The position numbers and the translations under genes were made by a program. A stretch of 64,000 nt of DNA from positions 1,856,001 through 1,920,000 of the forward strand of contig OY970061.1 of the NCBI GenBank assembly GCA_963705255.1, in the 5' to 3' direction. Under the pieces are notes generated by a model. The model did no database searches, was not told where the DNA came from, and saw nothing but the letters and a program-made list of their open reading frames with translations. This DNA is from an uncultured Methanoregulaceae archaeon. GTDB taxonomy: Archaea; Halobacteriota; Methanomicrobia; Methanomicrobiales; Methanospirillaceae. Of this stretch, positions 1 to 64,000 are shown in pieces. Each line of letters begins with the position of its first letter. Position 1 is the stretch's first letter.

Positions 1-557
1 TACTGGAGCTTGAAAAGGGCTGCTTGTTCGAGCGAGAGGCCGTAATTATCCAGAAGGCCCTGTATTTTTTCTAGAAGGATGCGCTTGCGGTCCTTTTTGA
101 TCTCAGCCGATGTGAGGATCAGTACGTCACGTAAATCCTCGTAGAGGCGTTCAAGCAGCTCATATTCGAAGTCGGAAAGCGCCGGTTCAAAAAGGAGGTA
201 CTCTTTCTGGTTGGTCTTCCTGTTATTGGCAATGATGACCAGCGAGCGCCCGCGTTCAATCCAGTACCGGTCCAGCTGATCGTAACCCTCAGGGACGACC
301 GCTTCGACCAGCGACCCGTGGAGGTCGAAATCATATTCCTCGATGATCGATTTTTCCTTTCCTTTGAGGAGGTGAAAGTAATGGCGGAAACTCGAATCGG
401 GTTTTTTTGGTACCGGCAAGGGAATCGGGGCTGCCTCATCCTTCCCGGAGTCCGTCTTTCCGGAGATGGTTCCCGGGGGTGTGGAATCCTGTACCGGAGC
501 CGGCTCATCCGTCTTCCGGGTCTTAAGGATCGATCGAAAAAATCCGGGTACCTGCAT
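1..557 (-). CDS. type II/IV secretion (pilus) system ATPase, N-terminal part (runs off window)
   Basis: Not in ORF track. Manual translation from ATG at 557: MQVPGFFRS...LDRYWIERGRSLVIIANNRKTNQKEYLLFEPALSDFEYELLERLYEDLRDVL..., typical N-terminus of archaeal FlaI/PilB-like ATPases. Confidence 0.75.
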   Translation of the reverse strand, partial: MQVPGFFRSILKTRKTDEPAPVQDSTPPGTISGKTDSGKDEAAPIPLPVPKKPDSSFRHYFHLLKGKEKSIIEEYDFDLHGSLVEAVVPEGYDQLDRYWIERGRSLVIIANNRKTNQKEYLLFEPALSDFEYELLERLYEDLRDVLILTSAEIKKDRKRILLEKIQGLLDNYGLSLEQAALFKLQ

Positions 558-770
558 ATATCAGCGCCCTCGCCCGATGGCGATTGGTTCTCTGTTTTAT
601 GATTCGGGGGATCAGCCTATTAAATTATGTGTGGTTTCGGAACGTTTCGGGGTTTCAGTCCGTTTTTCGCCGCCGTTCCGGTTTTTACCCCAAACAACAG
701 ATATATTTATCACTCACGTAATGAGAGTTTCTTTCGAGATTTGTCATATCCATCGCCAGTGAGGCTTCAG

Positions 771-1598
771 ATGCAGGAATCAACACACCAGAAAATGCCA
801 ACCGGGATCTCTTCGCTCGATCCCATTCTTGACGGGGGAGTCCCGCCGGGTTCGGTTATCCTTCTCCTCGGAGATCTCGGCGCCGGCAATTATGAATATG
901 TTTACAGCTCGATCGTCAATATTCTGCAACTCGCAAAAGAGGGGGCTCCCCGGGGAGCCGGAACTCCCCAGGAGATCCGGTATATCACCTTTACACGCCT
1001 TGAGGAAGATGTCAGGCAGGAGATTACCAGTTCGTTGCACATAGATGGGCTGGACTTTCTTCTGGACTCGGTCCATTTCGACGATCTTTCCGAGCTCTAT
1101 TTTGATAACAGCGTCGTGCCTGATGAGTGGTACAGCCACAGCGATATCATGACAAGGCTCCAGAAAAGGACGAGTCGTGAAAATATCCTTCTCCAGCTTT
1201 CCAAGGTAGTTAATGGCGTCAAACCCGGCAGCCTGATCGTACTGGACTCCATTACGGATGTGGCAACGCAGTCGACTATCCCCAATTACTGGACCAACCT
1301 CACCGGTTTCTTGCGGGGACTGCAGCGGGTTTCAAAACAGAGGGGGATAACAAGTTACCTGCTGCTCAGCCGGGGGATCATTGAATCCTCAAAAGAGATG
1401 GAACTGGCTGATATTGCGGACGCAGTCCTGCTCTTCCGATGGGAAGAGATCACCGGTGCACGGCGGCAGCGGGTGATGTATTTCGAGAAGTTCCGGGGCG
1501 TGATGCCTCACCTTGAAGAGAGGGACTTGGTAAAATTCGCGGTGCGTATATCGACAACCGGCGGCTTCGAGGTAAGTAATATCCGGGTGGTCATATGA
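771..1598 (+). CDS. KaiC/RAD55-family ATPase with degenerate Walker A
   Basis: PTGISSLDPILDGGVPPGSVILL, LIVLDS, ADAVL and EKFRG motifs. Walker A reads GDLGAGNY. Likely start ATG 771 (ORF track starts at 627). Confidence 0.85.
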   Translation: MQESTHQKMPTGISSLDPILDGGVPPGSVILLLGDLGAGNYEYVYSSIVNILQLAKEGAPRGAGTPQEIRYITFTRLEEDVRQEITSSLHIDGLDFLLDSVHFDDLSELYFDNSVVPDEWYSHSDIMTRLQKRTSRENILLQLSKVVNGVKPGSLIVLDSITDVATQSTIPNYWTNLTGFLRGLQRVSKQRGITSYLLLSRGIIESSKEMELADIADAVLLFRWEEITGARRQRVMYFEKFRGVMPHLEERDLVKFAVRISTTGGFEVSNIRVVI

Positions 1599-2293
1599 GC
1601 GGTGAACGGGTCAAAATGGGAATTGCCGGGCTTGATGACATGCTCGGAGGAGGGCTTATCCCTGGCAGCATCTGTGGTATCATCGGCACCTATGGCACAG
1701 GCAAGACCACGTTTTCCATCGAATTTGTCTGGGAGGGGTTGAAAAAAGGCGAGAACATCATCTACATAAGCCTCGAGGAGCGCGAAGAACGGATCATCGG
1801 CTATATGGAACAGAAGGGATGGGATGTCGTTCCGTACCTGAATAAATCCCTGTTCGTGATCAAACTTGACCCGACAGATTTCAACCTTGCAAACAACCGG
1901 ATAAAAAATGAGCTGCCGAAACTTATCGATGAGGTGAAAGCCAGCAGGGTTGTGATCGACCCCATCTCCCTTTTCGAGGATCTTTTTACCCTCGACTCCG
2001 AACGGCGCCAGGAGATGTTCCGCTTTGTCGAAGGCCTCAGGGACAAGAACTGCACGATAGTGATGACATCTGAGACCGACAAGAACAATGTGTTTTCAAG
2101 CCGGCATGCACTCATCGAGTTTCTTGTCGACACCGTGATACTCCTGCGCTATGTCCGGGCTTCCGATCTCACCGATGTCCATCTCGCCCTCGAAGTTGTA
2201 AAAATGAGGATGTCCGCCCACTCCCGCGAGATCAAGCCGTATGAGCTGATGCAGGACCAGGTGCTGGTCTATTCTGAAGCGAACGTCTTCTGA
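1595..2293 (+). CDS. KaiC/RAD55-family ATPase
   Basis: GIAGLDDMLGGGL, Walker A GTYGTGKT, SLEE, RVVIDP, VVKMR. ATGA overlap with the upstream gene. Confidence 0.9.
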   Translation: MSGERVKMGIAGLDDMLGGGLIPGSICGIIGTYGTGKTTFSIEFVWEGLKKGENIIYISLEEREERIIGYMEQKGWDVVPYLNKSLFVIKLDPTDFNLANNRIKNELPKLIDEVKASRVVIDPISLFEDLFTLDSERRQEMFRFVEGLRDKNCTIVMTSETDKNNVFSSRHALIEFLVDTVILLRYVRASDLTDVHLALEVVKMRMSAHSREIKPYELMQDQVLVYSEANVF

Positions 2294-2306
2294 TTTTTTC
2301 TTATTT

Positions 2307-2570
2307 TCAGACAGTTATCCCGAACATGTTCAGCAGGATGAGGATCAGGACTCCCGGCAACCCCCCGACCGCACAGATGATCACGGTTGCAAGAGTGTAC
2401 CCGAGATCGGGTTTTCCTATCCACTGCATGATATGAAAAAAATTGACAATGAACAGGCAGATCAGCCCCAGAACCGCGTTGATCGCAAGGACTGCAAGTT
2501 TTTTCACGAGGTACCAGGCGATGGCGATAACCGCTATGATAAGAACGATGGCAAGGAGAATATCGGTCAT
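2307..2570 (-). CDS. BofA-like (pro-sigmaK processing inhibitor family) small membrane protein
   Basis: Three hydrophobic segments; INAVLG...GGLPGV pattern. Confidence 0.7.
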   Translation of the reverse strand: MTDILLAIVLIIAVIAIAWYLVKKLAVLAINAVLGLICLFIVNFFHIMQWIGKPDLGYTLATVIICAVGGLPGVLILILLNMFGITV

Positions 2571-2577
2571 TTGTTCC

Positions 2578-3864
2578 CTATTTACCAATAATATGCAGGT
2601 TATTTATTTTTATTGAGGGGAGGATGAGAGAGCCGACACTGCGCGACTCTTTGCTCAACCCTGATACGGAGCGGTGCATATCAAAGACATTTCCCGACAG
2701 CATGGCACTCCGGACCGGTTTCCGGAACTCCCCGCCCTCCATCCAGAACGCATTCGCGAGTTCAACCGAGAACTCCCCGCTCATCGGGTTTGCGGTATGA
2801 GCCCCTACGACGTTATGCACAAATACGACCCGTTCATCATCGATTGTGCTGCGTTTCCCGTCCACCACAAAGTTATGGTGTCCGATTGCCGGCAGCCCGC
2901 CAAACCCGTTCCGGACAGCATTCCCGGTGCTCTTCTTCCCGAACCGGGAACCCGTCTTTATATCGTAGGCAAAGGATTCGAGGATCCCGTTCCGGATAAA
3001 ATCTGTCCGCTTCGTGCGGGTGCCTTCCGCATCCCAGAGGACGCTCCCGTTTGCTCCGGGCAGGTGGGGATCATCGTACATGGAGATCCGGGTGTCGGCA
3101 ACCGGTTCACCAAGCGACTCTCCGAAGCGGGACCGCCCGGCATGGACATTGCGACCGCTCAGTGCAGGAACAAAAACGTTCCCGAGCAGCTCCGCATAGG
3201 CAAGCGGTGAGAGGAGGAGGTCGTAATCTCCGGTCGGGATATCTTCTCCCCCGGCAGACCCGCACGCGTAGAATGTCGCACGTTCGCCGACGTTTTCAGG
3301 GTAAATCCGGTCGATGGACCAGGCGTGATCGAATTCATATCCGGTTGACTGCCCGCTGATGGCCTCAAGTGAGACAGATACACCTGTATGACGGTCGGTA
3401 TAGCGGATTCCCCTGCTGTTCGCAAGAGTCACTTCCGCTGAAGAAAGTCCTGCAGAACCTGAAGTAATTTCTGCAGGATGTTTTTTTGCCCCTCCGATCA
3501 TGGTTTCCAGCAGGTCCCGGGCAATTTCGGGTTCAACCTTCATGGATGGATCAAAGGTGAGGGGACGCTGCGGGATCTTCTCGGCCTCAGGCAGCCCGTC
3601 CCACTTCTGCGGGGTTGCAAGTTTTCCGCTCGCAATTGCAGCGTCCAGGCATTTCCTCCACTGATCGGGGTTGTTGGTACTCGATGATCCAATCCGGCCT
3701 TCATGGATTGTGCGGATGCCAAGGCCACAGTCTCTGGAGGTTGTGGCAAGGTTAACCTTCTCTTTTTTCAGGTCGGCAGAAACCGTGGTGCCCGTGACAT
3801 AATAAACCTCAGCCTCGTCAACAGCCTTTTCTGCTTCCTGCAGGATCTGATCAATCCACGCCAC
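2578..3864 (-). CDS. pmbA: PmbA/TldE family protein
   Basis: AEVYY, LGIRTI..GRIG, DAEG, STGNA, NPMSGEFS motifs. Probable GTG start at 3864, overlapping the tldD stop. Confidence 0.85.
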   Translation of the reverse strand: MAWIDQILQEAEKAVDEAEVYYVTGTTVSADLKKEKVNLATTSRDCGLGIRTIHEGRIGSSSTNNPDQWRKCLDAAIASGKLATPQKWDGLPEAEKIPQRPLTFDPSMKVEPEIARDLLETMIGGAKKHPAEITSGSAGLSSAEVTLANSRGIRYTDRHTGVSVSLEAISGQSTGYEFDHAWSIDRIYPENVGERATFYACGSAGGEDIPTGDYDLLLSPLAYAELLGNVFVPALSGRNVHAGRSRFGESLGEPVADTRISMYDDPHLPGANGSVLWDAEGTRTKRTDFIRNGILESFAYDIKTGSRFGKKSTGNAVRNGFGGLPAIGHHNFVVDGKRSTIDDERVVFVHNVVGAHTANPMSGEFSVELANAFWMEGGEFRKPVRSAMLSGNVFDMHRSVSGLSKESRSVGSLILPSIKINNLHIIGK

Positions 3865-5181
3865 TGCCACCCACCACCGCATCAGCCAGGAGGATATGGG
3901 GAGCCCCGTCGCTGACCGGAACATTCTGTCCACCCTTCCCGCAATATCCCGGGCTCATGGCCCGGTCGTTCCCGCAGAGGATGATCCCATGGAGCGTCAT
4001 CAGTATCTCTCCGGAAAGCGATACGTCCCGCACCATCGCTGTGCATTCCCCGCCCCTGACCAGGTACCCGTATTCTGCATTGAACTGGAAGATCCCCCGC
4101 CCGGGATCGACCTGCCCACCGCGGGAACCCTTGAGGAAGATGCCGTCCTTGCATTCCGCGAATATCTCCTCGACCGTGGCGTCACCGGATTCGATGAAGG
4201 TATTGCTCATCCGCACAAGTGGCGGTTCTCCGGGCATCGCGCGTGCGTGGCCCGCAACACCGTCGCCAACTGCTGCCAGCGACTCCCGGTTATGGAGGAA
4301 TGCGTTGATCACCCCTTTCCTGATGATCTCGGTCCGGGACACGGCAACCCCTTCCGCATCCACCGGATCAAACCCGAATTCATGAAGGCCCGGATCGTCG
4401 ACGATGGTGAGATTCCCGTCCCCGATCCGTTCCCCGTTCCTTCCTTTCAGGACCGAGTTTCCTTCGTGTATCAGGTCTCCCTCGCTCGCATGGCCGACGG
4501 CTTCATGAGCGAACACTCCCGCAAGTTCCGGGTCAAGGACTGCGCGCATCTTTCCGCCTTTTGCCGCGCCTGCGTCCAGCAGTGCAACGGCAATGTCAGC
4601 AGCTTTTTTGCCGGTATCCTGCTGGTGCCGGAGATTCAGACCGTGGATGGAGTGCTCGCGCTCGTACCCCATCTGCACATTCCCGTTCCGCGATGCGACC
4701 GCGAGTACGTTGAACCCGGACCTGCTCATCTCATATCCGTATTCATTTCCCGAACTGTCGGAGAACCGGACCTGCTCGGTACGTTCGATATAGTTTGCCC
4801 GGCGGTTTACCACGGACGGGTGCACGGCACTTCTCTCAATTCCTGCCAGGAGTGCCGATTTCTCTTCGATGGTCACGTCACGGGGGTCTTCCTTCAGCGG
4901 GGGAACGGCAAGAACACCCCGGGTGCATCCCCGAGCACGACATTCTCCCGGGTAATACCGGCCAGCCTTGCTGCACTCCCGAGAAGTTCATCAAATCTTG
5001 TACCGGAACAGGGCGTATAATTGTCAATCTGGAGAACTCCCCAGCCAGTCCCGGTAAGCACCCTCAGTACGGCCTTGTTGAAAAAAGAGGTCCCGGCAGA
5101 TTCTACAACACCGTTATCGATATCGATGTGGGTGATCTCGCCGGTCACATGCCGCAGGTCGTAATAGGAGATGCCGCCCAT
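3851..5181 (-). CDS. tldD: TldD metalloprotease (frameshift near 4917-4923)
   Basis: HEAVGHASEGD, RMSNTF and CGKGGQ motifs. ORFs 4894-5181 and 3851-4876 join on adding one C in CCC/GGGG. Confidence 0.85.
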
Positions 5182-5186
5182 CGTAT

Positions 5187-7247
5187 TCAGGCCGTTGTCT
5201 GGGTGATCCCCGGCGCATCTGCGATCATTGCTGTTGACCGGATCGCCATCTTCCTGAGTTTGGAGAGGAACCCGTCGGAATTTTCCGGGACCAGTGCGAT
5301 CTTGAGGACGTCATCGATATTGTCGACCGGTATGATCGTGACCAGGGATTTGAACCGCTCTTCGATAAGCACGTCCCCGACATTCATGCGGGGGATGAGG
5401 ACGGTCTTTATCCCCGCCTTTGCCGCAGCCTCGATTTTGTATGTCACGCCACCCACCGGCAGGACATCGCCGCGCACGGAGAGCGAACCGGTCATTGCGA
5501 CATCCTGACGGACAGGAATCCCTTCAATGGCGCTTACGACCGCAGTTGCGACACTGACGGATGCCGAATCACCTTCCACACCCATGTAGGTACCGATGAA
5601 CTGGATGTGGATATCGATGTTCTTCACATCCTTGCCGGTAAATTTTTTCAGGATCGCGCTCACATTCTTGATGGATTCCTGCGCGATCTCCTTGAGCAAC
5701 CCGGTCGCAATAACTTCCCCGCCTTCTTTTCCTATCGCAGGAGTCACCTCCGCCATGATCGGCAGGACCGAACCGGCATCGCTCCCGGTTACTGCAAGGC
5801 CATTCACGCGTCCGATACGGGTCCCCTCGACAACCGTCATTTCGTATTCCCGGAGATGCCGGGTGATCTCGTCCGATACCTGGTCTTCGATCGATCGGGC
5901 GGTCTTCTTCGCGGTGGTCACATGGGCTGCTGTGGTGATGGCAGCATTTTCCTGCCGGGCGATATCCCCGGCCACCCGGATCAGTCCGCCGATGTCACGG
6001 AGTTTCAGGGTAAGATGTCCCTTACGGTTCGAGCGCCTGCGGGATTCCCGTATGATCTCATCGATGGCACTCTGGTCGAAATGCGGGATCTTCCCGTCAT
6101 TTTTCACTTCCTGTGCAATAAACCGGACATACTTCTGGCGGTTTTCCGGGGTATCCTCCATGCTCTCGGCCATGTAGACCTCGTACCCGTACCCGCGGAT
6201 ACGGGACCTGAGTGCCGGGTGCATCCCCTGGATTGCGTCAAGGTTGCCTGCCGCGATCATCACGAACTTGCAGGGCACCGGTTCGGTCCGCACCATGGCA
6301 CCGCTCGACCGTTCGCTCTGGCCGGTTATCGGGAATTCACCTTCCTGGAGGGCCGTGAGGAGGTTCTGCTGGGAGTGGGGGTCGAGGGTATTGATCTCAT
6401 CGATAAACAGGACACCCCCGTTTGAACGGTGGATTGCACCGGGTTCGACCCGGTCGTGTGCCGGGGTCTCCAGACCTCCGCTCTGGAACGGGTCGTGGCG
6501 GACATCTCCGAGCAGGGCACCGGCGTGGGAACCGGTTCCGTCGATAAAGGGAGCAATGCTCTTGGTATCGTTCGAAACAAGGAGCTTCGGTACCATCGTC
6601 TCTTCCCGCGGGGTAGTATACCGCAGTGCCATGAAAACGAATGCGCCCGCTATCAGGCCCATCAGGAGCTGCATGGTGATGATCGCATACCCCGCGATAC
6701 CCAGGAGGAGCAGCATCAGGAGGGTCTGGCGGAACTGGATCTTCTTTTTTGCCTCGGCTTTATGGGCAGTAACGATCTGTTTTCCACGCCCTGCCGCCAC
6801 CGTCCTGACAACCGGGTTATTAGGGTCATCGGAATTGGGGTATACCAGGATATCCAGAAGGTCTTCCTTGGGCAGGAGCTCGGCCATCGCCTTGGCGAGC
6901 ATCGATTTGCCGGTCCCGGGACTGCCAATCATCATGACATGCCTGCGCTGGATTGCAGCCTTCTTGATGACTTCCACGGCATGTTCCTGGCCGATTACCT
7001 GGTCGATCAGTTTTGCAGGTACTTCGACCTGCGACGATGTCGCAGCAGCGCTTTCGGCGAGAACTGCTTCCGGGCCTGCACCTTCCGGGCTGGCCGGTTC
7101 CTGGCCGGCTCCTTGGTCGATAAGTTTGGCAGGTACTTCGACCTGCGATGATGTGCCGGCAGTGCTTTCAGTGACAGCTGCTTCCGGGTTTGCACCGTCG
7201 GCAGTGGCCGGTTCCTGCGGCGGAGATAGGTGTTCAGAATTTTCCAT
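5187..7247 (-). CDS. lonB: archaeal ATP-dependent protease LonB
   Basis: [19 protein letters not shown], two TM segments in the AAA domain, LFIDEI, EGDSAS and the catalytic Lys (VTYKIEAA). Confidence 0.95.
6985..7217 (-). repeat. 114-nt (38-aa) tandem duplication in the lonB N-terminus
   Basis: AGGTACTTCGACCTGCGA occurs at 7017 and 7131; QEP...[14 protein letters not shown].xG occurs twice. Confidence 0.9.
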
Positions 7248-7448
7248 TGCGGTTTTGCCCTCTTTTTACCCTTGGAGTTTCATATAAATTGTCTCATGAT
7301 AGTTTAAGTACTTTCAGCTGATTGCACTCTTTCTGCCGCATTAAACCCTGCCAAGACATACATTCAATGCGAAAAAACTACAATACCTGTCATCCCATAC
7401 TATGTTGCTCAGGCAAACCGCACAAATCCCGGATTCAGGATCGATAGC

Positions 7449-8297
7449 ATGAAAGTAGTCTGTACAGAAAATTCCCAGGTTCTTGCCACCCACCTTGCGA
7501 AGATACTCAGGACTCCCGTTGTAGATGTCCAGTTCTCCCGTTTTCCTGATGGCGAGCAGTACCTCGTGGCAGGAGATCTGGATGACGAGACCATTATCGT
7601 CGGGAGTGTCATGGGCAACGACGCACTTGTCCAGCTGCTGCTGCTGGTGGATGCGTGTGACAATTCTGTAAACCGGCTCGTTCTCCCCTACATGGCCTAT
7701 GCACGTCAGGATAAGCGGTTCAGGCAGGGTGAACCGATCAGTGCCCGGGCCGTTGCACAGGCTCTCAGCCGGGGAGTATCGGATGTTATTACCGTCAATA
7801 TCCACGAGAAAGAGATCCTGAAGTACTTTTCCGTCCCGGCACAGAACATCTCCCTTGCCGGGGATATAGGTGCATATATCAGAACACTGCATCTGGACAA
7901 ACCTCTTATCCTTGCACCTGATGACGGGGCCCTCGCGTTTGCTGAACAGGTGGCTTCCGCCAACGGCTGGGACTTCGACCATCTCGAGAAGACCCGGCTC
8001 AGCGGGTCTGAGGTCAGGATGGCGCCCCGGCAGTTGTGTGCAGCTTCACGGTCCGTCGTCATTGTCGATGATATCATCTCCACCGGGGGGACCATCGCAA
8101 CGGCGACCGGGATGCTGTACCAGCAGGGTGCTAAGGACGTCTATGCCGCATGCGTCCACGGGGTCCTCACGGGCGGTGCGTATGTCAGGCTCATGGCAAC
8201 CGGCATCCGCGATGTGATCTGCAGCGATACGATAGAACGGGCGTGCAGCAAGATATCCGCTGCAGACCGGATAGCCAGTGCCATCAGAAGACCCTGA
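7449..8297 (+). CDS. prs: ribose-phosphate pyrophosphokinase
   Basis: FPDGE, YMAYARQD, APDDGA, VDDIISTGGT. Confidence 0.95.
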   Translation: MKVVCTENSQVLATHLAKILRTPVVDVQFSRFPDGEQYLVAGDLDDETIIVGSVMGNDALVQLLLLVDACDNSVNRLVLPYMAYARQDKRFRQGEPISARAVAQALSRGVSDVITVNIHEKEILKYFSVPAQNISLAGDIGAYIRTLHLDKPLILAPDDGALAFAEQVASANGWDFDHLEKTRLSGSEVRMAPRQLCAASRSVVIVDDIISTGGTIATATGMLYQQGAKDVYAACVHGVLTGGAYVRLMATGIRDVICSDTIERACSKISAADRIASAIRRP

Positions 8298-8345
8298 GGA
8301 GTGCACGCATGGCGATTCATTTTCTGCACTCCAAAGGCCCCTGAA

Positions 8346-8801
8346 ATGCGCTCCGTCCTCGATTCCAGCATCTTTTTTTCCGAATGCCCGGTGGCCGGTG
8401 AGATATTTACCACCCCTTCCGTGTGCGGCGAGCTGGTGGATATCCGGTCCCGGGGGAATTTTGAAAAACTGTGCGCAAACGGCTTACAGGTCATCTCCCC
8501 GGGAGGCCAGAGCAGGGAAACAGTACGGGCTGCAGCCATCACGTCCAGGGATGCCGGGGTGATCTCCGAAACCGACATCGATCTCCTCGCCCTCGCTCTT
8601 GAACTGGAAGCTGCCCTCTACACGGATGATTTCGCCATCCAGAACGTTGCCGCCGTTCTTGGTATCCGGACCATTCCCATCCACCAGCGGAAAGCGCGAC
8701 GCGTCCACTGGAAATATCGCTGCCGGGGCTGCGGCAGGTATTTTGATCATGATGGCGAATGCCCGGTCTGCGGTTCGGCAATCAAAAGAAAACTTAAATA
8801 G
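8346..8801 (+). CDS. nob1: Nob1-like PIN endonuclease with Zn ribbon
   Basis: [28 protein letters not shown]...CPVCG. Start taken at ATG 8346. Confidence 0.85.
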
Positions 8802-8821
8802 ATACCGGCGAATCTTTTTTC

Positions 8822-9430
8822 ATGTCTTCCCTTGACGATCTGATTGGCAGGGCAAAGATGCTCCTTGCAGAAGGGCACAGCCCGGGTCAGATTGCAGACG
8901 AGCTCTCCCTTTCGATGGAAACGGTAACATGGCTTCTGACCCAGGCCAAAGGAACGAGCGCCCCGAAAGATGTCCATATCGACTGGACTGCAGTCTCGAG
9001 CCATGCTCCTCTTCTCGAAGAAACGGCACAGATGCTCCTGAACCGGTACTATCTGGCCCAGAGCGGGGATACGGTCGGGTCGCCCGCTGCGGATGTCATC
9101 GTTGGCATCGCCCTATCGGGAATCCCGCTGGCAACGCTCATTGCCGTGCAGGAGGCGGCAAAACTCTCCATCTATCACCCGGCCAAACAGAACCAGAGCA
9201 AACAGCCGACAGGATCCATCAGCGGGAATTTTTCCACCGTCACCGACCAGCGCTGCATCATTGTCGATGACACCATAACCTCCGGGAACACGATGCTGGA
9301 AGTGGTGAAATATCTGAAGAAGCACAAGGCCATTCCCATCGCGATCTGGGTGATATTCGATAAGCGCGGCATCACGGATGTTGATGGTGTACCGGTCTAT
9401 TCACTCTTCAAAATCTCCCGTATTGACTGA
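8822..9430 (+). CDS. orotate phosphoribosyltransferase-like protein with N-terminal HTH (GfcR-like)
   Basis: [36 protein letters not shown] motif. Confidence 0.85.
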
Positions 9431-9511
9431 TCCATCCTTTTTTCCTGAACGCACACAGTATAATTTATATAGAAGTTCAATTCCACCTTTTACAACATCG
9501 GAGGATCCATT

Positions 9512-11113
9512 ATGCTATCTGGACAGCCAATTATCATCTTAAAGGAAAATGTAGAGCGTAATTACGGGAAGGAAGCCCAGCGCTCGAATATTGCGGCAGC
9601 AAAGGCGATTGCCGGTGCTGTCAGGTCAACGCTCGGTCCGCGGGGAATGGACAAGATGCTCGTCGGCTCCACCGGCGATATCGTCATCACCAATGACGGC
9701 GCGACCATTCTCGGCGAGATAGCCGTTCAGCACCCTGGCGCAAAGATGGTGATCGAAGTCGCGCGGACCCAGGACGACGAGGTCGGCGACGGTACCACAA
9801 CGGCAGTCATTCTTGTCGGCGCCCTGATGGAGCAGGCTGAAACCATGCTCGAACAGGGTATTCACCCGACAGTCATCGCTCAGGGCTACCGCATGGGCAT
9901 GGAAAAGGCGCTCGAGATTGCGAGCAGCCTCTCACTCAAGGTAGACCCGGCGGACCGGAAGACCCTGATCAAGATCGTCGATACCGCTATCACCGGCAAG
10001 TCGATCGAGTCGGTCAAGACCAAGCTGGACGGCATCATCGTCGATGCGGTCATGGCCGTTGCCGAGAAGGTCAACGGGAAGACCAGCGTTGACGAGGAAG
10101 ACGTCATGATCAAGAAACAGAAGGGACAGTCGATGAACGATGCGGAGCTGATCCGGGGCGTCGTCATTGACAAGACCCGTGTCCAGGAGGGCATGCCCAA
10201 GAAGATCTCCAAGGCAAAGGTCGCCCTTGTCGCCACCCCCCTCGAAATCACCAAGACCCAGGTGAAGGCCAAGATCAAGATCTCCACTGCCGAACAGATC
10301 ACGGCATTCAGCGAGCAGGAACGCGATGCACTGAAAAAGCTCGCAGATTCGATCATCGACAGCGGCGCAAACGTCCTTCTCTGCCAGAAAGGCATCTCGG
10401 ACGCAGCCCAGTTCTACCTTGCAAAGAGCGGGATCCTTGCGATCGAGGATGTGCCCGAGAAAGACATGAAATATGCTGCACGGGCTCTCCATGCAAACAT
10501 CGTCAATAAGCCCGAGTCCCTGACCGGAAAGGACCTTGGCATCGCAGACCTCGTAGAGGAGGACACCGAGGGCAAGGTCACCCGGATCTCGGGGTGCAAG
10601 AACCCCAGGACCATCACCATCCTGCTCCGGGGCACGAGCGACTACCTGCTCGACGAGCTCGAGCGTGCGGTCGTTGACGGGACCCGCGTCGTGATGGACG
10701 CAATGGAAGACGGGACGTATGTTGTTGGCGGCGGGGCAGTCGAAACCGAACTTTTCATGAAGATCCGGGACTACGCCCAGACGGTCGGCGGCCGTGTCCA
10801 GCTCGCGCTCGAAGCCTATGCGACAGCATTCGAGTCCATCCCGCTGACGCTTGCCGAAAATTCCGGTTTCAACCCGATCGACAAGCTGGTCGAACTCAAG
10901 AACGTCCATTCAAAGGGTAAGAAGAACGCAGGGCTCAATGTCTACGAAGGCAAAGTCGTCGACATGCTGGCAGAAGGCGTTATCGAACCCCTGAGGTCAA
11001 AACGCCAGTCCATCCAGAGTGCTTCCGAAACGGCGATCATGCTCATCCGCGTTGATGACATGATGATCACCCAGCAGGGTGGCAAGGGCGGTGCCGCTGC
11101 CCACGGAATGTAA
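9512..11113 (+). CDS. ths: thermosome (group II chaperonin) subunit
   Basis: [31 protein letters not shown]. Confidence 0.97.
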
Positions 11114-11294
11114 ACCTCCTGAAAGACAAAAAAATTCAGAAGCCGGGCAAAACCGGCCTCCTCTTTTTTGGCGTGCCCACGCGTACGAAACGAAAAGTGG
11201 TCTGGGGTTTTCGGGTTCGTCAGTACTCCTGAATGGTACGGGCAAACGCAGATAACTATTAGAACAATCGATGAAAAAAATAAGAGAACCGGGT

Positions 11295-11379
11295 GCCGAG
11301 GTAGTCTAGCCCGGGAAGGCGGTAGCCTCGAAAGCTACTGGCGCTCCGCGCCTCGGGAGTTCAAATCTCCCCCTCGGCG
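11295..11379 (+). tRNA. tRNA-Ser(CGA)
   Basis: GCCGAGG/CCTCGGC acceptor stem, GTAGC-CTCGAAA-GCTAC anticodon arm, long variable arm, GTTCAAATC T-loop, G discriminator. Confidence 0.95.
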
Positions 11380-12214
11380 TAAAAAATAATCGTTTTTCCA
11401 TTTCCAGGGGGTTTCCGGGTATATTCCTGCCACGACCGTCTTTTTGTGTATACCAGATCCCTTTTCACATGGTACCCCACCCCCGGAGGCATTCCAGAGA
11501 GCCGGACCGGCAGCAAAGGGTTCACACACTATGCTGGACAGCAGGGTGCAAAAGCACCCGGATGAGGGCCTTTCTGCCCGAATGCCACCCGACCACGGAC
11601 ATAACCCCAAAAGATAGATTAAACCGGGATATTCGTTAAAAAAATTGATATATTGTATCTTTTTCATTTCATCCCTTTTCAATAAAATTAAATAGGCCAT
11701 GTTCTAAGTATATGGTTACACGTGACAAGGATCTCCCGCATCGGGATTGTCATGCCGGGGTATGGTGAACAAGGGTGATCCGGATAAAACCAAACAAACC
11801 AGCAATTTCACCGGAAGTGAGGTCTTTTCGCGCCATACGCAGACTGAACCTTAACCGCACCTATATGCCTCTGAAGATTGGTGCGATAGTGGGGTATATC
11901 CTCCTTGGTATGCTGTCAGCATCCACCTCCATGTTCGGTATCCTCGTCGGCGCGGCCCTCCGCATCGTAGGGTTATAACCGGTACTATTCATCTTTTCAG
12001 GGATGTCTCTTTTTGGTCCGGCGAATTTTCTGGATCACGGCAGGGCAGAAGGCAACAGCCGGGCATCGTGCGTGCCACGTGAACGGTATGGGATGGATCC
12101 CTCGGGATCCGGGATCGCTATTGAGACTGTAGGAAAAATGCAAGGATCCCCCGGATAACCCCCTCTATATTCAGTGGTTTCCCGGAAAAAACACAGGTGA
12201 TCCAGGAAGATCGA

Positions 12215-12655
12215 TCAGACCACCGTCACCGTTCCCGGTTCATTCATCTGGACCAGACACGTGTAGGGATATACCCCCGGAGTATCAAACTTCTGGCTGA
12301 AAGACTGGCCTGAGCTGATGAGAGGGGATTGGAACTGCCTATCGGCAAACTGGATCCGGTGTGCGGTGCCGGTGTCTTCATTAGACCACCTGACCGTCGA
12401 ACCTACGCCTACGGTTATGTCTGGCTGGCTGAGCCGGTTATTTATGATCGTAATATCCGGTTCCGAAGGTGTTATTTCCGCGGTCACGAGAGACGTCGGC
12501 TGATGCGCTGGTGTGGTGGGTTTTGCCGTCGTTACTATCGGTGTCGGGGCAGGCGTCGCGGACTGCGTAGCCGGGGGTGAAGGGGATACCCCGGTGCATC
12601 CGCAGGAAAAAACCAGAAAAGCGGCCATGAACAGGAGCACAAGGATTCTTTTCAT
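12215..12655 (-). CDS. cupredoxin/plastocyanin-like lipoprotein
   Basis: Lipobox-like FSCGC, Pro/Thr linker, GSTVRWSN..AHRI, FDTPGVYPYTC. Start ATG 12655. Confidence 0.8.
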   Translation of the reverse strand: MKRILVLLFMAAFLVFSCGCTGVSPSPPATQSATPAPTPIVTTAKPTTPAHQPTSLVTAEITPSEPDITIINNRLSQPDITVGVGSTVRWSNEDTGTAHRIQFADRQFQSPLISSGQSFSQKFDTPGVYPYTCLVQMNEPGTVTVV

Positions 12656-12677
12656 AGATGTACCTCGATAGTATGCC

Positions 12678-14843
12678 TTATAAAAAGTGATCTTCCTCCC
12701 CGTGGATGCCACCGGTCTCCGGAACCTGCAGGGTTTTTATGGCCATTTCTTCCATCCCGGCCATAAACTCCCCGATATGGTAATGGTCCGACCACACTAA
12801 TTCACAGAACATGGGTGCAGGGAGCAGCCGTCCAAATTTCCAGTTGTCCGGGGGCGGGAGGGGGAGCAGGACACCGATTTCGTGCCGGTCAAGAGTCCTG
12901 ATGGTCCGCAGCTCATCTACAATTCTTTCCGTGGCACCGGTGCTGCCCGCCCCGGTAATCCTGACAATAAAATCATTGTACCTCACCCGTGCTTTGCCAC
13001 CGAGGCGTTTCCGGAGTACGAAGGCCAGCACCCGGTTGAACCTGCTTCCGTTCATGGAATAGATGAGAACCCCCGGCCTTCCGGGATCTCGTTTTCCGAT
13101 GACGTGCAGCCCGGCCTGATCGATAGCTTCCGGAATTTTTACGAGTGTTTTCTGCAGGGCATCACGCTCATCCGCCCCCAGCGGCAATACCGAGTCACGT
13201 CGTGCCAGGATCTGCTGTACCTTACGGCAGACCAGGGATGTAAGTCCTCCTTCACCGCTCCCGGTCCAGAAGGTACGCGATGTTTCGGAACCGGATGGGA
13301 CGACAACCACGAGATTGTGCCCTTCATCACACTTTATCATCGTCCAGGTACGACCGCCAAGCGAGATCTCCCCGGCATCATGGCTGTTGACAAAGCGTGC
13401 ATCAAGGTTCCCGACCACGTCCCCCTCCGGGGTCACGGCACGGTACTCGCCGCCCCCGGTTATCACCGAATAGAGGTCTCTCCAGTTCGAACGCCCGAAC
13501 TCCCGCTCCGCTTCCGTCCCCGGCATCACCATCTCCCCGTCGGTCGCGATATATCCCGAGCTGCCAAGGTACCCGATCAGCTGGTCCAGCGTCGCCGGAG
13601 TGATCCCGGAAAATACGGGATATGAGAGCATATCCGAACGGATCTTCCTGCGGCTCACTCTCGGGTGGTTGTGGAGGTAGAGGAAGACCTGCTGGAGAAG
13701 GACATTGTAGGGTCTTTTTTGCGGGACGAGATCCTCGACCTCGCCGTTCATCGCGCATTCGATGACCGCAATACTGCAAAGGAGTTCGCACGGGCCCGCG
13801 AGCACCCACGCGACGTTCGCAGGCCTGCCGCGCCTCCCGCTCCTGCCCATCCTCTGGAGAAACGAGGAGACTGAATCGGGAGGGCCGACCTGGACGACAA
13901 CATCGAGGTCCCCGATATCAATCCCGAGTTCAAGGGTGCTCGTACAGATGATACAGGCACCGTCGCCGGAGGAGAACGCCTCCTCGGCCAATCTCCTTGT
14001 TTCCGGAGAGAGAGAAGAATGGTGGACATGAAGGTTCCGGACCCTGCCGGAGAGCGATCTCACCATCTCCTCCGCACCACTCCGGCTGTTCACGAACACC
14101 AGCGCTTTTCTCCCGGATACGATCCGTACCAGCGCCTCAGTCCTCCGGCTCTCTTCCGGCTCGATGATGAACCGGAAGTGTTTCTCTTGGGGGATTGCGG
14201 GGGCAACGATCACTTCGTGGCCATGGCGGCTCTCGGACAACCAGCGGAGAACCTCTCCCGGGTTTCCGGTTGTGGCGGAGAGCCCGACACGCTGCACAGC
14301 CCGCCCGGCTATCCTGTCCATCCGGCTGAGGAGGACCCTGAGGTGTACCCCCCGCTCGGATTCCACAAACGCGTGGAGCTCGTCAACGATGATGTACCGG
14401 ACCTGCCTGAGGTCTGCCGACAGGGTCGTATCCTGCAGCAGGACCTCGAGGGACTCCGGCGTAATCATCAGGAAGTGGGGGGGTTCGCCGTCCTTCCACG
14501 AACGGTCCCCCTTTGCTACGTCGCCATGCCATTTCATGACGCTCAGGGAGGTCGGGACACAGAACGCAGAAAACCGCTCCTCCTGGTCATTGATCAGTGC
14601 CTTCAAGGGTGAGAGGTAGAGGCAGGTGACCCCGGGCCGCCCGTTTTTCAGGATGTCATCTATCACGGGGATGAGCGCTGCTTCGGACTTGCCCCCTGCC
14701 GTCGGGGCGATGACCAGCACATCGTTTCCTGAAGATACGCTTGCGAACGTCCGCTCCTGCACTTCCCGGAGCTCGGTCCATTCAAACCGCTGGGCCAGCA
14801 CCTGCTGGAGCGATTCGTGCAGTGCTGAAAATACGGATGACAC
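12678..14843 (-). CDS. Lhr-like DEAD/DEAH-box helicase
   Basis: APTAGGKSE, SPLKALIND, TPESL, DELH, SAT, TSTLELGID, QRMGRSGRR. Confidence 0.9.
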   Translation of the reverse strand: MSSVFSALHESLQQVLAQRFEWTELREVQERTFASVSSGNDVLVIAPTAGGKSEAALIPVIDDILKNGRPGVTCLYLSPLKALINDQEERFSAFCVPTSLSVMKWHGDVAKGDRSWKDGEPPHFLMITPESLEVLLQDTTLSADLRQVRYIIVDELHAFVESERGVHLRVLLSRMDRIAGRAVQRVGLSATTGNPGEVLRWLSESRHGHEVIVAPAIPQEKHFRFIIEPEESRRTEALVRIVSGRKALVFVNSRSGAEEMVRSLSGRVRNLHVHHSSLSPETRRLAEEAFSSGDGACIICTSTLELGIDIGDLDVVVQVGPPDSVSSFLQRMGRSGRRGRPANVAWVLAGPCELLCSIAVIECAMNGEVEDLVPQKRPYNVLLQQVFLYLHNHPRVSRRKIRSDMLSYPVFSGITPATLDQLIGYLGSSGYIATDGEMVMPGTEAEREFGRSNWRDLYSVITGGGEYRAVTPEGDVVGNLDARFVNSHDAGEISLGGRTWTMIKCDEGHNLVVVVPSGSETSRTFWTGSGEGGLTSLVCRKVQQILARRDSVLPLGADERDALQKTLVKIPEAIDQAGLHVIGKRDPGRPGVLIYSMNGSRFNRVLAFVLRKRLGGKARVRYNDFIVRITGAGSTGATERIVDELRTIRTLDRHEIGVLLPLPPPDNWKFGRLLPAPMFCELVWSDHYHIGEFMAGMEEMAIKTLQVPETGGIHGEEDHFL

Positions 14844-15009
14844 GTTTTCGTTACCAGCGTTGTGCCTGTGGTCTTATGGTCTTTCCGGATCCGCGCGACC
14901 GGGGAGTTGCCGACGGAATGTTTGAACATCCGGCCAGGGTCTGGCGGAGAGGGCGGTTCCGCCCGCCTCCCGGGAGAAACTATTTTGTCCTGAAGGTCGA
15001 GTCATAACC

Positions 15010-15342
15010 ATGGAACTCGCACAGAAAAAGTGCACAACCTACAAGGCCGGCTCCCCGCCGCTGACCCGGAAGGAGACCCTGGAACTCCTCAATGAGGTGC
15101 CCGGCTGGTCGCTCCATAACGGGCACATCACCCGCACCTTCGGGTTTTCGGATGCTGTACAGTGCATTGCATTCTTTTCAGAAGTCACCGATCTCTCGAT
15201 GCAGGAAGGCCATTTCCCGGACATCTGCATGAAGGAGTCGCGGTTCGTGGAGGTCTCGTTTTACACCTACCCTGCCGGCGGGCTCACCCCGAACGATTTC
15301 ATCCTTGCCGCAAAGCTGAACGCAAAAGGGAAAGGCCAGTAA
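15010..15342 (+). CDS. pterin-4a-carbinolamine dehydratase family protein
   Basis: C-x-x-x...PL..LL..VPGW, EGHFPDI and GGLTPNDFILAAK; catalytic His residues are altered. Confidence 0.8.
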   Translation: MELAQKKCTTYKAGSPPLTRKETLELLNEVPGWSLHNGHITRTFGFSDAVQCIAFFSEVTDLSMQEGHFPDICMKESRFVEVSFYTYPAGGLTPNDFILAAKLNAKGKGQ

Positions 15343-15362
15343 TTTTTTTTTGGTCTACCGCA

Positions 15363-15764
15363 TCAGTCCAGCGCGAATTTCCTGATGATCTTTTCCCGGA
15401 TCGCTTCCTTGGGATACGCGCCGATGATCCGGTCTACCAGCTGCCCCTTGGAGAAGAGCATCATGGCAGGTATCGCGTCGATGTTGAACTGCATGGCGAG
15501 GCGGCGGTTGTCATCGGTGTTACACTTGCCGAACGTCACCCTGCCGGCAAACTCCTGCGAGAGCTCGTCCATGATCGGGGATATCCTCCGGCAGGGCCCG
15601 CACCATTCCGCCCAGAAATCCACCACCACGAAGGGGTGGGTGGCGATGAACTGCTGGAAATGCATCTCGTCGACATTTTGTACCCCGCCTTTTCCCGCCT
15701 GGTTCATCTTCCCGGTTATCTCCTGTATCCTCTTCTCCCGAATCCGCTGGATCTCCTCATCCAT
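15363..15764 (-). CDS. trxA: thioredoxin
   Basis: VDFWAEWCGPC; archaeal N-terminal DEEIQRIREKRI extension. Confidence 0.95.
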   Translation of the reverse strand: MDEEIQRIREKRIQEITGKMNQAGKGGVQNVDEMHFQQFIATHPFVVVDFWAEWCGPCRRISPIMDELSQEFAGRVTFGKCNTDDNRRLAMQFNIDAIPAMMLFSKGQLVDRIIGAYPKEAIREKIIRKFALD

Positions 15765-15887
15765 GTTTCACAATATACCGGCGCTTTTCATTTAATCCTA
15801 GCGAAACCACCAATGGTGGCATGAAGTGCAAAGTGAGTAAAGTATATCAGCGAATGCCATCTATATTATTACCCTGATTTGCTGGGA

Positions 15888-15962
15888 AGCGAGGTAGGGT
15901 AGTCAGGATATCCCGACGGGCTCATAACCCGTAGATCGATGGTTCAAATCCATCCCTCGCTA
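15888..15962 (+). tRNA. initiator tRNA-Met(CAT)
   Basis: A1-U72 pair (AGCGAGG/CCTCGCT), three G-C pairs ACGGG-CTCATAA-CCCGT, GGTTCAAATCC. Confidence 0.95.
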
Positions 15963-15998
15963 CTGGACTGTTCTGAAGATTTTTATCACCGAAAAAAG

Positions 15999-16807
15999 TT
16001 ATTTTCTCATTCCGATGGCGATCAATGCACCGATAACACCGATAACCGCGATCATTCCGCTCACCGGGGATTTCGTGGGTGACATGTTAAAAGGAGCCTG
16101 CGTTGCCGGGGTGCAGGTGGAATTCAGGGCTGCAAGACTCTCACGTGTACCTGAAAAGCCGGGCCACGGCAGGGTGTAATCGGGATCGATATCAAGGGAT
16201 CGCTCCAGAGCTTCCCGGGCACCCGTGCAGTTCCCGCCTGCAGCGAGGAGAACGCCTTTCACATGCCAGTAATGGGCACTTTCAGGATCAAGGGCAAGTG
16301 CCTGCTCAATTGCGGCAAGCGCCCCGGTGTTCATGCCCATGCCCTGCAGTGCCAGTGCTTTCACACTATAGGTCGCCGGGTAGGAGGCGTTGAGCGCGAT
16401 GCCGGTTTCTGCATCAGCGAGAGCAGTCTGGTAATTCCCGAGCGCGAGGTAGCCGTATCCCCGGTTGGCATACCGGACCGGTTTTGGATCCAGCAGGATG
16501 CCTTTCGACACGATATCGACCGATTTTGCGTACTGCCCCATCTTGCGGTAGCTGTAGCCCTGGATGCAGAGAAGGTCTGCATTGTCAGGGTACCATGCGA
16601 TGCCTCTTGTGGTTACGAGAAGAACATCCGTCCAGTTCCGCTCGGCTACCGCCGCTTTTGCATCGCTGATGTAGACCGAGACATTCTGCGGGGGCATTCC
16701 CGGGGAGCCTGAACCCACGGATAATGTTGCCGTGAGGGTATCCCCGGCCCCGCCGGCATGATGAGACAAATCAGGGCACCAATGATCAGCAGTTGCAGGA
16801 TTTTCAT
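15999..16807 (-). CDS. exported TPR protein with C-terminal membrane anchor (frameshift near 16748-16751)
   Basis: Signal peptide MKILQLLIIGALICLIMPA from ATG 16807 joins the TPR ORF on adding one G. C-terminus TKSPV + TM + RK resembles an archaeal sorting signal. Confidence 0.75.
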
Positions 16808-17013
16808 GGATGGTTTCCCTGTAAGTGTATTCGGTATTTGTGCCTCTTGATTTTTATTGTCGACGGTTTTGGGAGCGGTAGCTCAGGGCCTGCAGGCCAC
16901 GGAACACACACGGTTTGCCGGTCCGGATTGGGGGAGAAACCAGCACCAGTGAGGGGGAGTAAAGGCGAAGTTGACAGCAGGAACAGGAAAAGAAAGGGGA
17001 CCCGGATCTCCTG

Positions 17014-18585
17014 TCACCCGCGTTTCACCACCGTCGTCCAGTTGTTTGTGAGCAGGAGGTCCACGTCTTCATTGCACGTGTCGCAGGCGATCTTCGGGCT
17101 CTGCACGACCATGCGGAACATCACGGCATTGCCCGGGTCGGGGACGATCGGGATATCGACATCGTTCTGGATGATGTCCCGGTACGGGTCGAGGCTGCCG
17201 AAGTAGTATTCCTTCCACCGGTGGACCTGATCGGGTGTCGCGTTGTATGCCCAGTCGCCCCCCTCCGCAATGGTCACGTCCACCGGGACCCAACCATACC
17301 CGACAAGGTAGTACTCAGCCCAGAAGTGGGTTCCTTCGAGACCCGGCACGAGCTGGTACCCGCCGACGGCCCGGGCCGGGATGCCGAGCGAGCGGCAGAG
17401 TGCGGCAAAATACATGCTCTGGCTCCCGCAGTCGCCAATGCCGGTATCGAGGACGTAGGTGGATTCGGGGACGCCGGCCGCATCGAGATAGATATGCGGG
17501 GCGTGGCTGTACGGCAGGGTATTGACGATGTACCAGTAGATCATCCGGGCCTGCAGGTACGGGTTGGTCTCGTTGCCCACGATCTCCTGTGCCTTCTGCT
17601 TCATCTCCGGGGTGATGACGATGTTCTTCCCGGAAGCTGTATACTTCAGGTATTCGGGGTCGCTCGTATTGTAGGCCCTGACTTTTGCAGGGTCGATAAC
17701 GAAGCGCTGCTCGTGCTGGATGAACCCGTACCTGGTGGTGATGTTGAGGTCCTCTCCGGTCAGGTTGGAAAGCGGGACCTCCATGTACGCAAGACCGATG
17801 TCAGCCCGGGTGTCGGGCATAAATTTCACATACTGCACCGGCTCGATGGAGATGACGGTCACGTTCGTCTGGGAGCCTGAATTGATGGGTGCCGGGACCC
17901 AGAGTCTGAGAACTCCGGTCTTCGGGAGGCTGTCCACCGGGACCGAGAGCTGCTGGGTGATTTCAAAGGTGACCGGTGACCGGTAGGGTCCGCCGGCCGT
18001 AACAGGTGGGGCGAGCGTGAGGTTCTTCACTTCGTCAAAGAGGGGATCCCTGCCCGCAACCGGCAGGTCAAGCGCGAGGTCCTTCACCTCGTCATAGAAG
18101 GGGGATTTGCCCGACGCTGCGGTCATAATGCGCATCAGTGCCGGGTCGTGGTACCGGATGTTGGCGACGGTATCGTAGAAGAACCGTTCCTCTCCGTCGC
18201 TCGTTATCCTTGCCGTATCCCGGGCCGAGAGCCAAGCGTTCACCTGGTCGGCAGAGGCGTCCGGGAAGGCTGCGCGGACGGCGGCTTCTGCATCGGTGCG
18301 GTTGAGCGGGAACTCGATGATCGTGCGGTACGCGATGAACGCGTGGTTGAGGGCGTCCCGGGCAGCACTCGTATTCCCGGCCGCGGTGTACCGAGTGTAC
18401 GAGTCGTTATAGAGCCGGGCGGCGGTCTCGTAGTTCGTGTTCCGGTACGCGAGGTCGGCCTGTGCACGGAGCGCGTCTCCCGATGCTGCGGTGGAGGCAG
18501 GCTGCCCCGTGGTGCAGCCGGCGGCGAGCAGGGCAGCGGCGATCAGGACGGTCATTGCCAGGAAGAAGACGGGTTGTTGTCTCAT
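17014..18585 (-). CDS. transglutaminase-like domain lipoprotein
   Basis: LAAGC lipobox, LRLWVPAP, catalytic triad GDC / HFWAE / WVPVD. Confidence 0.85.
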   Translation of the reverse strand: MRQQPVFFLAMTVLIAAALLAAGCTTGQPASTAASGDALRAQADLAYRNTNYETAARLYNDSYTRYTAAGNTSAARDALNHAFIAYRTIIEFPLNRTDAEAAVRAAFPDASADQVNAWLSARDTARITSDGEERFFYDTVANIRYHDPALMRIMTAASGKSPFYDEVKDLALDLPVAGRDPLFDEVKNLTLAPPVTAGGPYRSPVTFEITQQLSVPVDSLPKTGVLRLWVPAPINSGSQTNVTVISIEPVQYVKFMPDTRADIGLAYMEVPLSNLTGEDLNITTRYGFIQHEQRFVIDPAKVRAYNTSDPEYLKYTASGKNIVITPEMKQKAQEIVGNETNPYLQARMIYWYIVNTLPYSHAPHIYLDAAGVPESTYVLDTGIGDCGSQSMYFAALCRSLGIPARAVGGYQLVPGLEGTHFWAEYYLVGYGWVPVDVTIAEGGDWAYNATPDQVHRWKEYYFGSLDPYRDIIQNDVDIPIVPDPGNAVMFRMVVQSPKIACDTCNEDVDLLLTNNWTTVVKRG

Positions 18586-19339
18586 GGGTCACCTTGAACG
18601 GATGGGGTATAGTAAAAGGAGGCGGGGGTGGTACTTGAAGGTAGTGAAATGAGCGTGGGGTGGGGGAGGTCGATCCGGAAAAAGGGGGTTCTTTCATTTT
18701 CCAGATACTAAACCCCATCGAAAAACCGGGACGATTGCAGGCCCGCTAAATTGCAGGTTGAAAAAGTGATAAATTCAGGTAATTTCACCAAATACCAGTT
18801 TTAATCAGGATTTTCCACGCGCGTGGACACACCTTCCGGTGCAGAAAAAATGGCCTCCCTCCGTTTGCCAAAAGGAGCCCCATTTGGGCTCCGATGACTT
18901 CAACTATCCGGTGTGGGGGGGGCGTGGTACAAAATCGGGAGAGTCCCGGCCTCCCGGACGGCCCGGATTGGACCGATCTACTGATTGGGTTGTGCGGCTG
19001 GAAGATTTCCCGTGCCGATCGTGATCGTTCCGGATTTTTCCGGTCCGAACCGGTACGGGCCAAAAATAATTTTGGATCGATCTGAGTTGCGGCAAATTTT
19101 TTTTTTTGGCTAACATCTGATGAGGCAAAAAAATTTCCGACGCGGTTGGGACGTGTCTGACCCTGCGTGTTCAGATATGAAGAGCCATTTTTGGGAGGGG
19201 GGCCCGATGATTTTTTTGGATGCAATCTGAGTTGAGACGGAAAATTTTTTGGCGCGAGGGGAGATGAGCAAAATTATTTTTGGAGGCTTACCGAGCCCGA
19301 GCCGGAAAATTTTACCTGATTAGGGGAGCTGTCCGCTCC

Positions 19340-20014
19340 CTACCCTTTCCTCGCCACCGTCACGATGAACGTCCGGTTCCGGTACACCACGTCCACGTCA
19401 GCGAACCCGCACTCCCGCAGCCACCCGAGCTGGACTGACAACTTCTCGTTCTTGTCCAGCGTATCCCGGCGCTTCAGGATCTCGGTGTGCTGGGATTCAG
19501 TCATCGGCCCGCTCCTCAGGAAATCGTTCCAGTAGTCAAGGTACCGCTGCTGTAAATAGGGGGTCTCCCCATCCGCCTGGTCGGCATTGACAAAGATCCC
19601 CCCGGGCCGCAGCACTGCATAAATCCTCCGGAAGAGCTCCCGCTTGTCCTCTGCTGCAAGGTGATGGATCGACAGTGCCGAGCAGATGATATCGTAAGGC
19701 CCGCCCAGCTCGCCTGTAGAATAGTCGCTCACAACGTACCTGGTTTCCGGCCGGTCGGCAAACCGCTTCTTTGCCATCTCCAGCATGTTCTCGGAGATAT
19801 CCATCAGGGTCAGCCGGGCATCCGGGAACTTCTCCAGAAGAAACGCGCTCAAAAGACCGGTACCCGCCCCGACATCGAGAATTTCCGGCTGTGCCCGGGA
19901 TTCCATTGCCCAGACTGCTGCACCATAATACTGCCGCATGTCGGGGATGATATACTCCCGCTGCGAGTCATAGTCCTGCGCGAACCTGTTGAACGCCTCC
20001 CTGATATGCTCCAT
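19340..20014 (-). CDS. class I SAM-dependent methyltransferase
   Basis: ILDVGAGTG, SALSIHH, LRPGGIFVNAD. Confidence 0.9.
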   Translation of the reverse strand: MEHIREAFNRFAQDYDSQREYIIPDMRQYYGAAVWAMESRAQPEILDVGAGTGLLSAFLLEKFPDARLTLMDISENMLEMAKKRFADRPETRYVVSDYSTGELGGPYDIICSALSIHHLAAEDKRELFRRIYAVLRPGGIFVNADQADGETPYLQQRYLDYWNDFLRSGPMTESQHTEILKRRDTLDKNEKLSVQLGWLRECGFADVDVVYRNRTFIVTVARKG

Positions 20015-20049
20015 GAAAAGTCCTGCCCCGGATTCGGTGGTGACCAGAA

Positions 20050-20826
20050 TCACCTATAGGTTTTCTTATTCTCCTTAAGGGACATAACCGAGGCAATGAG
20101 GCGGTCGTGGTTGTCCCTGATCGGGCGGATGGTGAGGATCACCTTCCTGCGCTTCGAGGTCGTTGTCACAATGGAGATGCCGGCATCATAGATGGAGCCT
20201 GCCATATGCTTGGTGGCCGCGGTGACCGGGTCGCTGACCTCTTCCCCATTCGTCTCGCTTACGAACATCATGACATCCCGCCAGTGCCGCATAAATGCCT
20301 CTTTGAACGATTTGTCCACAAACCACGAGGCATAGGTATTGAACAATATGACCCGGCCTCGTTTGTCCAGAATAATGATCGCCTCACTCTCACTATCCAT
20401 CATCTTCCTGGGGTTGCCAACAGGCAGATTCCCCAGCATCCTGATCCGGTCAGCGTAAATCGACAGCGCGAGATCCACGCTTGCCGTGATCTCGATTGCA
20501 GCGAACGGTTTGAAGAGGATCCCGCAGGGCTGTGCGTACGTGATGCGTGCCACCTTCGTCTCATCGGAGGTCCCCGCGATGAAGACGACCGGGACATGGA
20601 AGAGCTGGAAGATATAATGGGCCGCATCAATCGCATCCATCAGCCCGGTGAGGTTCACATCCATGACGACGAGATCGGGGGCCGCATCAATTGTTTTTAC
20701 AAGTGCTTCTTCACTGTTCCTGATCGTCCCCGCGATACTGTATCCTTTATTCTGGAGCATCGAGGACATGAGGTTTACCATGATGACATCGTCGGCGGCA
20801 AACAGGATACGGGGGGCGCGGGGCAT
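20050..20826 (-). CDS. receiver (REC) + PAS domain protein
   Basis: PDLVVMDVNL and KPF receiver motifs; EAIIILDKRGRVILFN PAS start. Confidence 0.85.
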   Translation of the reverse strand: MPRAPRILFAADDVIMVNLMSSMLQNKGYSIAGTIRNSEEALVKTIDAAPDLVVMDVNLTGLMDAIDAAHYIFQLFHVPVVFIAGTSDETKVARITYAQPCGILFKPFAAIEITASVDLALSIYADRIRMLGNLPVGNPRKMMDSESEAIIILDKRGRVILFNTYASWFVDKSFKEAFMRHWRDVMMFVSETNGEEVSDPVTAATKHMAGSIYDAGISIVTTTSKRRKVILTIRPIRDNHDRLIASVMSLKENKKTYR

Positions 20827-21009
20827 GGGGCACCAGATGAGCGATCAGCCTATGCTGCTAGTATCAGTATCTGATGGTTAAAAAATTGATTCCGGGAAAC
20901 CCTGCTGCAAGGAAAAAAGTTCATGAAGGGGTGCACGCCTCAAACGGAGAAAAATATTCCGGCCTGTCGGGTTCTCTTCACCGGCGGCTTACGCTTCAAA
21001 GGACCCGGA

Positions 21010-22431
21010 TTAGGACTCGAACGTGACCAGCTTGGACTGGAACGTCCCGTCCACGAAATTGATCTGGCAGGTCTTCGCCTTCTCACCTTCGATCGGCAGC
21101 GGGTAACAACCGGTGAGACAGCCCGTGCAGAGATCCTCGCGGTCAAACCCGATCGCCTCGATCAGCGCCCCGATCGAGACATGGTGGAGCGTGGTCGCCG
21201 TGATGTTGTGCCGGACCTCCTCTTCGATGCGGTTGCTTGCGATCAGTTCCTCGCGGGTCGGCATGTCCACCCCGAGGTAACAGGGAGCCTTGATAGCCGG
21301 GGAACCGATCCGCATGTGCACTTCCCGGGCACCTGCGTCCCGCATCATCTCGATGATCCGCTTCGAGGTCGTCCCCCGTACTATACTGTCGTCCACCAGG
21401 ACCACCGATTTGTCCTTCAGGTGAGCGGGTATGGGGTTGAGCTTGATCCGGACCGCCTTCTCCCGCTCTTTCTGGGAAGGCATGATGAATGTCCGTCCCA
21501 TGTACCGGTTCTTCATCAGGGACTCGACGAACGGGATCTTCGACCCTTCCGCGTACCCGATCGCGTAGGTGGTCCCCGAGTCAGGGACCGAGCAGACCGA
21601 GTCCGCCTTGACCGGGGCTTCCTCGTGGAGTTTATGGCCGATCTGGCGCCGGACATCATAGACCAGCACGCCGTCGATTATCGCATCGGCCCGGGCAAAA
21701 TAGATGTACTCGAAGATGCAGTGTGCCCGTTTGCCGGCAACAGCAATCTGCGTGCACCGGATCCCATCTCCGTCGATCCGGATAAGTTCCCCGGGCCTGA
21801 CATCCCGGATGAACTTCGCACTCAGGGCGTCAACGGCCACGCTCTCGGACGCAATCATGTAGCCGTTCTCGGTCCTGCCGATGCAGAACGGCTTGATCCC
21901 CAGCGGGTCCCGGAAGCCGTAGAGGATCCCGTCGATCAGGATCACGACCGAGTAAGAACCCACGAGCCTGCGCATGCAGAGATTGACCGCATCTTCCACG
22001 GAGCCGGCGTTGCTGATCGAATCGATGAGGATCTTGGCGATAATCTCCGTATCAGTAGTGGTGGTAAAGATCTGGCCTGCCTGTTCGTATTCGGCCCGGA
22101 GCTCGCAGGTATTGACCAGGTTCCCGTTGTGGGCCACGGAAATGGAATGATCCTGGAACTGGAAGTTCAGGGGCTGGATATTCTCGGGAAGGTTTGCACC
22201 TGTGGTCGGGTAGCGGACATGCCCGACACCGGCCGTGCCCTTCAGATCGGATAAAACAGACGGGGAAAAAACATCGGCAACCAGTCCGTTCCCCTTGAAC
22301 TTATGGAGATTGGTGCCGTCAAACGTGGATATTCCGGCGCTCTCCTGACCACGGTGCTGGAGAGCATACAGGGCATAATAGAGCTGGATTGATACACCGC
22401 CAGCATCGACGATGCCAACGATTCCACACAT
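21010..22431 (-). CDS. purF: amidophosphoribosyltransferase
   Basis: MCGIVG, LQHRGQESAG, VDDSIVRGTT, CTGC. Confidence 0.97.
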   Translation of the reverse strand: MCGIVGIVDAGGVSIQLYYALYALQHRGQESAGISTFDGTNLHKFKGNGLVADVFSPSVLSDLKGTAGVGHVRYPTTGANLPENIQPLNFQFQDHSISVAHNGNLVNTCELRAEYEQAGQIFTTTTDTEIIAKILIDSISNAGSVEDAVNLCMRRLVGSYSVVILIDGILYGFRDPLGIKPFCIGRTENGYMIASESVAVDALSAKFIRDVRPGELIRIDGDGIRCTQIAVAGKRAHCIFEYIYFARADAIIDGVLVYDVRRQIGHKLHEEAPVKADSVCSVPDSGTTYAIGYAEGSKIPFVESLMKNRYMGRTFIMPSQKEREKAVRIKLNPIPAHLKDKSVVLVDDSIVRGTTSKRIIEMMRDAGAREVHMRIGSPAIKAPCYLGVDMPTREELIASNRIEEEVRHNITATTLHHVSIGALIEAIGFDREDLCTGCLTGCYPLPIEGEKAKTCQINFVDGTFQSKLVTFES

Positions 22432-22440
22432 GGTACAACT

Positions 22441-22623
22441 CTAATGCGTCGGGATTTTCGGTCGCTTGTTGTTCCACTTGTTGCTGATCATCTTGGTGCT
22501 TCTGCCAAAACCGCAGGCAGAGCAGACTTTCTTCTGGGCATGGAACGAGATCTTCCCACACCGCCGGCAGGCGATATGGGTGAACTTGTTCATCTTGCCC
22601 ATGGATGGAGTGCCTTTTGACAT
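22441..22623 (-). CDS. rpl37e: 50S ribosomal protein L37e
   Basis: [19 protein letters not shown]...CSACGFG. Confidence 0.97.
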
Positions 22624-22634
22624 GTTACTTCACC

Positions 22635-22865
22635 TTATTGTTCGAGTGATGGAGAGATATAAATCACGTTATCCCCACGGACGATGAGCGTGCCGACCTT
22701 CTGGGCCTGCCCGTTCTCCACTTCCTCGGCCTTGTCGAGGACGAGGTTCATATGTACATCATATCCCTGGAGAACGCCCCGGATCTCTCTCCCGCCTTTG
22801 AGAGATACAATAACGGGCTGACGGTTCAGCACCTGATCCAAAATATCCAACGGCCTCTTGGTCAT
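22635..22865 (-). CDS. Sm-like (Lsm) protein
   Basis: [21 protein letters not shown]; conserved Lsm-L37e pair. Confidence 0.95.
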
Positions 22866-23046
22866 AATACTACCCTGTTACCATCGCTCTGGAGTAATAT
22901 ATGTGTGCGAGCAGGTTACTTAAACATACCGTAGATCCCCCCAGAGCAATAAGGTTTCCTGCCGGTCAGAGGCTTAAAAAGAGGGGGAGTTTTCATAGCG
23001 ATGCAAATTTTTTTCATGCCTGCACTCTGATTGTTGAAGCAGAACG

Positions 23047-23544
23047 ATGAAAAAAATTGTTGTAAAGAAACGCCATTCCATCCGGAAAAGCCAGGGGCAG
23101 GAACTGCTGGCGCGGCTTGCAGAACAGATCGGGCCGTCGGCAAACCTCTTCCATGGGGACATGATCGAAGTGCTCGAAACGAACGCGGATGTCTCCCTCT
23201 TCATGGTCCACAAGAAGCCGCTCCTCATGGCCACGGATGCGTGGGTCTTCCCCACCCTCAAAGGTGCAGTCCAGCTCCCGTTCCCGGAACGGCGGGTTGT
23301 TGTCGACGCCGGGGCCATCCCCTACGTCGTCAACGGTGCGGATATCATGCGGCCCGGCATCGTCTCGGTCACGGATGACGTGAAGGCACAGGCACCGGTC
23401 CAGATCGTTGACGAGCGGCACGGCAAACCCCTTGCCATCGGAATCTCGCTCTTTGATGCGCCCGATCTGCGTGCCAGTACGGCCGGAAAGATGGTAAAAA
23501 AATTCCATCACGTCGGTGATGAGATCTGGAACATGGAGATCTGA
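23047..23544 (+). CDS. PUA-domain RNA-binding protein
   Basis: VDAGAIPYVVNGADIMRPGI, HHVGDEIW. Confidence 0.9.
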   Translation: MKKIVVKKRHSIRKSQGQELLARLAEQIGPSANLFHGDMIEVLETNADVSLFMVHKKPLLMATDAWVFPTLKGAVQLPFPERRVVVDAGAIPYVVNGADIMRPGIVSVTDDVKAQAPVQIVDERHGKPLAIGISLFDAPDLRASTAGKMVKKFHHVGDEIWNMEI

Positions 23545-23666
23545 CCAGCGTCCGGGACGTTGGGCATGCGGAAAACAGCCGGTTTTTCCCATTTTTTTTG
23601 CCTAAAACCCTGAGATGAGGCTTCAAAATAGATACTATTAAATAAGTTTCGTCATACAGTTTTTTT

Positions 23667-24035
23667 ATGGTTAAAATCATAGACACCCTTCTTGGTAAGA
23701 GTTCCGCAAGCTCGGACGACGATTACATGGAACTCGACCTCGCTTCTTATGAAGAGCACGGCGGAGCCGGCCCGGCACTGCTCGTAAAGATCGCGACCAT
23801 AACTGACCTCAAGGACACTCCCCGTGTCAAGGACGAGGTCTATTCCGGCAACATCGTGATCGTCGATATCTCCCGCCTGAAGATGGACAAGATCTCGTAC
23901 GAGCGCGTCCTGAAGGACCTAAAAGAAGTGGCAAAGGACGTCAACGGCGATATCATCGGCCTTGGGGACCAGCGCTATGTCGTCCTGACCCCTATGTCCG
24001 TGAAGATCTCGCGCGACAAGATCGGTGGAGCATAA
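23667..24035 (+). CDS. sepF: cell division protein SepF
   Basis: DYMELD, VYSGNIVIVD, GDIIG, VVLTP. Confidence 0.9.
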   Translation: MVKIIDTLLGKSSASSDDDYMELDLASYEEHGGAGPALLVKIATITDLKDTPRVKDEVYSGNIVIVDISRLKMDKISYERVLKDLKEVAKDVNGDIIGLGDQRYVVLTPMSVKISRDKIGGA

Positions 24036-24560
24036 GTGCAGAGCGTCGTCCCGGGTCCGTGTCCGTCCTGCAATACTGAAATCGAATACCTGTATAAGAC
24101 AGAAAATATCCCCTATTTTTCCGATATCCTCATTATTTCTGCGGTCTGCCCCTCCTGCGGGTACAGGTTCGTTGACACGCAGCTCTTAAAGCACGGAGAT
24201 CCTGCACGGTACACGATGCCGGTGGAATCAGAAGACGACCTTGCGGTCCGGGTCGTGCGGAGCATGAGCGCCAGCATCGAGATCCCCGAGATTGGAGTAC
24301 GCATCGATCCCGGCCCGGTCTGCCAGGGGTTCATCTCCAACGTTGAAGGCGTGCTCGACCGGATCGAGCAGGTGGTGAAGGGTGCACTCAACTGGGGCAC
24401 GGACGTAGAGAAGGAGAACGCGGCGGCACTCCTCACGGATATCGCCCGGGTGAAGAGCGGTGCTTACCCGGTTACGCTGATCCTTGAAGACCCGTGCGGG
24501 AACAGTGCGATTGTATCGGAGAAGGCGAAGAAGGAAGCGTACGTGCCGGAAGAAGAGTAA
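24036..24560 (+). CDS. ZPR1 zinc-finger protein
   Basis: CPSC, IPYF, CPSCGYR, RVVRS, SNVEG, EDPCGNSAI. Confidence 0.9.
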   Translation: MQSVVPGPCPSCNTEIEYLYKTENIPYFSDILIISAVCPSCGYRFVDTQLLKHGDPARYTMPVESEDDLAVRVVRSMSASIEIPEIGVRIDPGPVCQGFISNVEGVLDRIEQVVKGALNWGTDVEKENAAALLTDIARVKSGAYPVTLILEDPCGNSAIVSEKAKKEAYVPEEE

Positions 24561-24638
24561 ATTTTCTGATTTTTGATTCACCAGAAATCCGAGACCCCCC
24601 TCTTGTGCCTCCGAATGGTTCATCAGGACTATGAGGAT

Positions 24639-24780
24639 GAGAAGAACTCTTCAGAGTTCTTCGAAACCAGAACTTCCCCCATTGGGGGGGACGGGGCAAA
24701 TTGGGATAGCCCCATACAGGTAATACGGAGGCATCGCAACTCGGGGATGCCCACGCGGTGGGGGCGGAGCCCCCAAGAGC
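24639..24780. repeat. REP-like palindrome plus GC-rich mini-hairpins
   Basis: GAGAAGAACTC-TTCA-GAGTTCTTCGA (24639-24664) and GGGGGC-GGA-GCCCCC (24760-24774); related copies at 46.4-46.9 kb. Confidence 0.7.
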
Positions 24781-25065
24781 GTCAGACCTCTGATTAATTT
24801 TTCACCAAAGTTTGATCGATCCGGATTTTTTTCTCGGTCGCTGCAATCCGGAAAAAATCGATCGCGTCTCAGAAATTCTTAAAAATTTTATAAAGAATCT
24901 TTTCAGCCACCCCCAGCACATCCGGAAAACCAGATCCGCCCGTTTCATTGATCGAACCCAAGTCATCATAATATTATAAATGTCATTGAATCGTACCATA
25001 ACGATAAAAATCCGGCCCGATGGAAAAGATCACGCGGGCCACTCAACACACAGGAGAACCGAGCA

Positions 25066-25586
25066 ATGAATAACGACCCAAACCTAGGAGCGATCCTCCC
25101 GTGAATCGCGGCCGCCGGGCAACCAAGGGCCTCGATGACGCCGCCCCCATCGCCCAGCGACGCGGCTGCCTGATGAAGGTCGAGTACGGTCCGGAGAGCG
25201 TCTGCGATTTTTTGATCCGGACCGTCGAGCTCGTGATCTTCGTCCGGGTCGTGCGCATCGAGAAGATCGTTGCCTCGGTGAGCGAGATCGGGCACGAGTG
25301 CCGGGCTATCATCGCCGAGCTCCGGCTCTTCCCGCAGTCGCCGCAGATCCGGCTCGAGCTCTGGGCGTACAACAAACACGGGACGTACCGCTACTTCCGG
25401 CTCACCGCGACCGGCCTGGAGGAGATCCGGCAGAGCGGGGAGCCGGAGACCGTGGCCACGGGCGAAGGGGCGGACCAGCAGAAGGCCGGGGAAGCGGGAG
25501 GTACTTCGGGTGAGGGGCTGTCGCTGAAGTTCTCACGCTGGGGATGTTTCTCCGGTTTCGATGATGACGTATCGCATCCCGGATAG
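25066..25586 (+). CDS. hypothetical protein, possible degenerate restriction-endonuclease-like fold
   Basis: High-GC ORF 25101-25586. CAGGAG + ATG at 25066 joins it on adding one C at ~25098. CDFLI...FVRV...ELW..NKHGTYRYF pattern. Confidence 0.55.
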
Positions 25587-25723
25587 GGAAACCCGTCCAG
25601 ACGGTATTCTGCCTGGCAGAGGGGATTCAAAGTCAGTATTTACACCCTATTTGGAGGGGGTATCCCACCCTACCCTGTACAGGCGGTTCTCCGTCGTAGA
25701 AATCTGCCCCCGGAAAGGGCGAT

Positions 25724-25818
25724 GGGACTAAGTACCCCAAAACGGGGGACTAATTCGGGAAAATGGGGGACTAATTATTTCGAAGTCTTATGATTGGACC
25801 CGGATCGGTCGATCCGGG
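25724..25818. repeat. three GGGACTAA direct repeats (22/21-nt spacing) followed by a palindrome
   Basis: GGGACTAA at 25724, 25746 and 25767; CCCGGATCG-GT-CGATCCGGG at 25799-25818. Confidence 0.75.
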
Positions 25819-25974
25819 CCCGCAGCGGACCCTGATAAAAACCTTACTAGACGCAATACACTGGCAAAACTCAGGCTCAGACAGGCTGGGGTAGGCCCGG
25901 ATCGGAAAAAAGGGGGTCCGGATCGGGTCTCCGGACGGGGGGATCACCCCCCTTGCGCCAGCCGGCGCCTTGTC

Positions 25975-26200
25975 GGCGCCTTGTCGGCGCCTTCCTGACC
26001 TGGCTTGTTCCCTTCCTTGCCTCCATCCTGTTCTATGGCAGGGACGGTATGATGATCGATCTCCAGCTCTTCAAATCGCTGATGATCGGTGTCGGATCGA
26101 TCACTACCGCAATCCTGATCGTCTGGCTCCTTCCAGCCGGTTGAGAAAAATTTCACGCACGAGGCCATCGTGACCGGGATCGTCTGGGCTTCGATATCTC
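25975..26200 (+). pseudogene. fragment of a small membrane-protein gene
   Basis: FLTWLVPFLASILFY...IDLQLFKSLMI.VGS, then a frame change to EAIVTGIVW. No clean start; 11-nt tandem repeat GGCGCCTTGTC at the 5' edge. Confidence 0.5.
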
Positions 26201-26408
26201 GTGATCCCCGCGATGGTGAGCGCAACCTGGGTTGTGATGGAAGAGGTGGGAAAAAGAAAATATTGAAAATTTTTATAAGTAGTTTGTAATTAACGATTTT
26301 TTTAATTCTAGAAGAATTGGATATCGAACGCGATGACAGCGAAATTATTAACGTGTCTGAGATTTTTAAAACATATTATAATACTCGATCTGATAATGGT
26401 GAGCCTTC

Positions 26409-27257
26409 TTGAGTACTGTTGAATGTGGAGATGTAATCTGCAATTTCACAAATCCATTGAAAATTCATGAAGGAGGTCAACGAATTGTTTATCGAATCGA
26501 CCATCCGAAATATGGATTCGCCGTTTTAAAAGTTGGATATTATGCAACACCTTCGAGTCCGATGGGATGGGAATTAGAAAGGATTGAAAGGGAGGTAGAA
26601 ATTTTACGGGAAATTGATTCACCCTTTTATCCGAAAAATTATGATTTTCAAGTAATTTCAAAAAATCGATATATGATTCTTGAAGAATTTCTTGATTCGC
26701 CAACACTCACATATCAAATGGACAGATTCAATTCTCCAATCGCAGCTTTAAAACTTATAAAAGAGTTAGCAACCGGATTAAAAATTATTTGGGATAAAAA
26801 AATTGTTCACCGCGATCTCAAACCGGAAAATATTTTGATTAACGATAATAATTCCCCGAGAATTATTGATCTAGGGATAGCTCGAGTACTTGATTCAGAC
26901 TCAATCACTAAAACAAGATATGGTGGACCCTTATCCCGTGAATATGCACTCCAGAACAACATCGATATAATAAAGCGTTGATAAATTGGAGGACAGACCA
27001 GTATAATCTAGGAATCATTTTGATGCAATTACTATTGAAGGGTGTTCATCCCTTCTCTCCCTCATTAGTTGGTGGGAACTCCATTCGAGATAATATTTTG
27101 AATAATAACTGGTACCGAATTGCTCTAACTGACATAAGTCTTTTTACCCATACAACCATTCGCGACAAATTTGTTGGGTTATGAACAGTTTGAGCGCTAT
27201 AGAACATTTGAATTTTTCATGAACGATCTTGATTCATGTCTGAAGGTGATGAAATGA
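26409..27257 (+). CDS. Hanks-type Ser/Thr protein kinase (two frameshifts, ~26949 and ~27143)
   Basis: EGGQRIVY, AVLK, ERIEREVEIL, HRDLKPENI, IIDLG. Continues YAxPEQ...RTDQYNLG, then LLGYEQFERY...LKVMK* to TGA 27255-27257. GGTGA upstream of the TTG start. Confidence 0.85.
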
Positions 27258-28444
27258 CGTTTGAAATTTATCATCAACTGGGGCATAGAGACAAATGGAG
27301 TATTGATAGTTATCAGAACGATGGAACTGGAGAAGGAGTGATAATCTCCCCTCGTAGCAGAAAAAAAAGAAATGTGGAGTCTTTAAGCTCTACAGTGAAA
27401 AAGAAAGCAATTTTTGATCCTCAGTTTTTCAATCCGAATGCTGTAATAAAAAAGATGGATTCATATGATTTTTATCCCGATTTAATGATGCCAGGTGGAT
27501 TTGATACAATTCGTTTTTCAAATTATTGTTCGAATGTTGCTGAAAATTGTGTTTCTTTTCAAATTAAGAATAACTTCAGGTACATAGTGATTCCGACGAG
27601 GTTCTATGAGGGGGCACCGGATGCCGAATTTTTCACACGGAATCAAGAAAATGATTTTGTTATTCCTTTTTTAAATGCGAAAGACGCCATTAAGTCAAAA
27701 AAAGATGCGATTCTTCAGTTAGTTCTTACTGGACATATGTTGAGAAATAAAGTCTTTATCGATTATTTGCTTACATGGATAACGGGTCTCGAAGGGATCA
27801 AAGGGATTTATCTTATTACAGAACTATTACCAAGGAATTCTCAAATTACTGATGCCGAATTTTTATTGAATTTGATGAATTTCATCCACATACTCCATAA
27901 AAACAAAATGATTATTGTTTTGGGGTACCTGAATAGTGAATCGTTAATATTGTCGATTGCAAATCCATCGATCGTAACAATTGGTTCTTTCGGAAATTTA
28001 CGAATCTTTAATTCAAAGATGTTCGAAGAAACAGAGGCAGGAGAGATTAAAGTTCCGAGTTATAAGATCTATTCACCCGTACTTCTAGATTGGATTGATG
28101 CCCCATACGTAGATCTTATGAGAGACAGAGCCATAGTTCCTAACGAGTTCTTTGGGAATAATACATATCTGGAGACAATGTTCAGCGACGGGTACAATGG
28201 TAGTGCTCAAAGCAATGAACCATACAAACATTATTTCATTGAAATTTCGAAACAATTACAAGATATTCGATCATCAAATGGTGCGGATAGATATTCAAAA
28301 GTAAGTGAAATGTTACGAAATGCCAAAGATGAGTATTCCCGAATTAATGACACAGGAATTGATATCGGAAGACAAGGTGCCTTCGTTTCTCAATTTGCAA
28401 CAGCAGCAAATTTATTCGCACGTGATCAAGGTTGGAGAAAGTAA
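27254..28444 (+). CDS. hypothetical protein, predicted (beta/alpha)8 barrel
   Basis: Long AT-rich ORF; ATG 27254 overlaps the kinase stop (ATGA) after GGTGA; eight short hydrophobic strands alternate with helices. Confidence 0.8.
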   Translation: MTFEIYHQLGHRDKWSIDSYQNDGTGEGVIISPRSRKKRNVESLSSTVKKKAIFDPQFFNPNAVIKKMDSYDFYPDLMMPGGFDTIRFSNYCSNVAENCVSFQIKNNFRYIVIPTRFYEGAPDAEFFTRNQENDFVIPFLNAKDAIKSKKDAILQLVLTGHMLRNKVFIDYLLTWITGLEGIKGIYLITELLPRNSQITDAEFLLNLMNFIHILHKNKMIIVLGYLNSESLILSIANPSIVTIGSFGNLRIFNSKMFEETEAGEIKVPSYKIYSPVLLDWIDAPYVDLMRDRAIVPNEFFGNNTYLETMFSDGYNGSAQSNEPYKHYFIEISKQLQDIRSSNGADRYSKVSEMLRNAKDEYSRINDTGIDIGRQGAFVSQFATAANLFARDQGWRK

Positions 28445-28446
28445 GA

Positions 28447-28878
28447 ATGGTATTTAAGACTGAATCCGATTTGGTTGAGGCAATAAAAAGGAATCAACAG
28501 ATTCATGATTTTATGATTTCAGGGGATTTTTTGATGCAAGAAGAAGTATCAGGATTTTTTGGCGTTCCTGATGTCGTTTTTATTAAGCAAAATCACGAGA
28601 GAAAGATCTCATATGCATACGAGGCAAAACTATCCAATTGGCCTAGGGCATTGACACAAGCATTCCGATACAAAGCATTCGTTAATAAATCGTTTGTAAT
28701 TCTGGATCACGACCATATTGAACCAGCGTTGTCAAACGCCGATAAATTTTGTAAGGCGAATGTTGGGTTGATGAGCATAGATTGTTCGGGAATCCTTCAT
28801 TGTCATTATAACCCCTATTATGAGACGCCATATTCTCAACGGTTGGAATATAAGTTCAATGAAAAATATCGATTGTAA
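28447..28878 (+). CDS. small PD-(D/E)XK nuclease-fold protein
   Basis: TESDL...QEE...VPDVV...YEAKL..W..ALTQAFRY; starts 2 nt after the upstream stop. Confidence 0.75.
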   Translation: MVFKTESDLVEAIKRNQQIHDFMISGDFLMQEEVSGFFGVPDVVFIKQNHERKISYAYEAKLSNWPRALTQAFRYKAFVNKSFVILDHDHIEPALSNADKFCKANVGLMSIDCSGILHCHYNPYYETPYSQRLEYKFNEKYRL

Positions 28879-28935
28879 TTTTTGTAGTTATTGTCTTTTT
28901 CGATTTGATGAAAATTAGAAAGAGATTAAAGCCCT

Positions 28936-29927
28936 TCACGTTATCTCCATCTCCCCGAGCCACGCCCCTGCTTCCCGTATGACTTTCCCGACGACCTGTG
29001 CCCCCTTCACCATCTTCCGGATGCAGGCAACGCTCTCTTTGGGGACGACATATGCGTATCCCATGCCCATATTAAAGGTGCGGTACATCTCGACCAGCGA
29101 AATATCGCCGGCCTTCTGGATCCACGAGAAGATTTCCGGAGGGGTTATGGGCGTGTCGAACCGGAAGCCGTAATCGCTCAGCCGCCTGAAGTTGAGCAGC
29201 CCTCCTCCGGTGACATGACACATTCCGTGGACCGCACAGGCTGCCGTTACCTTCAGGGTCTCGTGGTAAATCCGGGTCGGGACGAGCAGTTCCTGCCCGA
29301 GTGTCCGCCCGTCCCCCAGCTGCTCAGCGTATCCCGCGTACTTCTCCACGACATTCCGGGCAAGGGAGAGCCCGTTGCTGTGGACACCCGTTGACCGGAT
29401 CCCGACAATGGTATCGCCGGGCCGGATCTTTCACCGGTTATGATCCGGTCCTTCTTCTGCATGCCAAGACAGGTACCGGCAAGGTCGAGGCCGTTGACCA
29501 GTCCGCGCAGCGACGCGGTCTCCCCGCCCACGATGTCGATGTTCGCCTGCCGTGCGCCCTCGTTCAGGCCGATTCCGATCTGGGACATCTTCTCTATCGA
29601 GAGCTTATCGGTAGCAATGTAATCGACGAACGCGACTGGTTCCACGTTCATGACATAGAGGTCGTTCACGTTCATCGCGATGCAGTCGATACCAACCGTA
29701 CTCCAGTCTTCCATCCGGTCCGCAACGAGCATCTTCGTCCCCACCCCGTCGGTGGTCAGGGCAAGCGCCATCTCGCCGAAATCGATCAGCCCGGCAAAAT
29801 GGCCGACCGATCCCATCATCGTGGTGCTGCCTTTCCGCCTGAACTTCAGGTTCCCGATGAGGGCTTTGATTGCCGTTGCTTCGAGATCGATGTCCACGCC
29901 GGCTTCCGCATACGCGTTCTTACTCAT
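28936..29927 (-). CDS. purM: phosphoribosylaminoimidazole (AIR) synthetase (frameshift ~29430)
   Basis: YAEAGVDI, TDGVGTK, AMNVND, GGETA, HVTGGG, TFNMGMG. Halves join on adding one A. Confidence 0.95.
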
Positions 29928-31320
29928 CGCTCTCCTCCGAGAGCCGGAACTCATCATGGAGAACACGGACCGCACGCGGACCGTCGTTCTGGCTCACCAC
30001 GAACGAGATGTTTGCTTCCGAGGAGCCCTGCGAGATCATCATCACGTTGATGCTGGCTGCCCCCATTGCGGTAAAGATCCTCCCGCCGGTCCCCGGCGCC
30101 CCTGCCATTCCTGCCCCGACGACCGCAACCGCGCAGACATCGTGGTTATGGGAGACTTCGCGTACAATGCCCTGTTTCATGAGATCCGACAGGGCCTTTA
30201 CCGCGGCGGACACATGAGACTCGTCCACGATCAGCGATATATTTGCCTCGCTTGAACCCTGCGAGATCATCATCACGTTCACGTCGTGATCGGCAAGGAT
30301 GGTAAAGATCGCCTTTGCCACACCGGGCCTCCCGATCATCTGTGCGCCGTTGATATTGATGGCCGCGACCTTGTCGATATACGTGAGGGCTTTTACCACG
30401 CGGTTGTCCCGCTGCCCGTTCCGGACGATGACCGTACCGGGATGGGAAGGGTTGAAGGTGTTCTTCACCCGGACGAGGATGTTCTTGCGCATGGCGGGCT
30501 CGATGGAGCGGGGGTGCATTACCTTTGCCCCGAAATAGGAGAGTTCCATGACCTCGAGGTAGGAGAGCGAGGGCATCACCCGGGCATCATTGATGACCCG
30601 GGGGTCGCAGGTCATGATCCCGTCGACATCGGTCCAGATCCAGATCTCGTCCGCATCGATCCCGGCACCGATGATGGAGGCGGAGTAGTCCGAGCCGCTC
30701 CGCCCGAGGGTGGTAAGGACCCCCTCCCGCGTGCAGCCCATGAACCCCATGATGACCGGTATCTCTTTTGCGAGCAACGGGCCGACCCGCCGTTTGATCC
30801 GTTCATCGCTCTCGGGAAGGGATGTCGACTCACCGTGCTGGGGGGTGGTGAGGATACCGGCCTCGCAACCGTCCATAACTGTGGATGCAATGCCCCGCCG
30901 GCGGATGGCCGCAGATAGGATCGGGGCAAGCAGCCTTTCACCAAACGAGATGATATAATCCTTCGAGCGGGGAGTGAGTTCCCGCAGGTTATAGACCGCG
31001 AAGAGGATGTTCTGGAGGCTGATGAGCTGCTCTTCGATCTCGGCACCGACCTGTGCAACGGAGTCCGGCGCAGCCCCTTCAAGGGTGGTCATGTGCCGCC
31101 GGGAAAGGGCCTGGATCAGGGGGGCGATGCCGGAGTCGTCCTTTGCTGTCGGAAGCTTGCCGGCGATCTCGATGAGCTGGTCGGTGACACCCCGCTGTGC
31201 CGAGACGACAACGGCAAGTTCGTCGCCTTTCCCGTGGTGCTCTTCGAGGATGTCGACAACGCGTTTGATACACTGGGCATCGGCAACGGATGTCCCGCCG
31301 AATTTCATCAGAAATCTCAT
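29920..31320 (-). CDS. lysC: aspartate kinase with two ACT domains
   Basis: MKFGGTSV, VVVSA, TTLGRSGSDYSA, WTDVDG, MISQGSSE twice. Confidence 0.95.
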   Translation of the reverse strand: MRFLMKFGGTSVADAQCIKRVVDILEEHHGKGDELAVVVSAQRGVTDQLIEIAGKLPTAKDDSGIAPLIQALSRRHMTTLEGAAPDSVAQVGAEIEEQLISLQNILFAVYNLRELTPRSKDYIISFGERLLAPILSAAIRRRGIASTVMDGCEAGILTTPQHGESTSLPESDERIKRRVGPLLAKEIPVIMGFMGCTREGVLTTLGRSGSDYSASIIGAGIDADEIWIWTDVDGIMTCDPRVINDARVMPSLSYLEVMELSYFGAKVMHPRSIEPAMRKNILVRVKNTFNPSHPGTVIVRNGQRDNRVVKALTYIDKVAAININGAQMIGRPGVAKAIFTILADHDVNVMMISQGSSEANISLIVDESHVSAAVKALSDLMKQGIVREVSHNHDVCAVAVVGAGMAGAPGTGGRIFTAMGAASINVMMISQGSSEANISFVVSQNDGPRAVRVLHDEFRLSEESDE

Positions 31321-31382
31321 TTGTTCTCTCACTCTGGACGTGCCATTTATTTATGTAACTATACGATCCACAAAATAATAAG

Positions 31383-33011
31383 ATGCTTGCAGATGAGATT
31401 GTGGACTGCCACGTGCTGGTGATCGGGAGCGGAGGTGCAGGTGTCCGCGCTGCCATTGAGGCATCGCAGTATGGCGATACGGTCCTCATCTCAAAGACCA
31501 TCGTGGGAAAAGGGGGTTGCACCCCGATGGCGGAAGGGGGGTACAATGCAGTCCTGAGGGAAGAGGACTCGTGCGGGATCCATTACGAGGATACGATGAA
31601 GGGGGGAGCGTACCTCAACGATCCCGAACTTGTGAATATTCTTGTGAAGGAGGCCCCACTGCGGATAGGGGATCTCGTGAAATGGGGTGCGGTCTTCGAT
31701 TTCACTGACTCCGACGAGGTCGCCCAGCGCCCGTTCGGGGGCCAGCGGTTCCCGAGGACGTGTTATGCCGGTGACCGCACCGGCCACGAGATGATGACGA
31801 CCCTTGTCGAGCGACTCGATGCAACGGAGGTCTCCAATCTGCAGGAGTATACGATCACCGATCTGCTGAAAGACGGAGAGGCGGTTATCGGGGCGATGGC
31901 ACTTGACGAGAAAGGCGGCCTCGTCCTCCTCAAAGCAGACAGCACGGTCCTCGCGACGGGCGGCGGGACGAAGGTCTACGACATCTCCACAAACTCCTCG
32001 GGTGGGACCGGTGACGGGTTTGCCATGGGGTACCGTGCAGGTGCCGAACTGATCGATATGGAGATGGTCCAGTTCCACCCGACCGGGGCAGTCTCCCCCT
32101 ACGATGCCCGGGGGAGACTCGTGACCGAAGCGGTCCGTGGCGAGGGGGGTATCCTGCTGAACGCGAAAGGGGAACGGTTCATGAAAAACTATGATCCCGG
32201 GCGGATGGAGCTCTCCACCCGGGACCTCGTCGCCCGGGCGATCGCGACCGAGATTGTGCAGGGAAGGGGAACGGAGCACGGCGGGGTCTATCTCGACGTG
32301 ACCCACCTCCCGCGGGAGCAGGTCGAGACCCGCCTGCCGGTCATGCTCGAACAGTTCCTGAAGTTCGGTGTGGATATCCGGAACGAGCCGATGGAGGTGG
32401 CACCCACGGCCCACCACATCATGGGAGGACTCCGGATCACACCTGAAGGGCGGACTACCCTGCCCGGGCTGTTTGCCTGCGGAGAGGTCGCAGGAGGCGT
32501 GCACGGTGCCAACAGGCTTGGCGGGAACTCACTGGCCGACACGCAGGTTTTCGGGAAACGTGCCGGTGAGGCAGCGGGAAGATCTGAAAAACGAGAGAAA
32601 ACGGTTGACCTGCGCCAGGTCGAGACCCAGGAGGTGCGGCTCGCGGGCTTCCTCTCCGGGAACACCAACCCGGCTCTCGTCCGCAGGGAACTCCAGCTGG
32701 CGATGTGGCAGGGGGCTGGCATCTTCAGGAATGCGGGGGATCTCGACAAGACGCTCCGGACGATACGGCAGCTCTCGGCAGTCAATCTCCGGGCAGCTTC
32801 CTTAAGGAACCTTGCCGAGTGCTGTATCGTCCAGAACATGTGCCTTACCTCATCGCTCATCTGCAGGAGCGCTCTTCAGCGCAAAGAATCCCGGGGGGCG
32901 CACGTCCGGACCGATATTCCCCAGTCGTATGGTGCTGAACACTCCCCGTTCGGCCACACCTTTATCTCGCAGTCCCGCGAGGGAATCGAAAACCGGGAGG
33001 GAATCGCATGA
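31383..33011 (+). CDS. tfrA: thiol:fumarate reductase flavoprotein subunit A
   Basis: IGSGGAG, QFHPT, TEAVRGEGG, HGANRLGGNSL, ESRGAH; no covalent-FAD His (CTPMAEGG). Confidence 0.9.
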   Translation: MLADEIVDCHVLVIGSGGAGVRAAIEASQYGDTVLISKTIVGKGGCTPMAEGGYNAVLREEDSCGIHYEDTMKGGAYLNDPELVNILVKEAPLRIGDLVKWGAVFDFTDSDEVAQRPFGGQRFPRTCYAGDRTGHEMMTTLVERLDATEVSNLQEYTITDLLKDGEAVIGAMALDEKGGLVLLKADSTVLATGGGTKVYDISTNSSGGTGDGFAMGYRAGAELIDMEMVQFHPTGAVSPYDARGRLVTEAVRGEGGILLNAKGERFMKNYDPGRMELSTRDLVARAIATEIVQGRGTEHGGVYLDVTHLPREQVETRLPVMLEQFLKFGVDIRNEPMEVAPTAHHIMGGLRITPEGRTTLPGLFACGEVAGGVHGANRLGGNSLADTQVFGKRAGEAAGRSEKREKTVDLRQVETQEVRLAGFLSGNTNPALVRRELQLAMWQGAGIFRNAGDLDKTLRTIRQLSAVNLRAASLRNLAECCIVQNMCLTSSLICRSALQRKESRGAHVRTDIPQSYGAEHSPFGHTFISQSREGIENREGIA

Positions 33012-34474
33012 AGGAACTGACCGTCAGGGTATTCCGGTTCGACCCGGAACAAGAGCGTGAGGGGCATCTCGAGACCTACACAGTCACGGTCAATGAGGGT
33101 GCCCGCGTTCTTCATGTGCTTCATGCCATCCATGACGGGATTGACCCGACACTCTCGTACCGCTATTCCTGCGCCTCCGGCCAGTGCGGGAGCTGTGCCG
33201 TGCGGGTGAATGGTGAACCGGTGCTCGCCTGCATGGAAGAGGCTCACGACGGGATCATGATCGAACCCCTGAACCTCGCGGTGAAAAAGGACCTCATGAC
33301 CGATCTGGTGCCAAGACTCGAGGAAATTGCGTACCTGCTGCCGAAGAAGGAGACCGTGCTTCCAAAAAAAGCAGACATCGATGCCATGAAACCCTTCAGG
33401 GACTGCATCGAATGCCTCTGCTGTGTCTCGGTCTGCCCTGCTGTCGACGTGACAAAGTTCCTCGGGCCGACGGCGATGCGTCAGGAGATGCGGCTCGCGC
33501 TCGATCCCCGCGACAGCGGGGACAGGATTTCAGATGCAGTCCGTGAGGGCCTTTTTACCTGCACCAGCTGCCAGGCCTGCTGGAAGGTCTGCCCGAAGGA
33601 GATAGAGATCCCGGGAAAGGCGATCGAGAAACTCCGGGCGCACGCAAACAAGAGGGGGTTCACCCTGCCCCGTCACCGGGAAGTGGCAGCACTCATCAAG
33701 GAGACCGGACGGAGTGTGCCCCGCACCACGGAATCGTTCCTTGAAAGAGTGGGTGAAGTTATCGAACCATACGGCCCGGTGAAGGCGACCGTCGGGTTCT
33801 TCATTGGTTGCATGTACAACCTCCGGCAGCAGCAATCGGCACTCGACGCGATCGAGGTGCTCCGGCGTAACGGGATCCGGGTCATTGTTCCCCGGGAACA
33901 GGTCTGCTGCGGTTCGCCCCTGATCCGAACCGGGCAGCTTGATTATGTTGATACCCTGAAAAAGCGGAATATCGAGATCTTCACGTCCCGGAAGATCGAC
34001 ATCGTCCTGACGATGTGCGCCGGCTGCGGTTCCACCCTGAAGAACGATTATACAACGCCATTTAAGGTCATGGACATCAACGAGATCCTCACGAAGTACG
34101 GCATTGAACCCCCGGCACGTCTCCCGATCAAGGCAACGTACCACGATCCCTGCCACCTCATGCGCGGGCAGGGCATCCATGACCAGCCCCGCGAGCTGAT
34201 CCGGCAGGTCGTGGACCTCGTCGAGATGCCCCCGATCTGCTGCGGTTCCGGCGGGGGCGTCCGGTCCGGCAACCCCGAGGAGGCGGCAACCTTGGGCAGC
34301 AGGCGGGGAGAGGAGATAAAAAAGACGGGTGCGGAGATCGTGATCACCTCTTGCCCGTTCTGCGAGTTCCACATTGCCGGGCATACCGATAAGCCGGTCA
34401 GGAATATTGCAAGTGTCCTTCTGGAAGGATACCGGGCGAAAGACCGGAAAAAAGGGATGCGGGCCGGGCACTGA
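33008..34474 (+). CDS. tfrB: thiol:fumarate reductase subunit B (Fe-S + CCG domains)
   Basis: CASGQCGSC, two 4Fe-4S motifs, two CCG domains, YHDPCHL. Confidence 0.9.
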   Translation: MKELTVRVFRFDPEQEREGHLETYTVTVNEGARVLHVLHAIHDGIDPTLSYRYSCASGQCGSCAVRVNGEPVLACMEEAHDGIMIEPLNLAVKKDLMTDLVPRLEEIAYLLPKKETVLPKKADIDAMKPFRDCIECLCCVSVCPAVDVTKFLGPTAMRQEMRLALDPRDSGDRISDAVREGLFTCTSCQACWKVCPKEIEIPGKAIEKLRAHANKRGFTLPRHREVAALIKETGRSVPRTTESFLERVGEVIEPYGPVKATVGFFIGCMYNLRQQQSALDAIEVLRRNGIRVIVPREQVCCGSPLIRTGQLDYVDTLKKRNIEIFTSRKIDIVLTMCAGCGSTLKNDYTTPFKVMDINEILTKYGIEPPARLPIKATYHDPCHLMRGQGIHDQPRELIRQVVDLVEMPPICCGSGGGVRSGNPEEAATLGSRRGEEIKKTGAEIVITSCPFCEFHIAGHTDKPVRNIASVLLEGYRAKDRKKGMRAGH

Positions 34475-34513
34475 TCTCATGAGGGGGGCCGGTCATGGTG
34501 CTTGAGCGGTTCC

Positions 34514-35671
34514 TTAGTCTTTGAACGTTCTCATCAGATACTCGTACGTTTCCAGAGCTGCCTTTGCCCCGTCACCAGAAGCAATGACGATCTGCTTGCT
34601 CTTGACGTTTGTCACGTCTCCTGCTGCAAAAATGCCGGGCATGCTGGTCCGGCCGTTCAGGTCAACGACAATCTCCTGCTTCTCGTTCAGTTCGACGAGT
34701 CCTGCCACCATATCCGTATTGGGCAGCCAGCCGATTTCGATAAATAGACCGTCGAGACCGATCTTCTGTTCTGCCCCTTTCTCGTCCCTGATGGTGACAG
34801 CGTCAAGGAATTTGTCGCCATGAAGTGCGGTTATCGTGGTGTTGGTATGGACGGTAATGTTCTTCTTGGTCTTCAGTTTCTCGATGTAGACCTGATCTGC
34901 CCGGACAGAGCTGCGGACAATCAGGATTACGGACCGGGCAATCTCACCCATTTCGAGCGCGGTCTGCAGTGCGGAGTTTCCCCCGCCCACAACTGCAACC
35001 CGTTTTTCCCTGAAAAGGGGGCCGTCGCAGGTAGAACAGACCGACAGCCCGCGGCCGAGAAACTTCCCCTCGTCTGCAACACCCAGGTTCCGGGGGCGGT
35101 TGCCCTGCGTGAGGATCAGGCTTTTGGCCCGCACGGTATTATCCGAGATGGTTCTGATAATGAAGATATCGTCCTCTTTTGAGATAGAGGTGACCTTATC
35201 GAGTTCAAGCCGTATGTTGAGCGTCCGGGCCTGCTCCTCGAATTTTTTCATCAGGTCTTCCCCGGTGATCATGCGATAGCCCATGTAATTCTCGATCGCC
35301 CACGACTCCAGTGCCTGCCCCCCGATATTTTCACTGATAATCAGCGTGTACAGCATTTTCCGGGCACAGTAGACACCGGCCGTAAGCCCCGCCGGGCCTG
35401 CACCGACGATCAGGACATCATACGTATCTGTCACTGGCGGCTCGCCGAAGAGTTCGTTCAGCCTCTGGGTATCGAAGCCGACGATTACTTCATCGCCAAC
35501 GGTAATGACCGGAACTCCGCGCTGACCGGAGAGCTCGATCATCTTTGCTGCAGCTTTTTCATCGGCACCGACATCGACGTTTTCGTAAGGCACACCGTAT
35601 TTTTCGAGAAATGACTTGGCCATCCGGCAGTACGGACAGTTTTTTGTCGAATAGACGGTTACTCTGGTCAT
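34514..35671 (-). CDS. glutaredoxin(NrdH)-thioredoxin reductase fusion
   Basis: N-terminal CPYC...GQRGVPV; GAGPAG, CSTCD, GGGNSA, FAAGD. Confidence 0.9.
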   Translation of the reverse strand: MTRVTVYSTKNCPYCRMAKSFLEKYGVPYENVDVGADEKAAAKMIELSGQRGVPVITVGDEVIVGFDTQRLNELFGEPPVTDTYDVLIVGAGPAGLTAGVYCARKMLYTLIISENIGGQALESWAIENYMGYRMITGEDLMKKFEEQARTLNIRLELDKVTSISKEDDIFIIRTISDNTVRAKSLILTQGNRPRNLGVADEGKFLGRGLSVCSTCDGPLFREKRVAVVGGGNSALQTALEMGEIARSVILIVRSSVRADQVYIEKLKTKKNITVHTNTTITALHGDKFLDAVTIRDEKGAEQKIGLDGLFIEIGWLPNTDMVAGLVELNEKQEIVVDLNGRTSMPGIFAAGDVTNVKSKQIVIASGDGAKAALETYEYLMRTFKD

Positions 35672-35789
35672 TATGCCGGAAATGCTCCGGTATACCATAA
35701 AGATATTGACAGGAGCAGATATTCGGATTCAATGCATGTATCGCAATCTTCTTTTTGGTCGACTCCCAATACACCATTGATACGAGACT

Positions 35790-37082
35790 ATGAGCGCCGT
35801 ACCTTCCGTCCGGGATATTCCTGTCAGAATCTTTTTTTGTCTCCTAGTCCTCTTTCTGGTCAGCGGGGTTCAGGCTTCCGCCTCAACCCTGAATGCCCCT
35901 CTGGAACCGGGGGTATATCTCAATTTCAATGAAGGAAGCGGGACAATTGCCATGGATGCATCCGGGCATGGAAACGCCGGAGCCATAACCGGTGCCGAAC
36001 GGGTCGACAGCGGGGGGTGCGGGCAGGCACTTGTATTTGACGGGACAGATGATTACGTCAGCATCCCATTCAGTTCCGAGAACCACCCGGAGAAGCAGAT
36101 TTCCGTATCCACGTGGTTTTATGTTGATTCGTACTATCCCCAGGTTTTGATCTCCAGTTATGATGATGGCGGCTATCGGCTTGGCTTTGACGACGGCAGT
36201 GACCTGTGGTGGACAATAAACCTGGAGGGTAGCGGAGATATATCAATTCCTGTCCAACATGAGGGGATTACGCTATCCCAGTGGCACCACGTTGTGGCTA
36301 CTTATGACGGAAAAACCTCAAAAATCTATCTTGATGGCATATTGAGAAACGAAGTGAATGCATCCGGCCCGATCCATTACGAATACCAGAACTATGTCAT
36401 GCTGGGTGCCGATGCAGGACCTTCAAATACACCCGATTCAGACTGTCCACAGTATTTCGGGGGAGGTCTCGACGAGGTCAAGATATACGATACAGCGATG
36501 ACATACAGCCAGGTGATGGATGACCGGTTCAGCTGCTCCATGGCGCCGGTCGTACAGTCCCAGGGTGCTCCGAAGGTAAGAACTCCAGTATATTTCTGCA
36601 CTGGCGGCGGTACTTTCTATCTTGGAGCCCGTGAACCGGTATCGCGCGTCCTCACATTTTTTGGCAGGGGTCAGAATGAGACATTGAAGATTATCACACA
36701 ACCGGGTTCAACGCTTATCGCAAAAGTATCTGATCGTTATACGAAACCATTCCCGGATACCTGGTACGTTGAAATTTCGGATGAACACGGAAGAGCGGCA
36801 CAATCCATCATATCACCCAACACCAGCAGCACGCTGGTTACTGCAATCATACCTTCAGGCAATGCAACGATACTTGTCAGTTACTACGACGGGAAGGATC
36901 GTTTCCCCTCGAGCGCCGCCCTATGGTTTGAAAGTATTCCGCCCCCTCCCCCGCTCTCCATCATACAGCAGAATATCCTGATCAACCCGATCATCGTGAT
37001 TTACTCGGCATCCTGGGCAACCCTGATAGCGTTGATCCTCGTCGTTGTGTGGCTTCACAGGCGCAGGACCGGTCCAAAATAA
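35790..37082 (+). CDS. exported LamG/concanavalin-like domain protein with C-terminal TM
   Basis: Signal peptide, DASGHGNAG, FDGTDDYV, WHHVVATYDG, IYLDG, GGLDEVKIY, TM + RRR. Confidence 0.85.
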   Translation: MSAVPSVRDIPVRIFFCLLVLFLVSGVQASASTLNAPLEPGVYLNFNEGSGTIAMDASGHGNAGAITGAERVDSGGCGQALVFDGTDDYVSIPFSSENHPEKQISVSTWFYVDSYYPQVLISSYDDGGYRLGFDDGSDLWWTINLEGSGDISIPVQHEGITLSQWHHVVATYDGKTSKIYLDGILRNEVNASGPIHYEYQNYVMLGADAGPSNTPDSDCPQYFGGGLDEVKIYDTAMTYSQVMDDRFSCSMAPVVQSQGAPKVRTPVYFCTGGGTFYLGAREPVSRVLTFFGRGQNETLKIITQPGSTLIAKVSDRYTKPFPDTWYVEISDEHGRAAQSIISPNTSSTLVTAIIPSGNATILVSYYDGKDRFPSSAALWFESIPPPPPLSIIQQNILINPIIVIYSASWATLIALILVVVWLHRRRTGPK

Positions 37083-37115
37083 AAAAATCGGGCTGTGGGG
37101 GTGAAATCCTCCCGT

Positions 37116-37619
37116 TCACAACGTGATTTCCCTGAACTGCTTGCCGAAAACTCCGCAGATCGGGCATTTCTCCGGGGGTTTCCCGAGTTCAATGTTCCCG
37201 CATACCGGACAGAGAAAAACCTTTTCCCGGCTAAAATCCTTTCCTGATTTCACTGCATCGAGCGCTCTTTTGTAAAGAGATGCGTGCACCTGTTCTGCCT
37301 TCATCGCATATGTGAAGGCCAGCACCGCATCCGTTCTCTTTTCGCCTTCAGCGACACTGATAAAATCAGGATACATTTTCATATATTCGTGAGTTTCGCC
37401 TGCAATGCCCGCTTCAAGGTTCTTCTCAGTGGATCCGACTGTCGCAAGCACCTTGAGGAGCTTTTTGGCATGGATCGCCTCCGCTTCAGAAGCTGCCTTA
37501 AAGAGGGTTGCTACCGTTTTGAACCCTTCTTCCGCGGCTTTTTCAGAAAACACCTGGTATTTCCGGTTTGCCTGAGATTCTCCGGCAAACGCCTCCTTTG
37601 CATTCTCAACTGTTGCCAT
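37116..37619 (-). CDS. rbr: rubrerythrin
   Basis: AFAGESQA, EAIHA, ETHE, EQVH, CPVCG..CPICG. Confidence 0.93.
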   Translation of the reverse strand: MATVENAKEAFAGESQANRKYQVFSEKAAEEGFKTVATLFKAASEAEAIHAKKLLKVLATVGSTEKNLEAGIAGETHEYMKMYPDFISVAEGEKRTDAVLAFTYAMKAEQVHASLYKRALDAVKSGKDFSREKVFLCPVCGNIELGKPPEKCPICGVFGKQFREITL

Positions 37620-37815
37620 ACGGCAATGGTATGGTAAGAGACTGACTTAAAGATTCTTCATGGGGCATACGCGGGAAAATTCTCCTTTTTTGAGGACTCC
37701 GGAAAAAATAATTTATGGTGAATATAAAAAGAAAGATATTTGTTATCCCGCGGACAATTCTATTTCCACGCAGTACCCGAAGAAGGTAACCTGCGGACAG
37801 TTACCGGGTTGTTCC

Positions 37816-38485
37816 ATGAAAAAAATGAAAGATCTCCCTCTCCACGACCGGCCACGTGAAAAAATTGCCCAGCGGGGGGTATCGGGTACTCTCCGATCAT
37901 GAGTTGATCGAAGCAATTATCGGAAGGGGGACAAAGAGGAAAGACGTCCGGGAAATTGCAAAAGAGATCGATGAGATCCTCAGGGAACAACGACCGGGGG
38001 TCCGGTTTGAGGATCTCATGTCAATTGAGGGGGTCGGCTCGACCAAGGCATCCCAGTTGATGGCTTGTTTTGAACTGGGCAGGCGATATTTTACCACAGC
38101 CGGTGATGCGCACAAAATTACCAGACCGGAAGATATCCTTCCTCTTGTAGCTCATCTTAAAGATAAAAAACAGGAGTATTTTATCTGCATCACCCTCAAT
38201 GGTGCAGGGGAAGTCCTCGGTAACCGGATCGTGACGGTGGGTCTCCTGAATCACAGTCTCGTGCACCCGAGAGAAGTGTTTGCCGATGCCATCACCGACC
38301 GGGCAGCCTCAATAATCTGCGTACACAACCATCCATCAGGCTCTCTCGAACCAAGCAGCCAGGATATTGCCATCACGGCCCAGCTGAGAGATGCGGGATC
38401 GCTGGTCGGCATCCAGCTCATCGACCATATCATCATCGCAAAGAGTGGTCATTTGAGCCTGAGGGAAAGAGGTTTTCTATCGTAA
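37816..38485 (+). CDS. radC: RadC/JAB-domain protein (frameshift ~37885)
   Basis: DRPREK, LSDHEL, GVG.TKA, VHPREVF, HNHPSG...PS.QD, DHII. One extra G separates the halves. Confidence 0.9.
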
Positions 38486-38672
38486 CTGAGGGTTTTAACC
38501 ATGAGGTAAGGTGGCCGGCCGATATACGATCATACATGCCCAACTAAATTATGATAGGTCATCATGATGTTTTTCCTGACAGCCAGGGAAGCTTTCACAG
38601 CCTTCTGTTCTGTTGAATCTGCAAAAAATTATGTATATTACGGCCAATATCCCATGAAGAGCTGAATGGTTT

Positions 38673-41043
38673 TTGGAGGATGTGGTGAGAGAGATCATCC
38701 GTATAATGGCAGCACTGGTTTCTGATTATCTGGAGAAATATTGCTCATCCTGCCATCCCAGGTACTCCCAGCGGTTCCTGCTTGTGATACTGGTGGCCGT
38801 GTCTCTTATCATGTTACCGGTATCCGCTGCAGACCAGAATGGGCTAGGCGGCTACGCCGGCATACAATGGGAACGGATGTTCGGGGGATCCCTCGCGGGG
38901 CAGGGGCACGCAGTTATCCTCACCGGAGAGGGCGGCTACATTGCGACCGGATCAGTAACCGGCTCTGACGGGAAGACCAATCTTTATGTCGTTATGACTG
39001 ACGGATCCGGCAACCAGATCTGGGATTACCATGGGGAGAAGGAGACCTATGAGGGGAACTCCATTATAGAGACAGCGGATAACGGTTTCGTTATTGCCGG
39101 AAGTTCCGGGGACCGTTATGGCGACGGCCTGCTCCTCCTGAAACTGGACAGTTCGGGCAACAAAGTGTGGAGTAACATTTTCAGGATCGGGCAATACGGG
39201 CAGGCGAACTCCGTAAAACAGACCAGCGATGGCGGGTTCATTGTTGTCGGTTCGGTAAAAAGTGACGATTCTTCTCCAACCGGCTGGGACGGGTATATCC
39301 TCAAGACCGATGACAAGGGCAATGAAGAGTGGAACCGGAATTTCAAAGGCCAGAAGGATGATTTTGGCAATGATATTGATCAGCTGCCTGACGGGAGTTA
39401 TATCGTTACGGGATCAACCGAAAGTTTTGGTTCCGGTGGCAAAGACCTCTTCCTGCTGAACCTGGATTCGAAAGGTGATATGGCGGGCTTTACCACGTTT
39501 GCTGGTCAGGGCAATGCTACGGGGATCTCCGTTTTCCAGAAAAGAAACGGCGGGGTGGCACTATCCGAGACCAGCTGCCCGTCTGCCAGCCCCGGATCCG
39601 GTTGTGAAGCCACCCTTATACGGACCAATGCCCTGAATGAGACCCTATGGGAAAAAAGCATCCCGCTATCAGATCCCGGCGCAGGGATCGCTGCCGGTGA
39701 ATCGTTTAACGGCGGGTACATGGTTGCCGGGTTTTTAGGGCCAAACGACACGCGGGGACCTGCCGGGGACCTTTTTGTAACTGCCATCGATGATACCGGA
39801 AATGAGGTTTCTACCCAGACATTTGCCTTGGGACAGATTGGGGAGATTTCGGGTATTGCAGCGCTGCCGGAAGGTGGGTTCGTGATCACGGGATCGGCCG
39901 GGGAGACCGGCTCTCAGTCCGGGACGAAATTTGCAATCGGCCGGATCGGGACCTCCCGTGGGAACACTGCAATGGCCCCTGCCCAGACCACTGAACAAAA
40001 AAATTTTGATCTTACAGGTACTGGTGAGGGAGGAGCATACCGGCGCAGATATCGGGCAGGCCCTTGTCTATCTTGACGGCAGTGCGGCGGGTTTAACATC
40101 CGATACGGATGGGGGCCTCCTCCTTTCCGCGGTAAGTCGCGGACAACACTCTGTCAGGGTGACAAAAGACGGTTACGAGGAGATTACCAGGACGGTGGAT
40201 GTGGAGTCCGACACAAGTTCGACCATCACGCTCAGCCCTTCAAAAGTCACACCCATCATTGTTCATGGTCCGGTGGAAGATAAGATAGACGTGGTTTTTG
40301 TGCCGTCAGAGACCGAATACAAAGGGGATACAAACCAAAAAATACCTGTGGACACGTATACTTCATGCCGCACCGCTTTTGAAAACGATGTAAACCGTCT
40401 GATCTCCTCGTACCTCAGTCTCGATTCGGTAACCTCCCGGAACATAGGGTTGCCGGCCGATTTCAGGGACCGTATGAATTTTTATTATTACTGGGATCCG
40501 GATAATTTTGCCGATGCTTTTGACGGGTGCGCCGGGACGCTGCCGGCTCACTTCTGGGAGAATGCCCCGTTCACGGATGTTGCAGTGATCGTATATCCGA
40601 CCTATATCGGATACTATACCGGCCCGCCCGGCGAACCCAACGGTTGCGCCAGCGGTCTGGGGCTGGGGTCTCATATCTGGTTCAAGATCTCTGCGGATGC
40701 AGGACGACTCATTTACCATGAGAACGGGCATGCCATGTTCGGACTTGTCGACACCTACTGCGGCGATACCTATTACGTGGAGAATGACCCCGATCCAAAT
40801 GTCTGGAGCAGCGAGAGTGCCTGCATCGCCAGTGCAAAGGCCGGCCAGTGGGACGCATCCGTCTGTTACCAGATACGTGGAATGACTTCCGGCATTTCAT
40901 CAAGAACGTGTGTAAAACAGTTCTGGGACTGGGATCCTGAACCGGACATCATGGGCAACGGAGCGTATTCGGGGACATTTGGCAATGCCTCCACGACACG
41001 GATAACGTATATCTTCGATTCCATAAACGGGGGGAAGTCATGA
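38673..41043 (+). CDS. secreted beta-repeat / PEGA / M64-like metallopeptidase protein (frameshift ~40017)
   Basis: Repeated DGGFIVVG...LLKxD.xGNxxW units, PEGA-like VYLDG..G.T...GQHSVRVTKDGY, KIDVVFV, HENGH..FGL.D.Y. Start uncertain (38673 or 38706). Confidence 0.7.
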
Positions 41044-41636
41044 AGAAAACGGCCCTGGCCTTTGGGATACTTCTCATCAGTCTTCTGATCGTGCCCGTCC
41101 ATGGGTATCCCGGGGAAGACTACACCAAGATCCTGGTACTGCACCTGAATTTCAGCCATGACCAGGTAACAGAACAGTCAGTTGAGATGCAGTACGGGCA
41201 TCCGCCAAACCTGGGGATCGAGAGCGGCGATATCCTGGGCAGCCTGAAAACAGTTGACGGAAAGATCATCCGTGAGTTCGATCTCTCGGATCCCCGTGTC
41301 CAGCTGGGCGACGCAATTGTGCGGAATAATGGTACGAATCAATCTATTACCGGATCGGCTTATTATTCCGACAGCGCGGACTTTACCCTCGTCTTGCCCT
41401 ATTACCAGAACCAGATGACCCTCGATCTTACGGACAAAAACACCGGCAGGTTGTTGAAAAGCGTCAATTTTTCACAGGCTATTGAACGTTTCCAGAGAGA
41501 GTATCCGGATGACCCTGGCGGGATTCCGGTTTACCAGTTCACGCTGGAAGGATCCACTCCCCTTTATCTGGTCACGGGAATCGGGCTCTCCGTGCTCTTA
41601 CTGGTAGTGATCCTCATGATGTCGCGAAAGAAGTAA
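41040..41636 (+). CDS. exported, membrane-anchored hypothetical protein
   Basis: Signal peptide, C-terminal TM + RKK, ATGA overlap with the peptidase gene. Confidence 0.75.
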   Translation: MKKTALAFGILLISLLIVPVHGYPGEDYTKILVLHLNFSHDQVTEQSVEMQYGHPPNLGIESGDILGSLKTVDGKIIREFDLSDPRVQLGDAIVRNNGTNQSITGSAYYSDSADFTLVLPYYQNQMTLDLTDKNTGRLLKSVNFSQAIERFQREYPDDPGGIPVYQFTLEGSTPLYLVTGIGLSVLLLVVILMMSRKK

Positions 41637-41694
41637 CCCGGCATACGGGTCTTCCCATAGACTTCCCTCGTTCAGATGCCTCAAGGATTTCGGG

Positions 41695-42288
41695 TCAGGG
41701 ATTGAGGGTCTTCCCGAGCGCGAATCCCTTGGCGTAAGCGGCTTCAAGGAGATCCGGCTGCGTACGAAGGTCTCCTTTCGTATCCATTCCGCTGATCAGC
41801 AGCTCGTCCCGGAGCTTGCAGTCAATAATCGTGAGAAATGCAGAGATGGTCAGTTTGGCCCCTACGAAAACCTCGGGGATATCCATTCCTGAAATACATA
41901 TGACAACCGCTTTTCGCCGGGCTCTTTGTTCTGCAGTGAAAAAAGATTGTTTCCTGACATACTTTGCCATGAAGAATACCTGGAACCGGTCAAAGAAGGA
42001 TTTCAGTTTTCCCGGAACCCCCATTGTCATAACAGGCGTTGCGATGATCAGGCTGTCCATTTCCCTGAATTTCTGGTACATTGCCTGCATGTCATCGTCC
42101 AGGATACAGGTCTCGTGCTCTTTGCAGAACATCATCTCCATACAGGGCTGAAAATCCAGGTTCGCGACCACAATTTTTTCAACCGTGCACCCGGCATCCT
42201 CGGCGCCTTTAAGAGCCCTGTCCAGTAGCAGTGCAGTATTTCCTTCCGGTAACGGGCTGCCAAGTATCCCGATGATCTTCCCGGTCAT
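41695..42288 (-). CDS. iron-sulfur flavoprotein / flavodoxin-family protein
   Basis: GILGSP..GNT, CxxMxxCx5C, ATPV, LKSFFDR. Confidence 0.85.
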   Translation of the reverse strand: MTGKIIGILGSPLPEGNTALLLDRALKGAEDAGCTVEKIVVANLDFQPCMEMMFCKEHETCILDDDMQAMYQKFREMDSLIIATPVMTMGVPGKLKSFFDRFQVFFMAKYVRKQSFFTAEQRARRKAVVICISGMDIPEVFVGAKLTISAFLTIIDCKLRDELLISGMDTKGDLRTQPDLLEAAYAKGFALGKTLNP

Positions 42289-42433
42289 ACTACAACTGAA
42301 GAAAAATATGCAATAAAGGTTTGCAATGGACTACTACGAGAAAGATCACGGCCCGTACGGTGCTTCGGGGAAAAAGTGCACGAACACAACTCATATATAT
42401 CTTTGACGTGAATGAGAGGTTTGGTGTTTTCTA

Positions 42434-42664
42434 ATGACCGAACAGAAGACGTACATTGCAGGACAGAAAGTGGGTCCGGGCAAATATGTGTGCATAGACT
42501 GCGGAAAAGAACTTACGCTCGACAAGAGCGAGCAGGACCTCAGGAAGTGTCCTGCCTGCTCCTGCGCAGAGTACCAGTGCTTCCCGATGACCCATATCCG
42601 CCCGGATGTCAAGACTCCTGAAGATGCCAAAAACCCGCCCAAACGCGGCAAGAGTTTCCAGTAA
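42434..42664 (+). CDS. small zinc-ribbon protein
   Basis: AGQKVGPGKYVCIDCG...CPAC. Confidence 0.8.
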   Translation: MTEQKTYIAGQKVGPGKYVCIDCGKELTLDKSEQDLRKCPACSCAEYQCFPMTHIRPDVKTPEDAKNPPKRGKSFQ

Positions 42665-42781
42665 CTTCTTATTTTTTCAAGCGCCGTACCGTCGTGATGA
42701 ATACGGGTGTTGAACGCCTGAGAGACTATTGAACGTCCCATGGACGCTCAGCCCCGGGAAGAGTCCTGAAAGCAAGGTATC

Positions 42782-42907
42782 ATGGTTAACGTATCGAAAG
42801 AGGGGCAGGTCTTCAAATGCGAGATCTGCGGGAATGTCGTTGTCGTGAAGGAAGCAGGTGGCGGCGAGCTTGTCTGCTGCGGAGAACCGATGCAACTGGT
42901 TGAGTGA
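42782..42907 (+). CDS. desulforedoxin-like FeS4 protein (41 aa)
   Basis: Manual translation [41 protein letters not shown]; below the ORF-track cutoff. Confidence 0.9.
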
Positions 42908-42913
42908 GTGATT

Positions 42914-43258
42914 ATGACCGAGAAAAAACTGAAAGAACTCGAGAAAAATATCGGCAAAGTCCCGAAATTTTTCAGGGAACTGACCGTAAAGGATCCTGAG
43001 ATGTTCAACCTCGTGATGAAATTCGAGGAGCATATCTGGAACGATGGGAAACTGTCAAAGAAGACCAAGAAACTGATCGCTATTGCGATTGCGGCGGCAC
43101 TCCGTGACCAGCACGCTGTCCGCGCACAGATCGCCGGGGCTTCCAGCCTCGGCGTGACAAAGGAGGAGGTAGAGGAGGCCCTCCGCGTGACATTCCTGCT
43201 CTCAGGAATGCCCGCCTATGTATACGGGAAGGCCCAGCTCGATGAAGTGATGAAATAA
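42914..43258 (+). CDS. carboxymuconolactone decarboxylase/AhpD-family protein
   Basis: LSKKTKKLIAIA, GVTKEEVEEAL, GMPA; no CxxC. Confidence 0.85.
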   Translation: MTEKKLKELEKNIGKVPKFFRELTVKDPEMFNLVMKFEEHIWNDGKLSKKTKKLIAIAIAAALRDQHAVRAQIAGASSLGVTKEEVEEALRVTFLLSGMPAYVYGKAQLDEVMK

Positions 43259-43270
43259 AGGAGCAGGCAC

Positions 43271-43915
43271 ATGACTGATGAGACGTGTCCCGCTTTGCCG
43301 GTACTGGGAGAGCCCGCTCCCGAATTCGATGCGGAAACAACCCAGGGCCCGATCACGCTCTCCGGCCTGAAGGGAAGATGGGTGGTGATGTTCTCCCACC
43401 CTGCAGATTTCACTCCGGTGTGCACGACTGAGTTCCTTGCATTCGCATCGATCTACGATGAACTCAGGGCGCTGAACGTCCAGCTGATCGGCCTCTCGGT
43501 GGACAGTGTCTCATCTCACCTTGCCTGGATCTACGCTATAAGAGAGAAGATGGGCGTTCGGATCCCGTTCCCGATCATCGCCGACCTGAATATGAATATA
43601 GCCCGCAAGTACGGCATGATCCACCCGGGCCAGAGCTCGACTACCGCTGTCCGGTGCGTCTTCTTTATCGATGACAAGGGCATTATGCGGGCAATGATCT
43701 ATTACCCGCTCCAGAACGGGCGGTTCATGCCCGAGATCCTCCGGTTGGTCAAAGCGCTCCAGATCACGGATAAGCACAAAGTTTCCACACCGGCAAACTG
43801 GCAGCCGGGGGACAAGGTCGTTGTCCCCCCGCCAAAGACCGCTGCCGAGATGGAGAAGCGGCTTACGGAAGGGTACGAGTGCAAGGACTGGTACCTCTGC
43901 TTCAAGAACGTGTAA
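43271..43915 (+). CDS. peroxiredoxin (Prx6/archaeal type)
   Basis: SHPADFTPVCTTE, YYP..GR, TPANW, CKDWYLC. Confidence 0.95.
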   Translation: MTDETCPALPVLGEPAPEFDAETTQGPITLSGLKGRWVVMFSHPADFTPVCTTEFLAFASIYDELRALNVQLIGLSVDSVSSHLAWIYAIREKMGVRIPFPIIADLNMNIARKYGMIHPGQSSTTAVRCVFFIDDKGIMRAMIYYPLQNGRFMPEILRLVKALQITDKHKVSTPANWQPGDKVVVPPPKTAAEMEKRLTEGYECKDWYLCFKNV

Positions 43916-44062
43916 GTGTCCTGGTGTTGTAGCCCTTCATATTTTTGTGCGATCTGCAGCCTGTGAAACCCATCCCAGCCGGGTGCCATAGAAAAAGTCC
44001 CCATCTCCCCGGCAGTCCGTTCACCATCCAATCTTTTTTCACTGCGAATATCCTAGAAGAGT

Positions 44063-44680
44063 GTGATGACCATCAAAGTCCTCGCTTTCGCCGGCAGCCC
44101 GCGCCGGAACGGCAACTCTGAAACGCTGCTCGACTGGGTGCTTGCGTCCATGGGCGGGGAACCTGAGGTCGCCATAGAAAAAGTCCCTCTCACAGAGGCC
44201 AATATCAACCCATGCAGGGGGTGCAATGCCTGCGAAAAACTCAACAAATGTGTCCAGCGCGATGGCATGGATATCTACCACGACAAGATCATCGGAGCAG
44301 ATATTATCCTGCTCTCATCCCCGATCTTCTGCATGGGGCTCGCGTCGCAGGTAAAAGCGCTGGTCGACCGCGCACAGGTCTTCCGCTCCCGGAAATACGT
44401 GCTCAGGCTCCCCATCGTCCCACCCGAACGGAAAGGTAAGCGGCTCGGCGTGTTCCTCGCAACCGCAGGACAGAACTGGGATAACGTGTTCGATGCTGCA
44501 GTCCCTTCAGTGAAATGCTTCTTCCATGTCATCGATATAAAGGACGAGGACATCAGCTACCTGATGATAAACGGGGTCGATGAGATGGGGGCGATCGAGC
44601 ACCACCCTACTGCAAAAACGGATGCGGAAAAACTCGGAAGATCCGTGATCGCCGAACTGAAAAAACGGCTCGCAGCGTGA
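44063..44680 (+). CDS. iron-sulfur flavoprotein
   Basis: AGSPRRNGNS, CRGCNACEKLNKC. Confidence 0.88.
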   Translation: MMTIKVLAFAGSPRRNGNSETLLDWVLASMGGEPEVAIEKVPLTEANINPCRGCNACEKLNKCVQRDGMDIYHDKIIGADIILLSSPIFCMGLASQVKALVDRAQVFRSRKYVLRLPIVPPERKGKRLGVFLATAGQNWDNVFDAAVPSVKCFFHVIDIKDEDISYLMINGVDEMGAIEHHPTAKTDAEKLGRSVIAELKKRLAA

Positions 44681-44686
44681 AGCTTC

Positions 44687-45331
44687 ATGACAATCACGGT
44701 CCTTGGTATCTCGGGAAGCCCGCACCGGCATGGAAACACGGAAACCCTGCTCGACAGTTTTCTCGACGGGGCAAAGGCAGCCGGTGCCACGGTGGAGAAA
44801 GTCGTGCTCAAGGATCTCACCTATTCCCCGTGCCGTGGATGTAACGCCTGCCACAAAACCGGTGAGTGCGTCGTCAGGGATGACGCGATCACCCTTTTCA
44901 ATAAGGTACTGAACGTGGACTGCCTTGCCGTTGCCTCTCCCATTTACACGATGGGCATCACCGCTGAGCTCAAAGGGCTGATCGACCGGGGACAATACCT
45001 CTGGGCACGGAAATTCATCTTAAAAACGCTCTTTTTTTCCAACGACCATATCAAACGCCATAAAGGGCTCTTCATCTCTACGGCGGGCCAGTCGTGGGAC
45101 CATGTCTTCGACGGGGCGTTCCCCATGATCACTGCTATCTTCAATGGCACCGGATTCGAATACTATGACAATATCATTGCGAATAACATGGACGAATACA
45201 AAGGGATCAAAAACCACCCGACAGCACTGAAAGAGGCGTTTCTCAAAGGGCAGAAAGTCGTTGCTGTACTGGAGAAACTAAAAGATGAAGGACTGATTCA
45301 ACCGGTCGCAGAGAAAACTCAAAATAATTAG
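44687..45331 (+). CDS. iron-sulfur flavoprotein
   Basis: SGSPHRHGNT, CRGCNACHKTGEC. Confidence 0.88.
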   Translation: MTITVLGISGSPHRHGNTETLLDSFLDGAKAAGATVEKVVLKDLTYSPCRGCNACHKTGECVVRDDAITLFNKVLNVDCLAVASPIYTMGITAELKGLIDRGQYLWARKFILKTLFFSNDHIKRHKGLFISTAGQSWDHVFDGAFPMITAIFNGTGFEYYDNIIANNMDEYKGIKNHPTALKEAFLKGQKVVAVLEKLKDEGLIQPVAEKTQNN

Positions 45332-45980
45332 AGAAGATAGAAGGATCCGAGCAGGATCCCAAATGCGGCAATGATGAGCACGGCGAAGACCGGAATGCTC
45401 CATGCCATGACTTTTCTGCCATCGAGAATACTGATCGGCAGCAGGTTGAACGCTGCAATCATGGCATTGATCTGGATCCCGAAAATGCCGATTACGGTGA
45501 GGAGACTGGATGGTGAATGTGAAAGGAACTCTCCGAGAAGAACTACCCCTGCAAAGACGCCGCACAGGAGAAGATTGACAACGGGGCCGGCAGCTGAGAT
45601 TATCCCATTCTGCTCCCGGGAAAGTCCCCGCCCGTCAGCAGAATTGGTATAGATTACCGTGACCCCGGGGCGGCAAACACGAAGCCGACCAGGGCGGCAA
45701 GGACAACGGCGATGAGGAGCATCGAGTTGTCCTTCCTGAATTCCGCCCAGTACCCGTACCTGATCGCGGTAAACTTGTGCGCCATCTCGTGGAAGATGAA
45801 CCCAATCCCAACGGTCAGAAAAGCAATTCCAAAATAGATCAGGACAACAACGGGATCGAGCCGGGGGATTTGGCCGAGTATTCCGTAGGGAGCAATTTTG
45901 ATGATTGCAAAGGAGAGCGAGATCGCCATCCAGGCAATAAAAAGATCTGCCTCTTCGCGTCTTGTTATTCGTTCGAGCAT
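45328..45980 (-). CDS. M50 (site-2) membrane zinc metalloprotease (frameshift ~45665)
   Basis: HEMAH, FAAPG; after adding one G continues VTVIY...ISAAGPVVN...FNLLPISILDG to TAA 45328. Confidence 0.88.
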
Positions 45981-46078
45981 GGAAAACACCAGATCAGATA
46001 GGATTTGCTTGGTTAATTGTTTTGGTCTCCATGCTCGTAAGGATTACGTTTATGTGAAATCTCGGATATGTATATGAT

Positions 46079-46363
46079 ATGTGCCTCGAGACAGTACGGG
46101 CTGAGATCACAAGGGTCGACCGGGAGATCATCCGGCTCATCGCACAACGACAGGAACTGGCCGGAAAAATTGCGAAGATCAAAGTACATACCGGAATTCC
46201 CATTCATGATGAGAACCGGGCGGCAGATGTTCTCGGGGCTGCGTTCGAACAGGCTGTCGAGTGTAAGATAGATCCGGTTTCAGTCCAGAAAATTTTTGAG
46301 ACGCTCATCGCCATGAGCGAAGACCGCCAGCGGGAATGCTCGGGAGAGGGGAATCTCCCATGA
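46079..46363 (+). CDS. chorismate mutase (AroQ type)
   Basis: LETVRAEITRVDREIIRLIAQR...IAKIK...PIHDENR. Confidence 0.88.
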   Translation: MCLETVRAEITRVDREIIRLIAQRQELAGKIAKIKVHTGIPIHDENRAADVLGAAFEQAVECKIDPVSVQKIFETLIAMSEDRQRECSGEGNLP

Positions 46364-46461
46364 CAGCGCCCCTTTTAAAAAAACGGTTCTGTAGAATTCC
46401 TATTGGATAGTGTGATTCGCTTATATTCTTCAACGGAATGAGTGTGACCCCATCTCTCAAA

Positions 46462-46935
46462 TCGAAGAACTCTGACGAGTTCGATCGAAGACCTGCGGTC
46501 TTCTCCTGTCTCAAGTCTGATGACTTTCGACATTCTCCAGCCTGCTCTTCCCTTCGGGAATAGCAGCCTCCCCGGAGGGGAGGCAATGCAAGGGGAGCAT
46601 CCCCTTGCCCCCCTATTTCCGGCGGGATCTTCACCAACCTTCTGAGGGACTATCGCTCTATTAGGGGATGCTGCCATCGCTAAAGGCATGGCAGACTCGA
46701 GAAAATGTTTCGATATTTTCGAGATGTGACAAAGGAACATGAGAAAATATTTATCAGAATATTTTCGAGCTGCCATAGCGGCAGGGAATTAATCGTCGCA
46801 TCAGCGAGGATTAATTGGAGAAGAATTCATCAGAATTCTTCGACTGCGGATTCGAGAATAGTCGAAGAACGCTTCGCGTTCTTCTCCCGCCTCATCTCAC
46901 GTTCCATGAGGTTCGTCGCCCCAAAGAGCGCTGAG
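46462..46935. repeat. cluster of REP-like palindromes and hairpins
   Basis: Five copies of GAGAA...TTCGA palindromes in both orientations plus several GC-rich triloop hairpins (see findings). Confidence 0.75.
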
Positions 46936-47045
46936 AGAACTTCTGATGATTTCCACAGAGCCAAAAAAACGGCGATGAGAGCCGGGTGACTTTCATGTAT
47001 CTCTGATAAAAGGGAACTGGCTTTTTCATGCCGGTTTTCAGCGGG

Positions 47046-48128
47046 TTATCCCAGTAACCCGAGAAAGATGACAAATCCAAGACCTATCATTATCAGTCCG
47101 ACAACCAGGCGGAGGGCCCGCCGGTTGTCTGTCTTCCACTGGCCTGCCCGCTCCGGGGAGAGCCCGAAGGCAAAGAGCAGGGTGACGATGACGAGCGGCA
47201 GGACAAAGATGATATTATAGAGTATAAGCCAGATCAGGCCTATCGCCAGGGTCAGGCTGCGGCCCATGAGCCCAAGGATACCGATATAGATACCGCCGGT
47301 ACAGGAAAAACCGAATAATCCGGCAAGTATGCCCAGTACGAAAGCAGCGGGGAGTGATGCTGTCCGGATATAGCGGCCGATAAGACCCTTCCCTGAATCA
47401 GCGATTGCGAGTGTAAACCGGTCCGTGTTTTTAACGACATCGAAAATGGTTATAGCACCGAGAATAAATGCGATAGTTGCGCCGAGAAGCGAGAATGGTT
47501 CTGACAGCCCGGAGAGGGAGATCATCGACAAAAAACCGATGCCAAGGAAGAGGTGGAACAGGAACACGGCTGCCGTATACAGGCCGCCGGTAAGCAGGAT
47601 GCGTTTCCTGTTCTCTGCCGCAGCGATAGAGACAAGAAGGAAGATCAGGACGGATAAGGCACAGGGATTGGAACTGTCGGCCAGTGCGGAGACCGTGACA
47701 ACAGGGACGGAAAGGGACGTAGCCGGGGAGCAGTTCTCCTGTCGCAGATTGGATAGTGTGGGTGCATTAGAGGTACAGGGGACCGTCCGTTGCTCCTCTG
47801 CGAGAATACGTTCCTCGAAATGGTCCTTTATTTCGGTTTCCCCGACCAGGGCCTGATCACCGATAAATATGACGGGAATACCGGAATTCCCAGTGTTGTA
47901 CTGCCGGTTCATCTCCACAAATGTCTGCTGGTTCGTGGCGTTATGGTACACTTCCAGCATTTCCAGATGAAGATTGGGGTATTTCTGCCGGAGCTCGTCG
48001 AGAAGGGGTTGTATCGTCTCGCAATGGGAGCACCCGTCACCGTAAAAATATACTGCCGTAACGGTAGTATTTGAAAGGCTGCTATTTCTGGTGAGAGGAA
48101 TACTTCTTGATCCTTGCAGCTCACTCAC
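47046..48128 (-). CDS. thioredoxin-like domain + CcdA/DsbD-type membrane protein
   Basis: YFYGDGCSHC, GIPVIF; membrane domain with DSSNPCA and FSCTGG. Confidence 0.85.
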   Translation of the reverse strand: MSELQGSRSIPLTRNSSLSNTTVTAVYFYGDGCSHCETIQPLLDELRQKYPNLHLEMLEVYHNATNQQTFVEMNRQYNTGNSGIPVIFIGDQALVGETEIKDHFEERILAEEQRTVPCTSNAPTLSNLRQENCSPATSLSVPVVTVSALADSSNPCALSVLIFLLVSIAAAENRKRILLTGGLYTAAVFLFHLFLGIGFLSMISLSGLSEPFSLLGATIAFILGAITIFDVVKNTDRFTLAIADSGKGLIGRYIRTASLPAAFVLGILAGLFGFSCTGGIYIGILGLMGRSLTLAIGLIWLILYNIIFVLPLVIVTLLFAFGLSPERAGQWKTDNRRALRLVVGLIMIGLGFVIFLGLLG

Positions 48129-48520
48129 TGTTTTTTTTTGAGATAATCCTGAACTAACGCTTCCATCTTTGCGGGAATCTCGTTCTCTCCCATAAGTACA
48201 ACCTTTCCATAGATAACCTCGGGAACACCGTAATTAGTTACACCCAAAGCGGCGTTGGCCTGCTTCCATATCTGCTGGTTGGTCTGGTTATTCCAGACCT
48301 CAAGGACCTGAATATGGGCATCGGGATATTTCTGCGTCAGGTCGTTGATGAAAGGCTCGATGTTATGGCAGTGCGGGCACCCTTCGCCATAGAAATAATA
48401 GATTGGACTGTTACTTGGTGATGTCATCGACGGGGCGAGAGCCCCAGAAAAAAAAACAACGAGACAGGCAATGACCACGAAAGCGAAAATGGCGGCAACG
48501 ATTTTTATTGTCCTGTCCAT
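48125..48520 (-). CDS. membrane-anchored thioredoxin/glutaredoxin-like protein
   Basis: N-terminal TM, YFYGEGCPHC, GVPE; ends at an A9 run. Confidence 0.85.
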   Translation of the reverse strand: MDRTIKIVAAIFAFVVIACLVVFFSGALAPSMTSPSNSPIYYFYGEGCPHCHNIEPFINDLTQKYPDAHIQVLEVWNNQTNQQIWKQANAALGVTNYGVPEVIYGKVVLMGENEIPAKMEALVQDYLKKKQ

Positions 48521-48584
48521 ATTGGGAAACCCGTTACTAGTTTGCGGGTTATTGATTTAAAAAAATACCTGTCCGGGTAAAAAA

Positions 48585-49460
48585 TTATCTGAGGGAGATC
48601 ATCGTGCCGACACCATCGCGGGTGAACAGCTCGAGAATGAGATTGTGCTCGATATTGCCGTTGATGATGTGGGAGAAACAGACACCGTTTTCCACTGCCT
48701 TTATCACCGACCCGACCTTGGGAATCATGCCTTCGCCGATGGCGCCGGATCTCTGCAGCTCGTTTGCTTCATTGATCGTGAGTTTCCGGAACACCTTTGT
48801 CCTTCCGGCATCCATTACCCCGTCGACATCGGTCATGTTGACCAGTTTGTATGCCCTGAGGGCAATCGCGATGTCCCCGGCAGCAGTATCGGCATTGATG
48901 TTCAGGCTGCCCCCGAACCGGTCGATGGCAATCGGCGCAACGACCGGAATATAGTCTTTGTCAAGCAGGGTGTTCAGGAGCGCCGGATCAATCCACTCGA
49001 TCTCCCCGACGTGCCCGAGATCAACTTCTCTCTGCACACCTTCTACTTCGATATGCTGGAGATCCATCTTCTTTGCAAGGATCAGATTCCCGTCGCTGCC
49101 GGAAAGGCCGACTCCTTTTGCACCGCACTTGGCGATGAGAGAGACGATCCCACTGTTGATCTTCCCGACGAGGACCATCTGTGCGATCTCAAGCGTCTCC
49201 TGGTCGGTTACCCTGAGCCCGCCAACGAAAACCGACTCCTTCCCAAGAGCTTTCATCTTTTCACTGATCTCCGGGCCGCCACCATGGACCAGCACGACCC
49301 GGATCCCGACGTAGTGGAGGAGGACCGCATCCCGGATGGCATTTTCCAGCACTACAGGATCGACCATCGCATGGCCACCGAGCTTGATCACGATGGTCTT
49401 CCCGTGAAACTGCTGGATATAGGGAAGGGCCTCGATGAGGACGTCTTCGCGTTTCATCAT
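48585..49460 (-). CDS. argB: acetylglutamate kinase
   Basis: [36 protein letters not shown]. Confidence 0.96.
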
Positions 49461-50614
49461 GTGGTATACCTCCCGTTGATCTCAACGTAGCGTTCGGTAA
49501 GGTCACAGCCCCACGCTGTTGCCTCCTTTTCTCCTCCAGCGAGATCAAGGACGAAGATCACCTTTTTGCCATGCATCGCCTCTTTCGCCGTCTTCAGATC
49601 CGCTATGATTTTTCCTGATTTCACAAGGGGATGCTTTTCCGTCCCGTCACTGATCCAGAGAGAGACCGCGTTGGGATCAAAGTCGACCCCAGCGCGGCCG
49701 GCCGCAGCAATAACCCGCCCCCAGTTCGGGTCTTCACCGTACACCGCAGTCTTTACCAGGGGCGATTCAATGATCGTGCGGGCAACCTTTGCCGCCTCGT
49801 CTTCTTTGCGGGCGCCCCTAACCGTCACTTCGATGAGCTTTGTTGCACCCTCGCCATCTGCGGCGATCTGCCGGGCAAGGGAACAACAGCATTCCTCGAG
49901 GGCTTCGGAAAATTCCCCGGCTTTGACCTTACCGGACTCGCCGGTCGCTGTGCAGAGCGCAATGTCGTTCGTGCTCGTGTCTCCGTCGACAACGACACGG
50001 TTGAAGGTCCTTTTGGCAGCCAGTTTGAGGGCTGCTGCGAGGGGTTTTGCACCCACGTCCGCATCGGTATAGATGAAGGCCAGCATCGTTCCCATGTTCG
50101 GGGCGATCATCCCGCTTCCCTTCGTTATCCCACCAACACTGAAGGTCTCCTTCTCCACGAGTGCATGCTTGGGGAACGTATCCGTGGTCATGATAGCCTG
50201 TGCAGCGAGAATTTCTGCTTCCGGAGTGCGGTCGAGTTTTGGTGAGATCATGTCACACTGGCGCTGGATGAGCGGGAGATCGAGGTACCTGCCAATCACG
50301 CCGGTGCTTGCTACACCGACATGGGCAGGGCTGATACCCAGCGCAGAACCGGCGTACTCTGTCATGGCAACCGCGTCAGTATACCCCTGCTTTCCCGTGT
50401 AGGCATTCGCACAACCGCTGTTGACGATAACGGCCTCCAGTTTTTCCGCCTGTATCTGTCTGCGCATAAGTTGTATCGGAGCGGCCTTGACAAGGTTCTC
50501 CGTGAACACACCGGCAGCGGTGCCGTTCGCCCGGATGAGCGCAAGCCCGGATTTTCCTTCTTTCATTCCCCAGGCATTCACGCCTTCGATCGCACAGATG
50601 CTCTGACAGGTCAT
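49457..50614 (-). CDS. argJ: ornithine acetyltransferase
   Basis: [51 protein letters not shown]. Confidence 0.96.
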
Positions 50615-51108
50615 TCCGCCTCAGCCCCGGTTTTCCCCGGATACGAAGACCCGATCGCATTGATGATATCCTCCCGCGTTATTATCCCGACAATTTTTTT
50701 TGCGCGGATGACCGGGAGCCGCGCTATCCCTTCTTTGAGCATGAGGGCAGCGGCAGCCTCGACGTCCATATCCTCCGATGCAGTCACCACCCGGTGCGTC
50801 ATCACTTTTTTTACCGGCATATCCCCGATGTTCCGCAGTGCGTGTTTGGTCTTCTCCCAGTTGATATATTCGCGGATAGGGACTTCTATGATCTCAAACG
50901 GCGAAGGCAGCCAGAGGTCATCGGAAATTCTTTCCGTTTCGAGGAGCGCGATGAGATCGGACTCGGTTATGATGCCGACGAGCTCCGTCCCGTCCGTCAC
51001 GGGCAATCCCCCGATGTGATGTTTCCGGAAAAGCGCCACCACTTCGCGGAGAGAGGTCTCAGCTGAACAAACAATCGCCTCTTTTGTCATTGCATCCTTT
51101 ACCAGCAT
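50611..51108 (-). CDS. CBS-domain protein
   Basis: Two CBS repeats (GLPV..VGIITESD; RLPV..VGIITRED). Confidence 0.9.
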   Translation of the reverse strand: MLVKDAMTKEAIVCSAETSLREVVALFRKHHIGGLPVTDGTELVGIITESDLIALLETERISDDLWLPSPFEIIEVPIREYINWEKTKHALRNIGDMPVKKVMTHRVVTASEDMDVEAAAALMLKEGIARLPVIRAKKIVGIITREDIINAIGSSYPGKTGAEAE

Positions 51109-51117
51109 GATATCCTC

Positions 51118-52104
51118 CTAGGGAAGCATCCCCGCACTGACGAGGCCGTCCCGTTCCGGGTATCCGCACATCAGGTTCATATTCTGGATGGCCTGCCCGC
51201 TTGCACCCTTCACGAGGTTGTCGATTGCGGATATGGCAACGACCCGCAATCCCTCGCTCTCCACCATGACATCGCAGAAATTACTGCCGCGGACGGCTGC
51301 AAGCACAGGTTTCTGAAGGCGGACAAAGAATTCGTCCCTGTAGAAGTCCTGGTACATCTTTTCCACTTTTTTCTGCTCAAGGGGTTCGTTGAGCAGAATG
51401 TGTGCGGTTGTCAGGATACCACGGTTGACCGGGACAAGATGGGGGGTGAAGTAGCACCTCGCTGCCGAGCCCAGGTACGCAAGCTCCTGCTTCATCTCCG
51501 CCAGGTGCCGATGGGCGGTCCATTTGTAGGGGCCGACATTGTCCCCGACATTCGGGTAATGGGTCGTCGCCGAGGGGTTGTCTCCCGCTCCGCTCACGCC
51601 GGTCTTGGAATCGAAGATCACCGTGTGGGCATATTTTGCGAGGGGGGCTGCCGCAAGGGTAGCCCCGGTCGGGAAACAGCCGGGGTTTGCAACGAATTTT
51701 GCATTCGTGCATTCTCCGCGGTGGATCTCGGGAATGCCGTACGGAGCACAGAAGTAATCCGTATGCCTGACGCCGTACACCTCCTCATAGACTTCCTTTG
51801 GCAGGCGGTAATCGGCACTCAGGTCCACGACCCTGATGCCACGCGAGAGGAGTTTGCCGGCATGAATCATTGCCGCAGTATGGGGCACAGCCAGAAAGGC
51901 AAGATCCACATCAATGGCATCAATTTCCGGGTTCTCGAATTTGAGATCCGTAAACCCTTTCAGGTGGGGGTGGATCTGGTCAAGGGGGGTTCCCGCAAGT
52001 TTGCGTGAAGTGGCGCACACGACTTCTGCAGCGGAGTGATGAACAAGCAGGCGGACCAGTTCACCACCGGCATAGCCGGAGGCCCCGATAATCGCGATTT
52101 TCAT
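51118..52104 (-). CDS. argC: N-acetyl-gamma-glutamyl-phosphate reductase
   Basis: [41 protein letters not shown]. Confidence 0.96.
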
Positions 52105-52191
52105 ACAAGAGTATCCGAGTGTAAAAATTTAATGCTTTTTAAGACGGCTGTTTTAATCCGACCTGTTATTCCCGATATTTGATGAACCGGC

Positions 52192-53106
52192 TCACGGTTG
52201 TTCAAGTTTACGCGTATAAAGGCTGTAGAGCCGCGATCCGAGCAGTTCTATCCTCTGCCGGTCCTCGAGACCGTCCAGCAGATCTGCGGGAAGCGCGTTC
52301 ATGCCTCTGGCTGCCCCGAGGTACGCCCCGCACAGGAGCGCTATAGTATCCGTATTTCCCCCGGTATTGGCGGCAACGGTGAGGAGATCGGGGGGATGCG
52401 GGTAACGGCTGATCAGGAAAAATGCGATTGGAAGGGTCTGGAAGACCGAGACATCATTGCCGATCTTGAGTAGAGCGGTTTCGGTATCCATCCCGTCTTC
52501 TTCGAGGACCAGGGCGTTCCGGATTTTCCCGCCGAGCACTTCGTCCTCGACCTGTGCTTTCTCAAGGGCTTTTTCCACAGGTTTCGGGGTATCATGAAGT
52601 GAATGGTAGAGAAGCGTTACCAGGGTTGAAACCGCCGCATGTGCTGCCGGGTGAGTGTGGGTCACGTTGCATGCCCTGACGGCGCGTTCACATCCTTCAT
52701 TCATGTCGGGGAATGTCAGTGCGAACGGGACAGCTACGGGAAGGCAGCCCGATGTCGTGGATTTGACCCCTTTCTGGGGGATATTGTCAATTACCGGGTG
52801 TTCCAAGACTGCGGATACGGAACCATCAGGAAAACGAAGTGCCCCCCGGGCATACAGTTCACGGAGTGCCGCAGCATAGCGTTCTTCGTTGTACTTGCCG
52901 TCTGCAAGGAGTGTCCCGACGAGAACCATCATCTGGGTATCATCAGTATACTGGCCGGGATTCAGTCTCTCGTTGGGATGTCCTTTGTACAGGCGCCGGT
53001 ACCCGTACTTCATCTTGTTCAGGTTGGGAGAAGTACTCTCATTGGGCATGCCGAGCGCATCGCCGACTGCCGCACCGAGCAGGCACCCCTTGAACTTATC
53101 AAGCAT
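52192..53106 (-). CDS. ADP-ribosylglycohydrolase family protein
   Basis: GAAVGDALG, YTDDTQM, VTH, GGNTDTIA. Confidence 0.88.
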   Translation of the reverse strand: MLDKFKGCLLGAAVGDALGMPNESTSPNLNKMKYGYRRLYKGHPNERLNPGQYTDDTQMMVLVGTLLADGKYNEERYAAALRELYARGALRFPDGSVSAVLEHPVIDNIPQKGVKSTTSGCLPVAVPFALTFPDMNEGCERAVRACNVTHTHPAAHAAVSTLVTLLYHSLHDTPKPVEKALEKAQVEDEVLGGKIRNALVLEEDGMDTETALLKIGNDVSVFQTLPIAFFLISRYPHPPDLLTVAANTGGNTDTIALLCGAYLGAARGMNALPADLLDGLEDRQRIELLGSRLYSLYTRKLEQP

Positions 53107-53339
53107 TGATCTTATATTGAAAAACCCGGATAGATAACCCTTTTTATATCCTTCGTGTATTCAGGGGTGTTCATTAATAAGAAATATTTAGAAATTTTTT
53201 TCATTCCGGCGGGCGATCCCTTCATTTGCTTCCTGACTGTCTTACTGAGGGTAGTTCTTCACATTTCCTGTCGAATTGCTTTTCGACAAATTATATATAC
53301 CATGTTCAACATGATTAATAATGTAAAATAGGTGGGTTC

Positions 53340-55234
53340 ATGACAGGAGATTTCGATGTCAAACTCGTCGAGGAGGCGAAATATTTCACTCCCGACCCAC
53401 AGTACAGGAAAAATGCATGGACGGGCGACTACCAGGAAACATACAACAAATTCCTGAAGGATCCGGATGCGTTCTGGAGTGGTATTGCCCGTGAGCTCGA
53501 GTGGATCCGCCCATGGGACTCGGTCAAGGAACTGGACTACCCGTATGCGAAGTGGTTCACGAATGCAAAACTGAACATCTCGGCCAATTGTCTTGACCGC
53601 CATGTCAACAACGCACGGCGCAACAAGGTAGCCTTGATCTGGCGGGGGGAGGAGGGCAGGGAACGCATCTTCACGTATCAGAAGCTCCTTTCCCAGGTTG
53701 CCCGTTTTGCAAATGCGCTGAAGAATATAGGAGTGAAGAAGGGAGACCGGGTCTGTATTTACATGCCGCTTGTTCCCGAGCAGATCATCGCCATGCTTGC
53801 CTGTGCCCGGATCGGGTCGTCCACAGTGTGGTGTTCGGCGGATTTGGGGCAGCTGCCCTGAACATGCGGATCCAGGACGCTGAGGCTAAAGTTGTCATTA
53901 CTGCAGACGTAGCCATTCGGCGCGGGAAAGCGATCCAGCTCAAAGCAATCGTCGATGAAGCAATCATCCATGCTCCTACGGTTGAACATGTCATCGTCCT
54001 CAGGAGGAGGGACCCTCCCGTAGACCTCCATCCCAAACGTGAGCTGGATTTCCACGAGATGATGGAAGGTGTGTCCGATGAGTGCCCCCCCGAAGTCATG
54101 GACGCGGAGGATCCGTTCTTCATCCTCTATACCAGCGGTTCCACAGGCAAGCCGAAGGGCATTGTCCATACCTGCGGCGGGTATATGGTCGGCACGTATT
54201 ACACGAGCAAATACGTCATGGACATCAAGGACAACGATATTTACTGGTGTACGGCAGATCCCGGCTGGATTACCGGACACAGTTATATCATCTACGGCCC
54301 GCTGGCCGTCGGAGCGACGGTATTTATCACCGAGCTCACACCGGATTACCCGGACGCCGGCAGCTGGTGGAATCTTATCGAAGAGCAGAAGATCACCATA
54401 TTCTACACGGCGCCTACTGCCATCCGAATGTTCATGAAACTCGGGGAGACCTGGCCCAACAAGTACAGCCTGAAATCACTCCGCATCATCGGTTCCGTCG
54501 GCGAGCCCCTGAACCCGGAAGCATTCGAATGGTATTATCACGTGATCGGGAAGGACCGCTGCCCCATCCTTGATACCTGGTGGCAGACCGAGACCGGGAT
54601 GCAGATGATCACCACCATGATCGGCGAACCGATGCGCCCCGGCTTTGCAGGGAAAGCTATCCCCGGCGTTATTGCAGATGTTGTAGACAAAGACGGAAAA
54701 TCCGTAAAACCCGGTACCGGGGGGTTCCTCATCATCAGATCGCCGTGGCCTGCAATGCTGCGCACAGTCTACAAGGATGATGAACGATACCGCAAGTACT
54801 GGACCACGATAAAAGACGTCTATGCAGTGGGGGATCTTGCCGTCAAGGGAAAGGACGGGTATATCATGATTCTCGGGCGGGCTGACGATATCATCATCGT
54901 TGCCGGCCACAACATCGGCACCGCCGAGGTCGAGAGTGCGCTCGTCTCCCACCACGCAGTTGCAGAAGCTGCTGTTATCGGCAAACCGGACCCGCTGAAA
55001 GGCAACTCCATCAAGGCATTTGTCATTCTCCGGGTCGGGTACCAGCCAAGTGATATGCTCATGCAGGACCTGTTCCATCATGTGCGTACTACCCTGGGCC
55101 CGATTGCCGTACCCCATGAACTCGAATTTGTCGAGAAACTTCCCAAGACCCGGAGCGGGAAGATCATGCGGCGTGTCCTGAAAGCAAAGGAGATGGGTAT
55201 CGACCCGGGCGATATCTCTACCCTGGAAGAATGA
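53340..55234 (+). CDS. acs: AMP-forming acetyl-CoA synthetase (frameshift ~53815)
   Basis: NCLDRH, MLACARIG..HSVVFGGF, YTSGSTGKPKG, DTWWQTETG, PKTRSGKIMRR. Halves join on adding one G. Confidence 0.95.
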
Positions 55235-55290
55235 GGAGTCCGGTTTCGGAAACCTGAACAGGAACGAAAAAATCTGAAGGAATGGTAAAA

Positions 55291-55893
55291 ATGAGTTCGG
55301 AAAAGATGGAAACTATGGTAACAACCCGCGATTTGACCGGCAACCCGGCACCGCTCGGGTTGATGGGCTTTGGAATGACGACTGTCCTGCTGAACCTCCA
55401 GAATGCGGGATTATTTACTCTGGGGAGTATGATCCTCGCAATGGGAATTTTTTATGGAGGAATTGCACAACTCATCGCCGGGTCGATGGAATGGAAGAAG
55501 GGGAACACCTTTGCAACGACGGCGTTTTGCTCCTATGGCCTGTTCTGGCTCTCTCTCGTGGCGCTCATCATGATCCCTTCAATGGGACTCGGAGAGAAGA
55601 CCCCGCCCGCAGCAATGGCAGCTTACCTTGCAATGTGGGGATTGTTCACCGCGGTGATGTTCATCGGGACGCTCCGGTTCAACCGGGCAATGCAGCTCGT
55701 CTTTGCAACGCTCGCGATCCTCTTCTTCCTCCTTGCTCTCGGGGAGCTTACGGGGAATTCGGCAATCACGCAGATTGCCGGGGGGGTAGGGATCCTGTGC
55801 GGGTTCTCTGCGATCTACACCGCCCTTGCCCAGGTGGTCAATGAGACGTACGGGAAAGGATCGATGATCGTTCCGCTGTGGCCGGTGAAGTAA
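55291..55893 (+). CDS. satP: acetate uptake transporter (SatP/GPR1/FUN34/YaaH)
   Basis: [27 protein letters not shown]; next to acs. Start uncertain. Confidence 0.92.
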
Positions 55894-56126
55894 CCACCGG
55901 ATATTAATTCTCCTCTTTTATCCGTCCTGGTTCGGACGGGTAATGATCCATTCTTACCGTCGTGATTTTCAGATCCGCAACAACAAGGTCACAACATCCG
56001 CCCCGGCGAACATCACTTTTGTTCGTTCCGGATCATTCCCGCAGGATCTGTGAACGAATGAAGAAAAAATGAAAATTCCCTCATGACAAGAGAGCATTCA
56101 CCGGAGTATTTCTGGAATGTAGCTTG

Positions 56127-57236
56127 TTATCGCCGGGGAAACCGGTGGATTTTCTTCCGCTGGGCAATCCGGTAACCGGATATCACCTGGATGCTCCCGC
56201 CAAATGTTTCGTTCAGCGCAGGATCCCCGGTATCGATATAGAGCAGCGGTGTTTCCCGCAGTTTGTGCGGTGTGGCAGCAAGAATGATATTGTGTATTCC
56301 CACGCGCCGGATAACGTCTGCACTCAGCTGCTGGTTCCCCCGCCCGAAGACGAACCCCTGTGCACCAATGGGGCTGACGATGATCCGCACGTCTCTTTCC
56401 TTTTCAATCAGGCCAAGGAGCGTTCTTTCATCTGCATCTTCTGCGACCAGCCGCCCGTTTTTTATCGCATCCACGCCGAGCAGGGTTTTTTTCACGCCGA
56501 TCTTCCCGGCAATGGCTTCGGTCGTCGTGCCCGCACCCAGGATATACAGCGTTTCCGGGTGCATGATCTCAACGATGAACCTGGCGATCTCCTCTTTTGC
56601 CCGTTCCTCGTCCGCCTCCTCAAAGACCTGCTTTGAGACCTGCACCTTTCCGGGAATGGCCGGGACGCGGGCGATACCATACAGGCGCGTCCTGAACTCG
56701 CCGGCCCGGTAGGCCTCCTCGTCGACGTCCAGCAGTTCGGCATCCCGAAGGACACCCGGATTTTCCCCGGCAACGATCTCGGCCACGATCGCCGGATCAA
56801 CAGCAAATACCCCGGAATACATCTTGACACCGGCCGGTATACCGAGAACTGGGACATTCCTGCCAACGGCATCAAAGACGTCCCGTGCTGTTCCGTCACC
56901 CCCGCAGAAGAGGATCAGGTCAACACCCTCCCCAAGGAAGACCCTGGCTGCACGTTTCGTGTCTTCTGCCGTACTCTTACCATGCGCATGATAGTGGACG
57001 ACATAGTTTTGCATGCCGGTTTTCTTAAGAACATCCTCTCCCATGCTGCCTGAACAGGTGAAAAAGAGCAGCCCGGTCTTCTGTTTCAGATTCCCGAGGG
57101 TTATCCCGGCACGATCAACCGCATGCGGTTCCGCCCCGCGCCGTATCGCCTCGGCAAGTACGCCATCCGTCCCTTTCAGCCCCACCGATCCCCCCATGCC
57201 TGCTATAGGATTGACGATAAAACCGATCCGGTACAT
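56127..57236 (-). CDS. ATP-NAD/AcoX kinase family protein
   Basis: NPIAGMGG.VGLKGTD, GGDGTARD, GIPAGVKM, GRGNQQ. Confidence 0.88.
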   Translation of the reverse strand: MYRIGFIVNPIAGMGGSVGLKGTDGVLAEAIRRGAEPHAVDRAGITLGNLKQKTGLLFFTCSGSMGEDVLKKTGMQNYVVHYHAHGKSTAEDTKRAARVFLGEGVDLILFCGGDGTARDVFDAVGRNVPVLGIPAGVKMYSGVFAVDPAIVAEIVAGENPGVLRDAELLDVDEEAYRAGEFRTRLYGIARVPAIPGKVQVSKQVFEEADEERAKEEIARFIVEIMHPETLYILGAGTTTEAIAGKIGVKKTLLGVDAIKNGRLVAEDADERTLLGLIEKERDVRIIVSPIGAQGFVFGRGNQQLSADVIRRVGIHNIILAATPHKLRETPLLYIDTGDPALNETFGGSIQVISGYRIAQRKKIHRFPRR

Positions 57237-57247
57237 AAAAAGAGATT

Positions 57248-58607
57248 TCAGGAGATTTTGGGTATCCGGGCAATTGATTCACGGATCAGTTCGTCAGGAT
57301 ATTCGTAATCAACCAGAGTGCCGGCATAAAATGCGTCATAGGCCGACATATCGAAGTTACCGTGCCCGGAACAGTTGAAGAGAATTGTCTTTGCTTCTCC
57401 GCTCGATTTGCATTTGAGCGCCTCATCGATGGTTGCTTTCACTGCATGGGACGTTTCGGGAGCGACGATGATCCCTTCCGTGCGGGCAAACGTCTGGGCT
57501 GCATCGAATACTTCGCTCTGGTGATAGGCAACCGCCCGCATGACACCGTCATGGACGAGCCGGGACACAATCGGCGAATCCCCGTGATACCTCAGCCCCC
57601 CTGCATGGATGGATGGCGGGACAAAATCATGGCCGAGCGTGAACATCTTGAGCAGCGGGGTCAGGCCGGCCACGTCTCCGAAGTCATACGTGAAGAGACC
57701 CTTGGTCAGGGTGGGACAGGATGCCGGTTCAACTCCGAGGAGATCCACATCCTTGTGTTTCCCGGTAAGTTTGTCACCGGCAAACGGGAACGAGATCCCC
57801 GCAAAGTTCGACCCGCCACCAACACAGCCGATAACAACATCCGGATAATCATCCACCATCGCCAGCTGTTCCCGGCATTCGAGTCCGATCACGGTCTGGT
57901 GGAGGCAGACGTGGTTCAGGACCGAGCCAAGAGCATAATTCGTGTTGCTGTGAGTTGCTGCATCCTCGACGGCTTCGGATATTGCGATGCCAAGACTCCC
58001 CGGCGTCTCCGGGTCCTTTTCGAGCACCGCCCGCCCGGAATTTGTCTTGGTGCTGGGACTGGGGATACACTCGGCACCCCAGACGTGCATCATCGACTTG
58101 CGGTAAGGCTTCTGCGTATAACTCGAACGGACCATGTAGATGGTGCATTCGAGCTCGTAGAGCATCGTCGCGAAGGCGAGGGCCGAACCCCACTGCCCGG
58201 CCCCGGTCTCGGTCGCTATCCGCTCTATCCCGGCTTTCATATTGTAATACGCCTGAGGGACGGCGGTGTTGGGTTTATGGCTGCCGGCCGGGCTCACGCC
58301 TTCCCACTTGTAATAGATCTTTGCCGGGGTCTTGAGGAATTTTTCGAGCCGGTGGGCACGGTACAGGGGACTGCGGCCTCCAGAGACGGAGAATATCCCG
58401 CACGTCCTCGGGGATATCGACATAACGGTCCGTGGTCACTTCCTGCCGGATCAGCTCCATCGGGAAAATAGCGGACAGGTCCGCAGGACCGACCGGTTTC
58501 TGGGTCGCGGGATGAAGGGGCGGGTCGAGAGGGGATGGCAGGTCCGCCTGGACATTATACCATTTTTTTGGTATCTGCTCCTCATCGAGGAGGATTTTTG
58601 TCTGCAT
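57248..58607 (-). CDS. trpB2: TrpB2 tryptophan synthase beta-like protein (frameshift ~58375)
   Basis: [48 protein letters not shown]. Confidence 0.93.
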
Positions 58608-58839
58608 AAATGTTCTTTGACTTGTATAAATATATACATTATGGTACAGTATTGTTTATTTGTGTATCCAATTAGACATTTTTTTGGCGGTTCGCAGGAA
58701 TTGTCACCAGCGATTTGAATGGAAAGTTTTCAGGGTCGGGCTATGCTCAGGCATGAATACCCCTCTCTTTTTTGTCTGCTCCTCGGCTTCATGGAGGGAA
58801 ATCAGAAATCTATAACCGGTACCACGGACACTCAATGGT

Positions 58840-59715
58840 ATGAGTCCTGACCCCATACCACTCTGCGATGATGCCGACTGGAACGAGATCTGGAAGGCCC
58901 GGCAGAAGCGACACGAGTCCTCGCATTCCTTCAACGACCCTTCGCACAACTGGAACAGGAAGGAGAACGCGGAGCGCTACGATGCCAATTCCCGGAGCCG
59001 GTACGATGAGCGGGTGAAGTTTACCATCGAAGGCCTCGACATAGACAGGAACTCCCGGGTGCTGGATATCGGCTCCGGGCCGGGCACGCTCGCCATCCCT
59101 CTCTCGCCGCTCGTGAAAGAGATAACGGCGGTCGAACCGGGCGGGGGGATGATCGCGATCCTCAACGAGCGGGTCCGGGAAAGGGGGATCACCAACATAT
59201 TATGCGTCCGGAAGCGTTGGGAGGATGTCGACCTCTCCCGGGATCTCGGCGGGCAGTACGATGTGGTCATCGCATCCCTCTCCCTCACCATGCACGACAT
59301 ACGGGCAGCACTGAAAAAGATGGACGATGCCTCCCGGAAGTATGTGTACCTCTACTGGTTCGTTGACTCTCCGTTCTGGGAGAAGATGTACGGCGACCTC
59401 TGGGAGCCGCTCCACGGAAGTCCCTACTATCCCGGGCCGAAGACCGACTGCCTCTTCAACGTGCTGTACCAGATGGGCATCTATGCGAACGTGGAGATAC
59501 TGCCGCTCGACAAAGAGTACCGGTTCACGTCCAGGGAGGAGATGGTCGCATTCTTCCGGAGGCGTTTCAATGCCCAATCACCGGAACAGCAGAAGACCGT
59601 GGCAGATTATCTCACACCGCTGATCCAGCAGGACGGCCCGGATTTTGTCCTATCGGGCGACTCCACTTTTGCAAAGATCTGGTGGAAGAAAAAAGGAGGT
59701 GATGAAAGGGGTTAA
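58840..59715 (+). CDS. class I SAM-dependent methyltransferase
   Basis: VLDIGSGPGTLAIPL, AVEP, YDVVIAS. Confidence 0.88.
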   Translation: MSPDPIPLCDDADWNEIWKARQKRHESSHSFNDPSHNWNRKENAERYDANSRSRYDERVKFTIEGLDIDRNSRVLDIGSGPGTLAIPLSPLVKEITAVEPGGGMIAILNERVRERGITNILCVRKRWEDVDLSRDLGGQYDVVIASLSLTMHDIRAALKKMDDASRKYVYLYWFVDSPFWEKMYGDLWEPLHGSPYYPGPKTDCLFNVLYQMGIYANVEILPLDKEYRFTSREEMVAFFRRRFNAQSPEQQKTVADYLTPLIQQDGPDFVLSGDSTFAKIWWKKKGGDERG

Positions 59716-59734
59716 GGAGTATTTTTAACCGGAA

Positions 59735-60868
59735 TCAGCCCAGTCCCCGAATCCTTTTCACGGCTTCTTCGAGTTTTTCCATCGATGCCGCGTAGGAGAG
59801 CCGGAGCCATCCCGGGGCATCGAATGCACTGCCGGGGGTCACCGCGACATGGGCCTCCTCAAGCCAGCGGTTCGCAATTTCCATATCATCGCCGGTCACT
59901 TTGACGAAGGCGTAGAACGCCCCGTCTGCAGGAGCGGTCTCGTATCCCATGGCGGTCAGCTCGGCAATGATGTATTTTCTGCGCCGGTCAAATTCCCGCC
60001 GCATCTCTTCGACGCAGCGCTGGTCACCGTTGAGGGCCGCAACTGCCCCCCACATCGCGAACGTGGCAGCCTGGCTGACCGTGTGCTGCTGGACTTTTGA
60101 CATCTGGCGGATGATCTCGGCCGGGGCTACCGCGTAGCCGAGCCGCCAGCCGGTCATCGCGTACGACTTCGAGAACCCGTTGATGGTGATTGTGCGCTCC
60201 GCCATGTTGCCAAGTGAAGCGAGCGAGATGTGTTCCTTTCCGTACACCAGAGTCTCGTAGATCTCATCGGACATCGCGTAGATATCGTTGTCCTGGCACA
60301 GGTCCGCCATAAGGTTCATCGAATTTTTATCAAAAACCGCACCTGACGGGTTTGAGGGCGAGTTGACCACGATCATCTTGGTCTTCGAAGTGACCCGCTC
60401 GAGGATCGAGTCGTCGAGCTGGAAGGTTTTCCGGTTGACGGCGTGTTTGACGACGTTTCCGCCGGCGATCTGCACGCAGGGCTCGTAGGAGACCCACGCA
60501 GGGGTCAGGAGGATCGTCTCGTCACCCGGGTTCAGGACTGCCTCCATCGCCTCGTAGATCGCATCCTTCGCGCCGCAGGCGACGATGACCTGTTGCGGGG
60601 TGCAGGGGAAATGGTTGTCGCGCTCGATCTTCTCGCTGATGGCGCTCAAAAGTTCCGGGATCCCGTTGCTCGGGGCGTAATGGGTCTCGCCCCGGTTCAG
60701 CGCATCGATGCAGGCGTCCGTGATATGCCGGGGTGTGTCGAAATCCGGCTCACCGATCGAGAGGCTGATGACATCGATCCCTTCCCGTACCATCTTCTTG
60801 GCCTTGTCGGAAATCGCAATCGTTGCGGAAGGGGCAACGGCCGCGATCTTCTCCGAGAGCCGCTTCAT
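59735..60868 (-). CDS. aspC: aspartate aminotransferase (class I/II PLP)
   Basis: [33 protein letters not shown]. Confidence 0.92.
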
Positions 60869-61284
60869 TTCAATCGTTTGACAAGCTTGATGGCAGATTC
60901 GACGGCCCGCTTTGCGTAGTCGATCCGCTCGTTTGCTTCCAAGCGGGTCATCCCCGGCCCGGAGATGCCCAGCGTGACCGGCTTCCCGAACTCAAGCGAG
61001 AGGTCGATGATCTTCCGAGCCGCGTGCTGGACAACAATCTCGTCGTGCTGTGTCGAACCCTCGATCACGCAGCCGATGGTCACCACGGCATCGACTTTGC
61101 CGGCAGCGAGCATCTTCTTGATCGCGAGCGGCATGTCGTAGGCACCCGGGACGTACAGGCATTCGGTCACTTCTGCCCCGAGAAATGCTGCGTGTTCACG
61201 GCCTTCTATCTCCATCATGTAGGTGATGTCGCGGTTGAACTCCGCGACAACGAATCCCAGTTTTATCGGGTCTGTCTCGCACAT
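60865..61284 (-). CDS. ribH: 6,7-dimethyl-8-ribityllumazine synthase
   Basis: [29 protein letters not shown]. Confidence 0.95.
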
Positions 61285-61335
61285 ATCAGATCAACTCTTG
61301 TGAATGGTTCCTCATAAATCCGTACGCTCAATCGG

Positions 61336-62924
<1,589 letters not shown>

Positions 62925-62979
62925 GTGGATCTGCTCATAGTATATTTATATAGACAGGATATAAGTTTGGATGGCAGAC

Positions 62980-63366
62980 ATGGCAGACGTAGCAGTTATT
63001 TCAGGATCAGCATCTGATGCAGCCATTACGGACAAAGTAAAAAAAGTCCTCGACGAAAACAAGGTGACCCATGATGACCAGATAATCTCGGCCCACCGCG
63101 ATCCGGACAAACTGGACGCGTACGTCAAAAAGAGCGAGGCCAAGGTATTCATCGCAATCGCGGGGCTTTCCGCCGCACTCCCCGGTGTGATCGCGTCAAA
63201 GACGGATAAGCCGGTGATCGGTGTGCCGGTGAGCGGGACGCTCAACGGGCTCGACGCTCTCCTCGCAATTGCCCAGATGCCCAAGGGGGTCCCGGTCGCC
63301 TGCGTGGGTGTGGACAACGGGGACAACGCGGCATGGCTGGCGATCCGGATCCTGAAACTGACCTGA
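62980..63366 (+). CDS. purE: N5-CAIR mutase / AIR carboxylase
   Basis: [35 protein letters not shown]. Start 62971 or 62980. Confidence 0.95.
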
Positions 63367-63426
63367 TAGAAAGACTGATTTCCGGGGCATTACGCTCATC
63401 TTCCCGGACTACCAACCTTTTCTTCC

Positions 63427-64000
63427 ATGACCGTGGCGCAGGAAAAACGGGTCCTTCTGGTGGTTGCCTCGCTCGCATCATTCCTTGTTCCTTACACGGT
63501 CTCTTCCCTGAATGTCGCGCTGCCGGCGATCAGCGCATCGTTTGATATCGATGCCGTGACGCTGGGCTGGGTCACCTCCGCATACCTCCTCACCGCTGCC
63601 ATCTGCATCGTCCCGTTCGGGAAGCTTGCCGACCTGTACGGGAGGAAACGGTTTTTCATCCTGGGAAATGTCCTGTTTGCATCGGGGTCTTTACTTGCCG
63701 CGATCTCGTGGTCGGGCCCTGTTATCATCATTGCCCGGGTAATCCAGGCATTCGGGGGCGCGATGGTGTTCTCCACCTCGATTGCCATTGTTACATCGGT
63801 CTTCCCTCCCGGGGAGCGGGGGCGGGCCATCGGGATCATCACGGCAACCGTGTATGCCGGCCTCTCGCTCGGGCCGTTCATCGGCGGCGTCCTTACCTAC
63901 AACGTCGGCTGGCCCAGCATATTCCTGGTCAACATCCCCCTTGCGATCCTCGTCATTGTCCTCACCCTACTCTATATCCCCGGCGAGTGGGCAGAGACCG
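63427..64000 (+). CDS. MFS drug-efflux-type transporter (partial)
   Basis: Manual translation MTVAQEKRVLLVVASLASFL...LNVALPAI...WVTSAYLL...GKLADLYGRKR...ARVIQAFGGA; runs off window. Confidence 0.9.
   Translation, partial: MTVAQEKRVLLVVASLASFLVPYTVSSLNVALPAISASFDIDAVTLGWVTSAYLLTAAICIVPFGKLADLYGRKRFFILGNVLFASGSLLAAISWSGPVIIIARVIQAFGGAMVFSTSIAIVTSVFPPGERGRAIGIITATVYAGLSLGPFIGGVLTYNVGWPSIFLVNIPLAILVIVLTLLYIPGEWAET

Follow-up and report, generated by a model that had tools for sequence, protein, structure and literature searches.

A low-GC island in an archaeal genome carries a kinase, TGT-fold barrel and nuclease triad that is a candidate defence module

PD-T4-6 and Stk2 have been described as stand-alone, single-gene kinase defences, and the TerY-P triad (TerY, PP2C phosphatase and kinase) is a three-gene kinase-containing candidate defence module. 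To our knowledge, only a small number of the defence systems in archaea have been tested. PglW of type 2 BREX/Pgl combines NERD nuclease and kinase modules according to the relevant passages of PMC12839542, in which Dpd is described without a kinase partner. Cap10 of type IV CBASS is presented, in the part of the preprint that concerns it (bioRxiv 10.1101/2025.04.06.647259), as a TGT-family enzyme with a non-tRNA substrate and without a Zn site; this example, as given there, shows the reuse of the TGT fold in immunity. Genes 2 and 3 of the locus reported here match no model of PADLOC-DB v2, and a full-text literature search found no published description of the triad system, in agreement with the original prediction, in which the combination was not recognized as a named system.

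Analysis of the window (the whole 64-kb stretch of DNA that was analyzed) revealed an island with the following features.

26245..28935, no strand assigned: low-GC inserted island (34.9% G+C), delimited by composition and homology edges
26245..26408, + strand: AT-rich leader, putative archaeal promoter and ribosome-binding region, inferred from reading the sequence
26409..27257, + strand: gene 1, Hanks-type Ser/Thr protein kinase, about 282 aa if intact (Pfam Pkinase, PADLOC, family alignment)
27254..28444, + strand: gene 2, 396 aa, unannotated family, predicted TGT/DpdA-like TIM-barrel fold
28447..28878, + strand: gene 3, 143-aa PD-(D/E)XK nuclease (fold and motif)
28879..28935, + strand: T-rich spacer after gene 3, read from the sequence

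The island contains 940 G or C residues in 2691 nt (0.349), compared with 0.557 in the flank at 20000-26244 and 0.596 at 28936-35000. It is the sole run below 0.42 G+C within the window (500-nt windows), and a base count at 27481-27540 gave 19/60. SepF and ZPR1 lie on its 5' side, and purM (AIRS/AIRS_C) and an aspartate kinase gene lie on its 3' side; a GC-rich variable segment downstream of ZPR1 adjoins it on the left and the purM stop codon on the right. Homology to the relative G019 stops at 26244, and homology in purM restarts at 28935. The ZPR1-purM site is empty in the relatives G010 and G020, where the two genes are about 70 nt apart, and searching 40 close relatives revealed no gene 2. 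The abrupt low-GC switch within a GC-rich core and the horizontal acquisition claimed in the original prediction are thus both supported. No tRNA, integrase or Rfam family marking the island was found (Rfam E up to 0.1). A "direct repeat" at 26239-26269 and 28901-28931 was rejected as an att site because its copies are only about half identical and AT-rich.

The three genes are tightly coupled, as had been claimed: the kinase TGA (27255-27257) overlaps the gene 2 ATG (from 27254) in an ATGA at 27254-27257, translation of the kinase is coupled to that of the TGT-fold gene, and the gene 2 TAA (28442-28444) is separated from the gene 3 ATG (28447) by 2 nt. The GGTGA motifs that had been reported are present at 26398-26402, before gene 1, and at 27245-27249; gene 3 is instead preceded by GGAGA. 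The leader, which gave neither a tRNA nor an Rfam match at E up to 0.1, has TATA-like runs (TTTTTATAAG near 26266 and ATATTATAATA near 26376) that would fit its putative promoter role. The spacer, which carries TTTTTG... and CTTTTTCG... and adjoins the convergent purM stop, is plausibly an archaeal oligo-T terminator.

The 190-aa first frame piece of gene 1 matched Pkinase (PF00069) with 70.3 bits (cut-off, 31.7), and intact triad kinase homologues scored 71 to 114 bits. Alignment of the triad kinases (n = 24) revealed K41, E62, H134-R135-D136, N141, D154-L155-G156, A180-P182(-E183), and D197 as invariant or nearly so, which we take to be the ATP-binding Lys, alpha-C Glu, HRD Asp with its Asn, DFG-type Asp, APE, and helix-F Asp of the textbook motifs; HRD-x-K-P-x-N, DLG, APE, and R263 are also retained in the family alignment. 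The Hanks identity proposed from the sequence therefore stands, and the triad kinase is a soluble Hanks kinase without a sensor. The PD-T4-6 models of PADLOC matched the kinase with E values of 4.5e-23 (window piece), 1.3e-32 (locus L002), and 2.6e-39 (L095), and the mad6 HMM of PADLOC matched it as well, in both cases with scores no higher than generic Pkinase similarity. The NCBIfam PglW and MAD6 scores were far under their cut-offs.

In the window, gene 1 is not one open frame. It is divided into pieces at 26409-26947, 26948-27146, and 27147-27257, and the shifted frame contains stops. Relative to the intact homologue of L002 (78% identical), one nucleotide is missing near 26947 and one extra nucleotide is present near 27146. 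Gene 1 is either a pseudogene or affected by two assembly indels, and the module in this genome may be partly decayed or misassembled; with two indels in the kinase gene, the local copy may have no working kinase. That the locus is a decaying remnant, with the kinase inactivated by two real indels and the other genes carried as nonfunctional passengers, is a serious possibility, though we lean slightly against it. It would account for two indels inside 850 nt, and along about 20 kb of synteny with about 13 conserved genes, purM is the only frameshifted gene. Kinase frameshifts recur in 2 of 48 other loci (L025 and L038), while no split was seen in the barrel (0 of 50 loci) or the nuclease (0 of 52 loci); this recurrence hints at which component is costly for the host. 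On the other side, the host genome is one contig (89.5% completeness) in which the essential purM is also frameshifted, and assembly indels therefore do occur. The barrel and nuclease frames are intact in the window and are 82% and 76% identical, respectively, to those of L002. No RNA run was listed for the locus. Four DNA runs, all from one study, gave short-read contigs of low depth (2 to 4) that match the window at 26250-26624, 26954-27125, and 28034-28930 and span neither kinase indel site.

Searching for homologues of the middle gene yielded a co-occurrence set of 61 loci, which formed 41 clusters at 90% identity. A flank of 300 nt or more was available upstream of the barrel in 51 loci and downstream of it in 53; all 51 have the kinase as the adjacent upstream gene, and all 53 have the nuclease as the adjacent downstream gene. 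The full triad is present in all 44 loci having both flanks, across archaea and bacteria. The arrangement is not due to chance, because the same three families adjoin in every testable public locus. ORF clustering across the loci revealed these three families only and no fourth conserved one. The nuclease gene is on the opposite strand, in convergent orientation, in 8 loci, and the order nuclease-kinase-barrel was found on a plasmid of Natribaculum breve as well as in 3 genomes of the window's phylum, with a barrel identity of just 16 to 18%. The linkage of the triad thus survives rearrangement, and its members are always encoded together.

Gene 3 has the restriction-endonuclease-like alpha-beta-beta-beta-alpha-beta core and the motif G39-x-P41-D42, E59-x-K61, Q71, so that the nuclease of about 143 aa that had been recognized is confirmed in both fold and active-site residues. 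In 59 nuclease sequences, P41, E59, K61, W65, and Q71 are invariant, and D42 is at least 90% conserved. Longer relatives carry a winged-helix-like N-terminal extension.

The nuclease profile matched 11 of 401 genomes of the phylum. Low-GC islands hold the module in the window and at L002-L004, L095, and L101. Carriers include Methanoregula, Methanofollis, Methanolacinia, Acidobacteriaceae, Desulfobacterota, Bacillota, Betaproteobacteria, Bacteroides, TA06, and Anaerolineales. Since cultured carriers can be named (Dechloromonas hortensis MA-1, Methanofollis fontis, Methanolacinia petrolearia, Bacteroides timonensis, and Natribaculum breve), the defence hypothesis is directly testable. Relatives of gene 2 were found neither in viral contigs by pattern scan nor in 50,697 phage records by tblastn; a plasmid search gave one match. 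DDE transposases adjoin L003, L004, L014, L025, and L027, a terminase GpA is encoded at L006, and MobA/MobL, DUF3987, and ParE/Phd are encoded at L010 and L012. Proximity to defence genes, raised in the original prediction, was seen in part: PADLOC neighbours (E up to 1e-8) occur at 9 of 30 loci scanned, a count made without a matched background control, and many triad loci lie amid housekeeping genes. The neighbour types are MTase_II, PDC-S03, SNase C3a212, PD-T7-1 with SspB and SspC, dGTPase, REase_II, SduA, a second kinase, and PD-Lambda-3_A. An IetA-like AAA-TPR gene at L002 and a "DpdH" match at L010, which is the MobA/MobL relaxase gene, were not counted because the matches look generic.

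On balance, and with modest confidence, we read the triad as a self-contained, horizontally mobile three-gene module that is most likely an undescribed anti-virus/anti-plasmid defence system. The evidence for a defence function is contextual: mobility, the defence neighbours at 9 of 30 loci, and the types of the components. A different role, as an addiction or stress module of mobile elements akin to toxin-antitoxin pairs, in which the kinase or the nuclease is a toxin checked by the other components and no antiviral function is served, appears unlikely. The triad's small, tightly coupled genes on transposon-, relaxase-, plasmid-, and prophage-associated DNA would suit such a module, frameshifts confined to the kinase (window, L025, and L038) are expected if the kinase is costly, and kinase toxins exist in the HipA families, which provide a precedent to the extent covered in the relevant part of PMC8262856. 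However, three conserved enzymes, including a 400-aa barrel, exceed the needs of a typical pair, and the convergent nuclease in 8 loci fits stoichiometric co-expression poorly. Many such modules are themselves defence systems, so that this alternative overlaps the defence reading.

The AF2 model of gene 2 showed a TIM barrel with a pLDDT of 92.4, which bears out the barrel that had been predicted and narrows it to a TGT/DpdA fold: the predicted structure has a TGT-type (beta/alpha)8 barrel with a C-terminal subdomain, and the best structural matches found by VIA-align were tRNA-modifying TGTs. The gene 2 product is thus specifically modelled as a TGT/DpdA-fold protein with a remodelled pocket, a relation drawn from the predicted fold alone. 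The TGT relation surfaced with VIA-align only. Foldseek against the PDB returned only generic TIM barrels (pyruvate carboxylase and HpaI aldolase; E of about 1e-4, TM 0.3 to 0.4), and against the BFVD viral models, it returned nothing at E up to 0.001. Gene 2 had no Pfam match at E up to 1, a PDB profile search gave nothing related, hhalign against an ArcTGT alignment gave a probability of 0.3, and the ESM Atlas returned unnamed hypothetical clusters only. Longer or fused forms (714 to 2035 aa) were not found by profile search, which is weak evidence. A PF01702 search of the host genome missed gene 2 and matched two other genes, a canonical ArcTGT gene and a second TGT paralogue. Gene 2 founds a family lacking a Pfam, PADLOC, NCBIfam, or PHROG model, so that current annotation pipelines would overlook the system and report a "PD-T4-6-like" kinase only.

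The invariant residues of the gene 2 family are Q8, D55, Y71, Q103, Y186, R250, and H326. A Zn-binding Cys/His cluster (CxCxxC...H) is absent from the family: C99 is the sole invariant Cys in 36 sequences, and none is invariant once a distant clade is added, whereas the host ArcTGT alignment retains C276, C278, and C281. When strands were matched by order, without superposition, the invariant D55 (FDPQ) fell at the TDSG Asp and the invariant G244 at the FDS Asp. By this strand order, gene 2 would have lost the nucleophile Asp of transglycosylases and kept the base-contacting Asp.

These features bear on Dpd-like restriction-modification, in which the barrel would swap a base of host DNA (compare preQ0 insertion by DpdA), the nuclease would cut incoming DNA that is unmodified, and the kinase would provide DpdB-like ATP-dependent control or act as a Pgl-like effector. 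We consider this improbable, slightly more so than an addiction module: gene 2 lacks the Zn-binding Cys cluster (a single Cys is invariant among 36 sequences, and the wider set has none), an invariant Gly appears to occupy the position of the TGT nucleophile Asp, the sequence of gene 2 is similar to neither TGT nor DpdA, and DpdB, DpdC, QueC, and other deazaguanine genes are not conserved nearby. An accessory RNA/DNA modification or repair operon with a physiological role (e.g., phosphorylation-regulated tRNA base exchange), spread by chance hitchhiking, is very unlikely, because despite tRNA-modifying TGTs as top structural matches, NucS and XisH-like nucleases among the gene 3 matches, and several loci amid housekeeping genes, gene 2 is missing in 40 of 40 close relatives, the host already owns two TGT genes, the spread over two domains is patchy and in low-GC islands, and the family does not conserve the catalytic and Zn features of TGTs.

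For the defence reading, the TGT-fold protein would recognize, or noncanonically process, a nucleobase in nucleic acid. Classical base exchange is less likely than such a reader or noncanonical role because the zinc subdomain and the nucleophile Asp are apparently lost and the base-contacting Asp is kept. The barrel is probably complexed with the nuclease, which probably acts on DNA, given the winged-helix-like domain in its long forms. The kinase may switch the barrel-nuclease pair on or off by phosphorylation or serve as a second, host-directed effector. In modelling of the complex, which had been suggested together with the original prediction, the L002 kinase from another genome, the window barrel, and the window nuclease (as the partner) were used as chains. 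As the partner, the nuclease gave a score of 0.53, compared with 0.00 for the best control and 0.00 with the barrel replaced; agreement between runs is 86% or more of contacts, with a partner pLDDT of 88 or higher. Of 157 solved complexes, 116 attain the mark used for this score, as do 2 of 215 mismatched pairs, and scores above the mark that do not exceed 0.60 include only 18 of the 157 solved complexes and both passing mismatches. The model gives weak support to a complex of the nuclease with the other triad chains.

A more specific version of the defence reading is that an unannotated TGT branch, without its former transglycosylase chemistry and turned nucleobase reader, forms a complex with a winged-helix/PD-(D/E)XK nuclease and licenses cleavage of hypermodified (e.g., 7-deazaguanine-type) or otherwise foreign DNA, with the obligate kinase setting the threshold or killing the cell, in a module found in methanogens and haloarchaea as well as in six or more bacterial phyla; in this detailed form, we regard it as speculative and rather unlikely. 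If the triad is a defence system, it is a compact three-gene module working in both archaea and bacteria. It would then also represent a third independent case, after DpdA and Cap10, of the TGT fold being recruited into immunity, here with a pocket that is remodelled and a eukaryote-like kinase partner.

Two candidate models were set aside on the portions of the sources that treat them: CapK/CapS, since CapK has a STAS partner and belongs to the anti-sigma-type kinases, not to the Hanks kinases (PMC13373217), and the BREX-related "BRC" (TGT and GNAT), whose HerA, PglZ, and STAND partners are missing from the triad (PMC12839542). Among the described systems, TerY-P differs in its vWA/TerY and PP2C components, which Pfam found in no triad locus scanned. 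QTRT2, the noncatalytic paralogue of eukaryotic TGT, works on tRNA together with a catalytic TGT, whereas the triad has no second TGT-fold gene. PglW and the mad6 component of MADS resemble the triad, as far as the published passages concerned extend, in uniting a kinase and a restriction-endonuclease-fold nuclease within one defence system; however, they are large multidomain proteins of six- to eight-gene systems with a methyltransferase, PglZ, and BrxC, none of which is conserved at triad loci by ORF clustering. With respect to Dpd, gene 2 has neither sequence similarity to DpdA nor a Zn site, and DpdB (a ParB-like ATPase), DpdC, and the DpdD-K restriction genes did not recur among the triad neighbours in Pfam and PADLOC searches. 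CD-NTase, QueC-like Cap9, and Cap10 were not found in 150 plus 111 neighbour ORFs (Pfam) or in 143 (PADLOC); the likeness to Cap10, as portrayed in that part of the preprint, lies in a remodelled TGT fold lacking the Zn site, as in gene 2. PD-T4-6 (PADLOC PDLC04039-04064), which is the best defence-library match of the triad kinase, and the related Stk2 share with it the sensorless, soluble Hanks architecture, but the triad kinase is always accompanied by the TGT-fold and nuclease genes (51/51 and 44/44 testable loci).

Composition analysis of the window revealed a G+C content of 0.32-0.37 from ~26200 to 28900, compared with 0.54-0.66 outside. With its edges placed by homology at 26245 and 28935, the resulting island contains 940 G+C in 2,691 nt (0.349) and is the sole stretch below 0.42 G+C across the 64-kb window. 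The abrupt switch to low G+C described in the original prediction has sharp bounds, the left and right flanks having 0.557 and 0.596 G+C, and a recount of 27481-27540 gave exactly the 19/60 G+C reported there. The location between ZPR1 and purM was also verified, with SepF and ZPR1 upstream and, on the opposite strand, purM and aspartate kinase downstream. The island is filled by three genes:

26409 (TTG) to 27255-27257 (TGA), + strand: gene 1, kinase
27254 (ATG) to 28442-28444 (TAA), + strand: gene 2, barrel
28447 (ATG) to 28876-28878 (TAA), + strand: gene 3, nuclease

All signals on which tight coupling had been proposed are present: genes 1 and 2 overlap at ATGA, 2 nt separate genes 2 and 3, and GGTGA motifs occur at 26398 and 27245. 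Automatic ORF listing puts the gene 2 start at 27236; the true start is 27254 because M-x-F-E-I-Y-H-Q opens every homologue.

Comparison with related genomes revealed different contents of the ZPR1-purM gap. In two relatives (G010 and G020), ZPR1 and purM are ~70 nt apart; in a third (G019), the gap holds a GC-rich segment common to window 25050-26244 and then 670 nt of unrelated sequence; and in Methanoregula sp. PtaB.Bin085 (locus L002), the same site carries an AAA-TPR gene and the triad. Because the contents differ among these genomes and the window, the gap is a variable hotspot with cargo differing by species, and the triad is one such cargo. A search for an integrase, a tRNA, or a convincing terminal repeat marking the island found none.

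In L002, the closest relative, the additional hotspot gene (2423-3970, - strand) encodes a TPR-AAA ATPase with a match to IetA models (E 3e-32) and no counterpart in the window; it may be a defence gene or simply a generic AAA protein. The region separating ZPR1 from the island, window 24600-26244, is a GC-rich variable segment missing from G010 and G020 and partly common only to G019 and a further relative, G062 (~75-77% DNA identity). Its ORFs matched no Pfam family, and short direct repeats are located at 25739-25776 and 25797-25926. Just downstream of ZPR1, 24610-24790 contains two short segments (~55 and ~70-100 nt) whose dispersed copies (76-95% identity) are numerous in most genomes of the genus; matches also occur at several places in the host genome. 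They look like a MITE-like interspersed repeat family.

Searching a collection of 5.8 billion clusters revealed 66 gene 2 homologues, all annotated as hypothetical. Pattern scans of species genomes yielded 13 loci and those of metagenomes 48; at 90% and 70% identity, these group into 41 and 27 clusters, respectively. By tblastn, a kinase lies directly upstream of gene 2 in 51/51 loci whose upstream sequence extends at least 300 nt, and a nuclease directly downstream in 53/53 that extend at least 300 nt downstream. The full triad is conserved in all 44 loci with both flanks, the other 17 ending less than 300 nt from gene 2 on one side. An ATGA-type overlap of kinase stop and gene 2 start was present in 19 of the 24 kinase ORFs examined. 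When flanking ORFs were clustered, no other family exceeded 7 loci, and these represent one near-identical betaproteobacterial element.

The linkage of kinase, barrel, and nuclease outlasts rearrangement. A long nuclease is convergent on the other strand in 8 loci (Dechloromonas, Ferribacterium, and relatives). The order long nuclease-kinase-barrel occurs in three genomes of the host phylum and on plasmid CP095393.1 of Natribaculum breve, with a barrel only 16-18% identical to that of the window; two such modules, L095 and L101, again lie on a low-GC island. Vertical conservation, named in the original prediction as a refuting outcome, was not observed: gene 2 was present in 0/40 relatives (24 of the same genus and 16 of the same order), and the nuclease profile matched 11/401 genomes of the phylum. 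Neighbours of triad loci include DDE transposases (L003, L004, L014, L025, and L027), a terminase large subunit (L006), and a MobA/MobL relaxase with DUF3987 and ParE/Phd (L010 and L012); no relatives of gene 2 were found in phage collections. The triad is shown to be obligate as well as mobile.

The first piece of gene 1 matched the Pkinase profile with 70.3 bits (cut-off, 31.7). Alignment of 24 triad kinases revealed conservation of all the predicted Hanks motifs (K41, E62, HRD-x-K-P-x-N, DLG, APE, D197, and R263), which identifies gene 1 by sequence as a Hanks-type kinase with an active-type catalytic core. In agreement with the claimed lack of transmembrane and sensor domains, the triad kinases (275 to 320 aa) are practically a kinase domain alone. 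The best PADLOC library matches were the PD-T4-6 and mad6 models; their scores equal that of the generic kinase profile and therefore reflect kinase homology, not system membership.

Three-frame translation revealed that the window kinase switches from frame 0 to frame 2 and back to frame 0. DNA alignment with the intact single-frame L002 kinase (282 aa, 78% protein identity) located two 1-nt indels: a deletion near 26947, within the Y-A-A-P-E codons, and an insertion near 27146, where there is a T5/C3 run. The two indels are not a functional compensation because frame 0 contains stops between both sites. Short-read contigs (four DNA runs, one study) had zero differences from the window where they overlap it; they end at 26624, 26954-27125, and 28034 onward, bridging neither site. 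Assembly error and real decay are about equally probable. The genome, assembled as one contig, has a marker completeness of only 89.5%, and the core gene purM is also frameshifted near 29425, as an assembly error might produce. Real decay is favoured by purM being the only frameshift in ~13 conserved genes over ~20 kb syntenic with two relatives, by two kinase indels in 850 nt versus none in genes 2 and 3 over 1.6 kb, and by a kinase split across frames in 2/48 other loci (gene 2, 0/50; gene 3, 0/52). The window triad may lack a working kinase.

The purM frame change, placed by comparison with the intact purM of two relatives, leaves two overlapping ORFs (28936-29975, - strand): AIRS (29253-29975) and AIRS_C (28936-29349). 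The other frameshifted triad kinases (L025, 1798-2642, and L038, 264-1092) belong to unrelated metagenome loci and may represent recurrent kinase loss.

Gene 2 had no match in Pfam, PADLOC, NCBIfam, PHROGs, or PDB sequences and only unnamed clusters in the ESM Atlas. An AlphaFold2 model from 36 homologues (pLDDT 92.4, pTM 0.92) displayed the predicted TIM barrel. Foldseek returned generic TIM barrels only; direct structural comparison scored tRNA-guanine transglycosylases (TGTs) highest.

Structural comparison of the gene 2 model (scores)
Archaeosine TGT (1iq8): 19.6; 298; 3.5
Bacterial TGT (3unt): 18.9
QTRT2 (6fv5): 16.7
DpdA (7ui4): 15.2
Best unrelated barrel: 13.2

Cap10 of type IV CBASS reached only 12.7-13.1. 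The model thus gives a good assignment of gene 2 to the TGT fold; membership of the TGT family failed at the sequence level. PF01702 matched two genuine TGT genes of the host genome and not gene 2, profile-profile comparison with ten archaeosine TGTs gave a probability of 0.3, and the TGT Zn cluster is absent, with one invariant Cys in 36 sequences and zero once a distant clade is added. Residues invariant across all clades are Q8, G10, G28, P33, D55, P56, Y71, Q103, P114, F139, T177, G184, Y186, G244, R250, and H326. When pocket residues of the model were matched to archaeosine TGT by strand order, not superposition, D55 (F-D-P-Q) would occupy the place of the base-contacting Asp in T-D-S-G, and G244 would replace the nucleophile Asp after strand 8 (F-D-S).

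The gene 3 model (pLDDT 92.2) and 59 aligned sequences, in which G39-x-P41-D42, E59-x-K61, W65, and Q71 show full or almost full conservation, bear out the assignment as a PD-(D/E)XK nuclease with an intact motif. With 744 representatives at E up to 1e-3, its family is larger than the gene 2 family. Forms of ~220 aa, found in the two rearranged architectures, carry an N-terminal extension with weak winged-helix matches (MarR, TrmB, and HTH_24) in 5/17, only one above the curated cut-off; these matches point to DNA as the probable substrate.

Long nuclease forms (~220 aa)
L010, 7168-7833, - strand
L095, 6687-7364, - strand
L101, 4420-5085

In a three-chain complex prediction with the L002 kinase, the nuclease scored 0.53 versus 0.00 for the best control and 0.00 with the barrel swapped out; contact agreement between runs was at least 86% and partner pLDDT at least 88. 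The mark set for this score was reached by 116/157 solved complexes and 2/215 mismatched pairs, with values up to 0.60 comprising 18 of the 157 and both passing mismatches. This suggests, weakly, that the nuclease binds the barrel. The barrel would recognize, or non-canonically process, a nucleobase in nucleic acid, the nuclease would cleave DNA, and the kinase, translationally coupled to the barrel, could regulate both or act as a host-directed effector. Breaks confined to the kinase would fit a costly kinase, but they are few. Cap10 is described in a preprint (bioRxiv 10.1101/2025.04.06.647259) as a TGT-family enzyme without a Zn site, re-aimed at a non-tRNA substrate in an immune system; it offers a precedent for gene 2, not evidence.

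PADLOC analysis of 143 neighbour ORFs at 30 loci detected defence genes in 9 as a raw count; two further generic-looking matches were left uncounted.

Defence neighbours of triad loci
L003: Type II methyltransferase
L005: PDC-S03 (two copies)
L006: SNase candidate
L007: PD-T7-1 with SspB and SspC
L008: dGTPase
L029: restriction-enzyme-like ATPase
L030: Shedu SduA
L039: second kinase
L048: PD-Lambda-3_A

Many triad loci sit amid ordinary genes, and the raw count of defence neighbours is suggestive only. The L007 neighbourhood (2632-4080 and 8229-12636; Desulfobacteraceae MAG) is a clear defence island, in which a PD-T7-1 homologue (E 1e-192) and SspB/SspC, parts of the Ssp phosphorothioation defence system, flank the triad. 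Altogether, the observations of the original prediction hold and its interpretation is partly supported; a defence function is more likely than not.

The triad is set apart from TerY-P as that system is usually defined. The defining partners of PD-T4-6, Stk2, Pgl/BREX type 2, MADS, Dpd, and type IV CBASS were sought at triad loci and not found, which distinguishes the triad from each of them. The partners described for a TGT-containing BREX-related system (PMC12839542) were likewise not found at these loci. As first proposed, the combination matches no named system: the literature searched, mostly outside subscription journals and supplementary tables, contained no kinase/TGT-like/nuclease module, and a large candidate catalogue may list the triad unnamed. 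In comparison with known systems, the triad is a multi-gene defence-type cassette of newly combined parts, one of them from a new protein family.
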